This document shows positions 1-64,000 of a DNA stretch of 64,000 nucleotides, one piece after another (position 1 is the stretch's first letter; the number at the start of each line of letters is the position of its first letter). The translations under genes were made by a program, and so were the position numbers. Origin of the DNA: an uncultured Verrucomicrobiota bacterium (GTDB taxonomy: Bacteria > Auribacterota > JABMQX01); contig CAYZXL010000003.1 of the NCBI GenBank assembly GCA_964482435.1, positions 69,472 through 133,471 on the forward strand, written 5' to 3'. The notes below the pieces were generated by a model. That model did not search any database, was not told the DNA's origin, and worked only from the letters and a program-made list of their open reading frames with translations.

Positions 1-85
1 CGCAAGGGAACCTCTGACAAGAAACTCCCCGACGGAGCTTTCAGCCGAACGGGTCATCACCGACGACCTCATTTACCGAATTCAG

Positions 86-2200
86 ATGAAGACTCCGCAG
101 GGCGGCTCGACAAATGAATCGCTCGTCCGCAAGATTTTCTGCTATAAGGATGTCTCCCCGGCGGCCGAATTCCTGGAGCCGAAATCCGATTACGCCGGAG
201 CCGGCGACGAACCTCTGGCTATCATCGCCAAAGCCACGGACGATGTGGCCCTCTCGTCCATCAAGGTTGTGATGGAGGCCCCGCAGGGCAATGCTCCGAG
301 CGAGCCGAGTGTCCTCGGCCAATGGACGTACAACCCCGGCTCCAACGACTCCATTGACTCCCTCCAGAGGATGGCCATCGAAAGCACCAAAGTTCGACTC
401 CTCGACCATCTTCAAACCGGTCAGTCCGGTTTCCTCTTGGTGACCGCTACGGATATGAAAGGCAACGCCTTCTCGTCGCCAAAGACCCGCATTTCCCTCA
501 TAGCCCCTGAGCAGCGGTCGGAACTGGAGCAAGCCGAGAAGGAATCCGTTTTTCAAAAGTTGCGAGAAATCCTCGACGCTCAGATTCGCGCCCGGTCTTC
601 GGTTGACCAATCGAGCCAGCCGCAGGACGAGAAGTTTCGGTCCGCCCGCGACGAGCAGGTCAGCATCCACGGACAGACCCTCTCCCTGATTGACCGCCTG
701 AACCTCCCGACTCAGCTCGACTACAGCCAGGTCAAGACGGTGCTCCTCGGACTCTCGACGAACGAAATGGTTGACGTGGTCAAGCAGATGAACGGGGTGT
801 CATCCGAAACGTTTTCCCAGGGCAAACCGTCAATCCTTGGGCTGCAGGACGAAATCGTTCGCCGCCTCCAGGAGCTTCTCGGCCTGTTCGCCGAGGAAGA
901 GGCGCCGCCCCAGAAAGAGCCTTCCCCGACAACGGAGAAACCTCTCGACGAAGCCTTGTCAAAGCTCAGGGAATTGAGCACCATCCTGAAGAATTTCATC
1001 AAGGAGCAGAAAAAAGTCATCACGTCATCCACCGAACTCCAGAAAAAGAAGCCGGAGGACTACACCCAGCAGGACGAGGACTTGAAGAGAAAACTCCAGA
1101 CTGTCGAAGACCAGTGGGCGAAATTCCTCGACGAGAAATCAAACGAGCTTGACAAAATCCCCCAGCAGGATTTCTCGAAACCGACGCTTCTCAAGGAACT
1201 CCGGCAAATCTACGAGGAAATCGAGGTCGCTGCCGACGAGCTTTCGAAGCCCGGAACGAGAATTCCGGTCACCGAGGAACAAGTCGGACTGGAGCTCGCC
1301 GAAAAGCTCGAACATAACCTCGAGAGCTGGCTGCCGAACGAGTCCGATAAATTCAAATGGGAACTGGAGGAACCTTCCACTCCGCCCGAGGTTCCCATGG
1401 CTGAGCTCCCGGAAGAACTCGAGGACATCGTCGGCGACCTCATCCGCGACGAGGAGAGCCTCGACCCCGAAATGGAAGACGTGTCAAGCTCCTGGATGGA
1501 CTCCATTGACGCCGGAGCCGGCTGGGACACCATGGACGGCCCAATAAGCAACATGAGCGCAAAAGGCAAGACTGGAAATACACTCCCCAACGCCAGCGAG
1601 ATAAGCGGGCGAAGCGCGGAGGGACGCTCCGGAAAGTCAAACGGCGAGTTCGTCAGCGATACCGCTATAGGTAAAGGCGGCCGCCGGACGCCGACGAGAT
1701 TGATGAACGACGCCTACGAGAACGCTACGGTTGACGACCGGATGACTGAGCCAACCGGGGGCGCCACTGGAGGCGGGAAACGCAGCGGTGCTGGAGGCGA
1801 GGGTCTTCGCGGCCACATCCCTCCCGACCTCCAGACGGAGCTCGCCGAACTTCGACAGAAACAGGCCGACCTCATCACCCGGGGCGAACGCTTGATGCAC
1901 ACCTTCAACAAGCTCAACGTCAGCCCGCAAAAGCTCGACGATGTCCTTGAAAAGATGAAGCAGCTCGATGACAACATGCGGGACTTCAAGTACACCGACC
2001 TCGTCGCAGCTCACGAGGAGATTGTCGAAGGGCTCAAATCCAGCCAGGAGATTGTCGCCCGCGAGTGGAAGATACGCCGCGAACTGAACGCCCGCCTCCC
2101 CACAAAGGTCCGGAAAATCCTCGACGACACTTTGAACACCGAGTTCCCCAGGGATTACGAAGCTCTCCTCCGAGAGTACTACAAGGCAATAAGCGAGTAG
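86..2200 (+). CDS. hypothetical acidic coiled-coil-rich protein (likely 5' partial)
   Basis: 704-aa ORF. The frame has no stop back to position 2, so the true start may lie upstream of the window. Long E/K/Q/D-rich segments with heptad-like spacing. No catalytic motif recognised. Confidence 0.45.
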   Translation: MKTPQGGSTNESLVRKIFCYKDVSPAAEFLEPKSDYAGAGDEPLAIIAKATDDVALSSIKVVMEAPQGNAPSEPSVLGQWTYNPGSNDSIDSLQRMAIESTKVRLLDHLQTGQSGFLLVTATDMKGNAFSSPKTRISLIAPEQRSELEQAEKESVFQKLREILDAQIRARSSVDQSSQPQDEKFRSARDEQVSIHGQTLSLIDRLNLPTQLDYSQVKTVLLGLSTNEMVDVVKQMNGVSSETFSQGKPSILGLQDEIVRRLQELLGLFAEEEAPPQKEPSPTTEKPLDEALSKLRELSTILKNFIKEQKKVITSSTELQKKKPEDYTQQDEDLKRKLQTVEDQWAKFLDEKSNELDKIPQQDFSKPTLLKELRQIYEEIEVAADELSKPGTRIPVTEEQVGLELAEKLEHNLESWLPNESDKFKWELEEPSTPPEVPMAELPEELEDIVGDLIRDEESLDPEMEDVSSSWMDSIDAGAGWDTMDGPISNMSAKGKTGNTLPNASEISGRSAEGRSGKSNGEFVSDTAIGKGGRRTPTRLMNDAYENATVDDRMTEPTGGATGGGKRSGAGGEGLRGHIPPDLQTELAELRQKQADLITRGERLMHTFNKLNVSPQKLDDVLEKMKQLDDNMRDFKYTDLVAAHEEIVEGLKSSQEIVAREWKIRRELNARLPTKVRKILDDTLNTEFPRDYEALLREYYKAISE

Positions 2201-2815
2201 ATGAACAATCCCCTTCGGTCCATCCCGGCTTGCCTGGTTCTTATGGCGGTCGCGATTTCGCCCGGGCCGCAGAAGCAGCCGCCCAACCTCGTCCCCAACA
2301 GCACACTGGAGCAGGGGAGAACGGCTCCCCTCGGCTGGGATGTGCTTCCTTTGGACGGGTCAATTCGCTGGCTTTCGTCGGGCGGCAACCCCGGCCGTTG
2401 TCTCGTTTTCACTCTTTCGCAAGACATTGCAGAAGGGCCGGGGATGCTTTACTACAGCGGCTTCTTTCCGGTGGAGGATGGCAAGAAGTACGTCTTTTCT
2501 GTTGACATCAAGACCGACGGGCCGGTCCCTCGTCCCTTCGTGAAAGGCTATGCCCTTGCCCCCGACGCACAAGGCGTCATTGCGAAGCGCCCCTTCTACC
2601 AGAGACAATCAGTTTTCCCCGCTACCAACGAATGGCAGACTTACTCCATGACCTTCACGCCAAAGGCAGTTCCCGGATACAAGGGAAGGTACGACATCAA
2701 ATGGGCGAGGGTTATGCTTTACGCATACCTGAAACCGGGGAGCATTTACTTCGACAACGTCATTGTCCGGGAGGCACCTGCTAAAGAGAATCCATCTTCC
2801 GCCGGCAAGCGGTGA
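2201..2815 (+). CDS. secreted hypothetical protein
   Basis: ATG directly abuts the stop of the upstream ORF (TAGATG). N-terminal hydrophobic signal-like segment. No family recognised. Confidence 0.45.
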   Translation: MNNPLRSIPACLVLMAVAISPGPQKQPPNLVPNSTLEQGRTAPLGWDVLPLDGSIRWLSSGGNPGRCLVFTLSQDIAEGPGMLYYSGFFPVEDGKKYVFSVDIKTDGPVPRPFVKGYALAPDAQGVIAKRPFYQRQSVFPATNEWQTYSMTFTPKAVPGYKGRYDIKWARVMLYAYLKPGSIYFDNVIVREAPAKENPSSAGKR

Positions 2816-2824
2816 GCCGAACCT

Positions 2825-3991
2825 CTACTTCGCCGGAACCTCTATCTTCCCCGAATCCAGCAGGAGATGAAGCTCGCCTACCGTCAATTTCTGCACGAGG
2901 GCGTCGCCTTCTCGTCTCTCAAACCTCACGTCGCGCGAGAAAACGGCCTTGTTCTTTCCTAAGTCCAGAGTAACGGCACCGCTGGTTATCGTGAGCGTCG
3001 GCGGAATGGCGTCGTCGGTGCACGTAACGTTCCCGACGCACATCACCGACCGGTTAAGCCTGTCCACCGTCCCTTGCTCGGACCGAAAGACGTGGTTCTT
3101 GTAGTAGATTGTCGGCGTCGAGTAGAAGACCCTCACCGCTCCCGACCCGGCGTCCGGGCTTTCCGTGAAGAAGCCCACCGCGTGAATCCTCAGGGAAGGC
3201 GCAGCCGGCGCCTCCAGTGGGAGCCGCCTCGCGGCTTCAAATGAGCTCAGGGCAGTCCGCTGAAAATCATTCAACCACTCATCCATACTCCTCGGGCTTC
3301 TCAGGAGTGGCACATCACCGAAGGCTCTCATCGCGCTGCCCATCTGGTCTCGAGAGAACCGTGCCCAGATGGTATCGGGGCTTTCTTTGATCGCCGCTCG
3401 GAACGCCTCTATCGCCCTGGGGTAGTCGCGAAGGAGCATGTAACACTGCCCAAGCCCGAAATGGGACTGAGTTGCGTATCGTTTCCCGGCGTCGGACTCG
3501 AGGACCCGCCGATACCCTTCGATAGCCGCCCGGATGTTCCTCACCTGGTCCCCGAAGAAACCTGCGTTCAGGTTGGCGGCGTTGTACGTCGCCTCAATTG
3601 ACGCGCTATCCTCCTCGTACTTTTTCTCGACGTCCGCGAACACTGCCAGTGCCTTCCCCAAATCTCCCAGCTTTATCTCGCACTGGCCAATCTCCATCTT
3701 TGCCCGGAGGAGTAACTCCGACTCCGGATGCTCCCGCAAAAGCCTTTCGAAGCATCCCCTCGCCTGCTTCCATTCGCCAAGCATCTGGTGCGCCCTGCCA
3801 TTCCCGAAAAGCGCCTCGGCTGCTTCTCTGTCATTCTCGCCCGAAGCGATCTTCTCATAGAGCTTAGCCGCCGCATCATATTTCTCGAGGATAAACAGGC
3901 GATTCGCCTCGTCAATCTCGCTCCCGGCGACCAAAACACTCAGGGTGCTAATTGCCAAAACTGTTGCTATGTCAAAAAACTTCTCGACCAC
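2825..3991 (-). CDS. TPR-repeat protein with N-terminal signal/anchor
   Basis: 388 aa. N-terminal hydrophobic helix, then multiple 34-residue TPR-like units (AxxLYxKIA, GNGRAHQMLGEWKQAR, GLGQCYMLLRDYPRAIEAFRAAI). Confidence 0.7.
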   Translation of the reverse strand: MVEKFFDIATVLAISTLSVLVAGSEIDEANRLFILEKYDAAAKLYEKIASGENDREAAEALFGNGRAHQMLGEWKQARGCFERLLREHPESELLLRAKMEIGQCEIKLGDLGKALAVFADVEKKYEEDSASIEATYNAANLNAGFFGDQVRNIRAAIEGYRRVLESDAGKRYATQSHFGLGQCYMLLRDYPRAIEAFRAAIKESPDTIWARFSRDQMGSAMRAFGDVPLLRSPRSMDEWLNDFQRTALSSFEAARRLPLEAPAAPSLRIHAVGFFTESPDAGSGAVRVFYSTPTIYYKNHVFRSEQGTVDRLNRSVMCVGNVTCTDDAIPPTLTITSGAVTLDLGKNKAVFSRDVRFERREGDALVQKLTVGELHLLLDSGKIEVPAK

Positions 3992-4003
3992 TTTCCACTC
4001 CTC

Positions 4004-4597
4004 CTACGGCGACCCCACAAGAATCACCGACTCCATCGGCATCCCTTCTTCGGGAAAATAGATGTGATCCACCTCCGGAGAAGCCGGAATCATCCGCCCG
4101 CGATTCTCGAACCCCCTCAAGACCAGCCAGTATTCGCTCGGGCTGATATAGGACCGCCTTACGTCTTCATCCAGGGAAATCAGTTCTTTCGCGGAGGGGA
4201 ACTGCTCTGCCTTATCCAGTGGCAGTTTGTCCGTCGTTTCCTTGATAGGGGCGCGGCCGGAGAAAACGATCGCACCCGCCACAAACACAACCGCCGCAGC
4301 CGCGCGGACCGGCCAAGCAACCCACCGGCTCCTCAACAGCCTCCCCCAGATCCCGCCCCTTTCCACGGCCCCTCCCTCTTCCGCCCTGATTTGAGCCATC
4401 ACCGCATCCACGTACCGCCGCCGCGGCTCAATGCTCCGCCACGAGTCGAGCATCTTCGTCGTCGCGCGAAGCGCCGCAAGCTCCGTCGAGCAGAAGACAC
4501 ACACCTCCAGATGCTTCTGGAGGGCTTTCGCCTCGTCTTCGGTCAGCTCATTGTCCAGATAAGCTGGCAGTTGTCTTATTGTTTTCCTGCAATTCAT
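4004..4597 (-). CDS. anti-sigma factor, zf-HC2 type, single-pass membrane
   Basis: Start MNCRKTIRQLPAYLDNEL. HxxxCxxC zinc motif (HLEVCVFC). Central TM helix (WVAWPVRAAAAVVFVAGAIVF). 3' overlap with the ECF sigma gene. Confidence 0.65.
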   Translation of the reverse strand: MNCRKTIRQLPAYLDNELTEDEAKALQKHLEVCVFCSTELAALRATTKMLDSWRSIEPRRRYVDAVMAQIRAEEGGAVERGGIWGRLLRSRWVAWPVRAAAAVVFVAGAIVFSGRAPIKETTDKLPLDKAEQFPSAKELISLDEDVRRSYISPSEYWLVLRGFENRGRMIPASPEVDHIYFPEEGMPMESVILVGSP

Positions 4598-5201
4598 CGC
4601 CCTGCAAAGCTTTCTTCCCCGCCACATAGTCCGCTAAAAACTCCTTCATCCGCATCTTTGCCCGAAAAATCCTCGACTTCACCGTCCCCTTTGAACACCT
4701 GAGAATCTTCGCTATCTCCTCATAGCTCATGTTCTCGTAATGGCTCAGGAGAATCGCCATCCTCTGGTGCCGCGGAAGCTTTGACACCGCCAGCCGCACA
4801 ACCCCCGCGACCTCATTCCTCTGTAACCTCTCGTACGCCGACTCACCATCCGCCTCGTAGAAATCTATCACGTTCGAGCTCTGCCCCACCGGCGCCTCCA
4901 GCGAGATAAACCGATACTTCTTCGTCTTCCGAAGATAATCCCTCGCCAGATTCGCCGCGATTGTGTAGAGCCACGTCGAGAACCTTCCGCTTCCTTTGAA
5001 CCTCCCGCGCGACTGATAGATTCTCAGGAGAGTCGCCTGCACAAGGTCTTCGGCCTGAGCGACGTTCCCGACGAACCTGTTGAGAAAGTTCAGCAGCTTT
5101 TTCTCGTACCGGGACGCGAGTTCCGCGAAGGCGTCCATGTTCCCCTTCTGCACCAGGGACATGGCCTCTTCGTCCGAAAGGACTTCCAATGGCCTTTTCA
5201 T
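4548..5201 (-). CDS. RNA polymerase sigma-70 factor, ECF subfamily
   Basis: Sigma region 2 (FAELASRYEKKLLNFLNRFVGNVAQAEDLVQATLLRIYQ, STWLYTIAANLARDY) and region 4 HTH (YEEIAKILRCSKGTVKSRIFRA). Confidence 0.85.
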   Translation of the reverse strand: MKRPLEVLSDEEAMSLVQKGNMDAFAELASRYEKKLLNFLNRFVGNVAQAEDLVQATLLRIYQSRGRFKGSGRFSTWLYTIAANLARDYLRKTKKYRFISLEAPVGQSSNVIDFYEADGESAYERLQRNEVAGVVRLAVSKLPRHQRMAILLSHYENMSYEEIAKILRCSKGTVKSRIFRAKMRMKEFLADYVAGKKALQGDELQENNKTTASLSGQ

Positions 5202-5385
5202 CCTTCGGCTGCCCTCAAACAGTTATAACGTAAGCGCACCAGACTGGTTCCATACCCAAACCCAATTTCCTGCGAGCTGTGCACTTCCATCCCGATAAAT
5301 GTTACCTGATTTGTCTTCCCCTGTCAGCAGACGAACGCGGCCCTCTGCGACACAGGGGCAAGTGTCTCCCTCCGCTATCCCTGCT

Positions 5386-5600
5386 ACTGGTTCTCCAGAA
5401 TCCGACAAAAGCGGCTGGGGACCAGGCTCGGCGGAAGGCCGGTGAGGGAGCCGTCGTCGGTCCGGGAGGTCACTGTATTGCTGCACGCGTGCACACCGCA
5501 GACCACCACTATTGATTCTCCAGAGTGCGGTAGAAGCGGCGGGGAACGAGGCCCGGCCGTGAGCCTGTCTGGGAGCCGTCGTCGGTCCAGGAGGTCGTTG
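5386..5600. repeat. imperfect tandem duplication (~90 bp x2, ~75% identity) of the 3' end of the beta-helix gene
   Basis: Copy 2 (5509-5600) is the authentic gene end encoding ...RPGLVPRRFYRTLENQ-stop. Copy 1 (5385-5480) lies 124 bp downstream of the stop and encodes a related tail ...LPPSLVPSRFCRILENQ-stop in another frame. Shared DNA core gggagccgtcgtcggtccNggaggtc. Confidence 0.6.
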
Positions 5601-8400
5601 CGTTGCCGGAGGAGGGGAAGATGGCGACGGCGAGATGCCAGGTGAGCAGGTCTTCGGAGTAGAAGATGGAATAGGTCTTGTCGGAGAGGGAGCTCCATGT
5701 GAGGGTCCTTTCGTCGGGGTCCGGGCCTGGGGCCAAGTCGTTGATGTAGAACTCGTATGCCCCCATGTCAACGGTGAGGCTCTTTCCCCCGAACATTATC
5801 CTGTGCATCCCAACAATGTCCGTTTCCGGCAAATCCGGATCATTGAACCCCGCATCAATGCACGGCGAATCCGGCAAAAGCCTGAAATCCCCCTTCTCCG
5901 CATCCACAAACTGTGGATCTTCCGCGATGTTGTCGTCGCTGCCTGCGGTCCAACCCTCAATGCAAGAGAAGGAGGGCGCGCTGCATTCCTGAAGCTGGCC
6001 GCCGCTTGAGGCGACATTCCCCCAGATAATGCAGTTGCGGATGGTGCCGGGGCACGCATACAGTGCGCAGCCGGAGTTGGCGGCGATCGTATTGTTTTGT
6101 ATGGTGCCGTTGCAGCAGTGGAGCACGCTGCCTCCGTCGGCGCGGTTTCGGCTTATCGTGTTGTTCTGGATGCGGCCGGCGCAGTGAGCCAGCCCAGCGC
6201 CGAAGTAACCCTTGTTTTCACTGATTGTGTTGTCGTGGATCGTACCATCGCACTCGCTCAGGCCGGCGCCGGCGTCGGAGGCGGAGTTGCCGCTGATCGT
6301 ATTGTCATGGATGGTCCCTGCGCAGTGGCTCAACCCACCACCCCAGCGGGCTGAGTTTCCGCTGACGCTGTTGTTCATGACGCTCCCGCTGCACAGATAG
6401 AGTCCCCCACCGTTGTGGCCCGCCGAGTTACCGCTAATGGTGTTACCATGGATGGTCCCGTGGCACAATGAGAGCCCTCCGCCCCAGCAGGCCGAGTTGC
6501 CGCTGATCGTATTGTTTTGTACGGCGCCCTGGCAGTCGTAAAGGCCCCCGCCGTAGTCGGAGACCGAGTTGCCGACGATGGTGTTGTTCCGAATCGTGGC
6601 GCGCGTACCCTTGCCCCGGATTCCACCGCCGGAGGGCGCCATGCCATTCCGGATGGTGAGGCCCGAAAGGACGCACGCTTCGGTCTCCGCGCCCGCAAAG
6701 CAGATTACTGACCCAGCAGCTCCACCGTCAATGATAGCAGAAAAAACTACGGCCGGGTCATCGGGGTCTGAACTTCGCAGGGTGACATCTACGCCAGGAA
6801 ACTCAAGGTTCTCCCCGTAGGTTCCCGCGGCTACGACGATCTCGTCGGCACCCATCGCCACACAGAGCGCTCCCTGGATTGCAGGCATGTCCGCGGGGAC
6901 CTGGATCACCCCAGCGGCGGTCGCTTCAATGGGGCTTGTCCCACGCAGAACCTCCAAACCATCGCGAAGAGCGTCGCCATCCGTGTCATCGAGGTTGGGG
7001 CTTGTTCCGGCGGCGGTCTCGTCGGTGTCGCAGAGGAGGTCGCCGTCGGCATCCGGCGAAGCGCCATACTCGTAGCACCCCATGTCAACGCGCGACCCGT
7101 GGAGGCGACAGTTCCCATCCAGGTCGCACTGCGGCCAGGCGAACCAATAGTAGTTCACGCCAGCGTCCCTGCAAGGCGAGGTTTCCTTGAGGTCGTAGTC
7201 ACCGCCCTTCTCATCAATGAACTGCGGGTCCTCGCGAACGTTCTCTCGGCCTTCTCCCCACCAGTCCTGGATGCAACTGAATGATGGAGGAACACATTCA
7301 CGGACCTGACCTTCCAGGTATCCCTCGCCGTTTCCCCAGATAATGCAGTTGCGGATAGCGCCAAGGCACCACAGGAGTCCGCTCGAGTTTCCCACGACCG
7401 TGTTGTTTTGAATGGTGCCGTTGCATCCGTACAGCCCACCGCCCAGGTTCACCCAGTTCTCGGTGATGATGTCGTTCTGAATCGTGGCGTCAGGCCCATA
7501 CCCCTCATCACGGTACGCTGCCGAGTTGCCGGCGATGAGGTTGTTCTGGATGGTGCCATTGCACTGATACAAGGCACCGCCAAAGTCGGCCCCGTTTGCG
7601 CTAATTGTGTTGCCCAGGATGGCGCCGTGGCACCAGGCCAGCCCCGCGCCGTAAAGGGCCTTGTTAGCCCTGATTGTGTTGTTCCGGATGATGCCATGGC
7701 AGTCGCTCAGACCCCCGCCGCGATAGAACCCTGAGTTCCCGGTGATTGTGTTGTTCCGAAGGGTTCCGTTGCAGGAATACAGCCCAGCGCCGGAGTCGGA
7801 GGCCCTGTTGGGCCCCACGATGTTGTTTTGAACGATCCCGCCGCAGCCGCTCAGCCCACCGCCCCAGCGGGCCCCGTTGCCCGTGATGACGTTGTCCTCA
7901 ATGGTGCCGCTACAATCGTGCAGGCCGCCGCCAGACAGGGAGGCGGAGTTGCCATTGATCTTGTTATCCCGGACCGTGGCGCGCGTACCGTTGCCGCGGA
8001 TTCCGCCGCCGTAGTCAGCATAGCCGTTGCGAGTTGTGAAGCCGGAGAGGACGCACGTTTCATCTTCGGTGCCGGCGAAGGTGATGACGGAGCCGGACTG
8101 GTTACCATCAATGATTGTGTTGGCGACGACCGCGACATTGAGCGGATTGGTGCTTGTCAGGATGATGTTCTTGCCGTGGAACTGGATGTTCTCGACGTAG
8201 GTGCCCTGGGCGACGAGGAGAGTGTCCTCGTCAGAGGCGGCGTCTATTCCTTCCTGGATTTTCTTGAATGCGGATTCCCAGCTCGTGCCGTCGCCGGACT
8301 GGGGGACGGAAGCGCTGACGTGCCAAATGGCCGCCGAGGCTGTTTGGAATGCGAAAACGAGTGCCAATAGGATGATTCCCGCGAACGTCTTACCAGGCAT
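5509..8400 (-). CDS. secreted right-handed parallel beta-helix repeat protein (two tandem ~430-aa modules)
   Basis: 963 aa. N-terminal signal peptide MPGKTFAGIILLALVFAFQTASAA. About 26 copies of a 22-residue unit (NNTISGNSAxxxGGGLxxCxGTIxx) typical of PbH1 beta-helix coils. Each module ends with DPQF(I/V)D...SPC(R/I)DAG. Asp-rich calcium-binding-like linker DADGDLLCDTDETAAGTSPNLDDTDGDALRDG. Confidence 0.8.
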   Translation of the reverse strand: MPGKTFAGIILLALVFAFQTASAAIWHVSASVPQSGDGTSWESAFKKIQEGIDAASDEDTLLVAQGTYVENIQFHGKNIILTSTNPLNVAVVANTIIDGNQSGSVITFAGTEDETCVLSGFTTRNGYADYGGGIRGNGTRATVRDNKINGNSASLSGGGLHDCSGTIEDNVITGNGARWGGGLSGCGGIVQNNIVGPNRASDSGAGLYSCNGTLRNNTITGNSGFYRGGGLSDCHGIIRNNTIRANKALYGAGLAWCHGAILGNTISANGADFGGALYQCNGTIQNNLIAGNSAAYRDEGYGPDATIQNDIITENWVNLGGGLYGCNGTIQNNTVVGNSSGLLWCLGAIRNCIIWGNGEGYLEGQVRECVPPSFSCIQDWWGEGRENVREDPQFIDEKGGDYDLKETSPCRDAGVNYYWFAWPQCDLDGNCRLHGSRVDMGCYEYGASPDADGDLLCDTDETAAGTSPNLDDTDGDALRDGLEVLRGTSPIEATAAGVIQVPADMPAIQGALCVAMGADEIVVAAGTYGENLEFPGVDVTLRSSDPDDPAVVFSAIIDGGAAGSVICFAGAETEACVLSGLTIRNGMAPSGGGIRGKGTRATIRNNTIVGNSVSDYGGGLYDCQGAVQNNTISGNSACWGGGLSLCHGTIHGNTISGNSAGHNGGGLYLCSGSVMNNSVSGNSARWGGGLSHCAGTIHDNTISGNSASDAGAGLSECDGTIHDNTISENKGYFGAGLAHCAGRIQNNTISRNRADGGSVLHCCNGTIQNNTIAANSGCALYACPGTIRNCIIWGNVASSGGQLQECSAPSFSCIEGWTAGSDDNIAEDPQFVDAEKGDFRLLPDSPCIDAGFNDPDLPETDIVGMHRIMFGGKSLTVDMGAYEFYINDLAPGPDPDERTLTWSSLSDKTYSIFYSEDLLTWHLAVAIFPSSGNATTSWTDDGSQTGSRPGLVPRRFYRTLENQ

Positions 8401-8838
8401 GTTGAGCTCCCCTCATAGCTTGCTCCTCGTGGTGGGCCGCTGGCATCGAAAAACCCGACGCCGAAACAGGCAGCCGGCTCAAATCTTTGGCAAATTGTAT
8501 CACATAAAGACGGGCGAGTCAACACGCGATTGTTTCTACCCTGTCGCCACAAGCTATTGACTCCGGCGCTTGTATTGTGTAATTTTCAATGAGTTACGTG
8601 GAGAGAAAGAGGTCATCCGATAACCCCTCAGCTCTGGCGGAGAAAGCAAAAAGAGACCTGCTTTTTTGGATGTGCCACGAGGGGTGCGAGTGTTGCCGCG
8701 TCCATCTGCGGTTCATTTCTTGCGCGCTCAGGCGAGGCGGTCACCCCAAACTGACGGACCACATAATCACAGCGGGTCAGGGCGCAGCCGCGGCACATAC
8801 ATCAAGCATCGCGTACAGACTCGCAGAAGGTTCGCATC

Positions 8839-9207
8839 ATGGAGAAGTTCGTGGATTTTGATGAAGGCGTCAAGGCAATCCTGCAGCGAGACAGGAGGTA
8901 CGCGAGGGATGCATACGACTTCGTCCGAGAAGCACTCGAATACACTCGCGTCTGGACGGATAAAAAGGGGCATGTCACCGGGCAGCAGCTCCTCGACGGA
9001 ATTCGTAAGTACGCCCTCGAGCAATTTGGTCCGATGGCAAAGACCGTCCTCAATCTCTGGGGAGTAAAGAGCTGCGAGGATTTCGGGTCCATCGTGTTTA
9101 ACCTCGTTGACCAGAAGGTTTTCTCCAGGACACCAGAGGATTCGATGGACGATTTCCGAAGCGGGTACGATTTCCACGAGGCGTTCGAGAAGCCGTACAA
9201 AAATTAG
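8839..9207 (+). CDS. conserved hypothetical protein (small, cytoplasmic)
   Basis: 122-aa ORF with no competing frame. Family not confidently recognised. Confidence 0.5.
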   Translation: MEKFVDFDEGVKAILQRDRRYARDAYDFVREALEYTRVWTDKKGHVTGQQLLDGIRKYALEQFGPMAKTVLNLWGVKSCEDFGSIVFNLVDQKVFSRTPEDSMDDFRSGYDFHEAFEKPYKN

Positions 9208-9261
9208 CAGCCGGGGCAACTTGAGCTATTAAGCACCAACCCCATTGATACCGGAGGAGAA

Positions 9262-9654
9262 ATGCCAGAGTCCGACGAAGAAGCAAAGGTTCACGAGGCG
9301 AGGTTTCTCGCGCTGATTTCCGGGTTGTCGAGCGGCGTCATGCAACACCTCGGCAAGATCGTAAACCCGCTCACCGGCAACATCGAAAGAGACCTCGACG
9401 CCGCCAAGGCGACCATTGACCTCCTTAGAACGCTCAGGGAGAAGACGAAGGGCAACCTCACCGGCCGAGAGGAACGAACGTTCAACGCGTTGCTCAGCGG
9501 CGTCCAACTCAATTATCTCGACGAGCTAAAGGCCGAAGCCGAGAAGCCGAAAGAGAAGCCGGAAGAGAAGCCAGGCGAGGAGAAGAAGGAGGTTGACAGG
9601 GGAAAGGCCGCGGAATCGGGCAAGGAGGGTGGCGTTGAGGGAGACAAGAAGTAG
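9262..9654 (+). CDS. DUF1844-family protein
   Basis: Matches the DUF1844 pattern FLALISGLSSGVMQHLGKIVNPLTGNIERDLDAAKATIDLLRTLREKTKGNL. Lys/Glu-rich tail. Confidence 0.6.
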   Translation: MPESDEEAKVHEARFLALISGLSSGVMQHLGKIVNPLTGNIERDLDAAKATIDLLRTLREKTKGNLTGREERTFNALLSGVQLNYLDELKAEAEKPKEKPEEKPGEEKKEVDRGKAAESGKEGGVEGDKK

Positions 9655-9769
9655 TGCGCCGATGTGCTGGAACCGTAGCAGGGGCTTGACGCGACAGAAG
9701 GTAGAACAGCCGGACCCTTGTGCATGAAACCGTGCGCATAGACGAAGCAGGAAGGGGAGGCCATACCCC

Positions 9770-10153
9770 ATGGGGAAAGTGACAGAGACAATCAAGCTGA
9801 CGAGCCTTCTCGACAAAACAAAGTCGAAGGAGGTCCGGGCAGTCATTGACACGGGGGCGACGCTCCTCGTCCTGCCGAAGGACCTCGTCGTGGAATTAAA
9901 GTTGACGAAGGTTCGAGATGTCAGGGTGAGGTATGGGAACAACTCCGTCGAGAGGAAAGGGGTCTATGGCGCGGCAGTCGTCGAACTGAAAGGCCGGGTG
10001 GGGGTCTTCGAGGCCCTCGCGGAAGCCCCAACTTCTCAGCCGCTCGTCGGACATGTCGTCCTCGAATCCCTCGACCTGACCGTTGACCCTCGCTCCCGAA
10101 CCGTCGTGCCCAATCCGCTGTCCCCCGAAACAGCCTTGGTCGAAGTCCTGTAA
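9770..10153 (+). CDS. retropepsin-like (clan AA) aspartic protease
   Basis: 127 aa with active-site signature VIDTGATLLVLP (D-T-G-A). Size fits single-domain bacterial retropepsin-like proteases. Confidence 0.6.
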   Translation: MGKVTETIKLTSLLDKTKSKEVRAVIDTGATLLVLPKDLVVELKLTKVRDVRVRYGNNSVERKGVYGAAVVELKGRVGVFEALAEAPTSQPLVGHVVLESLDLTVDPRSRTVVPNPLSPETALVEVL

Positions 10154-10249
10154 GTCACGAGGCTCATGAGCGCACCGCGGACAAAAACTCAGTCCGTGCC
10201 ACTGAGCGCGACTCCCCACTGAACGGCCCCACACGGGACGAAGCAGATT

Positions 10250-10669
10250 TCACCTTTTTGGGATTTTGCCGGGGGCAAGAATCTTGCATTCGGGCATTTT
10301 GCGGAGTTGGGCTTCAGGGCCGGGTGGGGCGTAGATGGCGATGATTTTCATCTGCTCCCAGCCGGTGTTGACGGTTTCGTGGAAAACGTCGGGCGGGATG
10401 TGAATCGCGGTTCCGGGGCCGACTTTTCGCCTGTCGCTCCCGACGGCCTGAATTCCCTCGCCGGAGACGACGTACAGCACTTCCTCGACGCCGGGGTGAT
10501 TATGCTTGCGATGTCCCTTGCCGGGGTCGAGGATGACGACCCCGAAGCTGAACCGCCCGGCATTTGTGACCCGCGGCTCGCTGAACCATTTCAGGTTTCC
10601 CCAGTCGAAGACCTGCGTCTCGATATCCTCAGGATTCACAAATCTTTTTCCGGGATGTTTCTTTGCCAT
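10250..10669 (-). CDS. cupin-domain protein
   Basis: Cupin motifs G(x)5HxH(x)3,4E(x)6G (HRKHNHPGVEEVLYVVSGEG) and PxGxxH (IHIPPDVFHE). Start chosen at MAKKHPGK, preceded by an AGGAGG RBS. Confidence 0.7.
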   Translation of the reverse strand: MAKKHPGKRFVNPEDIETQVFDWGNLKWFSEPRVTNAGRFSFGVVILDPGKGHRKHNHPGVEEVLYVVSGEGIQAVGSDRRKVGPGTAIHIPPDVFHETVNTGWEQMKIIAIYAPPGPEAQLRKMPECKILAPGKIPKR

Positions 10670-10795
10670 TTTCTCCCTCCTGGTATCGTTTTGAACATTC
10701 ATCTATTTCTCGACGGAGTATCTCCTCCTTTTCCAGTTTCGCCGGGCGGGAAAAACAGGACGGTGAATGCCCGCGGCGGACACGTAACGCTTAGC

Positions 10796-11629
10796 CTATC
10801 GAACGAACGAAATCGCCTTGAAGTCTTTCACCTGCTTTGTGATTGCTATCTCGGTCGGGAGGCGCTCGATGCTCGATGCGCCAAAGAAGCCGACGACTCC
10901 CCTTGTGCGCTTGAGTATGTAAGCGGCGTCTTCCGGTTCCGAGATCGGCCCTCCGTGGCAAAGACAAACGATGTCGTGCTTGATTTCCTTCGCTGCGTCG
11001 CACATCTTCTGGACAAGCACCACCGAGTCGTCGAGCGTTTTGGCTGTTTTGGCGCCGATAGCACCCTTCGTGGTCAAGCCCATGTGAGGAACAAGAACGT
11101 CGGCTCCTGCGGCAGCCATCGCCCTCGCTTCTTCTTCCGTGAAAACGTAAGGGCAGGTGAGAAGCCCCATCTCGTTTGCTTTCCGAATCATCTCAACCTC
11201 GAGGCCGTATCCCATGCCGGTCTCCTCGAGGTTCTCCCGGAAAAGCCCGTCGAACAACCCGACCGTTGGGAAGTTCTGGGCGCCGGAGAACCCTGCCTCG
11301 GCGACCTGCTTGAGGAAGACGTCCATCAAACGAAACGGGTCCGTCCCGCAAACGCCAGCCAGCACGGGAGTGTCTTTGACGACGGGCAGAACCTCGTTCG
11401 CCATGTCCATCACTATAGCGTTGGCGTCGCCGTAAGGCAGCAAGCCCGCGAGCGAGCCTCGCCCAGCCATCCGATAGCGTCCGGAGTTGTAGATAATGAT
11501 GATGTCTGCTCCGCCGGCTTCCGCGCATTTGGCGGAGATGCCAGTGCCTGCCCCCGCACCGATGATTGGCTTGCCCGCATTTATCTGCGCCCTCAGACGC
11601 TTCAACGCCTCATCTTTTGGAATTCTCAT
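10796..11629 (-). CDS. phosphoenolpyruvate hydrolase-like TIM-barrel protein (Tm-1 C-terminal / UPF0261-partner family)
   Basis: 278 aa from [56 protein letters not shown]. The longer 448-aa ORF in the track is an upstream read-through. Confidence 0.6.
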
Positions 11630-11820
11630 AGGATGCTCCTTGCTCGGAAATTGTCGAGAACGTGTTTGACCTGCGAACCGGCTGCGACAACGGCCCCTCC
11701 GGAGTCGCCGAACTCTTTCGGTGTTCTGACAGGCACCGGAGGGCGGCCGTGAACTTCGTACGTCAGGCAACCAGTCGCAGACCCTACGCTGTTGCGGCCT
11801 CCAGAACTCGTCGAGGGCAT

Positions 11821-12174
11821 TCAGAATCTTTGTCTGAAAGCCAGCGAAAGTAGCGAGAGGCCCACCGTCGGGAATAACCAGCCCATCACAAACAACGTTA
11901 AGTACCCGACCGCGTCGTAAGGGTACAGGAGCTGCTGGCCCAACCAGTCTTCGATGAGCGCCGGAGCAAGGCAGCGTAAGACGATAACCGCGGCCCCGCA
12001 CAGGAGACAGAAAACCGACCAGAGCGCGGCGAGGTCCCTTAAAAACCGCGCTGTGCATCCGACCGGAAAGCCTTTCGCTGAGTAGCCGCAGTAGCGGCAA
12101 ATCTTCGCCGCGGATTTGATTTCTTCCGCGCAAAACGGACAAATCTTCGTCGTGGGCAATTGTTGTTCAGCCAT
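11821..12174 (-). CDS. zinc-ribbon membrane protein, hypothetical
   Basis: N-terminal CPFC...CRYC zinc-ribbon followed by two hydrophobic helices. Occupies a different frame from the read-through ORF above. Confidence 0.4.
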
Positions 12175-12338
12175 GTTCCCGTTCCTCCTGTTTTGATTGT
12201 GAGCGTTCCAAGGGCGAATTTTCCGCCGAAAGCGGCTTTTGGGCTAACCTGGACTCGACCAGAGGCGATGGCTTCGTCCCTCCGTTTGTAAGCTCTTTGT
12301 TCCCTTTCCTCGTAAACTCGGTCTGAGGCATGCGGACG

Positions 12339-14930
12339 TCAACCGAGCTTGTCCTTAAGCTCCTTCAACTTCATCAGGGCTTCGATGGGGGAGAGGGAGT
12401 CAATATCTATCTGTTTCAATTCCTCGACGACAGGATTCGGTCTTTCGGCGAAAAGGAAGAGCTGCTGCGGTGCGGGCATTTTTCGCTTTCTTGCGCGAGC
12501 GGCGAACTCCGGTTCCTTGACGCTGTTTTCTTCGAGAGTCTGGAGAATTTCCGTCGCCCTTTCGACGACCTCTCGGGGAATTCCCGCTAAACCCGCGACG
12601 TGAATTCCATAACTCCTGTCAGTCCCGCCCCGCACGATTTTCCGAACGAAGATAATTTCGTTGTTCCATTCGCGGACGGCGACGTTGTAGTTCTTGATTC
12701 CGGCGAAGAGCCCTTCCAGGCGTGTCAGCTCGTGGTAGTGCGTGGCGAACATCGTTTTGGCTTTCTTGTCCGTCCGCGTGGCCAGATATTCCGCCACGGC
12801 CCAGGCGATGCTGATCCCGTCGTAGGTGCTTGTTCCCCTGCCAATCTCGTCGAGGATGATGAGGCTTCTTGGAGTGGCGTTGTTGAGGATGTTTGCCGTC
12901 TCGTTCATCTCGACGAGAAAGGTGCTCTGCCCGCGAGTCAGCTCGTCGGAGGCGCCTACTCGGGTAAAAATGCGGTCCACAACGCCAATGCTGGCCTTCT
13001 TCGCCGGAATGAAGCTGCCGACTTGCGCCATCAAAACCAGAAGCGCCGTCTGGCGAATGTAGGTTGACTTCCCCGCCATGTTTGGTCCCGTGATGATGAG
13101 GAGTTGGTTCTCGTCGCAGTCAATCTCGACGCTGTTGGGGACGAATCGCTCGCCGACCATCGCGGTCTCCACAACGGGATGACGCCCGTCCTCGATCAGA
13201 ATTGTGGCGCTATCATTGACCATCGGCTTCACATAGTTCCTCTCGAGAGCCGATGTGGCAAATGAGCACAAGACATCGAGCACCGCGACGCCTTCGGATA
13301 TGGACTGCACCTCGCGCGTCGCCTTGCTGACTTCCTTTCTCAAATCCTCAAAAAGCTGGGCTTCCAGCGCGACAATTTCCTCTTCGGCGCCAAGCACCTT
13401 CGATTCGTACTCCTTCAACTCGGGCGTGATATACCTCTCGGAATTGACGAGCGTTTGCTTGCGAGCGTATTCCGGCGGAACGGAATTCTTATAGACGTTC
13501 GTTATCTCGATGTAGTAGCCAAAGACCTCGTTGTACCCGACCTTCAGGGACTTGATCCCCGTCCGCTCCCGCTCCTTTTCCTGAAAACGCGCGATCCAGC
13601 TCTTTCCGTCGCTGGAAGTCCCCCGAAGCTCGTCGAGGCGCTGGTTGTACCCCGGCTTGAAAACTCCTCCGTCACGGACGTGGGCGGGCGGCTCATTGAC
13701 CACTGCTCGCTCGATAAGCCCCACAAGCGAGTCCACAGACACCAGTTTCTCGCGGCATTCCGTGAGGACCCCCGACTCAAATCCGGATAATTCCTCTCTT
13801 ATGCTGGGCGGGACTTTGAGCGACTCTTTCAGTGCGACCACGTCTCGCGGCGCCGCGTAGCTTGAATCAATCCGGCTCATGAGCCGGGGCAAATCGCGTA
13901 TCCCTCTGAGAAGGGAGCGCAAATTGGAACACCGCGTCTGGCGCTGGACAAGCTCCTCGACCCCGTCGAGCCTCTTTCTGATTTCGAGGGAGTCGAGGAG
14001 TGGCTGGGTTACCCACTGCACGAGAAGCCGCCCGCCCATCGGCGTCAGGGTCTGATCCATCACCCCGAGCAAAGTCTCGCCCTGCGTGCCTCTTCGCGAA
14101 GGCTCGAGAATCTCGAGGTTGCGAAGCGAAGTTGGGTCGAGAAGCATGAAGTCTGTCGTATGGTAAGGAGTGATTCTGCTGACCTGGTGGAGAGGCTGGT
14201 TCAGAACGTCCCTGACGTAGCTGACGAGCGCTCCAGCGGCGGTTATCCCCGCGGGCATATTCTCGCAGCCAAATCCGTCGAGGGAGAGAGTTTTGAAGTG
14301 GTCGGTGAGAACCGAATAGCACGAATTGTGGTCAAACATCCAGTCCTCGCAGCGATTGAACAGCGTCGGGACAAGCCCCTCCACCGCGTGGGCAATCTCG
14401 GAACGCTCGTCGAGAGATTCCGCAATCAAGCACTCCGACGGAGCCGTCCTCTGAAGCTCGTCGAGAAGTTCACCTTTTAGCTTGAGTTCCGTGACCCTGA
14501 ATTCCCCCGTCGAGACTTCCATGAGAGCGTAACCGTAAATGCCCCCAACACGACAAAGACAGGCAATGTAGTTGCTCTTCTTGACGCCCACATCGGCGGC
14601 AGTGATGGAAGTGCCCGGCGTCACGATGCGAGTGACCTGCCGCCTGACTATGCCTTTAGCGAGCTTCGGGTCCTCAACCTGGTCGCAGATGGCGACCTTT
14701 TTCCCCGCCGCAATCAGCTTGCTGAGGTAAGACTCCGCAGCATGGTACGGAACGCCGCACATCGGGGCACCTTGCCGGGAAGTCAGAGCAATATCGAGAA
14801 TTTTGGAGGCTTCCTTCGCGTCGTCGAAAAACATCTCGTAGAAGTCGCCCAGCCGGAAGAAGAGAATGCAGTCCTGGCAGTCCTTCTTAATGGCTTTATA
14901 CTGGTTCATCAACGGGGTGAGCTTGCTCAT
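12339..14930 (-). CDS. mutS: DNA mismatch repair protein MutS
   Basis: Mismatch-binding N-terminus (start MSKLTPLMNQYKAIK, GDFYEMFFDDA). Walker A GPNMAGKSTYIRQ. Signature STFLVEMNETANIL and DEIGRGTSTYDGISIA. Confidence 0.9.
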   Translation of the reverse strand: MSKLTPLMNQYKAIKKDCQDCILFFRLGDFYEMFFDDAKEASKILDIALTSRQGAPMCGVPYHAAESYLSKLIAAGKKVAICDQVEDPKLAKGIVRRQVTRIVTPGTSITAADVGVKKSNYIACLCRVGGIYGYALMEVSTGEFRVTELKLKGELLDELQRTAPSECLIAESLDERSEIAHAVEGLVPTLFNRCEDWMFDHNSCYSVLTDHFKTLSLDGFGCENMPAGITAAGALVSYVRDVLNQPLHQVSRITPYHTTDFMLLDPTSLRNLEILEPSRRGTQGETLLGVMDQTLTPMGGRLLVQWVTQPLLDSLEIRKRLDGVEELVQRQTRCSNLRSLLRGIRDLPRLMSRIDSSYAAPRDVVALKESLKVPPSIREELSGFESGVLTECREKLVSVDSLVGLIERAVVNEPPAHVRDGGVFKPGYNQRLDELRGTSSDGKSWIARFQEKERERTGIKSLKVGYNEVFGYYIEITNVYKNSVPPEYARKQTLVNSERYITPELKEYESKVLGAEEEIVALEAQLFEDLRKEVSKATREVQSISEGVAVLDVLCSFATSALERNYVKPMVNDSATILIEDGRHPVVETAMVGERFVPNSVEIDCDENQLLIITGPNMAGKSTYIRQTALLVLMAQVGSFIPAKKASIGVVDRIFTRVGASDELTRGQSTFLVEMNETANILNNATPRSLIILDEIGRGTSTYDGISIAWAVAEYLATRTDKKAKTMFATHYHELTRLEGLFAGIKNYNVAVREWNNEIIFVRKIVRGGTDRSYGIHVAGLAGIPREVVERATEILQTLEENSVKEPEFAARARKRKMPAPQQLFLFAERPNPVVEELKQIDIDSLSPIEALMKLKELKDKLG

Positions 14931-15066
14931 GTTGAACCGGGCGTTTTCACTTCCCCAGGGGCAGAAACGTTTCGCTCTCCTTCTCGACACAAGGTTCTTC
15001 CGCGCATGCTATGGTTATCCACCGGTCATGCCGATTGCAGGCCAGAAGACCCCCACTTGAAAAACT

Positions 15067-15420
15067 CTATTCCAGAAATTGCCAGTCGTACCTGCGCAGG
15101 GCGAGCGATTTGCCCGTAACGCTCTTCAACGATTCTTTTTTCAGAAACGCCTCAAACGCCTCCATGAGATATTTCGTCGTCCAGGGCTCGACCCTCACGT
15201 ATATGACGCCCTGCTTCGACAAGGGCCGAAACTTCGCTTGATTCTTCATCCGACGGTCTGATGTGATGAAAATGTCCCCCCCCACTTTCAGATACTCCAA
15301 CACCATCTGGTCCGATCGGTTAGGCAAGTTTATCCCCGCCACGGACGAAACGCTAATACCTTTCTGCTCGAGAAGTTTCTTGACGCCAAGCGGGATGCAC
15401 TCGTCGAGAATGACTTTCAT
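15067..15420 (-). CDS. DUF5615-family protein (PIN-like, putative toxin of DUF433/DUF5615 pair)
   Basis: 117 aa, MKVILDECIPLGVKKLLEQKG, matching the DUF5615 N-terminal pattern. Sits immediately downstream of a DUF433 gene. Confidence 0.55.
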   Translation of the reverse strand: MKVILDECIPLGVKKLLEQKGISVSSVAGINLPNRSDQMVLEYLKVGGDIFITSDRRMKNQAKFRPLSKQGVIYVRVEPWTTKYLMEAFEAFLKKESLKSVTGKSLALRRYDWQFLE

Positions 15421-15432
15421 CGTTGCGTCACC

Positions 15433-15696
15433 TCAAAGAGAAGATGCGAGAGCCGCGAAATGAATCGCTGCCTTGATTTTGTCTCTGGACAGGTTCGGGT
15501 ACTGCTGGAGTATTGACTCGAGATTGAGTCCCTCCTGAAGCATCTCTAAAACGAGGTACACGGGGATGCGAGTCCCCTTGATGCACGGCAGACCGTCCAT
15601 CACCTCCGGACTGATTTCTATCATCGCAAGCAACTTGTCCTGCTGCGCAAGAGTGTCAACCTGTTCCTTCTGCTTCAGATAGTCCGAAATCTTCAT
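15433..15696 (-). CDS. DUF433-family protein (putative antitoxin partner)
   Basis: Core PEVMDGLPCIKGTRIPVYLVLEML matches DUF433. A GGAAGG RBS lies upstream of the ATG at 15696. An alternative start at 15624 (MIEISPEV) is possible. Confidence 0.55.
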   Translation of the reverse strand: MKISDYLKQKEQVDTLAQQDKLLAMIEISPEVMDGLPCIKGTRIPVYLVLEMLQEGLNLESILQQYPNLSRDKIKAAIHFAALASSL

Positions 15697-17113
15697 CTTC
15701 GTTCCTTCCGTAAAATGACCGGATGATGTCTCTCTGGGAGGCACCGTCGGAACAGTGCTCCTCCCGGCGGCGCAGCGCATCTGAGGCCTGACCTGCCTGC
15801 CTGATCTCGCAGAACAGCGTGAGGGCCGTCGCGTCCGTTACGGTCAGGTTCAGGATTCTCCCGACGAGGTCGGGCGCGCCGTCGAAGACGGCAATCTTGT
15901 TCTGTCGGGTGCGTCCCATCATTTTTCGCGGGTTTCGCTTGCTGGGACCCTCGACGAGAACCTCCGCCTGCTCACCAATCAGACTCCTGTTCCTCATCAG
16001 AGAGATCCCTTCCTGGAGTTGGAGAAGAATTCTGTTCCGCTCCTTCTTTTTTGCCAGCGGAACGTCGTCGGGCAGCCGAGCTGCCTCGGTGCCTTCTCTG
16101 GTCGAATACTTGAAAACGAATGCGCTATCATACTCAATCGCCCGCATCGCTTCCACAGTTTGCGCGAAGTCGCCTTCCGTCTCCCCGGGGAATCCGACGA
16201 TGATGTCGGTGCCGAGAGCGATGTCGGGGACCACCCTCCGCAGGGCATCCACTGTCCGGAGATACTCGTCGAGCGTGTAACCGCGGTTCATCAGCTTGAG
16301 AATTTTGTCCGAGCCAGATTGAAGAGGAAAGTGAAGATGCTCGCAGACCTTCTCGAGCCTTGCCATGGCTTCTATAAGATGGGGGCTGATGTCTTTCGGG
16401 TGCGAGGTGACGAACCGAATCCGCTCCATCCCTTCGACCCGGTTGATTCGCTCGAGCAATCCAACAAGGTCGCATTCAACCCCCAGCCCCTTTCCGTAGG
16501 AATTCACATTTTGACCGAGAAGCGTTACTTCCTTGTACCCGCGGCGGGCGAGATCCTCGACCTCCGCCACTATCTCGTCGGGCGAGCGGCTCCGTTCTCT
16601 ACCCCGAACGTAGGGAACAACGCAATAGGAGCAGTAATTGTCGCACCCACGCATGATGGACACGAAAGCCTTCACCGGGCTTTTTCGTCTCGCCGTCCTG
16701 AAATCGAGCTTCCCGACGAAATCATCTTCAACCCGCAGCTGCGTCGTCCCGTTTCTTCGAGCTGTCTCTATCATTTCGGCAAGTTGCCCGATCTGGTGCG
16801 TCCCGCAGACGATGTCGAGGAATGGCATCTCGTCGAGGAGCCGTTGCTTGCTTTTCTGCGCGATGCACCCGCAGATACCCAGCAAAAGCCCCGGCTTCTT
16901 CTCCTTCATCTGCCCCAGCAGCCCCATTTTCCCGAGCGCCTTCCTTTCAGCCATCTCCCTGACGCAGCAGGTGTTCAGCAGAACGACGTCCGCGTCCTCC
17001 TCGCTTTTGGCTTCACTGAAGCCCTGCGCGAGAAGCAAACCAAGCATAAGCTCGGAGTCGAGCTCGTTCATCTGGCATCCGTAAGTTTTGATGAAGACCC
17101 TGGGATGCTGCAT
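15656..17113 (-). CDS. miaB: tRNA-2-methylthio-N6-dimethylallyladenosine synthase MiaB
   Basis: UPF0004 N-terminus (VFIKTYGCQMNELDSE). Radical-SAM CxxxCxxC (MRGCDNYCSYCVVPY). C-terminal TRAM domain. Confidence 0.85.
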   Translation of the reverse strand: MQHPRVFIKTYGCQMNELDSELMLGLLLAQGFSEAKSEEDADVVLLNTCCVREMAERKALGKMGLLGQMKEKKPGLLLGICGCIAQKSKQRLLDEMPFLDIVCGTHQIGQLAEMIETARRNGTTQLRVEDDFVGKLDFRTARRKSPVKAFVSIMRGCDNYCSYCVVPYVRGRERSRSPDEIVAEVEDLARRGYKEVTLLGQNVNSYGKGLGVECDLVGLLERINRVEGMERIRFVTSHPKDISPHLIEAMARLEKVCEHLHFPLQSGSDKILKLMNRGYTLDEYLRTVDALRRVVPDIALGTDIIVGFPGETEGDFAQTVEAMRAIEYDSAFVFKYSTREGTEAARLPDDVPLAKKKERNRILLQLQEGISLMRNRSLIGEQAEVLVEGPSKRNPRKMMGRTRQNKIAVFDGAPDLVGRILNLTVTDATALTLFCEIRQAGQASDALRRREEHCSDGASQRDIIRSFYGRNEDEDFGLSEAEGTG

Positions 17114-17377
17114 AATGCCCGTTTCCTTACGCTGCCGTCGAGGTCGAGCGGAATTGCTCCTCTCGTGGCGGACAGGCGTTCCCAAACAGGATACCACACG
17201 TTTCGTCCTTCGGGAAACGGTGATTTTCCCCAGGCGGGACTCCATGGGGGTCCGGCGGAAGTCACCCCAGAGAACGCAGCGGATTACGGGGGCGTTCAGG
17301 GGCTCGCTATGCGCCGTCTGTGCTCCCTGCGGTGAGTCCCCGCAGACGGCGGGCCATACGTTTCGCGCGAGAATTTC

Positions 17378-17431
17378 TTGACAGAACCGCCCCGATGATG
17401 ATTGATTAAAAAAGAACTGGTTTGGTATAGT
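17378..17431 (+). promoter_or_regulatory. candidate sigma70 promoter(s) upstream of topA
   Basis: Perfect TTGACA at 17378-17383 with a weak -10. Alternatively TTGATT(17402-17407)-N18-TATAGT(17426-17431). Confidence 0.2.
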
Positions 17432-17542
17432 CCGCTAAATCGGTGGGGAGAACTGGGGACGACGCAAGTTGTTTCACCAGCCCGAACGGGCAGTGACGTT
17501 GATGGATACCCGTGGCTTCAATCTCATCATGGAGTGTTGATT

Positions 17543-19870
17543 GTGGGAAAATCGTTAGTCATAGTTGAGTCGCCGGCGAAGGCCAGAACGCTAAGCAAGT
17601 TCCTCGGGAAGGATTATGTCATCAGGTCGTCGGTCGGCCATGTTAAGGACCTGCCCAAGAGCCAACTCGGCGTGGATTTGGAGAATGACTTCGAGCCGAA
17701 GTACGTCGTCATTCGAGGAAAAAAGAAAGTCCTCGACCAGATCAAAAGCGCCGCCGAGAAGGTCGAACGCGTCTTTCTTGCCCCGGACCCCGACCGGGAA
17801 GGCGAAGCAATTGCCTGGCACATCGCCTCGGAGCTCAGCGACGCCAAAGAGAAACGCAGGGTTACTTTTCACGAGATAACTAAGAAGGCCGTTCAGGAAG
17901 CCTTCCAGAATCCCGGGCAGATTAACATGAACAGGGTCAATGCCCAGCAGGCGAGGAGAGTCCTGGACAGGCTGGTTGGTTACCAGATAAGTCCCCTCCT
18001 CTGGAGGAACGTTAAAACGGGCTTGAGCGCGGGAAGAGTTCAGTCCGTCGCCCTGCGAATCATCTGCGACAGGGAAAAGGAAATCAGGGGATTCAAGCCG
18101 GAGGAATACTGGACCATAGCCGCAAAACTTCGGGGAGACGAGCCGCCGGATTTCGATGCGCGACTCGTCAAGGTGCAGGGCGAGAAGCCCTCCCTGAAAA
18201 ACGAGGGAGACGCCAGGACCGTCGTTGACGCAGTCCGCGGACTGCCATTTCGCGTCAAAAGGGTCGAGCAGAAAGAGAAAAAACGCAACCCCTTCGCCCC
18301 GTTCATCACCAGTACCCTTCAGCAGGATGCGTCGGTCCGATGCCACCTCTCTCCCAGCCGGACGATGCAGATAGCGCAGAGGCTTTACGAGGGAATTGAA
18401 GTTGGAGAGAGAGGAACGGTCGGGCTTATCACCTACATGCGAACCGATTCCCCGCGAGTGGCTCAGCAGGCAATCTATGCAGCAAGAGATTTCATCGCCG
18501 AGCACTTCGGGAAGAATTACGTTCCTCATTCCCCGAGGTATTACGCCTCCAGCAAGATGGCTCAGGAGGCGCACGAGGCCATCCGTCCGACGATGGTTGA
18601 TTTGACGCCCGAGGAGGCGAAGCCCTTCCTCACGGGGGAGCAATGGAAGCTTTACGAGCTGATATGGAACCGATTCGTCGCCTCGCAGATGGCTTCGGCT
18701 CTTTACGACACCGTCGAGGCGGAGATTGAGGCGAACGGCTACTCGTTCAAGGCGACCGGGTCGGTCATGAAGTTCGACGGCTTTCTGCGCATCTATAAGG
18801 TCTCGGCTCCGCCGTCGAAGGAGGAAGGGAACGAGGAGGCAAAAGAGGGGGATGTAATTCTCCCGCCCCTCGAGGAGGACCAGGCTCTGACGCTGTTAGG
18901 GGTTGTGCCGGACCAGCATTTCACGAAGCCTCCTCCGCGCTTTACGGAAGCTTCCCTGGTCAGGGAACTCGAAAAGCTTGGGATCGGGCGACCGAGCACT
19001 TATGCGACAATCGTGACGAAAATTCAGGACAGAAACTACACCTCGAAGGTGAAGGGGAGGCTCATTCCGACGGAGCTCGGCTTTGTAGTCACGGATATCC
19101 TCGTGGAGAACTTCCCCGACATCCTCAACGTGACTTTTACCGCCAACATGGAAACCGACCTCGACAAGATTGAGGAAGGGGATGCCGACTGGGTGGAAAC
19201 GCTCCGCCACTTTTATAGCTCCTTCAGTCGCGACCTGAACAAGGCAACCACGGGGATGCGGGTTCGGCCCGTCGAGACCGATGTTCTCTGCGAGAAATGC
19301 GGTGCGAAGATGGTAAAGAAGTGGTGGAAGAGTGGCTTCTTTCTGGCATGCTCGGCTTATCCGGAGTGTCGCAACATGAAGAGGATAATCGAAGAGGCCC
19401 CCGGAAAGCTCGTCCTCGAAGGGCAGGAGACCGAAGAAACCTGCGAGAAGTGCGGCGGCAAGATGACCCTCAGAAAAGGCCGGTATGGCACGTTCCTTTC
19501 CTGTTCGAATTATCCGGAATGCAGGAACGTACGGTCGTTGTCGGGTAAATCAAGAGCCAAAGCGCCGACGGAGGAGCCGGAGGAGACCGACGAGAAATGC
19601 GAAGTCTGCGGGAAGCCACTGGTCTATCGGACGAGCCGCTGGGGAAGGTTTCTGGCATGCTCCGGATATCCGAAGTGTAAGTACATCAAGAAAAAGAAGG
19701 GAAGCGTCGTGAAGTGTCCGCAAGAAGGGTGCGGCGGCATACTCGTCAGGAGAAGAACGAAAAAGAGAAAGACCTTCTACGGATGCTCCAACTATCCGAA
19801 ATGCAAGTTCGCCGTCTGGAAGCTCAGCGACCTGGATGACAAGGAGCAGAACGCTGACTCGTCGGAGTAG
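17543..19870 (+). CDS. topA: DNA topoisomerase I with C-terminal zinc-ribbon repeats
   Basis: TOPRIM start SLVIVESPAKARTLSKFLG. Catalytic region. Four C-terminal C4 zinc ribbons (CEKCGAKM...C, CEKCGGKM...C etc.). The ORF is open from 17402; a GTG at 17543 with GGAG upstream is chosen as start. Confidence 0.85.
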   Translation: MGKSLVIVESPAKARTLSKFLGKDYVIRSSVGHVKDLPKSQLGVDLENDFEPKYVVIRGKKKVLDQIKSAAEKVERVFLAPDPDREGEAIAWHIASELSDAKEKRRVTFHEITKKAVQEAFQNPGQINMNRVNAQQARRVLDRLVGYQISPLLWRNVKTGLSAGRVQSVALRIICDREKEIRGFKPEEYWTIAAKLRGDEPPDFDARLVKVQGEKPSLKNEGDARTVVDAVRGLPFRVKRVEQKEKKRNPFAPFITSTLQQDASVRCHLSPSRTMQIAQRLYEGIEVGERGTVGLITYMRTDSPRVAQQAIYAARDFIAEHFGKNYVPHSPRYYASSKMAQEAHEAIRPTMVDLTPEEAKPFLTGEQWKLYELIWNRFVASQMASALYDTVEAEIEANGYSFKATGSVMKFDGFLRIYKVSAPPSKEEGNEEAKEGDVILPPLEEDQALTLLGVVPDQHFTKPPPRFTEASLVRELEKLGIGRPSTYATIVTKIQDRNYTSKVKGRLIPTELGFVVTDILVENFPDILNVTFTANMETDLDKIEEGDADWVETLRHFYSSFSRDLNKATTGMRVRPVETDVLCEKCGAKMVKKWWKSGFFLACSAYPECRNMKRIIEEAPGKLVLEGQETEETCEKCGGKMTLRKGRYGTFLSCSNYPECRNVRSLSGKSRAKAPTEEPEETDEKCEVCGKPLVYRTSRWGRFLACSGYPKCKYIKKKKGSVVKCPQEGCGGILVRRRTKKRKTFYGCSNYPKCKFAVWKLSDLDDKEQNADSSE

Positions 19871-19876
19871 GAGGCC

Positions 19877-20821
19877 ATGGGAACTTCCCACCGCAAAAGC
19901 GAAGACCCCACGAAAAGTCTGTCAGCAGGACTCTCCCCGGAAGTCCTCCGGGACAATTTTGTTCTCTACCTGCGCGACGTGCGGAGCGCTTCTTCCCATA
20001 CCGTCCGAAACTACGCCTCCGACATCACGGCTTTTCTCGGTTATCTCCGTGAGATTTCGCCGTCATACGAATTGAAATACGTGGACCGCTCCACAATAAG
20101 AAGCTATTTGACAAAGCTGTATGTCAAGCGAGAGGCGAAGGCCACCACGCAGAGAAAGCTTTCCGCTCTGAAGACCTTCTTCAAGTTTCTGGTTCGGGAG
20201 GGCTTCTTAGAGAGAAACGTCCTGTCGCCGGTTCGCAGTCCAAAAGGTGAGCGGCGTCTTCCCAAGTTCCTCGACGCGGAGGAAGTCATTCGACTCATCG
20301 GAGCGCCCGACACATCCACCATTCTTGGCTTGCGAGACCGAGCAATCTTCGAACTTCTGTACAGCACCGGAATCAGAGTGAGCGAACTCGTCGGCCTCAA
20401 CGTCGAGGACATTGACCTCGTCGGGGAAGTGCTCAAAGTGAGAGGAAAAGGGAAGCAGCAGCGCATGGCACCCATGGGACGTTACGCGGCGGTTGCTCTG
20501 AACGATTATCTCAACAGCCCGAAGCGGCGAGCGTCTTCCCCCGGAGACGCTGTGTTTCTCAACCGCTTTGGACGCCGCATCACAACCAGGAGCGTCGCAC
20601 GCATCGTCGGGAAATACGTCCGGCAAACGGCCCTCAAGACGGGAATTTCCCCTCACACACTGAGACACACTTTTGCGACGCATCTTTTGAACGCCGGCGC
20701 AGACCTCAGGTCCATCCAGGAGCTTCTCGGTCACAAGTCGCTCTCATCAACAGTCATTTACACGCACGTCTCGACGGAAAAAATGCAGGAGGTTTACTCC
20801 AAATCGCATCCCAGGGCATAA
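19877..20821 (+). CDS. xerC: tyrosine site-specific recombinase, XerC/XerD family
   Basis: N-terminal SAM-like domain (FVLYLRDVRSASSHTVRNYASDITAF). Catalytic R...HxxR...Y with ELLGHKSLSSTVIYTHVS. XerC versus XerD cannot be resolved from sequence alone. Confidence 0.75.
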   Translation: MGTSHRKSEDPTKSLSAGLSPEVLRDNFVLYLRDVRSASSHTVRNYASDITAFLGYLREISPSYELKYVDRSTIRSYLTKLYVKREAKATTQRKLSALKTFFKFLVREGFLERNVLSPVRSPKGERRLPKFLDAEEVIRLIGAPDTSTILGLRDRAIFELLYSTGIRVSELVGLNVEDIDLVGEVLKVRGKGKQQRMAPMGRYAAVALNDYLNSPKRRASSPGDAVFLNRFGRRITTRSVARIVGKYVRQTALKTGISPHTLRHTFATHLLNAGADLRSIQELLGHKSLSSTVIYTHVSTEKMQEVYSKSHPRA

Positions 20822-21013
20822 CTCGTCGTGTCGCGAGGCAGTCCTCATCGGAGCATTTGTGAGCTGTGAAATGACCAAAAATCAGCGAAGGAGGAAAGGG
20901 AATCGCGCAGAGCCAGCGAAAGCGTCAGACGCCAACCCCGATTCGCTCTGGCGGTCCCCCGGCCCCTGGGTACGCGGCTGCGAAAGTCCTCTTAAACCAT
21001 CTTTCCCTGCGCG

Positions 21014-22318
21014 GTGGCTCGCATGTCCTGCTTGTACAGCATTGCGATTCTCAAGGTCTCTGTCGTTCTTTTCCCATACTTCCTTTTTCGCCTCCTGAGC
21101 GAGAGGAAGCATCGAGCCGGCCTCTCCCAGAGGTTCGGCTTCATTCCCCGTCGCGTTCTGGAGAAGCGAACGGGCAAACCCGTCATCTGGGTCCATTGCG
21201 TTTCCGTGGGGGAAGTTCTTGCAGCAGCGCCGCTCATCAAGCAGATTCGCGGGCAATTCCACGGCTATCAGCTTCTCCTCTCGACGACGACTGTCACCGG
21301 TCAGGGGATTTGTCGGAAAACGGTGGCCGCACCGGAAGACCTCGTGATTTACTTCCCTGTTGACCTTCCCTTCGTGGTGCGCCGCGTTCTCGCGCTTTTT
21401 TCTCCTCGAGCAATTCTCCTGATGGAAACCGAAATCTGGCCAAATCTGATCAAGGAAGAGAAGAGAAGAGAAATCAAGCTCCTGCTTGTCAACGGAAGGC
21501 TCTCTGACAAAAGCTTCTTGCGCTACCGAAAACTCAGGCCGTTCATCCGCCCGCTCCTTCGCTCCTTTTCTTTCATCGGGATGCAAACCGAGCAGGGAAA
21601 GGAGAGGATGCTGGAGCTTGGGTCGTCGAAGCAAGTTGCCTGCGTCATGGGGTCAATGAAATACGAGGCGGCCTTGTCATCGGTGCCTTCCGACGGGGAG
21701 GTTCGAACGTTGCGCATGGAATTGGGGATTCCGGAAAAAAGGGTCATTGTTGCGGGAAGCACTCACCGCGGCGAAGAACAACTGGCTCTCCGGGCGTATC
21801 TCGAACTGAAACAGCGTTATCCCGACCTCTTCCTCGTCATCGCCCCACGGCATCCGGAACGATTTGGGGAAGTGGAGAATTTGCTTCGTCAAAATCGTGT
21901 TCCTTACTTGCTCAGGTCGGCAAAAACCGCCGCAGCGCCTCCCTGCGCAGTGATCCTCCTCGATACGCTCGGCGAGCTTATGAAATTCTACGCCATGGCG
22001 ACTGTCGCTCTCGTCGGCAAGAGCCTGACCCAGAGAGGCGGCCACAACCCCCTGGAGCCCGCCGCCTGCGCCAGGCCCGTCCTCTTCGGGCGGCACATGG
22101 AAAACTTCCGGGAAGTCGCCGACATCCTGCTGGCGGAGGGCGGCGCCCTTCGGGTCTCCAACTATGGAGAGCTTGTCTCTGCTTTCGATTCGCTCCTGGG
22201 CGACGAGGCTGCTGCCAAAGAAATGGGCTGCCGCGCGAGGAAAGCGGTCGAGTCCCACACAGGCGCCGTTGACCGGGCCGTCACCCGGCTCCAGCAAATC
22301 CTTCGTGTGGGCGCTTGA
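21014..22318 (+). CDS. waaA: 3-deoxy-D-manno-octulosonic acid (Kdo) transferase
   Basis: N-terminal membrane anchor. PVIWVHCVSVGEVLAAAPLI and GT-B C-terminal half typical of KdtA/WaaA. Confidence 0.8.
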   Translation: MARMSCLYSIAILKVSVVLFPYFLFRLLSERKHRAGLSQRFGFIPRRVLEKRTGKPVIWVHCVSVGEVLAAAPLIKQIRGQFHGYQLLLSTTTVTGQGICRKTVAAPEDLVIYFPVDLPFVVRRVLALFSPRAILLMETEIWPNLIKEEKRREIKLLLVNGRLSDKSFLRYRKLRPFIRPLLRSFSFIGMQTEQGKERMLELGSSKQVACVMGSMKYEAALSSVPSDGEVRTLRMELGIPEKRVIVAGSTHRGEEQLALRAYLELKQRYPDLFLVIAPRHPERFGEVENLLRQNRVPYLLRSAKTAAAPPCAVILLDTLGELMKFYAMATVALVGKSLTQRGGHNPLEPAACARPVLFGRHMENFREVADILLAEGGALRVSNYGELVSAFDSLLGDEAAAKEMGCRARKAVESHTGAVDRAVTRLQQILRVGA

Positions 22319-22574
22319 GCATCGAACGAGCACCGAAGCCCCCTTGAACCACAGAGGCGGCGCGGCCCGGTTGGCCGCGAGGCAGCTCACCCGAAGCCGG
22401 CGCCCTCTTTTCACGTCCGTCCCCTCCTGCGCCGGGAAGCCGGACGCCTGCCCGCGTGATTCACCGCTGGGAGTGCGAGGGCGTGTCGTTGAAATCCCCA
22501 TGGCTCGTGTTTCAATGTGCGATACGATGGCGGGCGATCATCTTTGGCCAACCCACAACGGTGCACTGTCGGCC

Positions 22575-22603
22575 TTGCCAGTTTCCCGTTCCTGGTGTAT
22601 GAT
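22575..22603 (+). promoter_or_regulatory. candidate sigma70 promoter
   Basis: TTGCCA-N17-TATGAT with TG immediately 5' of the -10. About 55 bp upstream of the 22661 start codon. Confidence 0.4.
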
Positions 22604-22660
22604 AAAAATCGAATGCGGGCTTAACAAGGCGTACTCATTCGCGGAGGTCGCCGTCGAACA

Positions 22661-23128
22661 ATGGGTCGCGGATTCTTCCTTCGTTTGTCCGGCGTGCTCG
22701 CTATGTCAATGTTATTGACCGGCTGTCTTCTCAACACGCCCGAGCGAGTCGTAAGGCTGTTCATAGACAACCTCAGAGCGATTCAGTGGGATGAGATGGC
22801 TCGCCTTGTTGACTGGCCTCAGTCTGCCGAATACTTGCCCGCTGTGCCCGCAACTAATACCGGCGAGGACGAAGCGAAAAGGGAGGTGCTGCTTCAGCTC
22901 GCGGAGAACCTGAGCAGGTTCCCCGTTCGAAAGAAGACCCCCGACCAGACTCGGCATGAGTTTCTTTATTTAAGGCTTTCTCGGCTGGAGCAGATGAACA
23001 AAGGCAAAAACTGGGCGTGGTTTGAAATCACCATCTCCGTAGATGCGCGAATCAAAACCGTCCAAATCCTCGTCATGAAAATAAAACGAATCTGGCGCGT
23101 CGTCTTGACGGACAGCCTTTTCAAATAG
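22661..23128 (+). CDS. lipoprotein, hypothetical
   Basis: Signal plus lipobox LLTGC. 155 aa. Confidence 0.45.
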   Translation: MGRGFFLRLSGVLAMSMLLTGCLLNTPERVVRLFIDNLRAIQWDEMARLVDWPQSAEYLPAVPATNTGEDEAKREVLLQLAENLSRFPVRKKTPDQTRHEFLYLRLSRLEQMNKGKNWAWFEITISVDARIKTVQILVMKIKRIWRVVLTDSLFK

Positions 23129-23219
23129 CGTTTGCTTCGGCGCGGAGGTCCAGCCTCCGCAGCGAAATCTTTGCCCGCGGGAGGCCCCGGCGCCATGAAA
23201 GGAAAGGAGCGGTGAGATA

Positions 23220-23771
23220 ATGTTTCCCAGGAAGAAATGGTTAGTTTTGCTTGTGGTGGTTTTTCCGGTCTTGCTCGTCAGCGGCTGTCGAAAAGAGAAA
23301 GAACAGCAAAAGAAACCAGCGAGACGACAGGTCCAGAAGAGGGTTGACGCACGCGCCATCAGGGCATGCGAAAGCGCTGTGACAGCTTATCTCGACGCTG
23401 TCGCGGCGAAAGACTTCAAAAAGGCATTGGACTCCATTGACCTCGAACAAATGGTTCGGGAAGCGAGCGAGAAACCGGCCAGCGTTGCCGCCTCCTCGCC
23501 CTCCAACGCCGGCCAGATGAAGGAACAGCTCCTCCTGATGCTGGAGAAGATGCCTCAAGACAAAGGGAAACTCACGTACAAAATCCTCGGCTCGGAGGTC
23601 TCTGGTGACGAGGCGACCGTTGAGGTTGAACTCTACCGAGACGGGACGGTCTCGGATAAGGAAGCCTATGCCCTGGTCAAGACGCCGGATGGGTGGAAGC
23701 TCCGTGGGTCGGCCATTCGTGCCTTGCTCCCTCCTATGAAACCGGCCCTCCCGAGAAACGCTGCCCCATAG
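23220..23771 (+). CDS. lipoprotein, hypothetical
   Basis: Signal plus lipobox LLVSGC. 183 aa. Confidence 0.45.
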   Translation: MFPRKKWLVLLVVVFPVLLVSGCRKEKEQQKKPARRQVQKRVDARAIRACESAVTAYLDAVAAKDFKKALDSIDLEQMVREASEKPASVAASSPSNAGQMKEQLLLMLEKMPQDKGKLTYKILGSEVSGDEATVEVELYRDGTVSDKEAYALVKTPDGWKLRGSAIRALLPPMKPALPRNAAP

Positions 23772-24535
23772 ACCCGGGGTCCATTGAGCCGGAGCTCTAC
23801 GCTCCCATTGCCAAAAAGGGACGCGGAGACGTCGTCCTCCACCCCATACCACCTTCGGCGCTTTTTGTGCGGGAAACCTGCGGCTGCATTCTGGGCGTGT
23901 CTCAGGCGGCTTCTCAGAGTGCGGCTACGTCTGAGTGGTGGAATGAGAGCCGAGGGCTCGACGAGGGCAGCCACCGGTTGGCCGTAACACCGCCTCCCAG
24001 GGGGGAGCAGTCTGGAGGGTATGCTCCGCCGCGAAACCCGATTTAGCTTGCATCGCGCCACGCGGCTTTTCGCGGGTCCAGGCTTCGACCGCTCGCGCGG
24101 GCTGCCAACGAACTGCGTCTGAAGCTGGAGCCCTCGATGAACAAATCTGTTCATACACAGCGCACAAGGCCGTCGCGCCCGGGCCATCGTGCGCTCTTTT
24201 CTGAACGTACCGAAGGGCCACTTGGTGCGAGCTTGCTCGAAAAACCGCTCTACCGAAGCCGCTTTTGCGACAAATCGAGCGTAAATGCTTGCGATCCGGG
24301 GTAAAAAAGCATCGCTCGGGCGGGTTGCTGACCGGCCTGCCAGTTGGCAACACCGTTGGAATCGTTCTTGCCTTGTTCCTCGCCATCCTTTTCAGCGCGC
24401 AAACCGCCACGCTTTTGTGGCCGTGCACACTGTGGCCAGAAAGAGCGGGGGGCGCGCTATCTCCTGCGGTTTAGAAGTCGCACTCGCCGTAGGACAACTT
24501 CACACAGTTCAATCGTAACGTCGCCGGGAGAGACT

Positions 24536-25936
24536 ATGCGCTACAGGGCCGTGCTATGCGCTGTGGCAGGAATTGCCGTGCTGTTCACGGAGCGGGATTG
24601 TTGCTCCGATCCTTTCACCTTTTACGATGATTTTGAAGGCTACGCAAACACCACACAGATGAGGGTCGTCTGGGACCCAGACAGCAGCATCTTTCTGGGC
24701 CAGCAGGGTTCCAACCAATATCTCAGGTATCGAGTAGCCGCTGGAAGCGCAAGAAGAGCCTCGACCTGGATAAACCCCACCGGCAGTCTGATGGGAGATA
24801 ATCTCAGCGCCTACGTAAGGTGCACCGCGGTCAATTCGGGGTATGCCTACTTCTACCTCAGGTCAGGGAGTTACGATTACAGGTCTATTGCGCGGTATCC
24901 ACTGAGCACAGGGATGGGATGGGCTACCTTCAGCCTCTCAGACATTGTACCGGACGATTTCGTGCGGTTCAGCGGCAAGGGCACGCCAGACCTCTCCAAT
25001 GTGAACAGACTTGGAGTAACCTTTTGGGTAAACACGCAGGGCCTCGGCTACCAGTACATGGAAGCAGACAACTTCTCAGTCACTCCGGAGCCGTGCGCTC
25101 TGCTTGCGCTCGGTGTGCCATGCGGAATTCTGACCCGATCAATGCTGCGAAGAAAGACACGCTTACGGCCTCGTGTGGTTGGCGCCTCGCTTTCAAGCGC
25201 GCTTTTTAGTCAACAATTTCCGTCTTGTCCTCGCGAGCTATGGGCACGACAAGGCTGTCAGGAGTTCTCCCCTCCCCTACGGGCGCAGTGTTCAGATTTA
25301 TCCCCGGCAAAAAGCGAGTCAGGTGACTGGCGCGCCCTTTGTTCGGGGTGGCCGCGTTTCGTGAGGGTGCCGTTCTTCGACCAGAGCAGCTTCTCCTCCA
25401 CATCCAAGGCCGGGATGAGGGGGCGTGCATCCGCACGGGTTGAACTCGCGGTTGAGCCGCCAGACGCAACGGCGTGCCGTAGCGCGCAAAATTGCGCAAC
25501 ATTCGCACCGGGAACGGACAAGTTTGTACCCTCTTCGGCCTGGAGAACGGACGGAACCCGGCGCCAGGGAATCTTTCGGCAACTGGCCGCATTGTTTTGT
25601 CCATCCCACTATCCAGATTATCCCGGGAAAAACCACCGCTCTATCCGAAATCTCCATCAAGTCAAGACATTTCCGCAAGTTTTTTCCCCGTCATGGGAAC
25701 ATGCGGATTTTTGCCCAAGTTCGCCGCTCGGTTGGCAGCGTTCTTGCTTACCGTCCACCGGTCGTTTCGCCGCAGCGTTGACTCCTGTTGACCGGGCGAA
25801 ACGTCGCGCTAAGGAACTCACCAACTTCGATAGTGTCGCCGTGGGGACTATACAAGTCAAGTCGTTGAGGCGGACTGTGCGCGGAGCCCGCTTCGATTTA
25901 AGTTTTAGACAATCACCACGGGATTTCACTCGATAG
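24536..25936 (+). CDS. PEP-CTERM-like secreted protein with anomalous C-terminal read-through (possible pseudogene or lost stop)
   Basis: Start MRYRAVLCAVAGIAVLF (signal peptide). PEP-CTERM sorting motif VTPEPCALLALGVPCGILTRSMLRRKTR ends about 25162. The frame then continues without a stop for ~260 low-complexity codons to 25936. Confidence 0.45.
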   Translation: MRYRAVLCAVAGIAVLFTERDCCSDPFTFYDDFEGYANTTQMRVVWDPDSSIFLGQQGSNQYLRYRVAAGSARRASTWINPTGSLMGDNLSAYVRCTAVNSGYAYFYLRSGSYDYRSIARYPLSTGMGWATFSLSDIVPDDFVRFSGKGTPDLSNVNRLGVTFWVNTQGLGYQYMEADNFSVTPEPCALLALGVPCGILTRSMLRRKTRLRPRVVGASLSSALFSQQFPSCPRELWARQGCQEFSPPLRAQCSDLSPAKSESGDWRALCSGWPRFVRVPFFDQSSFSSTSKAGMRGRASARVELAVEPPDATACRSAQNCATFAPGTDKFVPSSAWRTDGTRRQGIFRQLAALFCPSHYPDYPGKNHRSIRNLHQVKTFPQVFSPSWEHADFCPSSPLGWQRSCLPSTGRFAAALTPVDRAKRRAKELTNFDSVAVGTIQVKSLRRTVRGARFDLSFRQSPRDFTR

Positions 25937-26007
25937 GGGCGCCGTTAGGTCGCTTCAGTGCATGATCAAGCGCGCGAAGAACAGGCATAGAAAGGAGGTG
26001 AGAAAAG

Positions 26008-26490
26008 ATGAACAAAGTAGTGAGAGGTCTGGCGGTCGCTCTTGTGACCGTCGCTTTGGTCGGGACAGCGAGCGCTGCCACAAGTACCTCCCAGGTGCAG
26101 GTGACGGTTCCTCTGTTCGATATCCTTTCGGTATCGAACTCCGGGGTGATCACGCTCAGCGTTTCGCAGGGTGATAGCGAGATGACGGGCAGCGATAACA
26201 GCGCGTTGCTCTGGTATGTGCACACCGGCAGCGGCAGCAAGAAGATAACCGCGGCAGTCACCACGGACCCCAGCGGGGCAGACGACATCACGCTTACCGT
26301 CCAGGTTACCGATGGTAACGGTCAACAGACTATTTACCTTTCGGGGACAGCGACGGCGGCGAAGGATGTTTACACAAACATTTCCCGCGGGATTCTTTGG
26401 AACAAAACTGTCGCCTACACCGCCGCTGCGACCACTACTGAGGCAGGGTCCTACACGTTCGTGGTCACATTCACGAGCACGGATCAGTAG
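26008..26490 (+). CDS. SCPU (spore coat U)/Csu-type pilin-like secreted subunit
   Basis: AAAGGAGG RBS. Signal peptide ...GTASA. N-terminal ATSTSQVQVTV donor-strand-like segment. C-terminal GSYTFVVTFTSTDQ resembling the SCPU tail (G-x-Y-x-D-T-V-T-V-T-V). Confidence 0.55.
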   Translation: MNKVVRGLAVALVTVALVGTASAATSTSQVQVTVPLFDILSVSNSGVITLSVSQGDSEMTGSDNSALLWYVHTGSGSKKITAAVTTDPSGADDITLTVQVTDGNGQQTIYLSGTATAAKDVYTNISRGILWNKTVAYTAAATTTEAGSYTFVVTFTSTDQ

Positions 26491-26586
26491 TGCGTCTCTG
26501 TTCATGTGTGAGAGGCCCGGGGGGCCTGAAAGGGCCCCCTCGGGGCCCCTCGAGCAATCGAGGGAGTTTCCAGGGAACAACGCGAG

Positions 26587-27078
26587 ATGAAACTGAGAAG
26601 GTTTTCCAAAGTTGTAAGCTTAATTGTCTCCATCGGAGAAGCAAGTGGCTACTACCCCACTGCGGGAGGGGTATCAATCGCGGTTGTCGGCGACTGGAAC
26701 ACGACTATCAGCGCGACCGACCTAACCCACGGAATAGAGGGTATCCCCAGGGCGATGCGCCCCGCCAGCGCCTTCGAGAGCAGTTGCCGCAGCGCCGCCG
26801 ATCAGATTCGCCTCGAGGTCTCAGGGGCAAGAGGGAGATGGAAGGTCTTTGTTCGCAAGGGCGACGCCAACTGGCCGGACGACTTCGTACTCAAGGTCGA
26901 AAAAAGCTCCGGAGCCGACCGCCGGATAGTAACTGTCAGCGACGCGGATAAAGAGTTTTTCTCCGGCACCGGTAACGGCGTTCACTGCATACAAATCGGC
27001 TTAGATGGGCTATCCGCGGCAGTCGCCGCCGGCACTTACACGACGACGCTTGTTTTCACTATAACGGATGGCGAGTAA
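26587..27078 (+). CDS. second SCPU/Csu-like subunit (minor subunit or adhesin candidate)
   Basis: Ends AAGTYTTTLVFTITDGE, the same tail pattern as the subunit above. The N-terminus is atypical. Confidence 0.45.
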   Translation: MKLRRFSKVVSLIVSIGEASGYYPTAGGVSIAVVGDWNTTISATDLTHGIEGIPRAMRPASAFESSCRSAADQIRLEVSGARGRWKVFVRKGDANWPDDFVLKVEKSSGADRRIVTVSDADKEFFSGTGNGVHCIQIGLDGLSAAVAAGTYTTTLVFTITDGE

Positions 27079-27090
27079 GGGGAGAAAGCG

Positions 27091-27960
27091 ATGAGTAACT
27101 TGAAGACGAAAAGAGAAAAAACATGGGCATGGTGGTTGAGCTTGCTCGTGATGTCTTCCTGGGCAGTTCTTTCGGCCGCCCCTGCATGGGCCGCGACCGC
27201 GGTTGTGGGAGGATTGACGCGCGAGACAACCTCGAGGGTCGGGGAAACTTATCGGGGCGTCGTCGTCTTGAAGAACGATGGCGACGAGCCGCAAGAGGTC
27301 AAACTTTACCAAACCGACTACATGTTTAACAGCGAGGGAACAACGTTCTACGGCGAGCCGGGCAAATTGGAGCGTTCAAACGCCGATTGGGTCTCCTTCA
27401 GTCCCAGCAGGCTGACAATCCCTGCGAAGGGTTCTGCGGGGGTGGACTACACGGTTGAGGTTCCGGACGATAAGTCCATGACGGGGACCTACTGGAGCAT
27501 TCTGATGGTGGAGCCCATAGGGAGCAATTCCCCCGAAGCGACCTATCGGCTCGAGGCCGCAAATGTCTCGGTGGGTATCCGCGAGGTTACACGGTTGGGG
27601 ATTCAGGTTGTGACCCATATCGGGGATACCGGCAAGCCCAGACCATACTTTCTGAGGGCAAGGCTCACGACGAAACAAGACAGCACCCGCGTGCTGTGTG
27701 TTGACCTGGAAAACAGAGGGGAACGATGGATGATCCCCACCGTCTGGGCGGAGGCGTACGACGAGGAGGGGCGTCTCCTCGGCAGTTTCCAGGGCGGAAA
27801 GAAGCGAATCTATCCGGGAACTTCCGTCAGGTACGAGACCGACCTGAGCAATCTGCCGGAAGGGAGCTACAGGGTCCTGGTCGTGGCAGACGCGGGCAAT
27901 GACCAGGTTTTCGGCGCTAACTACACTCTGAAACTTCACAAGGCACCCACTGGAGAATAG
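27091..27960 (+). CDS. putative periplasmic pilus chaperone (PapD-like, tentative)
   Basis: Signal peptide. Beta-sandwich-like alternation with YRGVVVLKNDGDEPQEVKLYQTDYMF and GTYWSILMVEPIG, reminiscent of the PapD N-domain. The position between subunits and the usher-like gene fits Csu gene order. The assignment is tentative. Confidence 0.35.
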   Translation: MSNLKTKREKTWAWWLSLLVMSSWAVLSAAPAWAATAVVGGLTRETTSRVGETYRGVVVLKNDGDEPQEVKLYQTDYMFNSEGTTFYGEPGKLERSNADWVSFSPSRLTIPAKGSAGVDYTVEVPDDKSMTGTYWSILMVEPIGSNSPEATYRLEAANVSVGIREVTRLGIQVVTHIGDTGKPRPYFLRARLTTKQDSTRVLCVDLENRGERWMIPTVWAEAYDEEGRLLGSFQGGKKRIYPGTSVRYETDLSNLPEGSYRVLVVADAGNDQVFGANYTLKLHKAPTGE

Positions 27961-27966
27961 CAGATA

Positions 27967-29196
27967 GTGCGTGGCAAATGGGCACTCATTCTTGCTGGCG
28001 CTGGGCTTCTCGCCGACATCCATACTCAGGCCGCCGGCAGCCCTGTCTCGGTCAGCCCGGCAAGGGAATCGGTTCTCGAGACCAATCCAAGACAGGTGGT
28101 AACCGCGGCTTTTCGGGTTACCAACAGCAGCGAGGAAATGAAAGACCTTCTCGTTCGGGTGGACCTCCCGAGCGGGTGGAATCGTTTGAGCGAGGAGGCC
28201 CCTTTCCAGCTCGGGCCCGGCGAGAGCACCGTCAGACTCATGAGCTTTTTCGTTCCCTCAGAAGCCCTCCCCGGCACTTACGAACTCACCTACTCCCTCT
28301 CTAACCCCGAGACCGGAACTCTTCTTGGCGCGTCTCCCTTGAGTGTGATTGTTGTGCCGTTCACGAAACTGGAGGCGAAGTTACTGCGAGCTCCCGATTA
28401 CGTGGTTGCCGGGGAGGAGTATCAGGCCTTGTTCACTGTTACGAACCATGGGAATGCCATCTGTGCCACACGGGTGAAACTTGACAGTAGCGACGGTTTC
28501 GCGGCCAACCCAGACCCCGCGATGCTCGAGCTTGGCCCGGGACAGTCCAGAGAAGTCGCGGCAACAGTCAAGACCGATCCGGGATTCCGGCAGGAAGGAA
28601 CTCATCGGCTCGAACTGCGGCTGATACCGCCGGAGGGCGACGAGGGCAAACCGTTAGCGTCGGCGAAGAGCTCTGTCGAGATTGTGCCCCAGGTGGCGGG
28701 GACGGACGACCCCTTCCATCGGCTGCCGGTGAAATTTGCCGTTCGCAGCATCACCGAGAGCGGCCTCGCCAGAGACCAGAAGTTCCAGGCCAACTTCATG
28801 GGCTCGGGGACCCTCGACGACGAGGGGAAAAAGCGGATTGATTTTCTGTTTCGCGGGCCAGATGCCCACGATTGGTCAACTCTCGCCGAGAGGGATGAGT
28901 ATCGCCTCAGCTATCAGACCGACAAGTACCAGGTCCATCTCGGCGACCACATCTATTCCCTTTCCCCCTTGACTGAATGGTATCGCTACGGTTGCGGGAT
29001 TGACGTAGGCTTTAATTTTGACCGGTTCAGCCTTGGCGGATACCGCCAGGAAAGCCGCTGGTTCGAGCCGAAAGAGGAGCAGGTCGGCGCACGTTTGGGC
29101 TATCAAATAGCGGATAATTACAGCATCGGCCTTAATTGCCTGAAAAAAAAAACGCTGACCCATCGTTTCGACCAGGGAGTGACGGCGAGATTGTGA
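27967..29196 (+). CDS. outer-membrane usher-like protein, N-terminal fragment (frameshifted at A10)
   Basis: Signal peptide. Three CARDB/DUF11-like Ig domains (VTNSSEEMKDLLVRVDLPSGW, VTNHGNAICATRVKLDSSDGF). Start of beta-barrel-like strands. Terminates 15 codons after the A10 tract at 29143-29152. Confidence 0.5.
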   Translation: MRGKWALILAGAGLLADIHTQAAGSPVSVSPARESVLETNPRQVVTAAFRVTNSSEEMKDLLVRVDLPSGWNRLSEEAPFQLGPGESTVRLMSFFVPSEALPGTYELTYSLSNPETGTLLGASPLSVIVVPFTKLEAKLLRAPDYVVAGEEYQALFTVTNHGNAICATRVKLDSSDGFAANPDPAMLELGPGQSREVAATVKTDPGFRQEGTHRLELRLIPPEGDEGKPLASAKSSVEIVPQVAGTDDPFHRLPVKFAVRSITESGLARDQKFQANFMGSGTLDDEGKKRIDFLFRGPDAHDWSTLAERDEYRLSYQTDKYQVHLGDHIYSLSPLTEWYRYGCGIDVGFNFDRFSLGGYRQESRWFEPKEEQVGARLGYQIADNYSIGLNCLKKKTLTHRFDQGVTARL

Positions 29197-30830
29197 GCCT
29201 GCGGGGATTATTCACTCCGTTGGGGCGCATCGGCCTTGATACCGAATACGCAATAGGCAACAGCGAGACCGGGGATGGCGGCTCACAAGACGACGCGTAT
29301 CGAATCAAGCTTGACGGGCATGAGAAATGGGTCTCTTATCAACTCGAGATGGTTCATGCAGGACCGGACTGCCCCGGCTACTACAGGGACCTCGATTTCA
29401 AATCAGCACAGGTGAGCATCCCGGTTTGGGATTCGCTCAGGCTCAATGCTCAGTGGCGCGACCACCAGCAAAACCCCGACCTTAACCCAGCCTTTCGGAC
29501 CGCCCTTCATAGCAGGCACTCTCAGCTTGGTTTTTCGTACAGGCTTGGTCCTCGGACGAACGTCTCTCTCGACTATCGGAATCGTTTGCTCGAAGACCTT
29601 TTACCGCATCCGGAGTTCGATTCTCGGGAGGAGACCCTGGGGCTGGCTGTGGGGCAACAGTTCAAGAACTTCAGTCTCTGGGTCTCAGCAGAGGGCGGAG
29701 AAGAACTCGACAGCACCGCCGATCGCGATGACGCCAGAGGACCAATTCAGAGGTATTCGCTCTCGGCCCTGCTGAACCCGGCTTCAAATCAATCCTACAA
29801 AGCCTTCCTTCAGTTCGACGAAGGCGGTCTCTGCGCCGGGGGCGACAGCAGGCTAACCGGTGGCGTCGGCGCGTCGTTCAGTCTCGGGAAGACCACTTCA
29901 CTCAGCGTCAACTTCCTGAGGAACCAGTATGCCGGGGCGATAAGCAGAAGCCGCGACCAGTTTGACCTCCTCCTCGGCCACAGGTTTCGGAATGAGCACG
30001 AGCTTCTGGTCCGCGGGAGGTATGCTTTCCATGATAACTCTGTCGAGAAAGACGAGACCTGTGTCATCGTCGAGTATGGCATCCCGTTTTCGGTGCCAGT
30101 GAGCCGCAAGACCAAAACCGCGATGCTCCAGGGCCGGGTTTACGATGCGGAAAATGGCCAGAGGGCAATACCGGGCGTCGTCGTGAGGCTCAACCAGTTG
30201 ACCACCGTCACCGATAGGAGGGGAAACTTCATTTTCGGCTCCCTGAAGCCGGGCAAGTACTATCTCACGCTTGATAAAGCAGGCATCGGCATGAACAGAC
30301 TAACGGTCCAGAGCAGTCCCCTCGGAGTAGTCGTTGCGGGAGGAAAGAGAAATTGGGTCGAGGTGGGCGTTACGCGACGCGCCCGGGTCAAAGGGCGGGT
30401 CGCGGTTTACCCGGCCACGCGCGAGCAGAACGCAACGCCAGGCTGGAATCGGGAAGCCGAGCGCGTCGCCGGGGAAAAAGCCCAGGCCAATGCACCCCCG
30501 GGAGAGCCGGTGTTTACCGCCAACGGCTTGCACGAATCGGCCGACTCATACGGGCTGCCAAATGTCCTGGTGGAGCTTTCGAATTCCTCCGAGGTCCTGC
30601 GCCGCTTCACTGACAGGAAAGGGCGGTTTCTGTTTGAAGATGTGCGGCCGGGGGACTGGACGCTCAAGGTCGTCAACGCCGAGCTGCCGGAGCATCATTA
30701 CCTGGAAAAGGAGTCCTTCTCTCTCGACCTGAAACCCGCCGACGAGAAGGAATTCCTGGCGAGGGTGCTGCCCCGGGAACGACCCATCCAGATAATAGAG
30801 ACCGGCGAGGTGATTGGGCAAACGCCGTAG
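29136..30830 (+). CDS. outer-membrane usher-like protein, C-terminal fragment (continues the upstream ORF in the +1 frame)
   Basis: Amphipathic beta-strand barrel-like region, then two CarboxypepD_reg-like beta-sandwich domains (GRVYDAENGQRAIPGVVVRLN...GKYYLTLDKAG; GRFLFEDVRPGDWTLKVV). Fuses in-frame with 27967-29196 if the A-tract is 11 (or 8) nt. Confidence 0.5.
   Translation: MPEKKNADPSFRPGSDGEIVSLRGLFTPLGRIGLDTEYAIGNSETGDGGSQDDAYRIKLDGHEKWVSYQLEMVHAGPDCPGYYRDLDFKSAQVSIPVWDSLRLNAQWRDHQQNPDLNPAFRTALHSRHSQLGFSYRLGPRTNVSLDYRNRLLEDLLPHPEFDSREETLGLAVGQQFKNFSLWVSAEGGEELDSTADRDDARGPIQRYSLSALLNPASNQSYKAFLQFDEGGLCAGGDSRLTGGVGASFSLGKTTSLSVNFLRNQYAGAISRSRDQFDLLLGHRFRNEHELLVRGRYAFHDNSVEKDETCVIVEYGIPFSVPVSRKTKTAMLQGRVYDAENGQRAIPGVVVRLNQLTTVTDRRGNFIFGSLKPGKYYLTLDKAGIGMNRLTVQSSPLGVVVAGGKRNWVEVGVTRRARVKGRVAVYPATREQNATPGWNREAERVAGEKAQANAPPGEPVFTANGLHESADSYGLPNVLVELSNSSEVLRRFTDRKGRFLFEDVRPGDWTLKVVNAELPEHHYLEKESFSLDLKPADEKEFLARVLPRERPIQIIETGEVIGQTP
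29143..29152 (+). repeat. A10 homopolymer at the ORF junction (candidate slipped-strand phase-variation site)
   Basis: ctgAAAAAAAAAAcgc. A10 gives stop after ...LKKKTLTHRFDQGVTARL. A11 would give the fused protein ...LKKKNADPSFRPG... Confidence 0.6.
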
Positions 30831-31004
30831 CCTTGCTGATTCAGCGTTCGCGGACGGAGACCAAAGGGCAGGGGCGTATCCATCCTTTCGGTATGCCATG
30901 CGCGTTTCTGAGCCGATCCATGCTTCGAAGGGCGGAAGTATCCGCGACGCCAACCGCCCCATTAGCCGCTCGGGACGGGATTGCGAATGTAAGGTGCGTG
31001 TTGC

Positions 31005-32996
31005 CTACGATTCTTTTTGAGGGCCTTCCCCGGCCTTCTTGATACCCTTCTCGAGACTGCCTTTCGCGGTCGCGAAATGCCTCATCAAGGTTGCTGCCAG
31101 GCCTTCAACGGCACCGGAACTATTTCCGCCAGCCACAAGAATATCAGGTACGAATTTCACGTTCTTTTCAGCTAAGGCGGTGACAACGTTGACCACGGCG
31201 GTTGGCGTCTGCCCCAGAGCTTCGACCTGTGCACGATAAGCCTCCGCCCGGGCTAAACCTACTGCTCTGACCTCGGCGCCCCTGGCGGTTCCTGTTCTCT
31301 GGATGTATTCGGCCTCGCCGTCAGCTTCCGCCTTCCGGGCCATTGCCCTGTTTTCGGCAATTGTCACCTCAACCTCCGATGTAGCCAGCTTAGCCTGCAT
31401 ATCCGCCTGGCCCTTAGCCTTCTCCATCAGAATTCTTTTCTCCTGGGACTCCTGCTGTTTCTTGAGGGTCTCGATAAGCTGATTAGCGATCTCTCGCTGA
31501 GTCAGAACGTCCACGAGCTGCGACGGAAGAATAACATCCTGGATGTAAACACCTTTTGTTTCCACATCATACTGGGACAGCTTCTCGCTGATATGCTTAA
31601 ATGCTTCTTCTTGAACCTGCTGCCGAGTCTCGATGAATTTCACTGCCGGGAGGCTCTGGAGCTTGTCCCGGAAGTGATTGCCTACCGCTGCCTGCAAAAC
31701 CTCGCTAACTAAGTTCTTCATTGTGCCAACGATGGAAATGACCCGAGGCGCCTTTGTATCGGGCACGTGGATTTGCACCTGAAGGTCAATCCTGAAAAGG
31801 AAACCTTCCCTGCTTTTTGCATCAATGGGCTTGAGGTCAGCGTCGAGCTGGTGGGCCCGAGAGGTCGCGTCCGCCCAGCTCAGCGTCAAAATAAAGGTGG
31901 GCACAATCTCAGCCTGATAGCAGCGGGGATTGATCGGGTATTTGCCGGTTCGCAATGGTTCTTCCCAGATGCCGCGGTGCCCTGGTTTGACCAAGGTGCC
32001 GAACTTGAACTCCTTTCCCGACACGTCTTCGCTTGGCAAACCAACATACGACTTTATCACCGCCACCTCTCCCTGCTCTATAACCAGCATTGGCACCTTC
32101 TCGACGCTGATCAGGAAAGGATTCAGGTTGTACGCGCCGTAGAGGAGAGGGTCGTGCTGGAGTCCGATTCTGCCGCCGGTATCGAGGAATTTCTGGAAAT
32201 CTTGATAGTTGTTGTGGGCTTCATTCTTGGAACCTAAGATTGTTTCTATCAGTCTGGGACCGCTTTCATCCTTTTTCTCGAACTCCTCAATATCTCTAAA
32301 CCCTCCTATTCGGCTCGCAATGTCGCCGGCTGGCAAGGGGTCGCCCTCAAAAGCGGTAACAATGCCAATCACGTCAATCGTTTTGCCACCCTCACCATCT
32401 GGGTGCGGCACCGGTTCAATCCGACTGACATCGAGTTGCGCCGGTTTGAGGCCGAAGGCCCCGGGAGTGAGTATTCTATTTTCAGCGGCAAGTCTTTTCA
32501 GTTCGGACGAGACCGGGATGCCATAGACCTTTTCCTTAGTGATAACGAGGAATCCGACCGGATGAATGGGCGCCAGGCTTCCGGGAGGAAGGACTGGCCG
32601 TTGCACGCCTTTCTGGCCTCCATTCTCGACAAACTTCCTCAAGTTGGAGAAGTTGCCAAATTCCTTTTTGTAGGCAGCAGATTTTGCTCCCACCGGCAAC
32701 GCAGCACCAACCTGGGCAATGACGAGGCCGATTTGCCCGGCGGGCACCTGAACCCACGGATGGGTCTCCACCCTGTACAGAAGCCACAGCTTAAAACGGA
32801 GCCCCGGCATCAACAAGTCTGCCTGGTAACCAGCCTCCCCTTTGAAGCCAATCGGGTTGTCTTCGGAAAGCTTCTTTGCTGCAAAACGTTTAGTCACCAA
32901 TCCTATTTGCGTTGGCCCGATCACCCGAATGGACGCGAAAATCAAGAGCACTAATCCTATGCCGAGAACAATCAGAATCGTAACCTGAGCACCCAT
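31005..32996 (-). CDS. flotillin-like SPFH/band-7 membrane protein
   Basis: 663 aa. N-terminal TM. SPFH domain. Long Ala/Glu-rich coiled-coil (flotillin repeats) in the C-terminal half. Confidence 0.8.
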   Translation of the reverse strand: MGAQVTILIVLGIGLVLLIFASIRVIGPTQIGLVTKRFAAKKLSEDNPIGFKGEAGYQADLLMPGLRFKLWLLYRVETHPWVQVPAGQIGLVIAQVGAALPVGAKSAAYKKEFGNFSNLRKFVENGGQKGVQRPVLPPGSLAPIHPVGFLVITKEKVYGIPVSSELKRLAAENRILTPGAFGLKPAQLDVSRIEPVPHPDGEGGKTIDVIGIVTAFEGDPLPAGDIASRIGGFRDIEEFEKKDESGPRLIETILGSKNEAHNNYQDFQKFLDTGGRIGLQHDPLLYGAYNLNPFLISVEKVPMLVIEQGEVAVIKSYVGLPSEDVSGKEFKFGTLVKPGHRGIWEEPLRTGKYPINPRCYQAEIVPTFILTLSWADATSRAHQLDADLKPIDAKSREGFLFRIDLQVQIHVPDTKAPRVISIVGTMKNLVSEVLQAAVGNHFRDKLQSLPAVKFIETRQQVQEEAFKHISEKLSQYDVETKGVYIQDVILPSQLVDVLTQREIANQLIETLKKQQESQEKRILMEKAKGQADMQAKLATSEVEVTIAENRAMARKAEADGEAEYIQRTGTARGAEVRAVGLARAEAYRAQVEALGQTPTAVVNVVTALAEKNVKFVPDILVAGGNSSGAVEGLAATLMRHFATAKGSLEKGIKKAGEGPQKES

Positions 32997-33357
32997 GGCT
33001 TTCCCTCCCCTTCGTCCTTTTCCGTCTTTTTGTTTTAGCTACCCTCTCGCGGTATTGCTCTTTCAAAAGCAGCAATCTCATGCTGTACCGATTCCCTGTT
33101 GAATTGTCTCAGAACTGGGTTCGATGTTGCGCCGTCAGGTGACGCTGCAACCGAGCCGGTCCCCACGGGTCTGCTGCATAGACGGGTGTTGGCTTCGGGG
33201 CGACAAAAGAGACGAGGACTCCGGAAAAGACTGGTCTCTGGCATGCGCTGGCGTTGAGTCCCCCGCGATCACACGAGACCCACGTGGGCAAGCCCGGCTG
33301 GACGCACGTCCCCACGGTTTCCTCAGCACCCCTCCGTTTGGAATCGGGGGCGCCAGA

Positions 33358-33408
33358 GTCATCGTGGCACGGGCGTCCCGCCCGTGATTCATGGGCAAGA
33401 TGCCCATG
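33358..33408. repeat. double-hairpin intergenic repeat, copy A
   Basis: CACGGGCG-TCC-CGCCCGTG (33368-33386) followed by CATGGGCA-AGA-TGCCCATG (33390-33408). Confidence 0.6.
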
Positions 33409-33530
33409 CCACATAATAGCTCGACCATGAGCAGTTGAAGGATCACGCACAAGGCTTTCCTCCTGGCACCAGAAAGTATAACCGCGTCCAACGTCCCACG
33501 CAACAAGCGTTTTCACGGGGGCGCGCCTGT

Positions 33531-33585
33531 GTCATCGTGGCACGGGCGTCCCGCCCGTGATACTGTTCATCCGCAACATGCCCAT
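33531..33585. repeat. double-hairpin intergenic repeat, copy B (tandem, 173-bp period)
   Basis: 31-nt core gtcatcgtggcacgggcgtcccgcccgtgat identical to copy A. Homology of about 80 nt including upstream cgggggcgc. Second hairpin ACATG-CCC-CATGT. Confidence 0.6.
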
Positions 33586-33759
33586 GTCACATCTGAACTC
33601 GATAGGACGAGCGGGCCCCGCCTGACTCACGAGCACTCCCCGAAGCGGTTCGACTGGCGGCGCGACAACCGCGGATTGCGTGCGTCGGGTTGAGGGCACA
33701 CGGTTAGACGTCACGCGACGGAATTGCCCCGTGTGCCCGCACAATTGCTTTCGTTCCCA

Positions 33760-35016
33760 TCACTTTCTAATCGGAATGAGGACGAGGTTGCGAAACTCCA
33801 TCGGTGAGCCCTCAGACTGGAGGCAGATTGCGCCGGGCGTTTCCCAGCAATCGGCAGCCGTATTCTGCACGAGCTCGTTGATCTTCAACTCGAGATACCC
33901 TCCATCGAGCGTTATCTCGTACTGGTTCCACTGGCCGACGGGTTTCTCATTGGACATGTACATCTTGCGAGTGTGCCGGCCGCTCGTCCGTGTTGGGTCG
34001 GTCTTCATGGGGAACTCGTCTATGTTCCAGATATCGCCAGTGGCTCCGTATTGCCCCTGCGCCTCAATGGACCGCGGCCAGACCTTGTCCGGGCCAACCA
34101 TCCGAAGCAGCACGCCACCGTTGCCGCTGCCGAGGTGGCGGAACTGAAGCCGCAGCACGTAATTGGTGAAATCCTCCGTCGTGCGGATGTAACCGATGGG
34201 CTGGCCTTTGTTCACCATCACCCCGTCTTTGACGCTCCAGGTGTCCCTGAGGGCGTCGCTGGACCGGGTCCAGCCATCGAGGTTCCTGCCGTTGAATAGG
34301 AGCTGCGCCTCGCCGAAAGCGTCGGGCAAGCGCGTGACCCGAATGTCCTTGAACTCGACGGTCATCGGGGCGCCGGGGCGAATTTGAAGGGCGAGGATGC
34401 CCTCCATCGCCCTTCCCTTCCGGTCGTTGTCAATCAGCTCGATGGTCTGGAATCCGTTGAGCATCTGGATCAGGTGATTGCCCCGCGCGATAATCGTGTA
34501 TTCGTTCCAGTCCTTTTCCTTGTAGTAGCGGGCCCTGATCAGCGCGTCTCTGTCGGCAATCTTCCCCACGACATTCTGGTTGCCCTTTTCATCAACCACC
34601 ATGATGTCCCCCACATTGACCATCCAGCCCCGCCCCGCCTCCTCGTACAGGAAGCCAGCCCTCCCCGGGGCGTTTGCCACCTCCGCCTGGTACCCGGCGA
34701 CGCGCCATCCTCCCAGGTGTCTGCTGCGGTACTGGATGCCAGAGTTGCCGTCCTGGAGACGAAATTTGATCTTGAGGATGAAGTTCTTCAACTTGCCGCC
34801 ACGCCAGATGCAGAAAGTATTCCGGCGGGCCGGCTTTTGTTCCGTGGTCCGCCCGCGAATGGCGCCGTGCACAACCGACCAGAGACGCGGGTCGCCGTCC
34901 CAACCGGTGAGGTCCTTGCCGTTGAAAATTGTCTCTTCAGTGAGCGCTGCCCAGGACGCCACGAAAGGCCCTGCGCCGAAGAGCAGAAGGCAAACGAGGA
35001 AAACCATTCGCTTCAT
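33760..35016 (-). CDS. secreted protein with two tandem DUF1080 (3-keto-disaccharide hydrolase-like) domains
   Basis: Signal peptide. Two copies of the DUF1080 pattern (FNGKDLTGWDGD...W.v.dG.i / FNGRNLDGWTRS...WSVKDGVM; NSGIQYRS / GNGGVLLR). Confidence 0.75.
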   Translation of the reverse strand: MKRMVFLVCLLLFGAGPFVASWAALTEETIFNGKDLTGWDGDPRLWSVVHGAIRGRTTEQKPARRNTFCIWRGGKLKNFILKIKFRLQDGNSGIQYRSRHLGGWRVAGYQAEVANAPGRAGFLYEEAGRGWMVNVGDIMVVDEKGNQNVVGKIADRDALIRARYYKEKDWNEYTIIARGNHLIQMLNGFQTIELIDNDRKGRAMEGILALQIRPGAPMTVEFKDIRVTRLPDAFGEAQLLFNGRNLDGWTRSSDALRDTWSVKDGVMVNKGQPIGYIRTTEDFTNYVLRLQFRHLGSGNGGVLLRMVGPDKVWPRSIEAQGQYGATGDIWNIDEFPMKTDPTRTSGRHTRKMYMSNEKPVGQWNQYEITLDGGYLELKINELVQNTAADCWETPGAICLQSEGSPMEFRNLVLIPIRK

Positions 35017-35360
35017 AAGTCATCCTCCTTTTCTCAAACTGCCTTGCCATACTGTTTCGTTACCCGAAGGGCGGTGGTTATTGTGCCAGAGTTGCGAGGG
35101 ATGCTCAAGGGATTATCCAGACTGGGTGCGACACGCTAAAGGTTCCCCGATGACAATGGGCGGGTTATCCTGTATCATAGACATGGAGCGCCGGGGCGGG
35201 ATTTGGCCCCTCAGACACGCCGGGGCGTTGGTTCAGGGTCTTTCGGCGTCTCAGGAGGCCTCGTGCTCGCCACCAGCGACTCCCCGGCCGGCGAGCTTAG
35301 TACACGAATTCGCAAATTCGACAAGGTATCGGAAACCTCCCCGAGGGCATGGATTTTTTC

Positions 35361-35508
35361 GACAGGATTTACACGATGGCCGGGATCTGAAAGGGAAGGC
35401 GCCAAGCTGCCCCGCCTTCGCGGGGTCGCCCGGCCACGACCAAAACTCATAAAACCCCGCCTTCGGCGGGGGAGTTACAGAATCCTGGACATCCTGTTCA
35501 TCCTGTCA
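35361..35508. repeat. MITE/iteron-like element A with inverted ATCCTGT heptamer arrays
   Basis: Left end GACAGGATttACACGAT. Right end ATCCTGgacATCCTGttcATCCTGTCAaag (heptamers at 9-bp period). About 148 bp. Confidence 0.45.
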
Positions 35509-35631
35509 AAGAAAAATACCTCATTGAATTCATGAACCAGAGCACTTAGTCGTAGGAAACTCCTGGCCGCGAATCCCCGCCGCGGCCGCCGGAGAGTGCG
35601 TATCGGCACGAACTCAAGACGAGAGGTCTTT

Positions 35632-36663
35632 GTGGTAAAAGCGGTCGCCTTGCTATCGGGCGGACTGGACAGCCGCCTGGCAATAAAAGTTGTCAAGCAG
35701 CAAGGGATTGACGTGCACGCGGTCAATTACGTCACGTGTTTTTGCACGTGTACGGCGAGGGGGAGCTGCAAACTGGAGGCCCGCCGCGCCTGCGAGCAAC
35801 TGGACGTCCCATTGAAAGTTTTCGTGATAAGCAAAGAGTTTATCGAGGTCGTCAAGCATCCGATGCATGGGTACGGCAAGAACATGAACCCATGCATTGA
35901 TTGCCGGATTCTGATGTTTCGCATGGCAAAGGGATACATGAAGGAAATCGAAGCATCCTTCCTCATCACCGGGGAGGTTCTTGGGCAGAGGCCGATGTCT
36001 CAGAGGCGGGATGCCATGCAGTTGATTGACAGGGAAGCGGGGGTCGAGGGGCTTGTCCTGCGACCTCTCAGCGCGAAGCATCTCCCGATGTCGCTGCCGG
36101 AGCGCGAAGGATGGGTTGACCGGGAGAGGCTTTTGTCCATAAAAGGACGGTCCAGGAAGGAGCAAATCAGCCTCGCCGAATCATACGGAATCACTGATTA
36201 TCCCTGTGCCGGCGGAGGATGTTTGTTGACGAATGAGGGGTTCGCAGACAAGGTCCGAGACCTCATCGCTCATAAGGATGCAGACCTTAACGACATGGTT
36301 CTTCTGAAAGTCGGAAGGCATTTCCGCCTTCCTCATCGCGGCAAGGCCGTCGTCGGGAGGGATAAGGGTGAAAACCTTCGGATACTCAACCTCGCCAGAG
36401 AGGGCGATGTCATTTTCCGGCCGCACGGCGCTTTGCCGGTTCCGACTGCGTTGCTGAGGGATTCGGATTCCGCCGGTGGAGCGAACGCGTGGGCAAACGA
36501 AGAAGAAATCGCCATCACCGCCGATTTGTGCGTTTCTCATTCGAAGCTGCGGACCGAACCTTACGTCGAAATTGAGTGCTACCGGTGCGAATCCCCATCG
36601 GAGATGAGGGTCATCCAGGCTAAAGCGATGCCCCGGGAAAGGGTTGACGCTCTCAGAATCTGA
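35632..36663 (+). CDS. ThiI-like PP-loop ATP pyrophosphatase lacking a THUMP domain
   Basis: PP-loop SGGLDS. ThiI-like segment NPCIDCRILMFRMAKGYMKEIEASFLITGEVLGQRPMSQR. No N-terminal THUMP domain. The ORF is open from 35596; the chosen GTG start at 35632 is uncertain. Confidence 0.5.
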   Translation: MVKAVALLSGGLDSRLAIKVVKQQGIDVHAVNYVTCFCTCTARGSCKLEARRACEQLDVPLKVFVISKEFIEVVKHPMHGYGKNMNPCIDCRILMFRMAKGYMKEIEASFLITGEVLGQRPMSQRRDAMQLIDREAGVEGLVLRPLSAKHLPMSLPEREGWVDRERLLSIKGRSRKEQISLAESYGITDYPCAGGGCLLTNEGFADKVRDLIAHKDADLNDMVLLKVGRHFRLPHRGKAVVGRDKGENLRILNLAREGDVIFRPHGALPVPTALLRDSDSAGGANAWANEEEIAITADLCVSHSKLRTEPYVEIECYRCESPSEMRVIQAKAMPRERVDALRI

Positions 36664-36701
36664 GCCGGGCGCAGCACGGCAGGCGCACAAGAATTTCTGA
36701 G

Positions 36702-37340
36702 TTGCGCGACGGACGGAGACAACGGATGGACCAGAAGCGGCCGAGCCGAAGAGCGGTAGTTTTTCGCATCACACGTCGCGGGCTTCTCCTGAGGGCCGGC
36801 CTGGCGGTGGCGCTGGTCGCGGCTGTGTGCGTGGTGGCGATGATTGTTAAAGCTCCGAAGCGAGATGTATTCGGCCTCGGGCCGCGGTACGTGCCGAGCC
36901 TCCTTCCGGTCTCTCTCGAAGGAGGATGGGTCTCGTCCGAGTTTGGGATAAGGACCGACCCGATCGCCGGGAACAGGAGAATGCACGAAGGGATTGACCT
37001 TGCCGTGGATGAGGGAGTTCCGGTCAAAGCGGCAGCCAGCGGCAGAGTCGTATTTGCCGGGGGCGGCGGCGGATATGGTAACCTGGTAAGAATTGACCAC
37101 GGCAACGGAATTGAGACGCGGTACGCACACAATTCAGTCCTGAAGGTCAGCACGAGACAACTGGTGACAAAAGGGCAGGTCATCGCGCTTGCCGGACACA
37201 CCGGGCGTGTCAAAGGAAACCCCGGCGACCACCTCCACTACGAGGTCAGGGTGAAGGGCAAGCCGATCAATCCCAGGGACTATCTTCCCCCGTTTGTGGA
37301 AGGAGGGCGCGGAAGAACGTCAGGGCCGCCCGGTCCGTAA
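36702..37340 (+). CDS. M23 family metallopeptidase, membrane-anchored
   Basis: HEGIDLA...(x)n...DHLHYEV with GYGNLVRIDHGNGIETRYAH, the classic M23 HxxxD / HxH motifs. Confidence 0.8.
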   Translation: MRDGRRQRMDQKRPSRRAVVFRITRRGLLLRAGLAVALVAAVCVVAMIVKAPKRDVFGLGPRYVPSLLPVSLEGGWVSSEFGIRTDPIAGNRRMHEGIDLAVDEGVPVKAAASGRVVFAGGGGGYGNLVRIDHGNGIETRYAHNSVLKVSTRQLVTKGQVIALAGHTGRVKGNPGDHLHYEVRVKGKPINPRDYLPPFVEGGRGRTSGPPGP

Positions 37341-37431
37341 AGAAATCGGCCCCCGTGCAGCGTCCAATCGCAGCAGAAGAACTTCCGGTCTGTTAAGTGG
37401 TGCGATTATCAATTCGATTACGTGTTTTTCT

Positions 37432-37599
37432 ATGACAGGATGAACAGGATAGACACGATTCTGTGAAGCCTGTTTGTCCGTTTTCGGTTTCATGTGTTTC
37501 GGTCCGTGGCCGTGGAAGTCCCCAACGCCGAGGGCGCCGCAAAGACGTAGTAGCTTCGTGCCCTCCCCTTAAAATCCCGGCCATCCTGTATATCCTGTC
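37432..37599. repeat. MITE/iteron-like element B with inverted ATCCTGT heptamer arrays
   Basis: Left end GACAGGATgaACAGGATagACACGAT. Right end CATCCTGtatATCCTGTCAaaaaa. About 168 bp. Termini shared with element A but the interior is unrelated. Confidence 0.45.
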
Positions 37600-37656
37600 A
37601 AAAAATCCTCGCCTTTGGCGCGGGTGGTGCGCAAGGCGAGACGAGGGGATGACCGC

Positions 37657-39036
37657 ATGGACGGGAAAAGAATGTCGCCGCAGTCCACTGGAAACGTTAT
37701 TGCCATCGTCGGGCGACCGAACGTCGGCAAGTCGTCGCTGTTCAATCGAATCTTGGGAAAAAGGGTTGCCATTGTAGAAAAGCACAGCGGCACGACGAGA
37801 GACCGCCTCCGCGAGAAGACGACCTGGAAGGATGTCCCTTTCGAGCTTGTGGACACCGGCGGAATCGTTACCGACCCGAAAGAGGAGCTCGCCAGATTGG
37901 TCAAGTTCCAGGCAGAGGTTGCTATTTCAGAAGCGTCAGTCATCCTTTTCGTGGTGGACGTGTCGGAGGGCTTGACTCCTCTCGACATCGAAATAGCCGG
38001 AATACTCCGGAAAGCCGGCCAGAAAAAGGTCATCGTAGTCGTGAACAAGTGCGACTCCGTGGCACGCATGGAATCGGCGCCGGAATTTTATTCGCTGGGC
38101 TTCGAGAAGGTCATTGGGGCATCGGCGGTGCACGGCCTCGGAATCAACTACCTCCTCGACGAGGCAGTCGCTGGCTTGCCCGGGGAAACCGGGGAGGAAA
38201 GAGAGGCTGCGCTCCGGATTGCGGTAATCGGGCAGCCGAACGTCGGGAAGTCAACCTTCATCAACTTCATCCTCGGAGAAGACCGCCTGATCGTCCATGA
38301 TACCCCTGGCACCACCCGGGACTCCATAGACGTCCTCTGCGAGACCGAAGACGGCGAGAAGATTATCTTCATAGACACCGCCGGCATCCGAAGAAAAAGG
38401 AGCATGTCCCGGCCCATCGAAAAACTCGGTTCGCTTCGGGCGGAAAGGTCTATCGGGAATTGCGACGTTGCGGTTCTGATGCTCGACGCCACGAAAGGAC
38501 CAACGACGGGCGATGCGCGAATCGCCCACATCGTCCAGGAAGAACACAAAGGCTGCGTTTTGGTCACGAACAAATGGGACCTCGTGGAACAGACGCCGCA
38601 AGAAGAGGCTGCGGAGTCTGTTTATGAAAAGCTTCCATTTCTTTCGCATTGTCCGATTGTTTTCACGGTCGCCACGATGGGAAAGGGTGTCGTCAGGACG
38701 CTTCAGGCAGCGCGAGAAGTCCACCGCGAATCCATGACGAGAATTCCCACCCCGGTTCTGAACGACCTCTTGCGAGAAGCCCTTCAGGATCAGCCTCCTC
38801 CGCTCGTGCGATCCGCAAACATAGCGGCGCGAAAGGGCGCGCCACCGGCCCGACCGCGAAGGCTGAAAATCTATTACGCGACTCAGACGGGCGTGGCGCC
38901 GCCGCAGTTTCGGCTTTTCGCCAACAATGCGGACCTTGCCACGAAAACCTACGTCAGCTACCTGACAAATCGCATCCGCTCGTCCTTTCCTTTCCCCGGC
39001 AGCCCTATCCTACTGAGCCTGAGAAGTCGGACGTGA
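37657..39036 (+). CDS. der: ribosome-biogenesis GTPase Der (EngA), tandem GTPase domains + KH-like
   Basis: Two G-domains (GRPNVGKSSLFN; GQPNVGKSTFIN) and a C-terminal KH-like domain. Confidence 0.9.
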   Translation: MDGKRMSPQSTGNVIAIVGRPNVGKSSLFNRILGKRVAIVEKHSGTTRDRLREKTTWKDVPFELVDTGGIVTDPKEELARLVKFQAEVAISEASVILFVVDVSEGLTPLDIEIAGILRKAGQKKVIVVVNKCDSVARMESAPEFYSLGFEKVIGASAVHGLGINYLLDEAVAGLPGETGEEREAALRIAVIGQPNVGKSTFINFILGEDRLIVHDTPGTTRDSIDVLCETEDGEKIIFIDTAGIRRKRSMSRPIEKLGSLRAERSIGNCDVAVLMLDATKGPTTGDARIAHIVQEEHKGCVLVTNKWDLVEQTPQEEAAESVYEKLPFLSHCPIVFTVATMGKGVVRTLQAAREVHRESMTRIPTPVLNDLLREALQDQPPPLVRSANIAARKGAPPARPRRLKIYYATQTGVAPPQFRLFANNADLATKTYVSYLTNRIRSSFPFPGSPILLSLRSRT

Positions 39037-39484
39037 CGGAGTACCACGCATAGAGGGGCGTGGACAATTTTGAACGGCGCCCGCAGATTCATCGGGAGCA
39101 AGCTCCGAGAACCGCCCGCAGACTCCGATAATTCAAGACCTTTGCCCACGAAAAGCGGACGTTGGTAGCGCCGCCCGCGCCACATCGGTAGAAGCCTACC
39201 TGCCAGACCGGCAGAATAACGCTCAAACGACCTCGCATATCGCAAACGACTGAGTGCTGGTCTCTTTCACCGCCGCCTCGCGTGCAGTTTGACGCTCACG
39301 GAGCAGCGGCCGAGCCTCGAGGGGGCTGCCCTGCGTCTTTTTCCCCAAGAGACGCCCCTGCACGGCACAAGGCTTGCTTTACAAAAAGCGTCAGTCTCAT
39401 TCGCCCTCTCGCTACGGAGACGGCCCGCCAGGACAAACCGAACGCGGACCAAGAGCACGACAATCTAAGGAGGTTCTGGACCAA

Positions 39485-40456
39485 ATGGAACGTTTGGAAC
39501 GGCAGGAGGGAAACCGAGTCACGAAAGGGATTATCTTCGCGGCAGATGGCGCGGAAGAGCTGCATCCGGCAACACAGGTCCTGGCAAAGGGGCTGATGCC
39601 GGTGTATGACAAGCCAATGGTTTACTATCCCCTTTCGACTCTGATGCTCGCCGGGATCAAGGACATTCTCATCGTTTGCGAACCTCGAAGCCTGATGAGT
39701 TTCATGGAGCTGCTCGGGAATGGTTCTCGCCTGGGAATCAGCATATCCTACGCGGAGCAATCCAGGGACAAAGGCCCCGGCGACGTTTTTCTGGCTGCCG
39801 AACGCTTTATCGGCGAAGACCCGGTGTGCCTCATCCTCGCAGACAGCATTTTCTGCGGCAACCTGAGCTCTCTTCGCGACGCCCTTCAGGTCGAGGAAGG
39901 AGCGACAATCTTCGCCGCCGACGCTAAGGCAAACGAGGGACACGCGGTTGTAGAATTCGATGGCAATGGAAAGGCGATAAGCCTGCACGAAGGCCCCGGC
40001 AGAAAGCAGACCGGCTGGGCCGTCCCGGGACTGTACATGTACGACAACAGGGTCCTCGAGATCGCCGAGCTTTTGGCGCGTATGACCGACGAGCACATGA
40101 GTGTTATGGACGTGAACCGACAATATCTGCTCCGGGGCCGCTTGAAGGTTCGCAAGCTCCCGCGGGATATCGCATGGCTGGAGGCGGGCACCGAGACGGC
40201 GCTTCTGGAAGCAGCGAATTTCGTCGCCAAGTGGGAAAAGCGAACGGGTGTCAAGACGGGATGCATCGAGGAGGCTGCCTTTCAGAGCGGATACATCGCC
40301 GGCGAAAGGCTGGAGATTCTGATTCGCGAGCTTCCGGAAAGCAGTTACCGGGATTATCTTGTCCGTGCAACGGGGAAGGTCCTGCAAGACAGGCGCAAAG
40401 GGGCGGGGAAATCCATCCTTGAATCTTCGGTAGCAGTCACAGGCGGGGCGAGGTGA
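39485..40456 (+). CDS. glucose-1-phosphate thymidylyltransferase (RmlA) homolog with degenerate catalytic motifs
   Basis: Aligns along the whole RmlA length (PVYDKPMVYYPLSTLMLAGI, YAEQ, AVVEFD, WAVPGLY, WLEAGT). The GGxGTRL nucleotide loop is replaced by ADGAEEL and EEKP by HEGP. AAGGAGG RBS 11 nt upstream of the ATG. Confidence 0.65.
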   Translation: MERLERQEGNRVTKGIIFAADGAEELHPATQVLAKGLMPVYDKPMVYYPLSTLMLAGIKDILIVCEPRSLMSFMELLGNGSRLGISISYAEQSRDKGPGDVFLAAERFIGEDPVCLILADSIFCGNLSSLRDALQVEEGATIFAADAKANEGHAVVEFDGNGKAISLHEGPGRKQTGWAVPGLYMYDNRVLEIAELLARMTDEHMSVMDVNRQYLLRGRLKVRKLPRDIAWLEAGTETALLEAANFVAKWEKRTGVKTGCIEEAAFQSGYIAGERLEILIRELPESSYRDYLVRATGKVLQDRRKGAGKSILESSVAVTGGAR

Positions 40457-40498
40457 TTTTGACAACGACTGCTTGAAAGCGGACGGGCTGATCATCGG

Positions 40499-40867
40499 CT
40501 ACGGCAGGACGTGTCCTTTTTCTCCGGCGAGGCTGCATACCGGGTCTTCGCCAACGGCGCCGTACGTGTAGGTCCCACCCGCGGGACATGATGGAGCACC
40601 AGCCTTCAAGAGAGAATTCACCTCGTCCACGTCAACCTCCTCTCCCTGCGCTTTGTGATTCATCAAAGCCCACTGCTCTTTGGCCCCCTCGATGATCCTG
40701 AGGTTATCAATGCAGAGGTTCTTCTGGGCGTCGGCTCGGGCTTTGATGAAAGTCGGGATTGCCAGGGTGGCAAGCAGGCCGATCACGAGGACCACGATCA
40801 TAATCTCAACGAGCGTGAAGCCGCGATTCGACTGCACTCCTCCATCTCCTTGTCGAGTGGATGTCAC
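40499..40867 (-). CDS. prepilin-type N-terminal cleavage/methylation domain protein (pilin/pseudopilin-like), paralog 2
   Basis: Class III signal ...NRG|FTLVEIMIVVLVIGLLA with Glu+5. C-terminal CPAGGTYTYGAVGEDPVCS disulfide pair. Confidence 0.7.
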   Translation of the reverse strand: MTSTRQGDGGVQSNRGFTLVEIMIVVLVIGLLATLAIPTFIKARADAQKNLCIDNLRIIEGAKEQWALMNHKAQGEEVDVDEVNSLLKAGAPSCPAGGTYTYGAVGEDPVCSLAGEKGHVLP

Positions 40868-41000
40868 GGATTCCCCCCATCAGTGCGGATGCTCACTGCC
40901 TTCACTCGTCTCTGCCAGTGCACCGGGCAACGCCACAGCAAGGGGGATGAGACGCAGCTCCCATCCCCCTTCAGGGCACCACTGGCGCGGAACAATTTCG

Positions 41001-41330
41001 TTACGGCAATACGTGCAGCGCGACGCTGCAAGTCGGGTCGGCGCTCACAGCTCCGTATGTGTACGTCCCGCTGGCAGGGCAGTCCGGAGTGCCGCCCTTG
41101 ATATAGGCGTCGACTTCTGCCTGGACGATGGCATCCCCGGTGACCTTCTTGTTGGCCAGCGCCCACTGTTCCTTTGCCGCGTCAATCTGCCTGAGGTTGT
41201 TGATGCAGGCATTCTTCTGGGATTCCGTTCTTGCCTTGATAAAGCTCGGAATCGCGATTGCGGCCAGGAGACCGATGATTGCCACGACAATCATGATCTC
41301 GACGAGCGTGAACCCTTTTCGTCCTCTCAT
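41001..41330 (-). CDS. prepilin-type N-terminal cleavage/methylation domain protein (pilin/pseudopilin-like), paralog 1
   Basis: MRGRKG|FTLVEIMIVVAIIGLLAAIAIP. About 60% identical to paralog 2. C-terminal CPASGTYTYGAVSADPTCS. Confidence 0.75.
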   Translation of the reverse strand: MRGRKGFTLVEIMIVVAIIGLLAAIAIPSFIKARTESQKNACINNLRQIDAAKEQWALANKKVTGDAIVQAEVDAYIKGGTPDCPASGTYTYGAVSADPTCSVALHVLP

Positions 41331-41414
41331 CCTCTGTCCCTCCTTTTTGTGTTAGTTTTCCCGGCGGTAAGGTTTTGTACGTATTCCAGACCGCTCTTTG
41401 CGTAGGGAGGGAGT

Positions 41415-41429
41415 ACAACTTCTGTGCCA
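41415..41429 (-). promoter_or_regulatory. sigma54-like promoter (-24/-12) candidate upstream of pilin paralog 1
   Basis: Minus strand reads TGGCAC-agaag-TTGT. GG at -24 and correct spacing, but the -12 is GT instead of GC. About 85 bp upstream of the ATG. A sigma54 activator gene lies immediately upstream. Confidence 0.3.
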
Positions 41430-41667
41430 GGTGTAGGCTTCATGCTTCTTCTTCGTAACTCGCTCTTGCCGGGGTGCTTAGGTCCTGCCACGCGCTTATA
41501 CCCAACCGACCCTCTTTCTCATCGTTGAAAAAGAAGAGCCATTGGCTTTCTCAGAACTAATATGGGGCAACTCGTCTCCGAGCGGGCCAAGTCCACCCTG
41601 GTAACGCGTGTGGCTACGGCTCACTGGTGAGCCCAGGGCTGTTGTCTTGGCGCCAGGCCGGAAGTAA

Positions 41668-41786
41668 CGCCGCCGTGCCGGCGGCAGTCGTGAGGGCGTC
41701 CCGCCCTCACATTAGAACCACCGCCTTTCATCCCGCCCAAATCGAACCGTGGGCAAGATGCCCCCGAGACAGCCGGCAAGATGCCG
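41668..41786. repeat. double-hairpin intergenic repeat, copy C (covarying stem)
   Basis: GTGAGGGCG-TCC-CGCCCTCAC (41689-41709), then GGGCA-AGA-TGCCC (41750-41762) and CCGGCA-AGA-TGCCGG (41772-41786). Same loop and inner stem as copies A/B, with compensatory outer-stem changes. Confidence 0.55.
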
Positions 41787-42028
41787 GCGTTACAGAGAGA
41801 CGCTCCCCACTGGACCTTGTCCCAGCACTCCCCGTCACGAGCAAATCCCCGCAACATCTCCCACTCAAACTTAGCCGCAGCCCTGGTAACGCCACTCGAC
41901 GGAGGCGACACCTCGCAGCGCAAAGAGGCAGAAAATCGCGGCGGGGGCGATTTGATGATGGAGATGCCCCTTGGGCAGGGCGTGTTTCGGTTCTCCCTGT
42001 AGGAGCGGAGGAAAATGCCGTCAGCGGG

Positions 42029-43378
42029 TCAGAATTCACGAATGTCGAGGCCACTTAGCTTTCGGTAGAGAGAAGGGATGCTGATCCCGAGAATCAGAGC
42101 GGCTTTCTTCTTGTCGCCCTCAGTCTCCCTCAAGACATTCTGAATGTGTACGCGCTCGGAATCTCGCACAACGCTTCTCAAGCTGTGATCGCCGCGTCGT
42201 GTCGTGGCACAGTGCTCGATAAGTCTGGGGGGGAGGTCCTCCGGGTTGATGAGCTCGCTTTCGCATAGAGTAGCGGCTCTCTCTAAGACGTTCTCCAGTT
42301 CTCTGATGTTGCCGGGCCAATCGTACGCCATGAGGAGGTCCAGGGCTTCGGGGCTAACCTTCTTGTCGCCGTTTGCCCGCCTGTTCTGCTGGTTCAGAAA
42401 GTGCCTCACAAGGAGAGGAATGTCCTCTTTCTTTTCCCGAAGAGGTGCGATCTCCACAGGTATCACACTCAGGCGATAGAACAAATCCTCCCTGAACGTC
42501 CCGTTCTTCACGCGTGGGGCGAGTTCCTCATTTGTGGCGGCGATGACCCTGACGTCAATCTTTTTCTGCCTGGTATCCCCCACCCTCTTGATTTCCTTCT
42601 CTTGGAGAACCCTGAGGAGCTTGCTTTGCATCGCGGGGCTCATTGAGCCGATTTCGTCGAGGAAAATCGTCCCCCTGTCAGCGGCGACGAAGACTCCCTC
42701 CTTGTCCGCGTAAGCCCCCGTAAAGGCGCCCTTGGCGTGGCCGAAAAGCTCCGATTCTAAGAGTGTCTCGGGAAGGGCAGCACAGTTGATTGGCTCGAAG
42801 CGTTTGTCCCTCCGCTTGCTGTTGTAATGAATTGCCCGGGCGACGAGTTCCTTGCCGGTGCCGCTTTCGCCGTAGATAAGGATGGTGCTTTCCGTGGGAG
42901 CGACCTTGCGGATGATGGCAAAGAGGTCCTGCATCTGCCTGCTTGTGCCGATGAGCTGATGAAAGCTGTACCTCTCCTGGACCTCCTGCTTGAGTCTGCG
43001 GTTTTCCTGGATGATGGACCTCTGCTCCAGCCCTCGCTGGACGAGGAGGCGCAATTCGTCCATCTTGAAAGGCTTGATCACGTATTCGTAGGCGCCCTTC
43101 TTCATTGCCTCGATTGCGGTCTGAACCGAGGCATAAGCGGTCATCATGATGACGACGATGTCCGAGTCAATCTTCTTAATCTGTTCCAGGACCGCAATGC
43201 CGTCCAGGGGAATCATCTTGATGTCGGCGATTGCCAGGTCAACGCTGTCGGTCCGGATGACGTCGAGTGCCTCCTCGCCGGACAAGGCCGTCAGGACGTC
43301 GTACCCCTCCCTCTTCAACATTATGGAGAGGACGTCGAGAATGCTTTGCTGGTCATCTACGATAAGTATTTTTGCCAT
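42029..43378 (-). CDS. sigma54-dependent response regulator (NtrC/PilR family)
   Basis: Receiver domain (start MAKILIVDDQQSILDVL, D at DLAIADIKM). AAA+ sigma54-interaction domain (GESGTGKELVARAIH, GAFTGA motif, ESELFGH). C-terminal Fis-type HTH. Confidence 0.85.
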   Translation of the reverse strand: MAKILIVDDQQSILDVLSIMLKREGYDVLTALSGEEALDVIRTDSVDLAIADIKMIPLDGIAVLEQIKKIDSDIVVIMMTAYASVQTAIEAMKKGAYEYVIKPFKMDELRLLVQRGLEQRSIIQENRRLKQEVQERYSFHQLIGTSRQMQDLFAIIRKVAPTESTILIYGESGTGKELVARAIHYNSKRRDKRFEPINCAALPETLLESELFGHAKGAFTGAYADKEGVFVAADRGTIFLDEIGSMSPAMQSKLLRVLQEKEIKRVGDTRQKKIDVRVIAATNEELAPRVKNGTFREDLFYRLSVIPVEIAPLREKKEDIPLLVRHFLNQQNRRANGDKKVSPEALDLLMAYDWPGNIRELENVLERAATLCESELINPEDLPPRLIEHCATTRRGDHSLRSVVRDSERVHIQNVLRETEGDKKKAALILGISIPSLYRKLSGLDIREF

Positions 43379-43483
43379 TTCGATAACGCTCCGAGTGAAC
43401 CCACGCGCGGCCGCGCGCTGGACGAGGCGGTCGCAATCATCACCAAATTGCCGCAATTGCGACAGTGAACCTGCATTTGCTTT

Positions 43484-44107
43484 TCAACCCGTACGAGCAA
43501 CGTCGGTTGGCCTCAGTGGTGGAGGCTGCAATGTCGCGTGTTGCCTCCTTCCCGGAATGAGCCGTTCCGAGAGAACCTCCCATTTCTTCGTGTTGAATTC
43601 CGACTCCGAGAGAACGCCCTGCTTCCTCAGCGCATCGAGGCCTTGTAGAAGCTCCAGCGCAGACGCCACCTTGTCTGGGGGCGCCCCCAGGAACAGAGTC
43701 TTCCCGCGTTCAAATTCCTCGGCCGTAACAACGCCCGCCAGGAACAGCCGTCCCAGCCTTTCGATTTCCTGGGCTACGCTCTTCCCGTTTAGAGGAATCG
43801 GGTTAGTGACCTCGACTTTCGCGACGCTATCCTGCCCAATGGTGGCTCGGGCGCAGGCCGCGTTGATGTCGTTCATCAAGGCGACCTCATCGAAAGTCGT
43901 ACGGCCTTTGGAGTTCCTCATTAGCTTGGAGTAGCGACGTCCCAATTCGAGTGTTCTCTCTCGGAGGTCAGGGTTGTTTGGGTCCCGCTTGAGGTTCCCG
44001 AGCGACTCTTGGTATGCCTTTTTTGCCCGGGCCCTTCTGCCGCTCTGCACCGCAAGCGCGACTAGCACCAGCACCATGAAAAACAAAACGCCAGCCACCG
44101 CGTCCAT
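43484..44107 (-). CDS. membrane-anchored protein with two SHOCT-like motifs
   Basis: N-terminal TM (VLFFMVLVLVALAV). Repeats VVTAEEFERGKTLFL and VLSESEFNTKKWEVL resembling the SHOCT short C-terminal domain. Confidence 0.4.
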   Translation of the reverse strand: MDAVAGVLFFMVLVLVALAVQSGRRARAKKAYQESLGNLKRDPNNPDLRERTLELGRRYSKLMRNSKGRTTFDEVALMNDINAACARATIGQDSVAKVEVTNPIPLNGKSVAQEIERLGRLFLAGVVTAEEFERGKTLFLGAPPDKVASALELLQGLDALRKQGVLSESEFNTKKWEVLSERLIPGRRQHATLQPPPLRPTDVARTG

Positions 44108-44213
44108 GTTCTCACCTCCTAACCGCCGAGGCTGAACCCTCTCTCGGCAACACCGGGTTCGCGAGTTCGTTTTTTCGGGAACTGCGGCACTCGGGCGCCC
44201 CGCTGTCGGTGCC

Positions 44214-45980
44214 TTATGGCTGCCGCCGGGCGAGCGTCTCCTGTGCCGGGATGTCCGCTCGGATCACATCCGAACGAGTCTCTTGCCGCACCGCATCGGC
44301 GGAATGGCTCGTCAGGGAGCCCGGGGCTTTGCCTGCTCCCTGCCCCTTCGGAATCACAAGCGCCACCGTGGTCCCTTTCCCTTCCTCGCTGGTGATTTCT
44401 ATCCGTCCGTTGTGCTCTCTGACGATTTTCTCCGCTATGCACAAGCCGATTCCCACGCCTTCTTTCTTTGTCGTGAAAAACGGCTCAAAAACCTTGCTGA
44501 GGGTTTGTGGCGACATGCCGCGGCCGGTATCCGCGACGGTTACAATATAGGAGTCAGTGTCGGCCGGGGAACTCTCCAACTTTATGTAAATAGTGCCGTT
44601 TCCCTCCATCGCCTCCACAGCATTTGAAAGCAAGTTAAGGAAAACCTGCCCCATCTGACATCTATCCGCGGAAACAATCGGTGGCTCCTCCGGCGTGACT
44701 AACTCGACCCGAACGTCTGCCGGCAGCTTCCCTCCCCGCCCGAGCATTTCTATTGATTCCCTGATTATCTCACGAAGATTTTCCTTTTTCATGTCGAGGT
44801 TCCCTTTCCGGGCATAGGCGAGGAAATCTTCGATGATTCTGTTCAAACGAGCCGATTCCCTCAGGACAACCGATAGAAGCTCCTTATTGCTTTCCGACAA
44901 GCCCGGCGACTCCGCGAGCATTTCAATTGACCCGCCGATGGAAGTCAGCGGGTTTCTTATCTCATGTGCTATCCCCGCCGCCAGTTCCCCCGCTGTTCGG
45001 AACTTATCAATCGCCCGAAGCCGCTTTTCCAGCTCCTTGACCTCCGTCAGGTCCGAGAAAACCATCACCTTACCCACAGGCTTGCCCGACCGGTCAAGAA
45101 TCGTCGAAAGATTGAAGCCGACAGGGATCTCCTTCCCCTCAGCGTTGCGAGCCAGGAGCTCTCGCTCGCGAATCCCGGCATCTCCCTTGCGTTCCCGCGG
45201 GTTGTCCAGAGCCTCCTTGAGAGCCCCCATTTGACCGTCCGCGAAGAACTCCATTAGGTTTCGATTATACATCATCTTCGAAGGAACGCCCAGGATTTTT
45301 TCTGCGGCGCGGTTGGCATAGACGATGGCGCTGGAGGTATCCGTCGTGATTAAGCCGCTGTTCATGCTGGAGACAACGTGCTCGTGGAGATTCCTCAACT
45401 CTCTCAGTTCCTCCTTCTCTTTTCTAAGAAGGTTAGCGAGGTATCCGCATAAATAACCAACCATGCAGAAAATGATCGCACGGATGTAAAGGGAGTAAAA
45501 AATCTCCAGATCGCCGGCCCTCTCGCCCGGGGACAGGTGATACCGATGAAAGAGAACAAGGGCTGCGTACAACATGCTGCTCAGAAGAGCGATGGATATG
45601 GTCTGCCGACGATGAAAGAAAAGACTGGCTGTCGTAATTGGAATTATGTAGAGAAAGCCGAAGATGCTCTTCTCCCACCCCGAAAGAGCTACCAGCAGCG
45701 TCACAAGAAACACGTCGGCAAAAATCTGAACGTTTGCGAAGAGCTCGGGGTCGAAGCCCCACTCCAGAAGCAGAACGTAAATCAAAGTCAGCGAGAAAAG
45801 GGCACCGGTAAATAGGTACAGGGAAGGCGCGTAGGTGCGAAAGAACAGCGGCCCAAGGACGAAGACCGCAACCGTCACCAGAAGGCGCATAAGGAGCATC
45901 CGCCGGAGGTTGCCGTTCACCCCGGAGTCAGCCAGCGTGCCCGCGTGGGAGGTGGGGCCGGGTGCCCTTGTTGACTTCAT
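44214..45980 (-). CDS. sensor histidine kinase, PilS-like (multi-TM N-terminus, PAS, HisKA, HATPase_c)
   Basis: About six N-terminal TM helices. PAS (IVYANRAAEKILG). H-box ELAAGIAHEIRNPLTSI. N, G1 and G2 boxes (LLSNAVEAM, DTGRGM, GVGIGL). Start uncertain (45980 or 45899; the ORF is open to 46055). Confidence 0.8.
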   Translation of the reverse strand: MKSTRAPGPTSHAGTLADSGVNGNLRRMLLMRLLVTVAVFVLGPLFFRTYAPSLYLFTGALFSLTLIYVLLLEWGFDPELFANVQIFADVFLVTLLVALSGWEKSIFGFLYIIPITTASLFFHRRQTISIALLSSMLYAALVLFHRYHLSPGERAGDLEIFYSLYIRAIIFCMVGYLCGYLANLLRKEKEELRELRNLHEHVVSSMNSGLITTDTSSAIVYANRAAEKILGVPSKMMYNRNLMEFFADGQMGALKEALDNPRERKGDAGIRERELLARNAEGKEIPVGFNLSTILDRSGKPVGKVMVFSDLTEVKELEKRLRAIDKFRTAGELAAGIAHEIRNPLTSIGGSIEMLAESPGLSESNKELLSVVLRESARLNRIIEDFLAYARKGNLDMKKENLREIIRESIEMLGRGGKLPADVRVELVTPEEPPIVSADRCQMGQVFLNLLSNAVEAMEGNGTIYIKLESSPADTDSYIVTVADTGRGMSPQTLSKVFEPFFTTKKEGVGIGLCIAEKIVREHNGRIEITSEEGKGTTVALVIPKGQGAGKAPGSLTSHSADAVRQETRSDVIRADIPAQETLARRQP

Positions 45981-46006
45981 TGCCGACACGTTCTTGTCCC
46001 CCGGTG

Positions 46007-47215
46007 CTACATATGGACGATGGTGGAAAGTCGGAATATCGGCAGGAACATGCATATCACAATCCCGCCGACGACAATCCCGAGAAAAGCAATGAGAAGA
46101 GGCTCGATCATGGAGGTCAGGCCGCTGACCGCCGCATCCACCTCGGAATCATAGAAGTCGGAAATCTTCGACAGCATCACTTCCAGTTTGCCGGTCTGCT
46201 CTCCGACGGCAATCATCTTGGTGACCATCGGGGGAAACACGTCGCTCGCGGCGAGAGGGCCGGCGATGTTCTCACCCTTCTTGATCTCTTCCATTGCTTG
46301 ATTAACAGCTCGCTCGACGAGCTTATTGCCCGCCGTCCTCGAGACGATGTCGAGGGCGCTGAGGATCGGCACGCCGCTTTTGACGAGAACCGAAAGCGTC
46401 CGGCTGAAACGCGACACAGCCACCTTTCTGAATATTGGGCCGAAGATCGGGAGGTTCACTTTGAATTTGTCAAGGCGCAACCTCCCGGACTCGGTTTTGA
46501 CGTATTTTCTCAAGGCAATGATCCCCACGATGAGGGCGCCGACGCAGAAGGGGAAGTAAGCCCGCATGAAGTTGCTCAGGTTCAAAAGCATCTGCGTGGG
46601 AGTCGGCAAAGCGGAGCCAAAGCTCTCGTAAATCTTACCGAAGACGGGGATGACCTTGATCAAAAGGACGGTGGTGATGATGACGGCCATGCAACTGACG
46701 ATCGCCGGATACATCATGGCGGACTTGACCTTTCGTTTCAGGGCCATGGTGGCTTCCATATAGCTTGCTATCCGGTCGAGAATTTCCGCCAGGGTGCCGC
46801 TGGCCTCTCCGGCCCGCACCATGTTGATGAACAACGAGGAGAAGACTTTCGGGTGAGCCGCCAGGGCATCGGAGAATGTCGCCCCTTCCTCGATGTTTTT
46901 GACTATGTCCTGAAGTACCACCTTCAGGGAAGGGCTTTCCGCTTGCTCGGCGAGAGTGTCGAGAGCCTGGACGAGAGGGAGCCCCGCGTCCACCATCGTC
47001 GCCAGTTGCCTGCTGAATACGACAATGTCTCCTCCCTTTACCTTCCGTTTCCCCTTTTTGATCCCGGTGCCCGAACGTACCTCTTCGGAGACCGAAAGGA
47101 TGATCAGACCCTTGTTCCTGAGAGCGGCGACGACCGCACGCTCGCTCTCCGCTTCCATTGTTGCCAAGATGTCGCGGCCACCTGTGTCTTTGGCAGAGTA
47201 CCTGAAAAGACTCAC
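46007..47215 (-). CDS. type II secretion / type IV pilus inner-membrane platform protein (GspF/PilC family)
   Basis: Two T2SSF repeats. 402 aa, three TM segments. Typical architecture. Confidence 0.85.
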   Translation of the reverse strand: MSLFRYSAKDTGGRDILATMEAESERAVVAALRNKGLIILSVSEEVRSGTGIKKGKRKVKGGDIVVFSRQLATMVDAGLPLVQALDTLAEQAESPSLKVVLQDIVKNIEEGATFSDALAAHPKVFSSLFINMVRAGEASGTLAEILDRIASYMEATMALKRKVKSAMMYPAIVSCMAVIITTVLLIKVIPVFGKIYESFGSALPTPTQMLLNLSNFMRAYFPFCVGALIVGIIALRKYVKTESGRLRLDKFKVNLPIFGPIFRKVAVSRFSRTLSVLVKSGVPILSALDIVSRTAGNKLVERAVNQAMEEIKKGENIAGPLAASDVFPPMVTKMIAVGEQTGKLEVMLSKISDFYDSEVDAAVSGLTSMIEPLLIAFLGIVVGGIVICMFLPIFRLSTIVHM

Positions 47216-47395
47216 GGCTGCATTCCTTTCACTTAGTCAAGAGGTTTACCACGCCCGAAGGTCCCGCCGAAGGCGGGACTAACTTGTCGCCCCGAGAACC
47301 ATCCTGGAAGTAAGTAGAGCAGTAGAGCAGGGGCAAGCCAGTTCCGGGTCTACTCTCTACTCTCCACTGTCTCCTGTCTTGCCCCTGGCGGGCCT

Positions 47396-49114
47396 CTAAT
47401 CTGCGGCCGTCTCCCTCAGAACCTCTTCCAGAGTCGTCTTGCCTTCTGCGGCTCTCGTGAGGGCGTTCATCCTCATTGTCCGCATTCCATGGTCCATGGC
47501 GACCTTCTTGATATCAGTTGAGGGGGCCCGCTTGACCACCAGGCTTCTCAGCTCGTCATCCATCTTGAACAGTTCTATGATTGACATCCTCCCCTTGTAG
47601 CCCGACCCCCCACAGCGATGACAGCCCGCCCCGTGGCAGAAGCTGACGGGTTTCCCGGGGATTGGCTTGTACTGACACCTTTCAAGGGTGCGGGCGTCAA
47701 TCTCAATCGGCTTCTTGCACCCCTCGCAAATTCTGCGAACCAACCTCTGCGCCATAATCATGATCACCGACGACGAAATCAAGAACGGCTCAACTCCCAT
47801 ATCGTCGAGCCGTGTGATGGCGCTGGGGGCATCGTTTGTGTGGAGCGTGCTGAATACGAGGTGCCCCGTCAGAGCCGCTTTTATGGCGATGTCAGCCGTC
47901 TCCTGGTCACGAATTTCTCCGACAAGCACGACGTTCGGGTCCTGCCGGAGGATTGACCGCAACCCGGTCGCAAACGTCAGGTCAATTTCCGGGTTCACCT
48001 GGACCTGGTTGATCCCCATAATCTGGTATTCGATCGGGTCTTCGACGGTAATAATATTGGTCTCGGGCTCGTTTATTTCCGACAGGGCGGCGTAGAGGGT
48101 TGTCGTCTTGCCGCTTCCGGTTGGCCCGGTTACAAGGATCATGCCGTAGGGGGCACGGATCGCCTCCCGGAGTTTCGCCATGGCGTCCTCGTCAAACCCC
48201 AGGTCGTCCAGCTTCCGGGCGGAGGCGCTCTTGTCCAGAATTCGCAGGACAACCTTCTCCCCGTAGGCCGTCGGAAGAACCGACACACGAAAATCAACGT
48301 CCCGCCCCTTCAGCTTTATCCGGAACCGTCCGTCCTGGGGTCGGCGTCTCTCGGCGATGTCCAGCTTGGAGATAATCTTCACTCTCGAGACAATCGCGCA
48401 GTGCATGGCTTTGGGAGGGGAGGTGCGCTCGTGGAGAATTCCGTCAACACGATACCTAACCCTCATTTCCTTCTCGAAAGGCTCAATGTGAATATCGCTT
48501 GCGCCTTCCGTGATGGCCTGGACGAGAATTATGTTGAGGATCTGAATGACCGAGGTGTCGCCGGTTGCCTGAAGGAGCTGCTCGACGTCTATCTCCTGGT
48601 CGCTTTCCTCGTCCCTGGCGACCTCCACACTGGGAACTGACGCCGTATCCTTCAGGATCGTCTCCAGGCCCTGCTTCGCGGAATAGATTTCGTCGAGCTT
48701 GGCCTGGACATCCTTTGGGTTGCTAATGACGGGCTGGATTTCCATTCCGGTCATGAGGCGGAGGTCGTCAATGGCAAAAACGTTGAGGGGGTCGGCCATC
48801 GCTACGGTGAGGGTGTTTCCGACTTTTGAGATGGGGACGACCTGATAGAACATCGCCAACTGCTTGGAGATGAGCACTACGACCTCCTCCGGAATCTTCA
48901 TCTTGCTGAGGTTGACAGGAGGAATTCCCAGATGGGCGCTGAGGCTCGTCATCAGCTCATCCGGACCCACGAAGCTGTGCTCGATGAGAACTCGGCCAAG
49001 CTGCCCGCCGGTTTCCTTCTGGATTCGCTTGGCTTCCTCGAGCTGTTCTTCGGTGATGAGTTGGCTGTCAATGAGAACCTGAACCAGTCTTTCCTTGAGC
49101 GATGCGTTTGCCAT
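47396..49114 (-). CDS. type II secretion / type IV pilus assembly ATPase (GspE/PilB family)
   Basis: N-terminal T2SSE_N/MshEN domain. Walker A GPTGSGKTT. Asp box, His box, tetracysteine zinc motif CEGC...CHRC. Start MANASLKERL at 49114. Confidence 0.9.
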   Translation of the reverse strand: MANASLKERLVQVLIDSQLITEEQLEEAKRIQKETGGQLGRVLIEHSFVGPDELMTSLSAHLGIPPVNLSKMKIPEEVVVLISKQLAMFYQVVPISKVGNTLTVAMADPLNVFAIDDLRLMTGMEIQPVISNPKDVQAKLDEIYSAKQGLETILKDTASVPSVEVARDEESDQEIDVEQLLQATGDTSVIQILNIILVQAITEGASDIHIEPFEKEMRVRYRVDGILHERTSPPKAMHCAIVSRVKIISKLDIAERRRPQDGRFRIKLKGRDVDFRVSVLPTAYGEKVVLRILDKSASARKLDDLGFDEDAMAKLREAIRAPYGMILVTGPTGSGKTTTLYAALSEINEPETNIITVEDPIEYQIMGINQVQVNPEIDLTFATGLRSILRQDPNVVLVGEIRDQETADIAIKAALTGHLVFSTLHTNDAPSAITRLDDMGVEPFLISSSVIMIMAQRLVRRICEGCKKPIEIDARTLERCQYKPIPGKPVSFCHGAGCHRCGGSGYKGRMSIIELFKMDDELRSLVVKRAPSTDIKKVAMDHGMRTMRMNALTRAAEGKTTLEEVLRETAAD

Positions 49115-49225
49115 AGCCGTTAGTCTCCCCCGGAGCGCCCGCATGCTGCTGCTTGGGCAGCGGCCGGGCTGTCATTCTGTGGCCCCCCGGAAATCTTACC
49201 TGGGGCTACGCGTACAACGACCGTG

Positions 49226-50737
49226 CTAAGCATAGTATTGCTCGTGCTTTTGTTTGATGTGAGACCATGAGCTGATGAAATAGCTCACTTTCATGTTCCC
49301 TGAGTGCCGCTGAACTTCGTCTTTCTGATCCTTGTTGAGGGGTATCCCCATAGCCACAAGGAGCGTATCGCCAATCCTGTCCACGGGCATCAAGGTGTGC
49401 TTGAGAGCGATTTCCTTCGGAACCATGGTCGCCACATCATCGCTGATGTCGTAGTTTTCCAGAGGAAGATAAGGAACTCCCGCCTGGGCAACTAAGGCGT
49501 TAATGATGTCCTCCTCCTTGGCATAGCCGGCCTCAACGAGAATCTGGCCAATGGGCTTATGGTCTTTCGCCTGTCTGGCAACTGCCTCGTCCAACCGCTC
49601 TCGGCTGACCACCCCCTGCTGAACCAGAATGGCCCCCAGGGCTTTTCCGACCTCATCCCTGCTTGTCTTCCGCGGGGCTGGTCCTTGCCCGGCTTCAGCA
49701 GCCGGCTCCCTGACTGTCTGGAGCTCGCGGGGTGCCACTACCACTACTTCCCCAGGGGCCTGTTCCTCTCGCTGCCCTGTCGTAGAGGGCTGAGCCGAAT
49801 GAATCCCGCGCGCCTTGTGAAGGAGCTTTTCCCCTTCTTTCAGTTTCGCCTGTAGCTCGCGAACTTCCTCCTTCACTTTCCGAAGAGCAAGGTCCGCACC
49901 AGCTTGCTCCTGCTCCAGGCGTGCGACCACCTCCTGCCACGCGGACCGCAACTCTAATTCACCGCGCTCTTTGGCCTCCTCGATGCTGCGATGAAACTCC
50001 CTTTCGCGTTCCTCGCTGATTCGCTTCCATTCCTGCTGGAAAATGGCGTCAGTCGAAGCGAGGAGCTTTTCTGCTTGCTTGACGCTCTTGCGGATATCAT
50101 GAGACTCGTCATCCTGTATTATCTTATCCGCTTTTTTCTTGATGCTTTCGGCAACCTGGTTGAAGACCTGGGCTTCGCCCTCGTTCAGCCACCGTTCGCG
50201 CTCAGCCACGAGCTGCTGGAGCTCACTTTCTTTTTTCGCCTCGATTGCTTGCAGGATGCTACGTGTTTGGTCGTCCTCCCCCCTTCTGGCGTCGCGCACC
50301 TTCACGCAGGCCTTCAGGAAAACCTCTTCTGCCTCCTCCAATTCTCGCTGCTTGTGGGCACAGATGCTCTTGATCTCCTGTAGCTCCGCTTGGAGCTTTA
50401 GACTCGGCACGTCCGTCCCCGAATACCCGATCTCATCCAGCCTGGATGCGGCCTCCGTGTCGTTCGGGTCAGTCTTGAGCACCTCGAAATACTCATTTGC
50501 CGCCATCTCCTTCTGGCCGGAGGCAAGGTAAACCTCCGCCAGACCCTTAGTGACCCGCTTGAGGTCGGCACTCCTATTCAACTGCCGGTAAACTTCCTTC
50601 AGCGGCAGGTAGTTCTGGGCAACCTCGGGGGCTGTCCGAAGAATCATCTCGAACATCTCCGCGGAGCGCTCGAGCTGGTCCCTGTCTGCCGAAGCAGTTC
50701 TATGAGTCGGTTCGCGCTTTGTGCCCTGGGACTCCAC
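49226..50737 (-). CDS. TPR + long coiled-coil protein with C-terminal T2SSE_N (GspE N-terminal-like) domain
   Basis: N-terminal TPR-like helices (LAEVYLASGQKEMAANEYFEVLKTDPND). About 250-aa E/K/R/Q coiled-coil. C-terminal LGAILVQQGVVSRERLDEAVARQ...GQILVEAGYAKEEDIINALVAQAG, which matches the MshEN/T2SSE_N fold. Confidence 0.6.
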   Translation of the reverse strand: MESQGTKREPTHRTASADRDQLERSAEMFEMILRTAPEVAQNYLPLKEVYRQLNRSADLKRVTKGLAEVYLASGQKEMAANEYFEVLKTDPNDTEAASRLDEIGYSGTDVPSLKLQAELQEIKSICAHKQRELEEAEEVFLKACVKVRDARRGEDDQTRSILQAIEAKKESELQQLVAERERWLNEGEAQVFNQVAESIKKKADKIIQDDESHDIRKSVKQAEKLLASTDAIFQQEWKRISEEREREFHRSIEEAKERGELELRSAWQEVVARLEQEQAGADLALRKVKEEVRELQAKLKEGEKLLHKARGIHSAQPSTTGQREEQAPGEVVVVAPRELQTVREPAAEAGQGPAPRKTSRDEVGKALGAILVQQGVVSRERLDEAVARQAKDHKPIGQILVEAGYAKEEDIINALVAQAGVPYLPLENYDISDDVATMVPKEIALKHTLMPVDRIGDTLLVAMGIPLNKDQKDEVQRHSGNMKVSYFISSWSHIKQKHEQYYA

Positions 50738-50927
50738 GTTCCTTTAACCTTCTCGTTCAACTTACGGACAAAAGGACTTTGAGTGGAATGGTTACGCGAA
50801 GAGAAAATGAACCTTTGAACGCGGTGGGTGGAGAGCAAATCCCGTGCCGAATGCGGCAGATTCTCGACGACAATTCCCCGCGGCGCTACTTCCTCGTTCC
50901 CCCGCCTATCCTTCTGGTACGACGCTG

Positions 50928-51485
50928 CTAAGGAAGCAACTCATCACGCGTTTTTTTGAACTCGCCGATGCTCTTAAGGTACTCCCGGCGGAGAGCAGTG
51001 AGACGCTCTGCGTCGGCCTTCAGCCTCTCGTTGGTAGCCTTGAGCTTTTCGATCTCGAGGGAGGCGTCGGAGTATTCTTTCTGGAGACCTCTTACCTCGT
51101 TTTCCAGAGACGCCAGTTCCGCTCTCAGACGAGCGTTCTCGTCGGAGAGTTTTCGGTGTTCTTTCTCAGCTTCCTTCCGACTGTTTTCCAGACTGCGATT
51201 CTGTCGAGTTAGGTCCTGCAACTCCTTGCGGCGAGTCCTGGCTTCCGCCTCGAGAGTAGCTTTGAGGAGGTTCTGCCTTCTGGTCTCGTTTTCGATGTTC
51301 ATGGTATCGCGGGTAATCGCCTCCAGCTCTTTCAAAAGGCTAACCAGTTGAGCCTCCTCCTCCTTCTGAATCTCGCGCATTTTGTCGGCCGCGTCTTTAA
51401 TCTTCGCCACGACGCTCGCAGTTCCGACTGCAAGGCTGGCTTTCCTGACGACCAGCCGTTTTGGGGCCTGCCTTCGCTTTGCCAT
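50928..51485 (-). CDS. coiled-coil protein, hypothetical
   Basis: 185 aa from MAKRRQAPK (AAAGGAG RBS). Almost entirely heptad-repeat coiled-coil. The 319-aa ORF in the track is an upstream read-through. Confidence 0.45.
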   Translation of the reverse strand: MAKRRQAPKRLVVRKASLAVGTASVVAKIKDAADKMREIQKEEEAQLVSLLKELEAITRDTMNIENETRRQNLLKATLEAEARTRRKELQDLTRQNRSLENSRKEAEKEHRKLSDENARLRAELASLENEVRGLQKEYSDASLEIEKLKATNERLKADAERLTALRREYLKSIGEFKKTRDELLP

Positions 51486-52098
51486 ATCCCGGTCTCCTTT
51501 CCTGCCCGTTTTTGACAGGAGCAATCGCGTGTTCGCTTTCGCAGAGACTTGCACGAAGATGGGGGGCCGGGTTCTCCCGCCGTCTGCACGGCCTAACTTC
51601 CGGGAAAATGTCCTGGACCCATCCACCCCCTGCTGGTTCTTCGCGGAAAAGCTCTCTTGCGGTGGGCTAATTGCTCCTATTTGTGAGTGGTGTGATGTAT
51701 TGTTCACTGACGAGACAACAGTATCGCCAGGGTTCTTCGAATCCCGGAAAGACGTCCTTAAAGTTGTCCGGCGTTGAGCGTGACCCGCGCCCGGATCGTC
51801 TTGTCCATTCTGTAATCCCGTCAGACCACGCCTTCGGCGTGGCTCCGAACGCGATGCGCAGCCGCTTTTCACGACGACGCTACTCAAGAGGTCTGACGCT
51901 TCGCCCGGGTGGCATCGCCGTTCCGTCGCGCCTCAAAAAGCCTCCGGCTTTCGCGCGGCGTTCCCCGCGAGAACGCGGGGTCATCTTTTACGGGGAATTG
52001 CTCCCGCGCGAGGGAAGTCTCCGGTTTTGAACGTATTAGCGACTAACCCCCGGCTGTTTTGATGTGTTCGGCGGAAATGTGAACCTTTGCCTTGCTGT

Positions 52099-55000
52099 TC
52101 ACCTGCCGATAAGCTCAACCGCCCTGGCTGCCTTTGTCCTGACCAAACCCTCTCCGCAGTTCGCTGGAAAAATACAAAGAAGATAGGCGGAGGGGTTTTT
52201 GCCCCTGGGTACGCTCGACCTGTTAAGGGTTACCTTTGCGTCCCCGCTGACAAGAAGCAGCGATTGGAATTCTCCCAACCCCGCATACTCGGAACGCCGA
52301 GAAAGCGACTCCAGGTCGAAGATGCCCGCCTTGAGGAATGAGTCCACATAATCTCCCTCGCCCCACACAATCACCAGCCTTTGACCGGGGCTGGTGGAAG
52401 TGGAAAGGTAACTCCCTATTCCGGCCTCGGCAAGAGTCGCAACCACCTGCTGGCAGACCTCTTCCGGCACCCCGTCCGGCTTCAGAGGGGTTGCTTCCCC
52501 TTCGGGCCTGGCGGAACGAGCGACCGGCCGCGCTTTTAGATCAACTTCCATCAGAGACAAGAGGTCTCGCAACTCGGTATCTAACTTGTCGAAGAGCAAG
52601 CTTGTGAAACCCGCACCGTTTCGGTTGAAGCTCCCCAGAACCATCAGGCGGCGGGCATCTCCACGAACCATTTCTCTGGTTACAACCATCCCGTTCCTTG
52701 CCGAGACCGCAATCTTGAATGGCTCACCGAGACCATGGTCAGAGCAGAACTTTTGCCCTTGTGCCCACAGACCGACTACCTCGGCGGCCAAAATCTCCGA
52801 ATTCAGGTTCGGGGGGGTCAAAAGGACTACGGACGTGTCGGCGACGGATAGGGCAGCATGCTCGGAAATCCCCAGTCCCTGACATTTTTGAATGAGGTTG
52901 CGCAGAATTGTTCCGGCGGTCCTTGGGACAGCCTCCTGCTTTTGAGGCGCAACGCCCACCTCTATGTGGCGTTCCGCACAAGTTTGCACCTGTGACTTCA
53001 CTCCCACTCGTGCTGACGCGCTTCGGCTCACGAGCTCACCAGAAGCGACCTCGCCGCCAGGTTCGGCGACGGCAACGGCGGGTTCGCCCCGGACTTCGTG
53101 GGGAATTTCCTCGAAAGGTGAGGAGATTTCCTCACACGCCGGCTGGAGCTTTTGGTCGGCGGGACGTTCCAAGACTTCCGCAAAAACCTGCGACACCATT
53201 TCCTGCAACGGAAGCTCGGCCAGCCCTTCGGCAAAGCGGCTCTTCACCTGCTCCACAGACATGGAGAGGCACCCGGGTGGGAATTGGGCTGTAAGAAGCT
53301 CGACGGGCACCACGACTCTTCCCTCCTTCAACTGCGCCACGACCATACTTCTGGGCACCTTCACTGTCTCCCCTCCGAGGTGCATCGCCAGTTCCTCTTT
53401 TGAAACGCGGAAAGCACCTTCGGGCAGAAGGCGAACCACGGCGCCGAGGGAAAGAGAAAGCGGGTTTGCCTCCCTCCGAAGTTCCTCGGCGAAAGAAGGG
53501 GCAGGGGCTTTTTTCTCCCGAAAGGGAATGGGTGTGGGCTTTGGCTGTGGCTTTTGCGCCGCTGCGGGAATTCTCGCCTCCCCAACGACCTGCGAGCGGG
53601 GCAGCTCATTAAAAGGATTGGGCATTTCTTCAAGGATGGGCTGCTGCTCCTGTTTCGGCGGGGCAAGGACCTCCGGCGGCAACTGCGGGACAATCTCGCG
53701 GAGTGGAAGAATAACCTCCCCGCTTCTCAGCGAGCGGATGATGTCGGCCTCCGAAATCGAAATGCGCCCCTCCGGGAATTGGGCCAGGACGAATTTGCCT
53801 TTCAGCTTGACCTCGCCCCGGGCGAGCTGCGGCAGAATTAGTTCCATGGGGACCACGACTGTATCCGGCAGACGGGGGAGGCGGTCCAAGTTCTCCGAGA
53901 GGACCGACCCTTCAGGGAATTGAGAGATGATTGACTCGGTGTTAAGGTGAACGACCTGGCGTGAGCGCTCAAAGAGAAGCCGCTCTTCCTCGCGGACAAC
54001 AAAAGCCTCGTCGGGGAGCGCCTCGGCAGGTTCGAACACTCGTTGAGGGGGAAGCATTTTTTCCCTCTTTCGTTCCTTCACTGCACCAGCGGGCTTTTCC
54101 GCAATAACGATTGGAGGTCCGCTGGGCGCCTGGAAGAAATCAGGAAATTCCTCTTCGATATCCGGCTGGAAGTCCTGCTGAGGAAGCTGGAAGATTTCCG
54201 CCGGGAGGCGTCGAACGACTTCGCCCAGCGGCAGTTCTATTTCGCCGTCCGGGAACTTGCGGGCGACTTCCTCCGGGGGATGGAGGAACGCATCCGGCGC
54301 TATCCCTGAGATGACAGTCATGACGTCCACCACAACTCTCCCCTCCGAAAGTTGCGGAAGAACCACCTCCAGGGGTATCGCGACGGAAGGCGAGATTTCT
54401 TCGATTTCCTCGGGGGACATGGCCAGTTCGCCCTCCGGGAAAAACTTGAGGATTTCTCCCACCGGAATAAGGACACGGTCCTTTTCTTCTGCAAGGGCTG
54501 CTGGCGCTTCAGGGGCTTCGGCAACCTCCGCCGGAACAAATGGCCCCATGGGCGCCGACCCTTCGTACTCCCCGACCGGAGCCTCTGCGACGGCGACTTG
54601 CTTCATTACCTCGGCCGGGCTCTCACCGACGGAGACGGCCCATTCCTCCTTCTCTTCTGCCGCGGCATGTGGAATGGCGCCCTCGCGGGCCTCTGGCTGA
54701 ATGCCAAGCAAGTCCCTCAAGAACATGATGACCATGCCGCTCATAAGGATGTGGACGAGGACCGAGGGGAGCGAAAGAAAACTCGCCCTCAAGGCAGCTT
54801 CTGTGAGGTCCGGGTAAGTTTTGAGATGGAAGAAGGCGGCTGTCACCCCCACGAACACCGCTTTGGAAAAGCACAGGAGGACAAACGCCTTTAGCCAGTT
54901 CTTCAGGCCCGAGAAGCTCGTCAAAAGTGCGGATAGAACCGCGAAAACGAAGACCGTGAAAGGAGCCGACATCCACCATTCCAACTGAAGGTATGCCGGA

Positions 55001-55131
55001 CTCCCCTTGTCTCGCAGAGAGACCCAGAAGGTTTCAAGGACGCGGGTCAAAAGCCCATCAATCCCTGCCATCAGCAGGATAACGATGACCACCCACCCGA
55101 GACTCGCACTGCTTTTTTTCGGCTCATCCAT
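52099..55131 (-). CDS. large membrane-anchored repeat protein with two C-terminal roadblock/LC7 (MglB-like) domains
   Basis: 1010 aa. Four N-terminal TM helices. Six tandem ~45-aa repeats of pattern (I/V)LxxFPEGx(L/I)xxSxEE(I/L)...G(E/R)VxLPLxE(V/I)VxQLPxEV. C-terminal ~300 aa with two beta-alpha-beta-beta-alpha modules (GTILRNLIQKCQGLGISEHAALSVADTSVVLL...; ...LVIVWGEGDYVDSFLKAGIF...). Confidence 0.6.
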   Translation of the reverse strand: MDEPKKSSASLGWVVIVILLMAGIDGLLTRVLETFWVSLRDKGSPAYLQLEWWMSAPFTVFVFAVLSALLTSFSGLKNWLKAFVLLCFSKAVFVGVTAAFFHLKTYPDLTEAALRASFLSLPSVLVHILMSGMVIMFLRDLLGIQPEAREGAIPHAAAEEKEEWAVSVGESPAEVMKQVAVAEAPVGEYEGSAPMGPFVPAEVAEAPEAPAALAEEKDRVLIPVGEILKFFPEGELAMSPEEIEEISPSVAIPLEVVLPQLSEGRVVVDVMTVISGIAPDAFLHPPEEVARKFPDGEIELPLGEVVRRLPAEIFQLPQQDFQPDIEEEFPDFFQAPSGPPIVIAEKPAGAVKERKREKMLPPQRVFEPAEALPDEAFVVREEERLLFERSRQVVHLNTESIISQFPEGSVLSENLDRLPRLPDTVVVPMELILPQLARGEVKLKGKFVLAQFPEGRISISEADIIRSLRSGEVILPLREIVPQLPPEVLAPPKQEQQPILEEMPNPFNELPRSQVVGEARIPAAAQKPQPKPTPIPFREKKAPAPSFAEELRREANPLSLSLGAVVRLLPEGAFRVSKEELAMHLGGETVKVPRSMVVAQLKEGRVVVPVELLTAQFPPGCLSMSVEQVKSRFAEGLAELPLQEMVSQVFAEVLERPADQKLQPACEEISSPFEEIPHEVRGEPAVAVAEPGGEVASGELVSRSASARVGVKSQVQTCAERHIEVGVAPQKQEAVPRTAGTILRNLIQKCQGLGISEHAALSVADTSVVLLTPPNLNSEILAAEVVGLWAQGQKFCSDHGLGEPFKIAVSARNGMVVTREMVRGDARRLMVLGSFNRNGAGFTSLLFDKLDTELRDLLSLMEVDLKARPVARSARPEGEATPLKPDGVPEEVCQQVVATLAEAGIGSYLSTSTSPGQRLVIVWGEGDYVDSFLKAGIFDLESLSRRSEYAGLGEFQSLLLVSGDAKVTLNRSSVPRGKNPSAYLLCIFPANCGEGLVRTKAARAVELIGR

Positions 55132-55264
55132 CCTTGGTTCCTGAGGTTCTATTTACAGGTCCCTTTCGCGCCCCAGCGGTCCGAATTCCCGCCGCGAGCT
55201 TCGCCGCCGGGCAGAATCACTTTAGCGGCGCCCTCAGGGAAGCTTCCGGCTTACCTCTCCCGGC

Positions 55265-56506
55265 TCAGACCTTCCCTGAGGACTTGTTCTTCAGGGCCTT
55301 GACCGCTCTGGCGAAAGGCTCAAAGGTTATCGTAAAAACCGTTCGCTCACCGAACCAGCTTGCCGCAGTTATGGAAGCGTTATGAGCTTCGACGATCTGC
55401 CGCGCAAGACACAGACCCAGCCCCGTTCCTTTTGGCTTTGTCGTAAAGAATGGGTCAAAAATCTTCGAAACGCAGTCCGAAGGGATTCCCTCGCCGTTGT
55501 CCTCGACTTCGACCTGGGCACATCCATCCGGGGCAGCTACGCCACTGATGGAAAGCCTTCCGTTGGCGCCCATTGCGTCAATCGCATTGGTGAATATCGA
55601 GTAGAACACCTGCTCAAGCTGGGCCGGATCACCCAGAATCGTCGGAAAATCGCGGTCGAATCGCTGCGAGACGCCGATTTTCTTTTCTGCTATCTCTTCG
55701 CTCACCGCAAACAACGAATGGGCGATGACATCCTTCAGGTCGGTCTCAGTGACATTCAGGTCCCTGGGATGAACGACGTTGAGGAGTTCCTCAATTATCC
55801 GCTCGATTTTGTCAACTTCCTGGTCAATCAAGTCCACCGTCTGGACGGTGTGGCTGGAGGAACCTGCCACGTCTTTCCGGAGAAGCTGCATCCCAAGCTT
55901 TATGGAGGCAAGGGGATTGCGAACTTTGTGGGCGACTACTGCGGACATCTCTCCCAGGGAAATCAACAGCTCCCGCCTTGCCTTTTGCTCCCTGAGCCTG
56001 GCCACCTGGGAAAGGTCAACGAAGCTCGCCAGGACGCCGATGATCCGGTTGGAGGTGTCTTTCAGTGGCGCGGTGCTGATGCCAATCCGGACGCGCTCAC
56101 CGTTCTTCTTGAGCATGACGGTCTCTTCCTGGTGAAAGACCTGTCCCTTGTGGAGACTCTCTTCAACCCACGACGGCTTGCCTCGTTCCGGACAAAACAC
56201 GCTCCTCATGGGCTTGCCGACCACTTCCGAGGCATTGCGACCAAGCATCTTCTCCGCGGCTCGATTGAAGAACGTCACGTTCTCCTCGAGGTCAACAGTC
56301 AGGACTCCGCCGGTGATGTTCTGCAAGATGCTCTCGATGAACTCCTCGTCCTGTGGCGCCTTTTCGCCTCTGGCAAAACCGGGCTTCTTACCAACCGCAA
56401 GGGAACCGCCGAGAGAGCCATCGAAGCCCTTCGTCCTCGGGGCATGAGCCAGGGGGTCTTTAGAGTTGTTTGATTTCCGCATTTCGTCCGTGCGCATGCT
56501 TTTCAT
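55265..56506 (-). CDS. cytoplasmic PAS-domain sensor histidine kinase
   Basis: PAS ([30 protein letters not shown]). H-box [14 protein letters not shown] and G boxes ([21 protein letters not shown]). Start MKSMRTD with GAAAGGA RBS. Confidence 0.8.
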
Positions 56507-56596
56507 TCGATTCCTTTCTACGTACTCTGTGGCGCCTGCCAAAAAAGACATCGCCCTTCGGCGTCATCCGGCTGGCGCTGAAGCCGACGAACAACC

Positions 56597-57385
56597 TCAC
56601 GGAATCCGGAGGTTGTATCGCTTTCCTTTGAAAGCAAAGGTGATCCGACCGGAAGATATTTCAGCTATCTCAGCTTGTCCGAGCTTGTCGCCTTTCTTGA
56701 ACCCGCGGCCATCTACGAGAGCGACATACCCGTTGGCGTCTTTGTAAACCCCGGAGACTTTCAGGTTGAGGAGGAAGCTCTTAGTCCGTGCGTCCTCTTC
56801 CGGCGTCAAGACTTCCAGAGCAGGTGCAACGACCGGTGATTTCGCCGTCGGAACCTCCGGCGGAGGGCCGCCAATGGACGGGCCTGTCGAGTCTCCAACG
56901 CCGGGGCTATGACCGGGACTCGGTATCACGGCCGAAGTAGCAGCGGAAGCTACTGGCACGACAACCGGTTCTTCAGGCTCAGACGCCACTGCCGGAGCGG
57001 CCGCCTTCTGCATGTCCCTGATAGCATTGTCCGCAACACCGGCGACGGACGCTTCAACGGATGGCGCCGAGGCGACTTGACCCGACTGCCTCTGCTCCGT
57101 CGGCTCGGTCCGGGCGGAGGCTATGACCTGGCCTTGAGGCCCACGGTCCGGAATGGCGGTGGAGCCTCTCTCCTTGCCTCTCCACATCTTCCAGACCACA
57201 AGAACCGCTAAAAGAACTGCTGCTGCGGCGAGCAAATAGCGAGCCACGTGAGCGCGCGGCGCTTCCGGTCGCGCCCCCTGACGCAAACTCGGCGGAGGGC
57301 ACGGCTCGGAGTTCTGCGCTTCCGTGGGGCCTATGCCCCCCCGTGCCGCCTCCACCTCCCGCAGGCGGTCCATTATTCTGCTCAC
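56597..57385 (-). CDS. GspB/ExeB-like membrane protein (partner of GspA)
   Basis: Single TM (YLLAAAAVLLAVLVVW). Pro/Ala/Ser-rich linker. Conserved C-terminal domain FLLNLKVSGVYKDANGYVALVDGRGFKKGDKLG. Sits immediately downstream of the GspA-like gene. Confidence 0.5.
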   Translation of the reverse strand: MSRIMDRLREVEAARGGIGPTEAQNSEPCPPPSLRQGARPEAPRAHVARYLLAAAAVLLAVLVVWKMWRGKERGSTAIPDRGPQGQVIASARTEPTEQRQSGQVASAPSVEASVAGVADNAIRDMQKAAAPAVASEPEEPVVVPVASAATSAVIPSPGHSPGVGDSTGPSIGGPPPEVPTAKSPVVAPALEVLTPEEDARTKSFLLNLKVSGVYKDANGYVALVDGRGFKKGDKLGQAEIAEISSGRITFAFKGKRYNLRIP

Positions 57386-57420
57386 AGCGTCTCTCCTCTT
57401 TCCTCAGCCAGTACCGCTAA

Positions 57421-59310
57421 TCAGCCTGGCGGACGCAGATGCGGAACGTTTGTTCCATCCCGCGAAGCGTACAGGAACAGTTTCGTATAGCCGTCCGCCT
57501 CGCCGTTGATCGGCAGGCCGTGGTCTCTCTGAAAAGCCATGACCGCAGCGGTGGTCTCCGGAGTGAACCATCCGCTCGGATTGCCAGCGAAGTAGCCCCC
57601 TTCTTTCATATAATCCTGGAGCTTGCGGACGCTGAGGCTCAGGCTTTGCCCCTGCCGCAAAACCGAGGGTTCGACGAAATCGTCCCCGCACAGAACGACG
57701 GCGTTGCCACCGTAAAGCCTGGAAAAGAGCTGCATGTCCACCCTCTTCGTCCCGTCAGCGGTGGCAAGTTCCACCCACGTCTCCCCCATGTTGATGACCG
57801 CAACGAAGCCTCTTTGCTCGTCCACATCGCCAATCATCTCTACGACCACCGGCAGGTCTATCTCGCGGAGCCTTTCAATCGGCGCCCGGAGGCTCAACCA
57901 CCCCATTTTAGCTGCCGCCGCCAGGTTCGGCAGATGCCCGCCGACCTCGTTGTATCGCTCCCGGACGGCCTCGATCAGTTCCGGAGGTCTTTTCCACGCG
58001 CGTAACAAAGCGCATAGCGGATCAATGAGCGAACGATACGCCAGGACCTGGCGCTCCAGTGCTTTGGCCAGCGGCGAGGCCTTCGGAATATCCACCTTCG
58101 GACGAGGCGGCAGGACCGTCAGCGGTTCCGGGTCTTCCCGGAACAGCGGCTCCATGCCCACTGTCAATATATCGGGTATGGTCTGACCTATCCGCGAGGT
58201 AGCGCCTGCGAGAAATGCCAGCCGCATTACGGAAGGCGCCGGCTCCGCAAGAAGCTCCGGCGGCTCGCGCAGGACACGCGCGGCCCCGGGTGCACCAGCC
58301 GGGCTTTCCCCTTCCGCGGGCGACCCCGAGTCGGTCCTTGCGATGCGTCCGACAAACTCCTCCGGCCGCTGCGGCAACAGGGATTTCCCTGTTATCGTCT
58401 GGAGAGCTGAGAACGCAATGAGAGCTGCCGCCAGAACCAGTCCGACTCCCGCACCTACCCTGGCGATGGAGAACTCACGGCTCAGGAAGCGCACCGGCTG
58501 CGTGCCGACCCCCTCGATCTCCGTCTCGGAGGCGAGGACCATCTTCCGGTCAATCCGCATGGAATTGGCGACGTAGCCAGCAAGGAGCGCCTGGTCGCAG
58601 ATGACGTTTACCATTCTTGGTATGCCGCGAGAGAAGCGGTAGATTTCGTTAAGAGCGGACTTCGTGAAGACGACATTTCCGGAAGAGCCTGCCACCTTCA
58701 GCCGATGGTAGATATACTGTATAGTCTCATGGCGAGTCAGGGGAGTGATGTGGTGCCGCACTGTGATTCGCTGATTGAGCTGCCTGAGCTTTGGGGAGCC
58801 GAGGAGGCGGCGAAGCTCCGGCTGTCCAACGAGAACAATCTGCAACAGCTTCTCTTTCTCCGTCTCCAGGTTGGACAACATCCGAATCTGTTCCAGGACA
58901 GGGAAGGAGAGGTTTTGGGCCTCGTCAATGACCAGAACGACGTTCTTGCCCTTCATTCGCTGGTCGAGGAGGAACTTGTTGAGCTCATCAATGAATTCCT
59001 TTTTCGTCTGTCCGGTCGTCTGGATGCCGAGTTCCTCGTTGATAGTCTTGAGCAACTCCAGCTCCGAAAGAAACGAATTGAGGATCAGTGCCACTTCCGT
59101 GTTCGGCCCGAGCTTTTTGAGAAGAGCCCGGCAGATGGTCGTCTTTCCGGAGCCAACCTCCCCGCTGACCATGATGAAGCCTTTGCGGCTGTTGACGCCA
59201 TACAGAAGGTGAGCAAGAACTTCCCGGTGAACCCGGCTCGGATACAAAAAGTTGGCGTCCGGGGTCAGGTTGAACGGCGATTCCAAAAGACCGTAGAAGT
59301 CAAGGTACAT
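57421..59310 (-). CDS. GspA/ExeA-like AAA ATPase with C-terminal peptidoglycan-binding domain
   Basis: MYLDFYGLLESPFNLTPDANFLY (ExeA N-terminus). Walker A GEVGSGKTT. Walker B VLVIDEAQNL. TM. C-terminal PG_binding_1 (TAAVMAFQRDHGLPINGEADGYT). Confidence 0.8.
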   Translation of the reverse strand: MYLDFYGLLESPFNLTPDANFLYPSRVHREVLAHLLYGVNSRKGFIMVSGEVGSGKTTICRALLKKLGPNTEVALILNSFLSELELLKTINEELGIQTTGQTKKEFIDELNKFLLDQRMKGKNVVLVIDEAQNLSFPVLEQIRMLSNLETEKEKLLQIVLVGQPELRRLLGSPKLRQLNQRITVRHHITPLTRHETIQYIYHRLKVAGSSGNVVFTKSALNEIYRFSRGIPRMVNVICDQALLAGYVANSMRIDRKMVLASETEIEGVGTQPVRFLSREFSIARVGAGVGLVLAAALIAFSALQTITGKSLLPQRPEEFVGRIARTDSGSPAEGESPAGAPGAARVLREPPELLAEPAPSVMRLAFLAGATSRIGQTIPDILTVGMEPLFREDPEPLTVLPPRPKVDIPKASPLAKALERQVLAYRSLIDPLCALLRAWKRPPELIEAVRERYNEVGGHLPNLAAAAKMGWLSLRAPIERLREIDLPVVVEMIGDVDEQRGFVAVINMGETWVELATADGTKRVDMQLFSRLYGGNAVVLCGDDFVEPSVLRQGQSLSLSVRKLQDYMKEGGYFAGNPSGWFTPETTAAVMAFQRDHGLPINGEADGYTKLFLYASRDGTNVPHLRPPG

Positions 59311-59363
59311 TCCTGCGCCCTTTCCTTCGCGAAGGATGGTTCCTTACGAGCGGGCTTCGCCCC

Positions 59364-60026
59364 TCAAACGTTTTCTCCCTTCAGATAGACCCTCTTTTTG
59401 TGGATTCGCAGCTTTTCGGTTTCTCCAGTTTCAAGCCCAAGAAGATTGCCGATGACTTCTCTTAGACGCCCGCCTCGACCGCCCTCCCGCAGGACAACCG
59501 AGAGCACTTTTCTGCCGGTGCCGTTGTCATGCAAGGAGGCGCGTAAGAGACGCTCGCCAGGACCTTTTCCTGAAGCGTTCTCGTCCTGGAAACCGGCTGC
59601 GCGATCCCCCTCCGCGGAAATCAAACCTTCAAGCCGGTCCGGATTCAACGGACCAGCATCTCCCTGTCCTATCTCGTACTCGGCCGCCCAGATGCTTGCC
59701 TGTAGAGCCGCCGGCGTTCCCTCCGAAACCCGCACTTCCTCGATGGAAAAGCCTTGCGGCAGTTTGGACTGAATTCTCTCCTTCATGGTCTCTGGCTCGG
59801 TTCGTTGGGGTATTTTCACATCGAGGTATTCGCATTCGCTCGTGCACCCCAGTGGAAGAGGAGGGCCAAAAGAGACACGAAACCGGGGAGAAAAACCTTC
59901 CGAGTAAACCCCTTCGATCCCCGCCCTTCTGAAGGCTCGCAGGAGAGCGCGCGTCGTGTCAAGGTGCCCTATGAACCTGACAAGACCATTCTTACGATAC
60001 TTTATTCGCGCCGTGAAGCCCTGCAT
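59364..60026 (-). CDS. radical SAM-linked protein (DUF2344/TIGR03936 family)
   Basis: KYRKNGLVRFIGHLDTTRALLRAFRRAGIEGVYSEGFSPRFRVSFGPPLPLG matches the TIGR03936 core. Adjacent to a TIGR03960-type radical SAM gene. Confidence 0.65.
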   Translation of the reverse strand: MQGFTARIKYRKNGLVRFIGHLDTTRALLRAFRRAGIEGVYSEGFSPRFRVSFGPPLPLGCTSECEYLDVKIPQRTEPETMKERIQSKLPQGFSIEEVRVSEGTPAALQASIWAAEYEIGQGDAGPLNPDRLEGLISAEGDRAAGFQDENASGKGPGERLLRASLHDNGTGRKVLSVVLREGGRGGRLREVIGNLLGLETGETEKLRIHKKRVYLKGENV

Positions 60027-60295
60027 GTGCCTGCCGTCAGAAGTATTGTGGTTGCAGCGCAATCAAACCAATAAGCTGCCCTGGGCGCCGATAGCAAGAA
60101 TTCTGCCACGCTCGGCCCGTTATTCTCACGGGTGAGAAAGCCCATCGCCTAACCTTCACGATTCCTTTTTTCAGCCAGCCGTGGGCCCAGCGCAAGGCTC
60201 GCCTACCCGGGCTGACCGGACCGCTTCAAAGAGTCGGCCCCCTGCGGCTCGCGTTTCGTGCCTTTTCATTCTGCTTGTGCCAAACGGCGCCATCG

Positions 60296-62161
60296 CTACT
60301 TCGGTGCTTCATCCGCCGCGTCCTGTCTTGAGGACTCGCGCTCGGCGATCAACGATTGCTTGCTTATCCCGCACGAAATGTGGTCCCAGGGCAGGACTTC
60401 GTCGTACGCTCGCTCACGACACGCATAGAAATCCGGGTCAATGTTGCTTTCCCGAAACGCTTCCAGCCACGTGTCATACCGAAAATGTTCCGTCCAATCA
60501 TCAAGGCGGCAGCCCTTCTGCCATGCCCGGTAGATGGCCGATGACAGCCGCCTATCACCACGTGAAAAGACAGCTTCCAGGTAGCTTTTGTGAGGGTCGT
60601 GGAACTTGAGTTTTACGTTTTTCTCTTTTATCAAGCGCCTAATATACAGAATCTTGCGCTGAAGGTCAAGAGTGCTGTGGAATTTTTCCCACTGAAATGG
60701 AGTGTGGGCTTTTGGGACGAACGGGGCGATGCTCAAGTTGAGGTGTCCGCGCCTGCCGTCCACCTTCTTCCTGGCGTCGGCAATTTTGTACACAAGCTCC
60801 GCGAGGGCAGCGATGTCCTCGTCGCGTTCTGTCGGGAGGCCAATCATGAAGTAGAGTTTTATCAACCTCCAACCGGCAGCATAGGCAGCTTCGGCGGCGG
60901 CGAGAACGTCCTCCTCCTCCAAATTCTTGTTTATAACCTTTCGGAGACGCGCGGTTGCCGCCTCAATGGCGAGGGTTACGCCAGTCTTTTTCGTTGGCTG
61001 CGTGCGCTCGAGCAGCCTGATGGAGAAGGTGTCTGGCCTGAGAGAAGGGAGAGAGATGGCTGTGCGGTCGCTCCCAAGACACTCAGAGAGACGCAGTACC
61101 ACTTCGTTTATCTCTCGGTGGTCTCCCGTGGAAAGGGAAGAAAGGGAGATTTCCTCGAAGCCGGTTGCCTCAATGAGGCGCTTTGCTCTGCTGATAATTT
61201 CCGAGGCGGGCAATTCCCTCACCGGCCGATAAAGCATCCCGGCCTGACAGAATCGGCACCCCCGCCCGCATCCTCTCATCACCTCCACAACCGCACGGTC
61301 CTGGACAACCTCGATGAACGGCACGATCGGCTTCTCGGGGTACGGTGCCGCGGCAAGGTTCTTGACAGTCCTTTTCCGAACTGTGCCGGGGATGCCTTCC
61401 TCGTTCGGTTCGACGCTCAGGATACTCCCAGAGGATGCAGGCGAGACGCCTGCGCTACAGCCAGGATTGGAATCGTATTCCACCCGGTAGAAGTGCGGGA
61501 CGTACATTCCCTCGTATTTCGTGGCAAGCGCCCGAAGAAAGTCAATCCTCGCGCGTGGATTCGACCCAATCCGTTCCCGGAATCCTCCCGCTCGGAACTC
61601 TTGCAGGATTTCTACAATCGCCTCCTCCCCTTCGCCCACGACGAACAGGTCAATAAACTCCCACATCGGCTCCGGCACAAATGCGCCGAGTCCTCCCGCA
61701 ATGACTATGGGCCCGCCCGCCTTGCACCTTTCTTCAAAACGAAGCGGGATGCCTCCTAAGTCCAGCATGTTCAAAACGTTCGTGTAGCAGAGCTCGTATC
61801 CAACGGAGAAGCCCACGATGTCGAAATCTTTCAGCGGAGTGAGACTCTCGAGGGAATAAAGCGGGATTGACTTCTCGCGCATTCTTTCTTCCATGTCAAC
61901 CCAGGGAGCGAAGACCCTTTCCGCGACAGCCCAATCCAGCCGGTTGACGATTTCGTATAGGATTTGGATGCCGAGGTTGCTCATCCCTATCTCGTAGGTG
62001 TCGGGGAAGGCAATGGCAAAACTGACCTCGACGTCAGCACGCGATTTATTGACCGCGTTCAATTCCGAACCGATGTATCGCCCGGGGCGTACAACTTTCG
62101 GCAGGACTTCCGCCTCCAGAAGCCTGGCAAGGTCCGATGCCTTTAGCTTTATTGTGCTCAC
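60296..62161 (-). CDS. B12-binding-domain radical SAM protein (TIGR03960 family)
   Basis: N-terminal B12-binding-like domain. CxxxCxxC cluster MRGCGRGCRFCQAG. 621 aa. Confidence 0.8.
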   Translation of the reverse strand: MSTIKLKASDLARLLEAEVLPKVVRPGRYIGSELNAVNKSRADVEVSFAIAFPDTYEIGMSNLGIQILYEIVNRLDWAVAERVFAPWVDMEERMREKSIPLYSLESLTPLKDFDIVGFSVGYELCYTNVLNMLDLGGIPLRFEERCKAGGPIVIAGGLGAFVPEPMWEFIDLFVVGEGEEAIVEILQEFRAGGFRERIGSNPRARIDFLRALATKYEGMYVPHFYRVEYDSNPGCSAGVSPASSGSILSVEPNEEGIPGTVRKRTVKNLAAAPYPEKPIVPFIEVVQDRAVVEVMRGCGRGCRFCQAGMLYRPVRELPASEIISRAKRLIEATGFEEISLSSLSTGDHREINEVVLRLSECLGSDRTAISLPSLRPDTFSIRLLERTQPTKKTGVTLAIEAATARLRKVINKNLEEEDVLAAAEAAYAAGWRLIKLYFMIGLPTERDEDIAALAELVYKIADARKKVDGRRGHLNLSIAPFVPKAHTPFQWEKFHSTLDLQRKILYIRRLIKEKNVKLKFHDPHKSYLEAVFSRGDRRLSSAIYRAWQKGCRLDDWTEHFRYDTWLEAFRESNIDPDFYACRERAYDEVLPWDHISCGISKQSLIAERESSRQDAADEAPK

Positions 62162-63351
62162 AACGAGTACCCCCTCCCCGGCAAGTAAGACTTCCTGACG
62201 TGAACGGCCTCAACCACGCCCAACCCCATCATCGTCGTCAAAACGGACGAGCCTCCGTAGCTCATCAGCGGCAGTGGGAGACCGGCTATCGGCAAAAGAC
62301 CAATGCTCATCGAGATGTTCACGACGGCATGCCAGGCTATCAGGGCAGTGATTCCACACGCCAGCAACCTCCCGAAGGCGTCGGCTGCCTCGCCAGAAAT
62401 CCGAAACCCGCGCCAGACCAGCACCCAGTAAAGAAAAACGATGGAAAGGCTCCCGACAAGACCCCGTTGCTCGCAGAAAACGGGAAACACAAAATCCGTG
62501 TGAGCTTCGGGCAGGAATCCCAGCCTCGTCTGATGTCCGCCCTGCCATCCGCTTCCGAAAACACCGCCGGAGCCGACGGCGATCATAGCCTGCTCGGAAT
62601 TCCATCCTTCCGCCATGGTCGAGAGAAGGGTTGCAAGGTCCCTTTGGCCTGTCGGGTCAAGGCGCCACTTTAGCTCCTGCTTCTCGTCTGCGGTGAGGAA
62701 CTTAAGCATGAGCTTTCTCTGTCCGGGCGGAAGGAACTCCAAGACTCTCTTTTTCTGATAGGTCTTCATCTCAAGCCACAGCGGCGGCAGCGCCAGACAA
62801 CCCAGCACCGCAAGAAGAGCCAGCCGCCTGGAGCTCACCCCCGCGACGTAAAGCATCGCAACGCTCACAGGAATCAGCGCCAGGGAAGTCCCCAGATTCG
62901 GCTGAAGATATATGAGCGCAGCCGGCGGCGCAATCAGCCCCAGAGGTAGCAACACGCACATCCACGATTTCCTCGGCAGCCGGCTCTCCGCCAAGAACTT
63001 CGCGAGCAGGAATATCGTGGCCAGTTTTGCGAACTCCGACGGTTGAAGACTCAAGCCGCCGACGCCGATCCACCTTTTCCCCCCATGCCGGATTTGCCCC
63101 GCAACCAAGACCAATGCAAGACCGAAAAGCATCGCCCCGTAAAAAGGATAAGCAACGAGGGACAACCTTCTGTAAGGGAAAGATGCCGCTGCGACAAAGA
63201 GACACAGGCCAATGCATGCCCAGATGACCTGCTTCTCTCCGTTGTCCCTCCCGGAGGCGGTGAAGACGACTGTCGCTCCCGCAGCCGTGAGGAGGACCAT
63301 CACCGCCGCCAGAACCCAGTCAACTTTTTTCAGCAGCCGAAGGTCAATCAT
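62158..63351 (-). CDS. SEDS-family peptidoglycan glycosyltransferase (RodA/FtsW)
   Basis: Ten TM helices. Conserved FLPEAHTDFVF and GLLPIAGLPLPLMSYGGSS motifs. 4-bp overlap with the upstream radical SAM gene. Confidence 0.85.
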   Translation of the reverse strand: MIDLRLLKKVDWVLAAVMVLLTAAGATVVFTASGRDNGEKQVIWACIGLCLFVAAASFPYRRLSLVAYPFYGAMLFGLALVLVAGQIRHGGKRWIGVGGLSLQPSEFAKLATIFLLAKFLAESRLPRKSWMCVLLPLGLIAPPAALIYLQPNLGTSLALIPVSVAMLYVAGVSSRRLALLAVLGCLALPPLWLEMKTYQKKRVLEFLPPGQRKLMLKFLTADEKQELKWRLDPTGQRDLATLLSTMAEGWNSEQAMIAVGSGGVFGSGWQGGHQTRLGFLPEAHTDFVFPVFCEQRGLVGSLSIVFLYWVLVWRGFRISGEAADAFGRLLACGITALIAWHAVVNISMSIGLLPIAGLPLPLMSYGGSSVLTTMMGLGVVEAVHVRKSYLPGRGYSL

Positions 63352-64000
63352 TCCTTAACCCTGCAACCTAACGCCAGCAACAACTCCCAGAAGCGACTGC
63401 CGCTTCTCATTTCAACCACTCGCGCCGACCTATCACGCGAAACGTCGCAGCCCCAACGGTGCCTCGCCGGCCCAGCCCCCAGGCGCCCTCTCAAGTGAGA
63501 ATGCGCGAGAAAGAAGTGACGCATTGCTTGTCGTGCACTTCAAGGCATACGACGCGACCCGTAAGTGCTTGAGGGACCGAGGCCACACGCCTGCCCGGCC
63601 ATGCGCGCAAAAATGACGGGAAGTGACAAGGCTGGACGGACGCGGCGGATTATCAAAAAAGGATAACAATAGGCACTCAGGGAGCCGCTCGACAGCCTGT
63701 ACCTTCCCGTCATGTTATTTGCCCGAGTTCTTAAAGAATACGCTCTTCTGTCAAACCCCTCCTTCCTTCAGGATGTCATTGCTCTCACCGCAGCGACGAG
63801 ACGTGCGCCGGCAGGGCCGCTCCATTGCGCACGGACCTCAGCAGCACGTCATGGTCAACTGTGCCTTTCTGCCCGACAAAAGTCAAGTACATTTCTCCGG
63901 CCGATGTGCTGGTGCTGCGCGGCGAGTCGTGCTAAGCTCCTGCATTTGAGAAAGCGTCTGCACTCAAATTGTGCCATTCGCTCTTTTCGTAGAAAAGCGC

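What the first reader, a model, noticed from the sequence alone, without database searches (positions are those of the whole stretch)
26008..30830. Csu/SCPU-type (archaic chaperone-usher-like) pilus gene cluster in a PVC-like genome
Four co-directional genes are present. Two are secreted subunits with SCPU-like donor-strand N-termini and G-x-Y-T-x-x-V-x-F-T tails. The third is a 289-aa PapD-like chaperone candidate. The fourth is a ~950-aa outer-membrane protein with three CARDB/DUF11-like Ig domains, a barrel-like core and two CarboxypepD_reg-like domains. Order and sizes parallel csuA/B-csuA-csuC-csuD, but the usher-like protein has an unusual domain make-up. If this is a chaperone-usher-like system, it may be previously undescribed for this lineage.
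Basis: partly seen in the sequence, partly recalled or inferred. Interest (0 to 1): 0.75.

Follow-up and report, generated by a model that had tools for sequence, protein, structure and literature searches.

The report
Divergent chaperone–usher-like surface assembly operon
This four-gene operon, conserved in hundreds of environmental Gram-negative species, looks by predicted structure like a pilus chaperone–usher machine but fits no known family, and here its outer-membrane pore gene is interrupted by a slippery run of ten A's.

Summary
The four co-directional genes are real and form a conserved operon, S1–S2–C–U. At least 361 species genomes from about a dozen diderm phyla encode the C protein, and most fetched loci show the same gene order.

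No SCPU, PapD or Usher HMM similarity was found in the window proteins or across the families.

The chaperone–usher analogy does hold at fold level:
- The 289-aa protein C is a two-β-sandwich protein. Its closest relative is the Gram-positive WxL-interacting protein WxLIP. PapD, CsuC and Caf1M chaperones come next.

S1 and S2 are distant paralogs of each other. Their fold could not be modelled, so donor-strand complementation is inferred, not shown.

Six other lineages carry the same one-A-short lesion at the homologous site. This suggests phase variation or transcriptional slippage rather than decay.

Verdict: a previously undescribed, deeply divergent chaperone–usher-like system, not a Csu member.

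The parts
25733..25748 (+). Sigma-54-type -24/-12 promoter-like element, TGGCAGCGTTCTTGCT. It lies 275 nt upstream of the S1 start codon.
   Evidence: One mismatch to TGGCAC-N5-TTGCW. Comparable or perfect elements lie 120-270 nt upstream of the first S1 gene in L010, L012, L013, L035, L047 and L077. In all, 19 hits were seen against about 7 expected from the background rate. The Desulfotalea locus has a sigma-54 activator next to the operon. This is a consensus match only; function is not shown.
26008..26490 (+). S1: secreted 160-aa all-beta subunit candidate (putative major subunit). Signal peptide ...GTASA/ATS; C-terminal strand GSYTFVVTFT.
   Evidence: ORF. The S1 family has 187 ORFs in 78 of 85 loci, usually 1-5 copies per operon. 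It has no Pfam, NCBIfam or PDB sequence match. It is a distant paralog of S2 (hhalign probability 96%, E 3e-9).
26587..27078 (+). S2: secreted 163-aa subunit candidate. It belongs to the conserved W-rich family always found immediately upstream of C (putative minor, adaptor or initiator subunit).
   Evidence: ORF. The S2 family occurs in 57 loci, always adjacent to C. Family consensus: ITVTGSWSETID..GAGSDL..WRVDVRK.D.NWH...YSTTVVYTVVD. It has no Pfam or PDB sequence match.
27091..27960 (+). C: periplasmic protein of two beta-sandwich domains, the chaperone candidate. It is homologous to Gram-positive WxLIP (DUF916+DUF3324) but lacks the C-terminal TM helix.
   Evidence: - The family is about 50% identical across phyla.
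- The family profile hits EfmWxLIP1 (9i25_C) at E 4e-4.
- AF2 model has pLDDT 89.
- Foldseek top hit is 9i25_C at E 6e-15, followed by CfaA, YadV, CsuC, Caf1M, FimC and PapD at E 1e-9 to 1e-7.
- 9 of 40 members weakly hit WxLIP_PGBD, 5 of 40 hit WxLIP_HBD and 0 of 40 hit PapD.
27967..29196 (+). U, 5' part (frame 1, 409 aa). It holds the signal peptide, two Ig-like domains and roughly the first nine strands of the barrel. It ends at a stop 44 nt after the A10 tract.
   Evidence: ORF. Pfam finds NPCBM_assoc and CARDB/FixG_C-like domains. In nearly all related loci this is the N-terminal part of a single 900-1200-aa protein.
29143..29152 (+). A10 homopolymer, the site of the frameshift. One more A, or a -1 slip, joins the two U reading frames. 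It encodes the Lys-rich end of a barrel strand and its loop.
   Evidence: - Sequence read; adding one A restores a 954-aa protein.
- It is the only A/T run of 9 or more bases in the 64-kb window.
- The homologous site carries A7-A10 in about 20 other loci.
- Seven independent lineages are frameshifted, all needing -1. None of 102 tract-less loci is frameshifted.
- The tract maps to the low-confidence loop 398-401 of the model.
29136..30830 (+). U, 3' part (frame 3, 564-aa ORF as listed; the true continuation starts at the tract). It holds the remaining barrel strands and two C-terminal CarboxypepD_reg (transthyretin-like) domains.

Best explanation
The cluster encodes a deeply divergent chaperone-usher-like machine that exports one or more small beta-sandwich proteins and probably polymerises them on the surface of a diderm bacterium.

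**Proposed mechanism (inferred from fold similarity).**
1. S1 and S2 are exported by the Sec pathway.
2. In the periplasm they are captured by C, a soluble two-beta-sandwich protein. Its flexible loop and the following conserved strand (residues about 144-177) would complete the subunit's beta-sandwich, as its Gram-positive homolog WxLIP does for WxL domains.
3. C-subunit complexes dock on the periplasmic N- and C-terminal beta-sandwich domains of U.
4. The large U barrel (about 24-26 strands) passes the subunits to the surface. S1 would be the variable major subunit. S2, conserved and always next to C, would be a minor, adaptor or initiator subunit.

**State in this genome.** The U gene is one A short in an A10 tract. 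Full-length U can only be made after tract-length change (phase variation), RNA-polymerase slippage or -1 ribosomal slippage, so the system is off or throttled.

**Shown versus inferred.** Shown here: gene content, conservation, homology of C to WxLIP, the usher-like predicted architecture of U, and the frameshift with its recurrence. Inferred: strand complementation, polymerisation, the translocation route, the roles of S1 and S2, and the switch mechanism.
For: **Conserved operon.**
- The order s1(-s1)-s2-C-U is conserved across Verrucomicrobiota, Desulfobacterota, Planctomycetota, Spirochaetota, Bacteroidota, Ignavibacteriota, Zixibacteria, KSB1, Bdellovibrionota, Gammaproteobacteria and others.
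- The C family has 738 50%-identity clusters at E<=1e-30.

**C as chaperone.**
- AF2 pLDDT is 89.
- Foldseek top hit is WxLIP bound to long WxL (9i25_C, E 6e-15). About 40 CU chaperone entries follow.
- The family profile hits WxLIP by sequence at E 4e-4.
- WxLIP_PGBD and WxLIP_HBD are hit weakly, in the correct order, in several members.
- Some homologs keep a WxLIP-like Pro-rich linker and C-terminal TM helix.
- C has a low-confidence loop at 144-168 at the position aligned to the WxLIP hairpin. AF2 complex predictions in PMC10599100 show that hairpin becoming a strand that completes the WxL sandwich.

**U as usher.**
- Domain order is beta-sandwiches, large barrel, two beta-sandwiches.
- FimD and PapC are the best hits in two independent structure-comparison methods.
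- Full-length ushers score about 1e-16, against about 1e-7 for other large barrels.
- Some homologs carry Porin_4 or OMP_b-brl Pfam hits.
- Some carry extra C-terminal OmpA or SPOR peptidoglycan-binding domains, which place the C-terminus in the periplasm.

**Subunits and host.**
- S1 and S2 are small, secreted paralogs with strongly alternating first and last strands.
- The host is a diderm: it has a Kdo transferase.
Against: - No sequence-level similarity links any component to CU families.
- The fold of S1 and S2 was not modelled because the structure jobs were exhausted. An incomplete Ig fold and a donor strand are therefore untested.
- Foldseek TM-scores are low (0.29-0.40).
- A plug domain could not be checked because no coordinates were available.
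- The U model is of a homolog, not of the window protein.
- WxLIP itself is described as a surface anchor, not as an assembly chaperone.
- The usher-like gene is out of frame in this genome.
Confidence: 0.55

Rival explanations
1. It is a bona fide member of the archaic (sigma) Csu/SCPU chaperone-usher family, only too diverged for easy recognition.
For: - Gene order and sizes resemble csuA/B-A-(B)-C-D.
- CsuC complexes are among the structural hits of C (6fqa, 5d6h, 6fjy).
- Ushers are the top hits of U.
- The subunit tail GxYTxxVxFT resembles pilin F-strands.
Against: - No PF05229 (SCPU), PF00345/PF02753 (PapD) or PF00577 (Usher) hit was found at E<=1 for the window proteins. None appears among 102 family members scanned at E<=1 to 10.
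- Family profiles do not reach CsuA/B, CsuC or any usher chain in the PDB at E<=1 to 10.
- C is closer to WxLIP than to any CU chaperone, both in sequence and in fold.
- The terminal domains of U (NPCBM_assoc/CARDB-like and CarboxypepD_reg) are not those of ushers.
Confidence: 0.05
2. It is the diderm counterpart of the Gram-positive WxL/WxLIP surface-display complex. S1 and S2 would be non-polymerising surface proteins held by C-like strand insertion, and U would be an outer-membrane anchor or translocon. The product would be a surface complex rather than a fibre.
For: - C is homologous to WxLIP.
- Some C homologs retain the WxLIP TM helix.
- The Gram-positive order small WxL, WxLIP, large protein mirrors S2, C, U.
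- The S2 and WxL C-terminal motifs are alike: tYSTTv.yTv against tYkSTLTWEL.
Against: - S1 and S2 show no significant profile similarity to WxL domains (hhalign probability below 2%) and have no PF13731 hit.
- The window's C lacks a membrane anchor.
- A barrel of about 26 strands flanked by periplasmic beta-sandwiches is what a polymer-secreting usher looks like.
- Multiple S1 paralogs per operon are typical of pilins.
Confidence: 0.2
3. U is a large substrate channel or porin for nutrient uptake or polysaccharide export. S1, S2 and C would be periplasmic or surface accessory binding proteins, with no protein secretion involved.
For: - Some homologs are annotated 'predicted porin' or carry Porin_4.
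- NPCBM_assoc and CarboxypepD_reg domains are common in carbohydrate-active and SusC-type proteins.
Against: - No TonB-box or plug (Plug PF07715) hit and no glycan-enzyme genes occur in the conserved operon.
- Full-length ushers beat all other barrels by about nine orders of magnitude in Foldseek.
- The strict linkage with a WxLIP/PapD-like two-domain protein and small secreted beta proteins is not explained.
Confidence: 0.07
4. In this genome the cluster is simply a dying pseudogene locus. The A10 frameshift would be an inactivating mutation, or an assembly error, with no regulatory meaning.
For: - The zero-frame product stops after 409 aa, inside the barrel.
- No RNA structure downstream would stimulate ribosomal frameshifting (z = -0.03).
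- All five assemblies of this population show the same A10, so no switching is seen.
Against: - The frameshift is the only lesion. One added A restores a 934-1003-codon frame in all seven frameshifted lineages.
- The lesion is always at the same homopolymer and always in the same direction.
- None of 102 tract-less genes is frameshifted (Fisher p 7e-8).
- The tract is kept in genomes of up to 67% G+C.
- Identical A10 in the window and four separate assemblies argues against random assembly error.
Confidence: 0.1

Closest known systems
FimD / PapC outer-membrane ushers (classical chaperone-usher pathway; Pfam Usher PF00577)
   Same: - They are the best structural matches of the U-homolog model in Foldseek (3rfz_B E 7.5e-16 over 831 columns; PapC 7lhg_C 3e-11).
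- The overall plan is the same: periplasmic N-terminal beta-sandwich, very large barrel, two C-terminal beta-sandwich domains.
- The gene lies directly downstream of a two-Ig-domain protein.
   Different: - There is no sequence similarity.
- U has two N-terminal Ig-like domains of NPCBM_assoc/CARDB type instead of one usher NTD.
- Its C-terminal domains are of CarboxypepD_reg (transthyretin-like) type.
- About 26 predicted strands against 24 in ushers.
- A plug domain is not verified.
- Some homologs add OmpA or SPOR domains.
WxLIP (DUF916 + DUF3324) of Gram-positive WxL clusters; PDB 9i25/9i1y; PMC10599100
   Same: - It is the closest relative of C by sequence profile (E 4e-4), by fold (E 6e-15) and by weak Pfam hits to both of its domains in the right order.
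- A flexible loop sits at the aligned position of the WxLIP hairpin that is predicted to complete the partner's beta-sandwich.
- It lies between a small secreted protein gene and a large protein gene.
- Some C homologs keep the C-terminal TM helix.
   Different: - The window's C has no TM helix and lives in a diderm periplasm.
- Its partners are not recognisable WxL domains.
- The downstream large protein is a beta-barrel, not a WxL adhesin.
- There is no LPXTG protein.
PapD-like periplasmic chaperones (PapD, FimC, Caf1M, CfaA, CsuC)
   Same: Two beta-sandwich domains in an L-shape. Dozens of entries match the C model at Foldseek E 1e-9 to 1e-7, with TM (target-normalised) about 0.5. The operon position is the same.
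   Different: - No PapD_N or PapD_C HMM hit occurs in any of 40 members.
- C is about 50 residues longer.
- The conserved cleft residues of PapD (Arg8/Lys112) could not be mapped.
Csu pili / SCPU (archaic sigma chaperone-usher fimbriae)
   Same: Operon logic: small secreted subunits first, then chaperone, then usher. Small all-beta subunits with alternating terminal strands.
   Different: No SCPU signal was found in 62 subunit-family members. No PDB sequence hit to CsuA/B was found. The subunit fold is untested.

Membership tests
Chaperone-usher pathway, archaic sigma/Csu type | Subunits carry the SCPU domain (Pfam PF05229) | tested here: not met
   No PF05229 hit for S1 or S2 at E<=1. None among 35 S1-family and 27 S2-family members at E<=10. 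No CsuA/B chain was reached by the family profiles.
Chaperone-usher pathway (all clades) | Usher belongs to Pfam Usher PF00577 (with PapC_N/PapC_C) | tested here: not met
   No such hit for either half of U and none in the precomputed Pfam lists of 62 homologs. The U family profile hits no usher chain in the PDB at E<=1.
Chaperone-usher pathway (all clades) | Usher architecture: large (24-strand) barrel flanked by a periplasmic N-terminal domain and two C-terminal beta-sandwich domains | tested here: met
Chaperone-usher pathway (all clades) | Plug domain inserted in the barrel that gates the pore | not testable with these tools
Short strands and the most conserved motif (FLFRGPD...RDEYRLSY...GDRxYSLSPLTE, U residues about 293-345) could be a plug, but this is speculation.
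Chaperone-usher pathway (all clades) | Chaperone belongs to PapD_N/PapD_C (PF00345/PF02753) | tested here: not met
   0 of 40 C-family members hit these models at E<=1. The family profile does not reach any PapD-like chain in the PDB.
Chaperone-usher pathway (all clades) | Chaperone has the two-Ig-domain boomerang fold | tested here: met
   The AF2 model has pLDDT 89. Foldseek matches CfaA, YadV, CsuC, CupB2, Caf1M, FaeE, EcpB, FimC, PapD, SafB and DraB at E 1e-9 to 1e-7.
Chaperone-usher pathway (all clades) | Subunits are incomplete Ig folds completed by donor-strand complementation or exchange | not tested
Only indirect cues exist: alternating N- and C-terminal strands and the flexible loop in C.
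WxL cluster (Gram-positive) | WxLIP protein = DUF916 (WxLIP_PGBD) + DUF3324 (WxLIP_HBD) | tested here: inconclusive
   Homology is supported by profile E 4e-4 to EfmWxLIP1 and Foldseek E 6e-15. However, Pfam hits are below the gathering score: window C E 0.034; 9 of 40 members hit PGBD and 5 of 40 hit HBD.
WxL cluster (Gram-positive) | At least two WxL-domain proteins (PF13731) adjacent | tested here: not met
   No PF13731 hit in S1 or S2 families. hhalign against WxL profiles gives probability below 2%, with only a 10-13-residue C-terminal motif matching.
WxL cluster (Gram-positive) | C-terminal transmembrane helix on WxLIP | tested here: not met
   The window's C ends 9 residues after the last strand. 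A minority of homologs (P0185, P0187) do have a Pro-rich linker and a hydrophobic helix.

The most novel reading that the evidence does not exclude
This is a seventh, deeply divergent class of chaperone-usher machinery. It would be widespread in environmental diderm phyla. Its chaperone would share ancestry with the Gram-positive WxLIP protein, implying that WxL surface complexes and chaperone-usher pili descend from one strand-complementation system. Its usher would be controlled by a conserved poly(A) tract acting as a phase-variation or transcriptional-slippage switch.
Probability: 0.35. Interest if true: 0.85.

Novelty: new variant of a known kind. Interest (0 to 1): 0.7.

Why it matters
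Chaperone-usher pili are classified into six clades that all share the same usher, chaperone and pilin families. They are known almost only from Proteobacteria and a few other groups.

A structurally analogous but sequence-unrelated operon would extend this secretion and assembly principle to lineages where surface fibres are essentially unstudied. The operon occurs in Verrucomicrobiota, Planctomycetota, Desulfobacterota, Bacteroidota, Spirochaetota, Zixibacteria and others.

The link between its chaperone and Gram-positive WxLIP offers an evolutionary bridge between monoderm and diderm surface-display systems. It also suggests a chaperone-like role for WxLIP.

The recurrent one-A-short poly(A) tract in the pore gene is a ready-made case for testing contingency loci or transcriptional recoding in uncultured bacteria.

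An intact copy exists in a cultured, sequenced organism, Desulfotalea psychrophila, so all of this is directly testable.

Tried and rejected
1. **Pfam and NCBIfam scans** of all five ORFs found no SCPU, PapD or Usher hit.
2. **Family-wide Pfam scans** of the S1, S2 and C families gave no consistent family for S1 or S2.
3. **Family profiles against PDB sequences** gave only WxLIP for C and nothing meaningful for S1, S2 or the U barrel.
4. **Test of S1/S2 as WxL domains.**
   - I fetched Enterococcus mundtii WxL clusters from plasmids.
   - I built a shallow and then a deeper WxL profile.
   - hhalign gave probability below 2%, so the homology claim was rejected. A short C-terminal motif resemblance remains.
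5. **Programmed -1 ribosomal frameshift with a downstream stimulator.** The 80 nt after the tract fold no better than shuffles (z = -0.03). Hairpin-stimulated PRF is therefore not supported. Tract-length switching or RNA-polymerase slippage remain possible.
6. **Natural S-C fusion proteins** as evidence for interaction: none found.
7. **Sigma-70 promoter and terminator scan:** no more than chance.
8. **Rfam and tRNA scans of the window:** nothing found.
9. **Literature searches** for a prior description of this Gram-negative cluster found none in the held library. This is not proof of absence.

Full report
**1. What is in the window**

The + strand between 26008 and 30830 carries the following ORFs:
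- S1, 26008-26490, 160 aa.
- S2, 26587-27078, 163 aa.
- C, 27091-27960, 289 aa.
- A large gene read as two overlapping ORFs: 27967-29196 (409 aa, frame 1) and 29136-30830 (564 aa, frame 3).

The two halves of the large gene meet at an A10 run, ctgAAAAAAAAAAcg, at 29143-29152. Inserting one A gives a single 954-aa protein, here called U. Four independent Logan assemblies of related samples (ERR4334730, ERR4334733, ERR4334734, ERR4334736) carry identical genes and the same A10.

All four proteins begin with signal-peptide-like sequences. The region has ordinary composition for the window (58% G+C).

Neighbouring genes are chromosomal housekeeping genes:
- topoisomerase I;
- a XerC/D-like recombinase;
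- a Kdo transferase, which implies LPS and hence a diderm host;
- a Band_7 protein.

**2. The genes are a conserved operon**

The 289-aa protein has 249 homologs at E<=1e-3 in the indexed search. They are about 45-60% identical across phyla and nearly all are unnamed. An exhaustive profile search finds 4684, 1714 and 738 50%-identity clusters at E<=1e-3, 1e-10 and 1e-30 respectively.

A scan of one genome per species found relatives in 361 species. The best hits are MAGs labelled Verrucomicrobiota, at 75% and 58% identity. The others are labelled:
- Desulfobacterota or 'Deltaproteobacteria';
- Phycisphaerae and Pirellulales;
- Spirochaetota;
- Bacteroidota and Ignavibacteriota;
- Zixibacteria and KSB1;
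- Armatimonadota;
- Bacteriovoracaceae;
- Gammaproteobacteria;
- Nitrospirae;
- Acidobacteriota.

In these loci the order is almost always small subunit gene(s), C, then a single 900-1200-aa U. The commonest layouts are s1-s2-C-U (as in the window) and s1-s1-s2-C-U. Bacteroidota and Ignavibacteria show s1(x3-5)-C-U-s1.

Desulfotalea psychrophila, a cultured organism with a complete genome, has the operon with an intact 938-aa U next to a sigma-54 activator.

**3. Test of the Csu/SCPU assignment**

Every sequence-based test was negative:
- Pfam and NCBIfam give no SCPU, PapD_N/C or Usher hit for any ORF, even at E<=1.
- Scanning 35 S1-family, 27 S2-family and 40 C-family members individually gives none either.
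- Family profiles searched against all PDB chain sequences do not reach any Csu, Fim, Pap or Caf protein.

Membership in the archaic sigma clade, or in any recognised chaperone-usher clade defined by these families, is therefore not supported.

**4. What C is**

The C-family profile hits one thing in the PDB: EfmWxLIP1 of Enterococcus faecium (9i25_C, 9i1y_A), at E 4e-4 over residues 91-269.

The AF2 model has pLDDT 89 and pTM 0.78. It shows a signal helix and two beta-sandwich domains.

Foldseek against the PDB ranks the hits as follows:
- 'WxLIP bound to long WxL' comes first, at E 6e-15.
- A long series of chaperone-usher chaperones follows: CfaA, YadV, CsuC, CupB2, Caf1M, FaeE, EcpB, FimC, PapD, SafB and DraB. 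They score E 1e-9 to 1e-7, with target-normalised TM about 0.5.

Across the family, 9 of 40 members weakly hit WxLIP_PGBD, 5 of 40 hit WxLIP_HBD and none hits PapD. A few homologs (P0185, P0187) carry a Pro-rich linker and a C-terminal hydrophobic helix, as WxLIP does.

In WxLIP, a loop that is disordered in the free protein is predicted by AF2 complex modelling to become a strand that fills a gap in the WxL beta-sandwich (PMC10599100). C has a low-confidence loop at residues 144-168, followed by a very conserved strand RYGIQMVTHIGDTG, at the aligned position.

C is therefore a soluble, periplasmic homolog of WxLIP with the general shape of a pilus chaperone.

**5. What U is**

Pfam sees two N-terminal Ig-like domains (NPCBM_assoc, and CARDB/FixG_C-like) and two C-terminal CarboxypepD_reg domains. 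It sees nothing in the 470 residues between them.

Among 62 homologs:
- some carry weak Porin_4 or OMP_b-brl hits;
- one is called 'predicted porin';
- several have an extra C-terminal OmpA or SPOR domain. This places the C-terminus in the periplasm.

Because the window's gene is frameshifted, I modelled the closest intact homolog. This is P0121 from locus L006, 956 aa and 60% identical, modelled with a 40-sequence alignment. Mean pLDDT is 85.5. The model shows:
- a signal helix;
- two beta-sandwiches at 27-240;
- about 26 long antiparallel strands at 250-713;
- two beta-sandwiches at 718-816 and 860-938.

Foldseek ranks FimD (3rfz_B, E 7.5e-16, 831 aligned columns) and other FimD and PapC entries first. 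Other big barrels (LptD, MtrB, TonB-dependent receptors) score only about 1e-7.

The barrel alone is therefore not diagnostic. The full domain plan, sandwiches then large barrel then two sandwiches, is the usher plan. Whether there is a plug could not be checked.

**6. What S1 and S2 are**

An iterative HMM search over the loci gave 187 S1-like ORFs in 78 of 85 loci. It gave 57 S2-like ORFs, always directly upstream of C.

The two families are distant paralogs (hhalign probability 96%, E 3e-9). Both are about 140 residues when mature and are T/S/V-rich. Each has an alternating first strand (QTVTxxV in S1, ITVTGSW in S2) and a conserved last strand (TVTYTLTD in S1, TYSTTVVYTVVD in S2).

They match nothing in Pfam or among PDB sequences. 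Because C is a WxLIP homolog, I tested whether they are WxL domains. Against profiles built from Enterococcus WxL proteins, hhalign gives probability below 2%. Only the last 10-13 residues align (tYSTTv.yT against tYkSTLTWEL).

This is the main gap in the argument.

**7. The frameshift**

The A10 run is the only A/T homopolymer of 9 or more bases in the 64-kb window. This genome uses AAG more often than AAA for lysine (147 against 102).

The tract encodes the KKK at the end of a barrel strand and its loop, which corresponds to the low-confidence loop 398-401 of the model.

I could locate both flanks of this site in 128 genome and metagenome loci. The results were:
- 102 loci have no tract, and none of them is frameshifted.
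- The 8 loci with A7-A8 are all in frame.
- Among loci with A9-A10, seven independent lineages are frameshifted. These are the window, L007 (identical to L088), L009, L054, L089, L116 and L123. They come from Verrucomicrobiota-like, Syntrophales, Ectothiorhodospiraceae and other backgrounds, in genomes of up to 67% G+C.
- About as many A9-A10 loci are in frame (L010/L011/L016/L018, L013, L036, L093).
- The association of frameshift with tract gives Fisher p = 7e-8.

All seven frameshifted genes need the same correction: one more A, or a -1 slip. In all seven, that single correction restores a 934-1003-codon frame with no other lesion.

L009 is visibly an A10-to-A9 derivative of its in-frame relatives. 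The RNA downstream of the tract is not unusually structured (z = -0.03), so a dnaX-type stimulated frameshift is not indicated.

The remaining readings are:
- a contingency locus, meaning reversible tract-length change;
- RNA-polymerase slippage on A9-A10, which from established knowledge of bacterial polymerases on runs of 9 or more A's yields a fraction of +1A transcripts;
- less likely, systematic homopolymer under-calling. Five concordant assemblies argue against this.

I could not distinguish the first two.

**8. Regulation and surroundings**

A sigma-54-type element, TGGCAGCGTTCTTGCT, lies at 25733, 275 nt upstream of S1. Similar, often perfect, elements lie 120-270 nt upstream of the first subunit gene in several other loci: 19 hits against about 7 expected. 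This fits the adjacent sigma-54 activator in Desulfotalea.

The window also encodes a PilS/PilR-type pair and type IV pilus genes at 42-51 kb. No link to this operon is shown.

A PEP-CTERM-like protein gene directly upstream is shared with the closest relative L006. It is not part of the operon elsewhere.

**9. Conclusion**

The Csu/SCPU label is wrong.

The idea of a chaperone-usher-like system is supported at fold and operon level for two of the three component types. It is untested for the third, the subunits.

The best description is a previously undescribed, widespread, deeply divergent chaperone-usher-like surface assembly system. Its chaperone is homologous to Gram-positive WxLIP. Its usher-like gene carries a recurrent poly(A) switch, which is in the off or throttled configuration in this genome.

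I found no description of this system in Pfam, NCBIfam or the searchable literature. That is not proof that none exists.

Noticed in passing
window 29143-29152; L007 8046, L009 2301, L054 3799, L089 6925, L116 2037, L123 6966: The usher-like gene is interrupted by a one-A-short poly(A) tract (A9/A10) at the same loop-coding site in seven independent lineages. All need a -1 correction, and none has any other lesion. None of 102 homologs without the tract is frameshifted. This could be a contingency locus or a transcriptional-slippage site.
   Followed up: yes
L014 1468 (A10), L028 7613 (A9), L021 7331 (A9), L029 5842 (A8), L015 7555 (A8): The longer, Planctomycetota-type U genes (about 1100-1200 aa) carry a second poly(A) tract in their N-terminal extension, in the context LKKK(N/V)VED. 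In L014 and L028 the gene is split there into a 175-281-aa ORF and a roughly 910-aa ORF. L029 and L015 (A8) are intact.
   Followed up: partly
loci L041 6852, L044 5384, L051 1995, L056 4943, L059 2651, L066 2296, L070 2581, L076 6877 and about 10 more: In Bacteroidota and Ignavibacteria loci, a T8-T10 run recurs about 20 codons into the U gene, in the signal-peptide region. All were in frame in the loci seen. It may be a poly-Phe coding accident in low-GC genomes or another slippery tract.
   Followed up: no
window 24536-25936 (+): The upstream ORF has a PEP-CTERM-like sorting signal (VTPEPCALLALGVPCGILTRSMLRRK) at about residue 183-208. Instead of stopping there, it runs on for about 255 residues of low-plausibility sequence. 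The L006 homolog is 60% identical and matches only residues 1-209. The cause could be a lost stop codon or a sequence error.
   Followed up: partly
window 25733-25748; L010 4116, L012 2897, L013 3992, L035 833, L047 2397/1319, L077 1202: Sigma-54-type -24/-12 elements lie 120-275 nt upstream of the first subunit gene, which implies long leaders. Enrichment over background is about 3-fold.
   Followed up: partly
proteins P0185 (528 aa) and P0187 (408 aa): Some homologs of the chaperone-like protein have a Pro-rich linker and a C-terminal hydrophobic helix, plus a further cytoplasmic-looking tail in P0185. This is the WxLIP architecture, which the window's protein lacks.
   Followed up: partly
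proteins P0145, P0155, P0158, P0159, P0174: Some U homologs end in an OmpA-family (PF00691) or SPOR (PF05036) peptidoglycan-binding domain. This suggests the machine can be tethered to the cell wall.
   Followed up: no
window 42029-50737 (-): A type IV pilus gene set lies here: a PilR-like sigma-54 response regulator (42029-43456), a PilS-like kinase (44214-46055), PilC/T2SSF (46007-47215) and an MshEN-domain protein (49226-50737). This genome therefore has a second, conventional fibre system and sigma-54-dependent regulation.
   Followed up: no
plasmid record CP069367.1 (hit H1); protein P0337: A record labelled as a Klebsiella pneumoniae plasmid carries an unannotated gene 94% identical to Enterococcus faecium WxLIP1. 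A WxL protein is labelled Serratia marcescens. These are probably mislabelled or contaminated database records.
   Followed up: no
window 22661-23128 and 23220-23771 (+): Two small ORFs with lipobox-like signal peptides (LLTGC, LVSGC) and no Pfam match lie upstream of the cluster. They are not conserved next to the operon in other loci.
   Followed up: no

What the first reader, a model, noticed from the sequence alone, without database searches (positions are those of the whole stretch)
29136..29196. A10 homopolymer splits the usher-like gene: candidate phase-variable ON/OFF switch
An A10 run (29143-29152) is exceptional in a high-GC coding region and sits exactly where the two ORFs overlap. 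A10 gives a truncated product after ...LKKKTLTHRFDQGVTARL. A11 (or A8) would yield a single ~950-aa protein, ...LKKKNADPSFRPGSDGEIVSLRGLFTPLG.... This is the classic signature of slipped-strand mispairing phase variation of a surface organelle. Alternatively it is a homopolymer sequencing error.
Basis: seen in the sequence. Interest (0 to 1): 0.7.

Follow-up and report, generated by a model that had tools for sequence, protein, structure and literature searches.

The report
Conserved poly-A frameshift in usher-like gene
A real run of ten A's splits an outer-membrane, usher-like gene; the same "one A too short" break recurs at the same spot in at least ten distant uncultured bacterial lineages, so it looks like a maintained slippery site read through by polymerase or ribosome slippage, not a dead gene, an assembly error or a simple random on/off switch.

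Summary
A10 lies at 29143-29152, and one extra A (or two fewer) fuses the two ORFs into a 954-aa protein. Four independent per-run assemblies are 100% identical to the window and all carry A10, so a random assembly error is unlikely.

The protein has a signal peptide, 2 Ig domains, a ~26-strand barrel (best fold matches FimD/PapC) and 2 C-terminal domains. It follows a PapD-fold gene in a cassette conserved across many phyla. It resembles an usher but does not match Pfam PF00577.

The key comparative result: 14 other loci, in at least 10 lineages with 26-69% aa identity, are broken at the homologous tract.
- Every broken tract is A9-A11.
- Every one needs +1 nt.
- 13 of the 14 are otherwise intact.
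- No locus with a tract of 8 or fewer is broken there.
- Five Verrucomicrobiota-type orthologues (61-69% identity, dS 0.5-1) all keep A9 out of frame, with downstream dN/dS about 0.2.

My best reading (about 0.5) is a maintained recoding site: RNA polymerase adds an A, or ribosomes slip -1 on A_AAA_AAA, giving low-level full-length protein. DNA-level phase variation (about 0.3) is not excluded; one 99.9%-identical pair differs A9 versus A10. No RNA, protein or read-level data were available.

The parts
26008..26490 (+). Small secreted protein of 160 aa with a signal peptide; candidate subunit or substrate of the cassette
   Evidence: ORF and translation. No Pfam hit. An 83%-identical homologue sits in the same position in L005/L006, with weaker hits in a few other loci.
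26587..27078 (+). Second small protein of 163 aa, conserved upstream partner
   Evidence: tblastn finds it just upstream of the chaperone-like gene in 71 related loci. No Pfam hit.
27091..27960 (+). Periplasmic two-domain protein of 289 aa with a PapD-like (pilus chaperone) fold
27967..29196 (+). ORF1, the 0-frame part of the barrel gene: signal peptide, two Ig-like domains and the first 9 barrel strands; stop TGA at 29194-29196
   Evidence: Translation; Pfam NPCBM_assoc hit; AF2 model. This exact 409-aa product is present on 5 public contigs.
29143..29152 (+). A10 slippery tract (codons AAA AAA AAA A|CG). It is the shift site and contains an in-phase A_AAA_AAA heptamer.
   Evidence: The homologous tract is A9-A11 and out of frame in 14 other loci. 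It lies right after the conserved GLN(Y)L.K motif (N390, L392, K394), at the end of barrel strand 9.
29136..30830 (+). ORF2, the -1-frame part of the barrel gene: barrel strands 10-26 and two CarboxypepD_reg domains. It has no signal peptide of its own.
   Evidence: Translation; Pfam; AF2 model. Homologues align across the junction as single proteins of about 905-956 aa. Downstream dN/dS is 0.13-0.16 against L013 and L006.
27967..30830 (+). The whole recoded gene: usher-like outer-membrane beta-barrel of the 'COG1470 family', 954 aa if one A is added at the tract
   Evidence: The family name comes from the source names of Chryseobacterium relatives.

Best explanation
The A10 run is a genuine genomic feature, and the gene is not dead. 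It is one instance of a recurrent, evolutionarily maintained out-of-frame poly-A tract, one A short of in-frame. The tract lies in a loop-coding position of an usher-like outer-membrane barrel gene, which is the last gene of a conserved cassette of small proteins, a PapD-fold protein and the barrel. Standard decoding gives a 409-aa truncated product that stops 14 codons after the tract and is probably useless. Full-length 954-aa protein (...LNCLKKKNADPSF...) is made from a minority of expression events. Most likely RNA polymerase slips on the 10-bp rA:dT hybrid and adds one A to the mRNA (programmed or tolerated transcriptional realignment). Alternatively, or in addition, ribosomes slip -1 on A_AAA_AAA. 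The net effect is low, leaky expression of the barrel relative to the upstream genes. The same tract is also mutable in DNA, so lineages can move between in-frame and out-of-frame configurations. Shown here: the tract, its reproducibility, the recurrence and uniform direction of the break, the conservation of the state, purifying selection downstream, and the fold and context. Inferred: that slippage at the RNA or ribosome level happens, how efficient it is, and that attenuation is its purpose.
For: 1. The tract is real. Four per-run Logan contigs are 100% identical to the window and carry A10, and both split products occur on 5 contigs.
2. The break is recurrent. Fifteen loci are broken at the homologous tract: the window, L013, L095, L097, L124, L126, L117, L101, L034, L113, L125, L127, L128, L129 and L130. 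No pair reaches 70% aa identity; they form 10 groups at 60% and 8 groups at 50%.
3. The direction is uniform. In all 15, adding one A restores the frame. For the six census loci L125-L130, removing one A was also tried and does not restore it. The repaired ORFs are 880-1000 codons stop-to-stop where the contig allows (L095 and L097 run off their contigs; L128 gives only 693).
4. There is a length threshold. Broken tracts are A9 (nine loci), A10 (five) and A11 (one). None of the roughly 100 loci with tracts of 8 or fewer is broken there. This matches the roughly 9-nt length at which bacterial genomes show selection against slippage-prone A/T runs (PMC1088944; PMC6260861). A heptamer would already suffice for -1 ribosomal frameshifting.
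5. The state is conserved. L013, L095, L097, L124 and L126 (61-69% aa identity) all have YTA-A8-CG, that is A9, out of frame, while the flanks have diverged. For L013, L095 and L097, pairwise dS is 0.5-1.1.
6. The downstream half is under purifying selection equal to the upstream half. dN/dS is 0.18-0.32 in pairs where both members are broken.
7. Fourteen of the 15 loci carry this single lesion only.
8. In loci with GC of 0.55 or more, every tract of 9 or longer is out of frame (10 of 10), and AAA is the minority Lys codon.
9. In 96 genes, 12 of the 19 A-runs of 9 or longer lie in this 27-nt site.
10. There are precedents. Examples include Thermus dnaX A9 and the Shigella genes mxiE, spa13, spa33 and mxiA. 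Conserved poly-A frameshifts in Blochmannia and Buchnera are rescued by transcriptional slippage.
Against: There are no transcript, protein or read-level data, so slippage itself is inferred. More than 90% of family members are ordinary single ORFs, so the frameshift is not a family-wide requirement. The truncated product carries only 9 of about 26 barrel strands. It looks useless, which makes the arrangement wasteful. No conserved downstream RNA structure or upstream SD-like element was found; z-scores were about 0 in 9 of 10 folds. Any ribosomal component would therefore be unstimulated and inefficient. E. coli RNA polymerase slips less on A runs than on T runs, and nothing is known for the polymerases of these phyla. 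A DNA-level length difference exists between 99.9%-identical contigs, L113 with A9 and L069 with A10. At a second poly-A site in long homologues, one locus (L008) is off in the opposite direction. A strong deletion bias combined with selection for OFF could also yield many 'one-short' alleles. The window's tract is A10 in its own codon context, and its nearest relative L006 (60% identity) has an in-frame A7. Conservation is therefore shown for the sister clade, not for the window's own lineage.
Confidence: 0.5

Rival explanations
1. This is classical slipped-strand phase variation. Replication slippage changes the tract length heritably and reversibly. Populations are mixtures of ON (A11 or A8) and OFF (A10) cells, and the assemblies happen to capture OFF as the majority, for example because a surface structure or phage receptor is counter-selected.
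For: The A10 tract lies inside an ORF for a likely surface-assembly protein, and a 1-nt change toggles the frame. L113 (A9, broken) and L069 (A10, intact) are 99.9% identical over 3 kb with a single gap. The family shows both in-frame and out-of-frame long tracts. Downstream ORFs are intact and under purifying selection, as expected if ON cells are regularly selected. At a second poly-A site both directions of error occur. Poly-A tracts are known phase-variation repeats, for example in Mycoplasma fermentans p78 (PMC3711429).
Against: All assemblies of the window's strain have A10, with no sequence variation over 7-12 kb. No ON allele with more than 60% identity was found in the search of 5.8 billion proteins. 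All 15 broken loci are in the same one of the two possible OFF frames. Five orthologues with 61-69% identity all have exactly A9, whereas a freely switching tract should show a spread of lengths and some ON alleles. In GC-rich lineages no in-frame tract of 9 or longer was seen at all.
Confidence: 0.3
2. This is a recent inactivating mutation. The tract is merely a mutational hotspot, and the gene in this genome is a young pseudogene with no expression of full-length protein.
For: Homopolymers are deletion hotspots, and most relatives have intact genes. The nearest relative, L006, has a short in-frame A7 tract. One broken locus, L128, gives only 693 codons when repaired, which may indicate decay.
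Against: Fourteen of the 15 broken loci carry no second lesion in 880-1000 codons. Broken orthologues have diverged to dS 0.5-1 while keeping downstream dN/dS about 0.2, the same as upstream. The identical A9 state is kept in five diverged lineages. The direction is uniform. The rest of the cassette in the window is intact.
Confidence: 0.08
3. This is a homopolymer sequencing or assembly error. The true tract is A11, and the gene is an ordinary single ORF.
For: All of the data are short-read metagenome assemblies. Under-calling of long homopolymers would produce exactly 'one-short' tracts, as seen in all 15 loci.
Against: The same A10 appears in the window and in contigs assembled separately from four runs. 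The A11 out-of-frame state of L129 was seen on 4 contigs, with the shown contig reported from 3 samples. In-frame A10 was assembled correctly in 11 contigs and in-frame A9 in L011, L021, L051 and L052. The broken loci come from different pipelines and centres: SPAdes NODE contigs, MEGAHIT k141 contigs, JGI and Logan. Other A8 runs in the same loci are in frame. Short-read homopolymer indel errors at 10 nt are a minority of reads (my own background knowledge, not tested here).
Confidence: 0.04
4. This is a genuinely split gene. Two polypeptides are made by translational coupling, using the GTG at 29193 that overlaps the TGA stop of ORF1 (GTGA), and they assemble into one barrel.
For: The GTGA overlap exists, and gene callers used it as the start of the 545-aa product.
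Against: The second polypeptide would have no signal peptide, so it could not reach the outer membrane. The break lies between strands 9 and 10 of a continuous barrel. The other broken loci show no conserved start-stop overlap, and their 0-frame tails run from 2 to about 19 codons.
Confidence: 0.02

Closest known systems
Programmed transcriptional realignment in cellular genes: Thermus thermophilus dnaX (A9) and Shigella mxiE, spa13, spa33 and mxiA (T/A runs)
   Same: These genes have a homopolymer run of about 9 or more in the sense strand. RNA polymerase adds or removes a base, so part of the mRNA pool is in another frame. In mxiE and spa13 the longer, functional product requires an inserted base, as proposed here, and spa13, spa33 and mxiA are secretion-machine genes (PMC1088944; PMC5009743). 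The tract-length threshold of about 9 matches.
   Different: The gene family, the organisms and the cellular role are unrelated. Here the frameshift is present in only about 5-10% of family members rather than in all orthologues. The non-shifted product seems non-functional, unlike the dnaX gamma subunit. There are no experimental data.
Conserved poly(A) frameshifts rescued by polymerase infidelity in insect endosymbionts (Buchnera, Blochmannia; Tamas 2008 and Wernegreen 2010, as cited in PMC3017870)
   Same: A single indel sits in a poly-A tract of 9 or longer. The genes are otherwise intact, with no rate acceleration. The frameshift is conserved between species, and full-length product comes from a mixed mRNA pool. 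This is the closest match to the evolutionary pattern seen.
   Different: Those are tiny, AT-rich genomes with small effective population size and hundreds of long A tracts, where drift explains persistence. Here the hosts are free-living environmental bacteria, often GC-rich (0.55-0.67), with a single such tract in 64 kb. The same site is hit repeatedly in many phyla.
Slipped-strand-mispairing contingency loci of surface structures (for example Mycoplasma fermentans p78 poly-A, and homopolymer-controlled pilus or fimbrial and outer-membrane genes of pathogens)
   Same: A homopolymer lies inside the ORF of a surface or secretion component, and a 1-nt change toggles the frame (PMC3711429). One near-identical pair differs in tract length.
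   Different: Defining population-level length heterogeneity was not found for the window's strain. The OFF alleles are all in one frame, and one clade keeps an identical tract length. The organisms are non-pathogenic and uncultured.
-1 programmed ribosomal frameshifting on A_AAA_AAG or A_AAA_AAA (E. coli dnaX, IS3/IS1 transposases) and ribosome sliding on poly(A) (PMC4363877)
   Same: An in-phase A_AAA_AAA heptamer is present in every broken locus. The protein product would be identical to that from an A+1 mRNA.
   Different: No stimulatory hairpin, pseudoknot or SD-like element was found. No broken alleles have A7-A8 tracts, although a heptamer would suffice.
Chaperone-usher pilus assembly (FimD/PapC ushers, PapD/FimC/CsuC chaperones)

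Membership tests
Slipped-strand phase-variable (contingency) locus | A simple-sequence repeat in the ORF whose unit change toggles the reading frame | tested here: met
   The tract is A10. A11 or A8 gives a 954- or 953-aa ORF.
Slipped-strand phase-variable (contingency) locus | Repeat-length polymorphism among cells or strains of the same lineage | tested here: inconclusive
   Window lineage: four extra assemblies all carry A10 and are 100% identical, and no intact allele was found in the protein database search. Elsewhere in the family, one pair (L113 A9, L069 A10) is 99.9% identical. Read-level heterogeneity could not be examined.
Slipped-strand phase-variable (contingency) locus | ON alleles and both OFF frames sampled among related lineages, with variable tract lengths | tested here: not met
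   All 15 broken loci need +1 nt. Five orthologues of 61-69% identity all have A9. In-frame long tracts occur in only one low-GC clade.
Slipped-strand phase-variable (contingency) locus | Heritable, reversible phenotypic switching | not testable with these tools
   The organisms are uncultured, so no phenotype data exist.
Programmed (or tolerated) transcriptional realignment | An A or T run about as long as the RNA:DNA hybrid (about 9 or more) | tested here: met
   The window has A10. Broken homologues have A9 (nine loci), A10 (five) and A11 (one), and none is broken at 8 or fewer. The threshold comes from PMC1088944.
Programmed (or tolerated) transcriptional realignment | The run and the two-ORF arrangement are conserved among diverged orthologues, without indels in the run | tested here: met
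   L013, L095, L097, L124 and L126 all have A9 out of frame at 61-69% aa identity. For the window's own branch the nearest relative (60% identity) is in frame with A7, so conservation is shown for the sister clade only.
Programmed (or tolerated) transcriptional realignment | The trans-frame ORF is under purifying selection | tested here: met
   Downstream dN/dS is 0.18-0.32 in broken-broken pairs, equal to upstream. Fourteen of 15 loci have a single lesion.
Programmed (or tolerated) transcriptional realignment | An mRNA pool heterogeneous in run length, and a full-length protein | not testable with these tools
   No transcriptome or proteome access was available.
-1 programmed ribosomal frameshifting | A slippery heptamer X_XXY_YYZ in the 0-frame phase | tested here: met
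   A_AAA_AAA is in phase in the window and in all broken loci.
-1 programmed ribosomal frameshifting | A stimulatory element: a downstream hairpin or pseudoknot, or an upstream SD-like sequence | tested here: not met
   Of ten 70-nt downstream segments folded, nine have z-scores between -1.0 and +1.1, and only L095 reaches -2.1. No shared structure was found, and no GGAGG-like motif is visible upstream.
Chaperone-usher usher (FimD/PapC, Pfam PF00577) | Sequence membership in the Usher family | tested here: not met
   There is no PF00577 hit at E of 0.01 or better and no NCBIfam hit. A profile search of PDB sequences finds no usher.
Chaperone-usher usher (FimD/PapC, Pfam PF00577) | A large beta-barrel pore most similar to usher translocation domains | tested here: met
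   [not shown]
Chaperone-usher usher (FimD/PapC, Pfam PF00577) | A 24-strand barrel with an internal plug domain, plus N- and C-terminal periplasmic domains | tested here: inconclusive
   The AF2 model has about 26 strands and no inserted plug-like domain in the secondary-structure map. Two N-terminal and two C-terminal beta-sandwich domains are present. The 3D coordinates were not inspected.
Chaperone-usher usher (FimD/PapC, Pfam PF00577) | An adjacent PapD-like periplasmic chaperone and pilin-type subunits | tested here: inconclusive
   [not shown]

The most novel reading that the evidence does not exclude
A 'one-A-short' poly-A tract of 9 or more has evolved, or been retained, repeatedly at the same barrel-loop position of an uncharacterised chaperone-usher-like system in at least 8 deep lineages, including Verrucomicrobiota and Syntrophales MAGs and several unclassified metagenome lineages. 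On this reading it is positively selected as a programmed attenuator. RNA-level slippage sets a low dose of the outer-membrane pore, while rare DNA-level length changes flip lineages between 'leaky' and 'fully on' configurations. If so, it would be one of the most widely distributed recoding sites known in a non-mobile, non-housekeeping bacterial gene.
Probability: 0.35. Interest if true: 0.75.

Novelty: new member of a known kind. Interest (0 to 1): 0.6.

Why it matters
Recoding by polymerase or ribosome slippage is well documented in insertion sequences, phages, dnaX and a few type III secretion genes. It is rarely seen in ordinary chromosomal genes of free-living bacteria. Here a single site in a widespread but unstudied outer-membrane assembly cassette is broken in the same way in many unrelated uncultured lineages.

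If read-through is confirmed, three things follow. It adds a broadly distributed natural model for transcriptional realignment. It shows that conserved poly-A frameshifts are not confined to degenerate endosymbiont genomes. It also warns that genome annotation pipelines split or discard such genes: public gene calls give 409-aa and 545-aa fragments.

The work also gives a first structural handle on a 'COG1470 family' system (PapD-fold protein plus FimD/PapC-like barrel) that is present in many phyla. If the phase-variation reading is right instead, this would be a contingency locus in environmental Verrucomicrobiota, which is also uncommon.

Tried and rejected
- **Composition alone as proof of non-randomness:** dinucleotide shuffles give an A10/T10 run in 15% of trials, so I dropped this argument.
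- **Curated families:** NCBIfam gives no hit for the barrel gene or its neighbours, and Pfam gives domain-level hits only. No Rfam family is present in the window.
- **Solved relatives by sequence:** a PDB sequence search finds none.
- **Locus scan with the 54-sequence alignment:** it failed for lack of a conserved stretch. I repeated it with 13 sequences.
- **Search for a frameshift-stimulating RNA structure:** nothing consistent was found downstream of the tract in 8 broken and 2 intact loci. A stimulated -1 ribosomal frameshift is therefore not favoured.
- **Translational coupling (GTGA at 29193-29196):** rejected, because the second product would lack a signal peptide and the overlap is not conserved.
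- **Organism and sample:** no paper mentions ERR4334730. The window's own genome was not among the species representatives scanned. The Verrucomicrobiota assignment therefore rests only on the nearest homologues.
- **COG1470 literature:** one unrelated mention.
- **Tamas 2008 and Wernegreen 2010:** neither could be read, so they are cited only through PMC3017870.
- **Not possible with these tools:** read-level tract counts and any RNA or protein evidence.
Full report
**1. The observation**

The window reads ctgAAAAAAAAAAcgc at 29140-29155, so the A10 run occupies 29143-29152. ORF1 (27967-29196) ends ...GLNCLKKKTLTHRFDQGVTARL*. ORF2 (29136-30830) reads ...KKNADPSFRPGSDGEIVSLRGLF.... One added A gives a 954-aa ORF, and two removed A's give 953 aa.

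The -1 frame opens at 29136, after a TAA at 29133-29135, and the 0 frame closes at 29196. Any productive shift must therefore occur within 58 nt, and the tract is the only slippery element there. A10 is the only homopolymer longer than 8 in the 64 kb window, which has 57.6% GC. Composition alone does not make it significant: 15 of 100 dinucleotide shuffles contain an A10 or T10 run. AAA is the minority Lys codon, at 37%.

**2. Not an assembly accident**

The exact 545-aa and 409-aa products each occur on five public contigs. Four contigs assembled separately from runs ERR4334730, ERR4334733, ERR4334734 and ERR4334736 are 100% identical to the window over 7-12 kb, and each carries A10. The search of 5.8 billion proteins returned no intact version with more than 60% identity.

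**3. What the gene is**

Homologues are single proteins of about 905-956 aa, and some reach 1100-1200 aa. They occur in MAGs labelled Verrucomicrobiota, Planctomycetota, Desulfobacterota, Nitrospirota, Ignavibacteria, Zixibacteria, Synergistota and others. More distant relatives in cultured Chryseobacterium are named 'COG1470 family protein'.

Pfam detects only Ig-like and CarboxypepD_reg domains, and no Usher domain. An AlphaFold model (pLDDT 86) shows these parts:
- a signal peptide;
- two Ig-like domains;
- a barrel of about 26 strands (residues 250-714);
- two C-terminal beta-sandwich domains.

**4. The decisive comparative result**

I mapped the homologous site in 118 loci from the genome and metagenome scans. 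It lies after the conserved GLN(Y)L.K motif. This mapping found seven further loci broken exactly there: L013, L034, L095, L097, L101, L113 and L117. A protein search added L124.

An unbiased HMMER census with ORF1 then found more. Seven of the best 150 cluster representatives, clustered at 50% identity, end just after L.KK(K). Six were retrieved as DNA (L125-L130), and all six are broken at the tract.

Counting the window, that makes 15 loci. No pair reaches 70% aa identity, and they form 10 groups at 60% identity. Their shared properties:
- The tracts are A9 (nine loci), A10 (five) and A11 (one).
- In all 15, adding one A restores the frame. For L125-L130, removing one A was also tried and does not restore it. 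Where the contig allows, the repaired ORF is 880-1000 codons; L095 and L097 run off their contigs, and L128 gives 693.
- No locus with a tract of 8 or fewer is broken at this site.
- In 96 non-redundant genes, 12 of the 19 A-runs of 9 or longer lie in this 27-nt site.

**5. Conservation and selection**

On a neighbour-joining tree the window groups with L006 (A7, in frame). That pair is sister to L013, L095, L097 and L124, which are all A9 and out of frame. L126 belongs to the same group by identity.

These five share YTA-A8-CG, while the flanking sequence and the following loop have diverged. For L013, L095 and L097, pairwise dS is 0.5-1.1. Downstream dN/dS is 0.18-0.32, the same as upstream. 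So the part after the frameshift has been translated in the -1 frame over long periods.

In loci with GC of 0.55 or more, every tract of 9 or longer is out of frame (10 of 10). In-frame tracts of 9 or longer occur only in one clade with GC 0.43-0.46. There, related sequences interrupt the tract by substitution (L011, L026, L060-65), and so does cultured Desulfotalea psychrophila, which reads GATAAGAAAAGT.

**6. Mechanism**

A dead pseudogene is contradicted by the single-lesion pattern and by the purifying selection. An assembly error is contradicted by section 2, and also by correct assembly of in-frame A10 in 11 contigs and in-frame A9 in four loci.

Two live explanations remain.

*(a) RNA-level recoding.* RNA polymerase realigns on the rA:dT hybrid and adds an A, or ribosomes slip -1 on the in-phase A_AAA_AAA. 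Four observations favour this:
- All broken alleles are in the same one of the two possible OFF frames. This is hard to explain unless that frame is not truly OFF.
- The threshold of 9 matches the length at which many bacterial genomes avoid A/T runs, and the tracts used by Thermus dnaX and by IS elements (PMC1088944; PMC3711429). E. coli RNA polymerase needs more than 7 A's (PMC6260861). A heptamer would already allow a ribosomal shift.
- One clade conserves exactly A9.
- There are precedents in secretion genes (Shigella spa13, spa33, mxiA and mxiE; PMC5009743) and in endosymbiont poly-A frameshifts kept between species (PMC3017870).

I found no conserved downstream structure. If ribosomes contribute, they do so unstimulated, perhaps by sliding on poly(A) (PMC4363877).

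*(b) DNA-level phase variation.* L113 (A9, broken) and L069 (A10, intact) are 99.9% identical with a single gap. A strong deletion bias plus selection for OFF could produce many one-short alleles.

The two explanations are not exclusive, because poly-A is slippery in replication, transcription and translation (PMC3711429). I rate (a) at about 0.5, (b) at about 0.3, a pseudogene at about 0.08, an assembly error at about 0.04 and a split gene with translational coupling at about 0.02.

**7. Consequence for the cell (inferred)**

Standard decoding yields the signal peptide, two Ig domains and 9 of about 26 barrel strands. That product cannot form a barrel. Only shifted events give the pore. The tract would therefore hold the pore at a low level relative to the upstream cassette genes, or switch it off in most cells under explanation (b).

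**8. Limits**

- All sequences are metagenomic.
- No reads, transcripts or proteins were accessible.
- Conservation of the broken state is shown for the sister clade, not for the window's immediate lineage.
- Six of the broken loci were found by looking for truncated products. That biases their frequency but not their direction.
- The neighbour-joining tree and the Nei-Gojobori dN/dS estimates are simple methods, and dS is near saturation for the deeper pairs.

**9. Novelty**

The phenomenon is a known kind: homopolymer recoding or a contingency tract. This gene family, the cassette, the host phyla and the repeated use of one site are, as far as my searches show, undescribed. I score it as a new member of a known kind, with interest 0.6.

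Noticed in passing
L008 1468-1477; L055 3937-3946; L090 1766-1775; L021 6753-6761; L051 3795-3803; L052 2316-2324: There is a second poly-A site in the long (1100-1200 aa) Planctomycetota-type homologues. It lies in the linker between an extra N-terminal Ig module and the core protein. A9 is in frame in L021, L051 and L052. A10 breaks the frame in L055 and L090 (needing +1 or -2) and in L008 (needing -1 or +2). L008 is the only opposite-direction case seen anywhere in the family.
   Followed up: partly
L123 about 1395-1415: The frame breaks (3 to 2) next to an A7 run in the conserved PVxRKKS motif that follows the barrel. Either A8 or an extra G would repair it. The contig is short (2.2 kb), so an error is possible.
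   Followed up: partly
window 29193-29196: ORF1's stop TGA overlaps a GTG in the ORF2 frame (GTGA). Gene callers used this as the start of the 545-aa product. The overlap is not conserved in the other broken loci, and the product would lack a signal peptide.
   Followed up: yes
[not shown]
   Followed up: no
L131 (Desulfotalea psychrophila LSv54, CR522870.1) 2223-9642: A cultured organism with a finished genome carries the intact cassette. The barrel is 938 aa and the site reads GATAAGAAAAGT, with no tract. The cassette lies downstream of a sigma-54-dependent response regulator, which makes this a possible experimental entry point to the system's function.
   Followed up: partly
L128 1457-3537: After repair of its A10, this locus gives only 693 codons and lacks the C-terminal CarboxypepD_reg domains. 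A Prismane gene follows directly. The contig has 4.7x coverage, so this may be a decayed or misassembled copy.
   Followed up: no
L009 about 6605: The homologue changes frame (3 to 2) in its N-terminal extension with no homopolymer at the junction.
   Followed up: no
window 15276-15283: This C8 run is the second-longest homopolymer in the window. One minus-strand frame reads through it without stops, so it does not obviously break a gene.
   Followed up: partly
window 24344-25936: This large upstream ORF was called as 466 aa in public assemblies. It has no Pfam hit and is conserved only in the closest relative (L005/L006, 60% identity over 210 aa). It is not part of the widely conserved cassette.
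   Followed up: no
window 31005-32996 (- strand) and 33760-35016 (- strand): The convergent neighbours are a 663-aa SPFH/Band 7 protein and a 418-aa 3-keto-disaccharide hydrolase (DUF1080-type) protein.
   Followed up: no

What the first reader, a model, noticed from the sequence alone, without database searches (positions are those of the whole stretch)
33330..33610. Tandem pair of double-hairpin repeats in the 760-bp gap upstream of the flotillin gene
Two ~80-nt units 173 bp apart share a perfect 31-nt core (gtcatcgtggcacgggcgtcccgcccgtgat). The core contains hairpin CACGGGCG-TCC-CGCCCGTG. It is followed by a second hairpin (CATGGGCA-AGA-TGCCCATG in copy A, ACATG-CCC-CATGT in copy B). No ORF explains the conservation. 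These could be REP-like elements, a structured ncRNA, or protein-binding sites.
Basis: seen in the sequence. Interest (0 to 1): 0.6.

Follow-up and report, generated by a model that had tools for sequence, protein, structure and literature searches.

The report
REP hairpin repeats (REPIN pair)
The two repeats are copies of a small mobile palindromic DNA element (a REP doublet, or REPIN) that transposase-like RAYT enzymes spread through bacterial genomes, so they are a known kind of genomic passenger and not a regulator of the flotillin gene.

Summary
The 31-mer occurs exactly twice (33358-33388, 33531-33561; 0 expected). The true unit is a 23-nt REP: a 5' GT(G/A)G tag, an 8-bp GC stem and a TCY loop. 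Each copy is an inverted REP doublet with the tags outside (a REPIN). Copy A (33364-33412) is intact. The second arm of copy B (33537-33590) is decayed.

Related units lie at 41687-41793, and one lies inside a radical-SAM gene (61436-58). The 19-nt hairpin is exact in at least 119 genome stretches from about 9 phyla:
- The tag is conserved (G at -4 in 134/136).
- The stem covaries.
- 82/129 copies have an inverted partner on the tail side; none has one on the tag side.

RAYT (Y1/HUH) genes in other genomes are flanked by these REPs with tags outward (L096, L043, L088; 22 of 80 RAYT loci).

A 96-98% identical relative lacks the copy-A doublet (54 nt against an unrelated 18 nt). It also lacks the 36-nt in-frame REP insert in the radical-SAM gene. 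More distant flotillin loci have no REP.

Verdict: a new member of a known kind, of modest interest. No RAYT was found in this window.

Side finding: related RAYTs mostly sit in frame inside LeuRS, CarB and other large genes.

The parts
33364..33386 (+). REP unit A1: GTGG tag + CACGGGCG-TCC-CGCCCGTG
   Evidence: Exact match to the family consensus. Covariance model R1 scores it 40.9 bits, E = 3e-10.
33390..33412 (-). REP unit A2, the inverted partner: GTGG + CATGGGCA-TCT-TGCCCATG. With A1 and a 3-nt spacer it forms an intact REPIN (tags outside).
   Evidence: One search gives 0 mismatches. R1 scores it 37.1 bits. The identical A1+A2 pair occurs in L012 and L044.
33537..33559 (+). REP unit B1, identical to A1
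   Evidence: 40.9 bits. It is identical in the orthologous site of relative L127.
33568..33590 (-). REP unit B2, a decayed inverted partner (GTGACATGGGCATGTTGCGGATG). Its stem is broken and the spacer is 8 nt.
   Evidence: One search gives 3 mismatches. R1 scores it only 8.2 bits. It folds weakly. The orthologue in L127 has decayed differently.
33335..33424 (+). Copy A with shared flanks (about 90 nt). The flanks resemble those of copy B, which suggests a local duplication of doublet plus flanks.
   Evidence: the repeat finder families D1 and D2; alignment.
33508..33602 (+). Copy B with shared flanks (about 95 nt)
33361..33414 (.). A 54-nt segment (the copy-A doublet give or take 3 nt) that is replaced by an unrelated 18 nt in a 96% identical relative
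   Evidence: Alignment with L127.
41687..41793 (.). A second REP cluster between convergent genes. It holds one + unit (GTCG-TGAGGGCG-TCC-CGCCCTCA, 41687-41709) and two - units (41747-41769 and 41771-41793, the latter GTAA-CGCCGGCA-TCT-TGCCGGCT), with tags outward.
   Evidence: R1 gives 16.5, 15.0 and 13.2 bits. The fold has z = -5.1. Two Logan contigs end inside it.
61436..61458 (-). A single GTAG-tagged REP (GTAGCGCAGGCGTCTCGCCTGCA) inside a 36-nt in-frame insertion (about 61431-61466) in a B12-binding radical-SAM gene
   Evidence: R1 gives 19.6 bits, E = 0.0015. The 12-aa insert is absent from all 7 aligned homologues, including one 98% identical. The 36-nt indel against L128 is clean.

Best explanation
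The two repeats are REP doublets (REPINs), which are non-autonomous mobile DNA.

Anatomy. Each 23-nt REP has a 5' tetranucleotide tag GT(G/A)G, an 8-bp GC-rich stem and a 3-nt TCY loop. Two REPs in inverted orientation, with the tags on the outside, make a unit. On single-stranded DNA or RNA this unit folds either as twin hairpins or as one long hairpin.

Inferred mechanism, by analogy with E. coli TnpA-REP. A RAYT (an HUH/Y1 nuclease) encoded elsewhere in the genome binds the hairpin plus tag on single-stranded DNA. It cleaves nearby and transfers strands, and in this way copies or removes doublets.

History at this locus. A doublet and its flanks were duplicated locally. Copy A is intact and is recent or recently renewed. 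Copy B is older, and its second arm is decaying.

Relation to the genes. The copies are passengers in a long spacer between two co-directional genes and are not a conserved flotillin control element. As a by-product, any transcript crossing the gap would contain very stable stem-loops. Such stem-loops could stabilise the 3' end of the upstream mRNA or impede read-through.

Shown: the anatomy, family membership, covariation, doublet geometry, RAYT linkage in other genomes, and indel polymorphism against close relatives.

Inferred: catalysis by a RAYT in this genome, and any effect on RNA.
For: Local copies:
- The window holds exactly four units at the site and further units at two other loci, against 0.03 expected.

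Family across genomes:
- The 19-mer is exact in at least 119 stretches of other genomes.
- In those copies position -4 is G in 134/136 and -3 is T in 123/136. The tags are GTGG in 70, GTAG in 16 and GTGA in 15, and nothing is conserved further upstream.
- 82/129 copies have an inverted partner downstream with tags outside; 0 have one upstream.
- 5 of 8 stem pairs show compensatory changes, in 57 cells against 13 +/- 3 in shuffles.

RAYT linkage:
- The RAYT in L096 passes the NCBIfam REP_Tyr_transpos cutoff (85.7 bits against 80) and matches Pfam Y1_Tnp.
- The RAYTs in L096, L043 and L088 are flanked by these REPs with tags outward.
- Of 80 RAYT loci from metagenomes, 22 carry matching REPs within 300 nt and 17 carry them on both sides. 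In nearly all, the upstream unit is '+' and the downstream unit '-'. Only 2 stray hits lie elsewhere in those loci.

Recent change:
- The copy-A doublet (54 nt) is replaced by 18 unrelated nt in a 96% identical syntenic relative.
- A clean 36-nt REP insertion in the radical-SAM gene is absent from a 98% identical relative.

Other support:
- REP sites are mostly extragenic: 21% lie in long open frames, against 52% of random positions.
- Short-read assemblies break at these sites.
- The literature describes GTAG-tagged REPs, tag-outside 'HH' dimers, and GTGG tags in Opitutus terrae (PMC3733652). It also describes REPINs (PMC3116915) and the requirement of the tag for RAYT binding and cleavage (PMC3479197).
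Against: - No RAYT gene lies in the 64-kb window (tblastn). The rest of the source genome could not be read, so a cognate enzyme in this organism is unproven.
- The copy-A difference from L127 is a replacement (54 nt against 18 nt), not a clean presence/absence. Insertion, deletion and gene conversion therefore cannot be told apart.
- The shared flanks of A and B show that at least one of the two copies arose by local duplication and not by transposition.
- Only 22 of 80 related RAYT loci carry this particular REP consensus.
For a 19-mer with 16 G/C bases, chance hits in GC-rich genomes are not negligible. The conserved tag and partner geometry exclude chance; the raw count does not.
Confidence: 0.88

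Rival explanations
1. A structured non-coding RNA or cis-regulatory leader that controls the flotillin (SPFH) gene.
For: The fold is very stable and well above shuffled controls on both strands. The stem covaries. The elements lie 362-594 nt upstream of the start codon in an unusually long gap.
Against: - There is no Rfam match, even at E <= 10.
- Flotillin loci at 77-80% protein identity have different neighbours and no REP.
- Copy A is missing from a 96% identical relative.
- The same hairpin sits next to unrelated genes, in both orientations, inside ORFs, and flanking transposase genes.
Confidence: 0.03
2. Host-selected transcription terminators or 3'-end mRNA-stabilising hairpins for the upstream DUF1080 gene. 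Under this reading the repetition is incidental.
For: The repeats lie 170-400 nt downstream of the stop of a co-directional gene, and the 41.7-kb cluster lies between convergent genes. REPs are reported to affect mRNA turnover and termination (abstracts of PMC3733652 and PMC3479197).
Against: - No T-tract follows any hairpin, and the terminator scan found 0 sites.
- This idea does not explain the conserved GTRG tag, the tag-outside doublet geometry, the link to RAYT, or the in-frame copies inside genes.
- At best it is a secondary effect of a mobile element.
Confidence: 0.06
3. Palindromic operator sites for a DNA-binding protein, or the product of a purely local tandem duplication with no wider family.
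For: Both hairpins are palindromes. The two copies share about 40 nt of flanking similarity, consistent with a 173-bp segmental duplication.
Against: The hairpin is dispersed to two more loci in the window and to at least 119 stretches in about 9 phyla. Compensatory stem changes point to selection on a folded single strand, not on a duplex operator sequence. Local duplication explains the pair but not the element.
Confidence: 0.03

Closest known systems
GTAG-tagged REPs and their 'HH' dimers (Di Nocera, De Gregorio & Rocco 2013, PMC3733652), including the Opitutus terrae families in which GTAG is mostly GTGG
   Same: - A short GC-rich stem-loop with a 6-9 bp stem and a 2-3 nt loop.
- A terminal GT(A/G)G tag.
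- Dimers with tags outside and spacers of 1-100 bp.
- Compensatory stem sub-families.
- Some in-frame copies inside genes.
- Presence in the PVC superphylum.
- RAYT genes flanked by the repeats.
   Different: The paper's consensus sequences are in a figure that I could not read, so identity with one of its 24 families (for example GTAG-20) is unverified. Here the same 19-23-nt sequence is exact in about 9 phyla, a wider spread than the paper's text describes for any one family.
REPIN-RAYT systems of Pseudomonas fluorescens and E. coli (Bertels & Rainey 2011, PMC3116915)
   Same: Inverted REP doublets that fold into a hairpin are the replicative unit. Doublets are better conserved than singlets (compare intact A1/A2/B1 with decaying B2). 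They sit in extragenic space, and a RAYT is flanked by its own REPs.
   Different: - The spacers are very short (3 and 8 nt here; 2-162 nt across the family), where SBW25 REPINs have longer spacers.
- The sequence is shared across phyla, whereas REPIN-RAYT systems are described as mostly vertically inherited (abstract of 10.1101/2022.05.22.493013).
- Many related RAYTs are embedded in frame in host genes and are not stand-alone single-copy genes.
E. coli REP/BIME with TnpA-REP (RayT) (Messing et al. 2012, PMC3479197)
   Same: A hairpin plus a 5' tetranucleotide that is required for binding and cleavage. The enzyme has HUH and catalytic-Tyr motifs: NHVH and YI..NP in the relatives found here.
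   Different: - E. coli REP stems are imperfect and longer, and its tag is GTAG.
- In E. coli, A3 and G4 of the tag specify a CT cleavage site. A GTGG tag would by analogy specify CC, which is untested.
- Binding of IHF, gyrase or Pol I to BIMEs was not examined here.
Rickettsia palindromic elements (RPE) and other in-frame palindromic inserts
   Same: Palindromic repeats that insert in frame in protein-coding genes, as at 61431-61466.
   Different: RPEs are longer and are not linked to a Y1 transposase. This comparison rests on my own knowledge plus the mention of RPEs in PMC3733652.

Membership tests
REP (GTAG-tagged repetitive extragenic palindrome) | A short (20-40 bp) GC-rich palindrome able to form a stem-loop | tested here: met
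   A 23-nt unit with an 8-bp stem and a 3-nt loop. Folds have z of -5 to -6. 95.7% of stem cells are paired across 94 distinct variants.
REP (GTAG-tagged repetitive extragenic palindrome) | A conserved unpaired 5' tetranucleotide GTAG or a close variant | tested here: met
   GTGG in units A1, A2 and B1 of the window. Across 136 copies the tags are GTGG 70, GTAG 16 and GTGA 15; position -4 is G in 134 and -3 is T in 123, with no conservation beyond -4.
REP (GTAG-tagged repetitive extragenic palindrome) | Multi-copy, dispersed and mainly extragenic within a genome | tested here: inconclusive
   Only 64 kb of this genome could be read. It holds 8 units at 3 loci, against 0.03 expected. Short-read contigs break at the sites. 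In other genomes several contigs of one MAG carry copies, and 79% of sites are outside long open frames. The genome-wide copy number here is unknown.
REPIN (REP doublet forming a hairpin) | Two REPs in inverted orientation that can pair into one hairpin, over-represented relative to other arrangements | tested here: met
   A1/A2 and B1/B2 are tag-outside pairs. 82/129 family copies have such a partner within 200 nt, 0 have the opposite inverted arrangement, and only 7-10 are direct. The long-hairpin RNA fold is -36.6 kcal/mol.
REPIN-RAYT system | A cognate RAYT (Y1/HUH) gene flanked by the same REPs (a REPtron) | tested here: met
   Met for the family in other genomes. L096 scores 85.7 bits against the NCBIfam REP_Tyr_transpos cutoff of 80. 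L043 and L088 also qualify. 22/80 RAYT loci have flanking REPs with tags outward.
REPIN-RAYT system | A RAYT present in the same genome as the repeats | not testable with these tools
   There is no RAYT in the window. The rest of the source contig (175,784 bp) and of the genome was not retrievable.
REPIN-RAYT system | Evidence of movement or turnover (presence/absence between close relatives) | tested here: met
   A 36-nt REP insertion is absent from a 98% identical relative. The copy-A doublet is replaced by 18 nt in a 96% identical relative.
REPIN-RAYT system | RAYT binds and cleaves the tagged hairpin as single-stranded DNA | not testable with these tools
   This needs biochemistry. It is known for E. 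coli TnpA-REP (PMC3479197).
Di Nocera GTAG-20 family (Opitutus terrae) | The same stem and loop consensus as the published family | not testable with these tools
   The consensus is in Figure 1, which is not held. The text says only that GTAG is mostly GTGG in this family. Five supplementary files contain no matching sequence. Hits in Opitutaceae and Opitutus MAGs make identity plausible.
Rfam structured RNA families | A match at or near a family's gathering score | tested here: not met
   There are 0 hits at gathering score over the whole window. Only chance-level hits (at most 18 bits) appear at E <= 10 in the gap.
Intrinsic (Rho-independent) terminator | A GC-rich hairpin followed by a T-run | tested here: not met
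   There are 0 terminator-like sites in 32900-33850, and the sequence shows no T-run after any unit.

The most novel reading that the evidence does not exclude
The window's repeats belong to a single REP sequence family that is shared almost unchanged across about 9 bacterial phyla. The GTGG-tagged form of this family has no stop codon in any of the six frames. In the sampled relatives, its RAYT transposases mostly live as in-frame inserts at fixed permissive sites of large housekeeping genes (LeuRS, CarB, DinG-like helicase, PriA, XseA, Type IIG/ISP restriction enzymes), bracketed by REP-encoded Gly/Thr/Pro/Val linkers. That would be an intein-like hiding place for a REPtron. I found no description of it in the searched literature.
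Probability: 0.45. Interest if true: 0.7.

Novelty: new member of a known kind. Interest (0 to 1): 0.35.

Why it matters
For this locus, the result removes a candidate 'new ncRNA' and explains a long, indel-prone intergenic spacer.

More broadly:
- It documents an active REP family in an uncultured Phycisphaerae-like planctomycete, with recent in-frame insertion into a gene.
- It shows that one REP sequence is shared across many phyla. This sits uneasily with the view that REPIN-RAYT systems are lineage-specific and vertically inherited.
- These repeats also break short-read assemblies, which matters for the quality of metagenome-assembled genomes in these phyla.

Tried and rejected
- Rfam at gathering score and at a permissive threshold found nothing.
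- ORFs in the gap have no credible family.
- The promoter and terminator scan of the gap found nothing.
- I looked for a protein consistently encoded next to the hairpin in 119 loci. The neighbours are unrelated housekeeping genes such as response regulators, ABC ATPases, SDRs and sigma factors, so there is no fixed partner gene.
- Orthologous comparison through flotillin homologues at 77-80% identity failed because synteny is lost. A member of the same 90% cluster (P0121) gave the useful relative.
- Literature search for the sequence itself gave no relevant hit. Neither the supplements of PMC3733652 nor the text of Nunvar 2010 list this REP.
- The source genome accession could not be recovered.
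- An exact look-up of the sigma-54 regulator with the longest ORF start failed, but succeeded with the ATG start.
- I considered CRISPR repeats, integron attC sites and IS ends and rejected them. There is no regular spacing, no R'/R'' attC motifs, and no adjacent integrase or cas genes. These judgements rest on sequence inspection and my own knowledge.
- The RAYT protein search returned mainly 200-300-aa stand-alone proteins in its top 120. This contrasts with the embedded majority among the metagenome loci, and the discrepancy is unresolved.

Full report
**1. Observation**

The gap between the DUF1080/3-keto-disaccharide-hydrolase gene (33760-35016, -) and the SPFH/Band-7 'flotillin' gene (31005-32996, -) is 763 nt. 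The 31-mer is present exactly twice, at 33358-33388 and 33531-33561, even when 3 mismatches are allowed. None was seen in 100 shuffles.

Similarity between the two copies runs further than the core: 54 nt at 85% and 37 nt at 78%, offset by a 5-nt indel. No ORF in the gap has a credible Pfam hit. No promoter-like or terminator-like site is found. Rfam gives nothing.

**2. Anatomy**

Hairpin 2 of copy A is the inverted partner of hairpin 1 (24-nt arms, 79% complementary, 1 nt apart). A degenerate pattern, GTRGCAYGSSCRTCYYGSSCRTG, finds four units:
- 33364-86 (+)
- 33390-412 (-)
- 33537-59 (+)
- 33568-90 (-), a decayed unit with 3 mismatches

Each copy is therefore a pair of 23-nt units in inverted orientation with a GTGG tag on the outside. 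As DNA, copy A folds into two hairpins closed by GTGG/CCAC (-20.3 kcal/mol, z = -5.3). As RNA it folds into one long hairpin (-36.6 kcal/mol, z = -5.6). Copy B folds weakly.

**3. The family**

The hits are in Planctomycetota, Verrucomicrobiota and Lentisphaerae, Acidobacteriota, Armatimonadota, Sumerlaeota, Hydrogenedentota, Ignavibacteria, Nitrospiraceae and a cyanobacterium.

A 16-G/C 19-mer is not vanishingly rare in GC-rich DNA, so the raw count alone proves little. The context does:
- Across 136 copies, position -4 is G in 134 and -3 is T in 123. The tags are GTGG (70), GTAG (16) and GTGA (15), and nothing is conserved further upstream.
- 82 of 129 copies have an inverted partner within 200 nt downstream (tags outside). 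None has one upstream.
- The partners carry compensatory stem variants (GGGC/GCCC, GGCC/GGCC, GCGC/GCGC, CAC/GTG against CAT/ATG) and loops GGGA, GAGA or AAGA.
- On 94 distinct units, 5 of 8 pairs show double changes: 57 cells against 13 +/- 3 in shuffles, far above the slid controls. The search pattern did not force complementarity at the variable positions. The sequences are related, however, so this is supportive and not a formal test.

The exact A1+A2 heterodimer also occurs in a Hydrogenedentota MAG and an Ignavibacteria MAG, with 6-nt and 2-nt spacers.

**4. More copies in the window**

A covariance model built from the 94 units (R1) was run without filters. It recovers the three good units (37-41 bits). 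It also finds a GTAG-tagged unit at 61436-58 (-) (19.6 bits, E = 0.0015) and three weaker units at 41687-41793. The latter form a tag-outside cluster between convergent genes.

**5. Link to a transposase**

The genes next to the hairpin in the 119 loci are unrelated housekeeping genes. Three loci, however, carry a Y1/HUH protein directly flanked by the REPs with tags outward: L096, L043 and L088. The L096 segment passes NCBIfam's equivalog cutoff for 'REP-associated tyrosine transposase' (85.7 bits against 80) and matches Pfam Y1_Tnp.

I used an alignment of these three to fetch 80 relatives from metagenomes. Of these, 22 have matching REPs within 300 nt and 17 have them on both sides. In nearly all of these, the upstream unit is '+' (31-103 nt away) and the downstream unit '-' (0-80 nt away), though L144 carries units of both orientations on each side and L146/L155 have a '-' unit upstream. 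Only two hits lie elsewhere in those loci. This is the REPtron architecture described by Nunvar et al., Bertels & Rainey and Di Nocera et al.. No RAYT lies in the window itself.

**6. Turnover**

P0121, a member of the flotillin protein's 90% cluster, led to L127. L127 is a syntenic contig (ThiI-like, DUF1080, flotillin) that is 96% identical in DNA.

Its gap has only one doublet, the orthologue of copy B. Unit B1 is identical in both genomes, while B2 and the spacer have diverged differently. At the copy-A site the window has 54 nt (33361-33414, the doublet give or take 3 nt). L127 has an unrelated 18 nt there, and the flanks on both sides are shared.

Separately, the radical-SAM protein (60296-62161, -) has a 12-aa insert, PGCSAGVSPASS. 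It is absent from seven homologues, including one 98% identical. At DNA level this is a clean 36-nt insertion containing the GTAG-REP, compared with L128 from the same metagenome as L127.

More distant flotillin loci (77-80% identity) have different neighbours and no REP. Short-read (Logan) contigs end inside unit A1 and inside the 41.7-kb cluster, as expected for multi-copy sequence. Across the genome loci, 21% of REP sites lie in long open frames against 52% of random positions, so the family is mainly extragenic.

**7. Interpretation**

These are GT(G/A)G-tagged REPs organised as REPINs. In the nomenclature of PMC3733652 they are 'HH dimers'. That paper also reports that GTAG is mostly GTGG in an Opitutus terrae family and that O. 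terrae has many in-frame intragenic REPs.

The mechanism is inferred from E. coli TnpA-REP. There the hairpin and the 5' tag are both required for binding and cleavage of single-stranded DNA, and tag bases 3-4 specify the cleavage dinucleotide (PMC3479197). The shared flanks of copies A and B indicate that the pair arose by local duplication of a doublet with its flanks. That kind of arrangement is described for REP clusters in PMC3733652.

The elements are not a conserved feature of the flotillin gene. Any effect on transcripts, such as 3'-end stabilisation or a barrier to read-through, would be a by-product and is untested.

**8. Side finding, outside the window**

In 54 of the 80 RAYT loci, the RAYT reading frame stays open for more than 120 codons on both sides. 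Pfam shows the flanks to be single host proteins split by the Y1 domain:
- LeuRS or another class I aminoacyl-tRNA synthetase (17 loci)
- carbamoyl-phosphate synthase large chain, CarB (17 loci)
- a DinG/XPD-like helicase (8 loci)
- Eco57I/MmeI/Type ISP restriction-modification enzymes (about 8 loci)
- exonuclease VII large subunit
- PriA

The LeuRS insertion point is the same in at least 12 loci and in L096. L027, from the same family as L096, has only a REP-encoded footprint at that point. The CarB point is also fixed. 50 of the 54 embedded RAYTs keep the NHVH...W...YI..NP motifs. The junctions encode REP-derived G/T/P/V-rich peptides.

The top 120 protein-database relatives are stand-alone proteins of 200-300 aa, so both lifestyles exist and their proportions are unknown. 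I found no paper describing this. [quoted passage not shown]

**9. Verdict**

The 'REP-like' option is correct, and the ncRNA and binding-site options are not supported. This is a new member of a known kind, and interest in the locus itself is modest. The cross-phylum identity of the REP and the in-frame REPtrons are the parts worth following up.

Noticed in passing
L096:311-3538 (-); L043:97-2340 (+); L129-L208: RAYT (Y1/HUH) genes related to the one linked to this REP family mostly sit in frame inside large host genes. In 54 of 80 loci the frame stays open for more than 120 codons on both sides. The hosts are LeuRS or another class I aaRS (17), CarB (17), a DinG-like helicase (8), Type IIG/ISP restriction enzymes (about 8), XseA and PriA. 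The insertion points in LeuRS and CarB are fixed, and catalytic motifs are kept in 50/54. No description was found in the searched literature.
   Followed up: partly
L027:3129-5795 (+), REP at 4415-4433: A Terrimicrobiaceae LeuRS carries only a REP-encoded footprint (AYTGGTPVPPD) at the exact site where L096 (same family) carries the whole REP-RAYT-REP unit. This is a presence/absence of the transposase at one site in an essential gene.
   Followed up: partly
window 61431-61466 (-), in ORF 60296-62161: A clean 36-nt in-frame insertion (12 aa, PGCSAGVSPASS) containing a GTAG-tagged REP lies in a TIGR03960-type B12-binding radical-SAM gene. It is absent from a 98% identical relative and from all other aligned homologues.
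   Followed up: yes
window 41687-41793: A cluster of three related REP units (one +, two -, tags outward) lies between convergent genes 40680-41405 (+) and 42029-43378 (-, a sigma-54 response regulator). Logan contigs from two runs both end inside it.
   Followed up: partly
window 24561-31012 versus L127:7985-9177: About 6.4 kb of the window downstream of the flotillin gene is absent from the 96% identical relative, which has about 1.2 kb of other sequence there. The missing segment encodes the CarboxypepD_reg protein at 29136-30830 and neighbouring + strand ORFs that were not annotated. No REP was detected at the boundaries.
   Followed up: no
window ~33466 versus L127:5436-5565: The relative has an extra segment of about 130 nt in the same intergenic gap. 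It does not resemble a REP. The spacer is a hotspot of indels.
   Followed up: no
L002-L120 (genome-contig hits): The same 19-23-nt REP is exact in about 9 phyla, including long contigs and complete chromosomes (Fontivita pretiosa, an 8.9-Mb Opitutaceae chromosome). The RAYTs of L096 and L043 are only 46% identical yet are flanked by near-identical REPs.
   Followed up: partly
L020, L021, L025, L072, L104 (Tepidisphaeraceae SMAG_U10183): In this MAG the REP carries a GTGA tag. Its doublets have a conserved spacer of about 53 nt (CCGATGGCTGAAAAGTAGG...), so they form a longer, lineage-specific REPIN variant present on many contigs.
   Followed up: no
family consensus GTGGCACGGGCGTCCCGCCCGTG: By inspection, the GTGG-tagged unit has no stop codon in any of the six frames, whereas GTAG and GTGA tags create one. 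This may relate to the shift from GTAG to GTGG in lineages with many intragenic copies. This is speculation.
   Followed up: no
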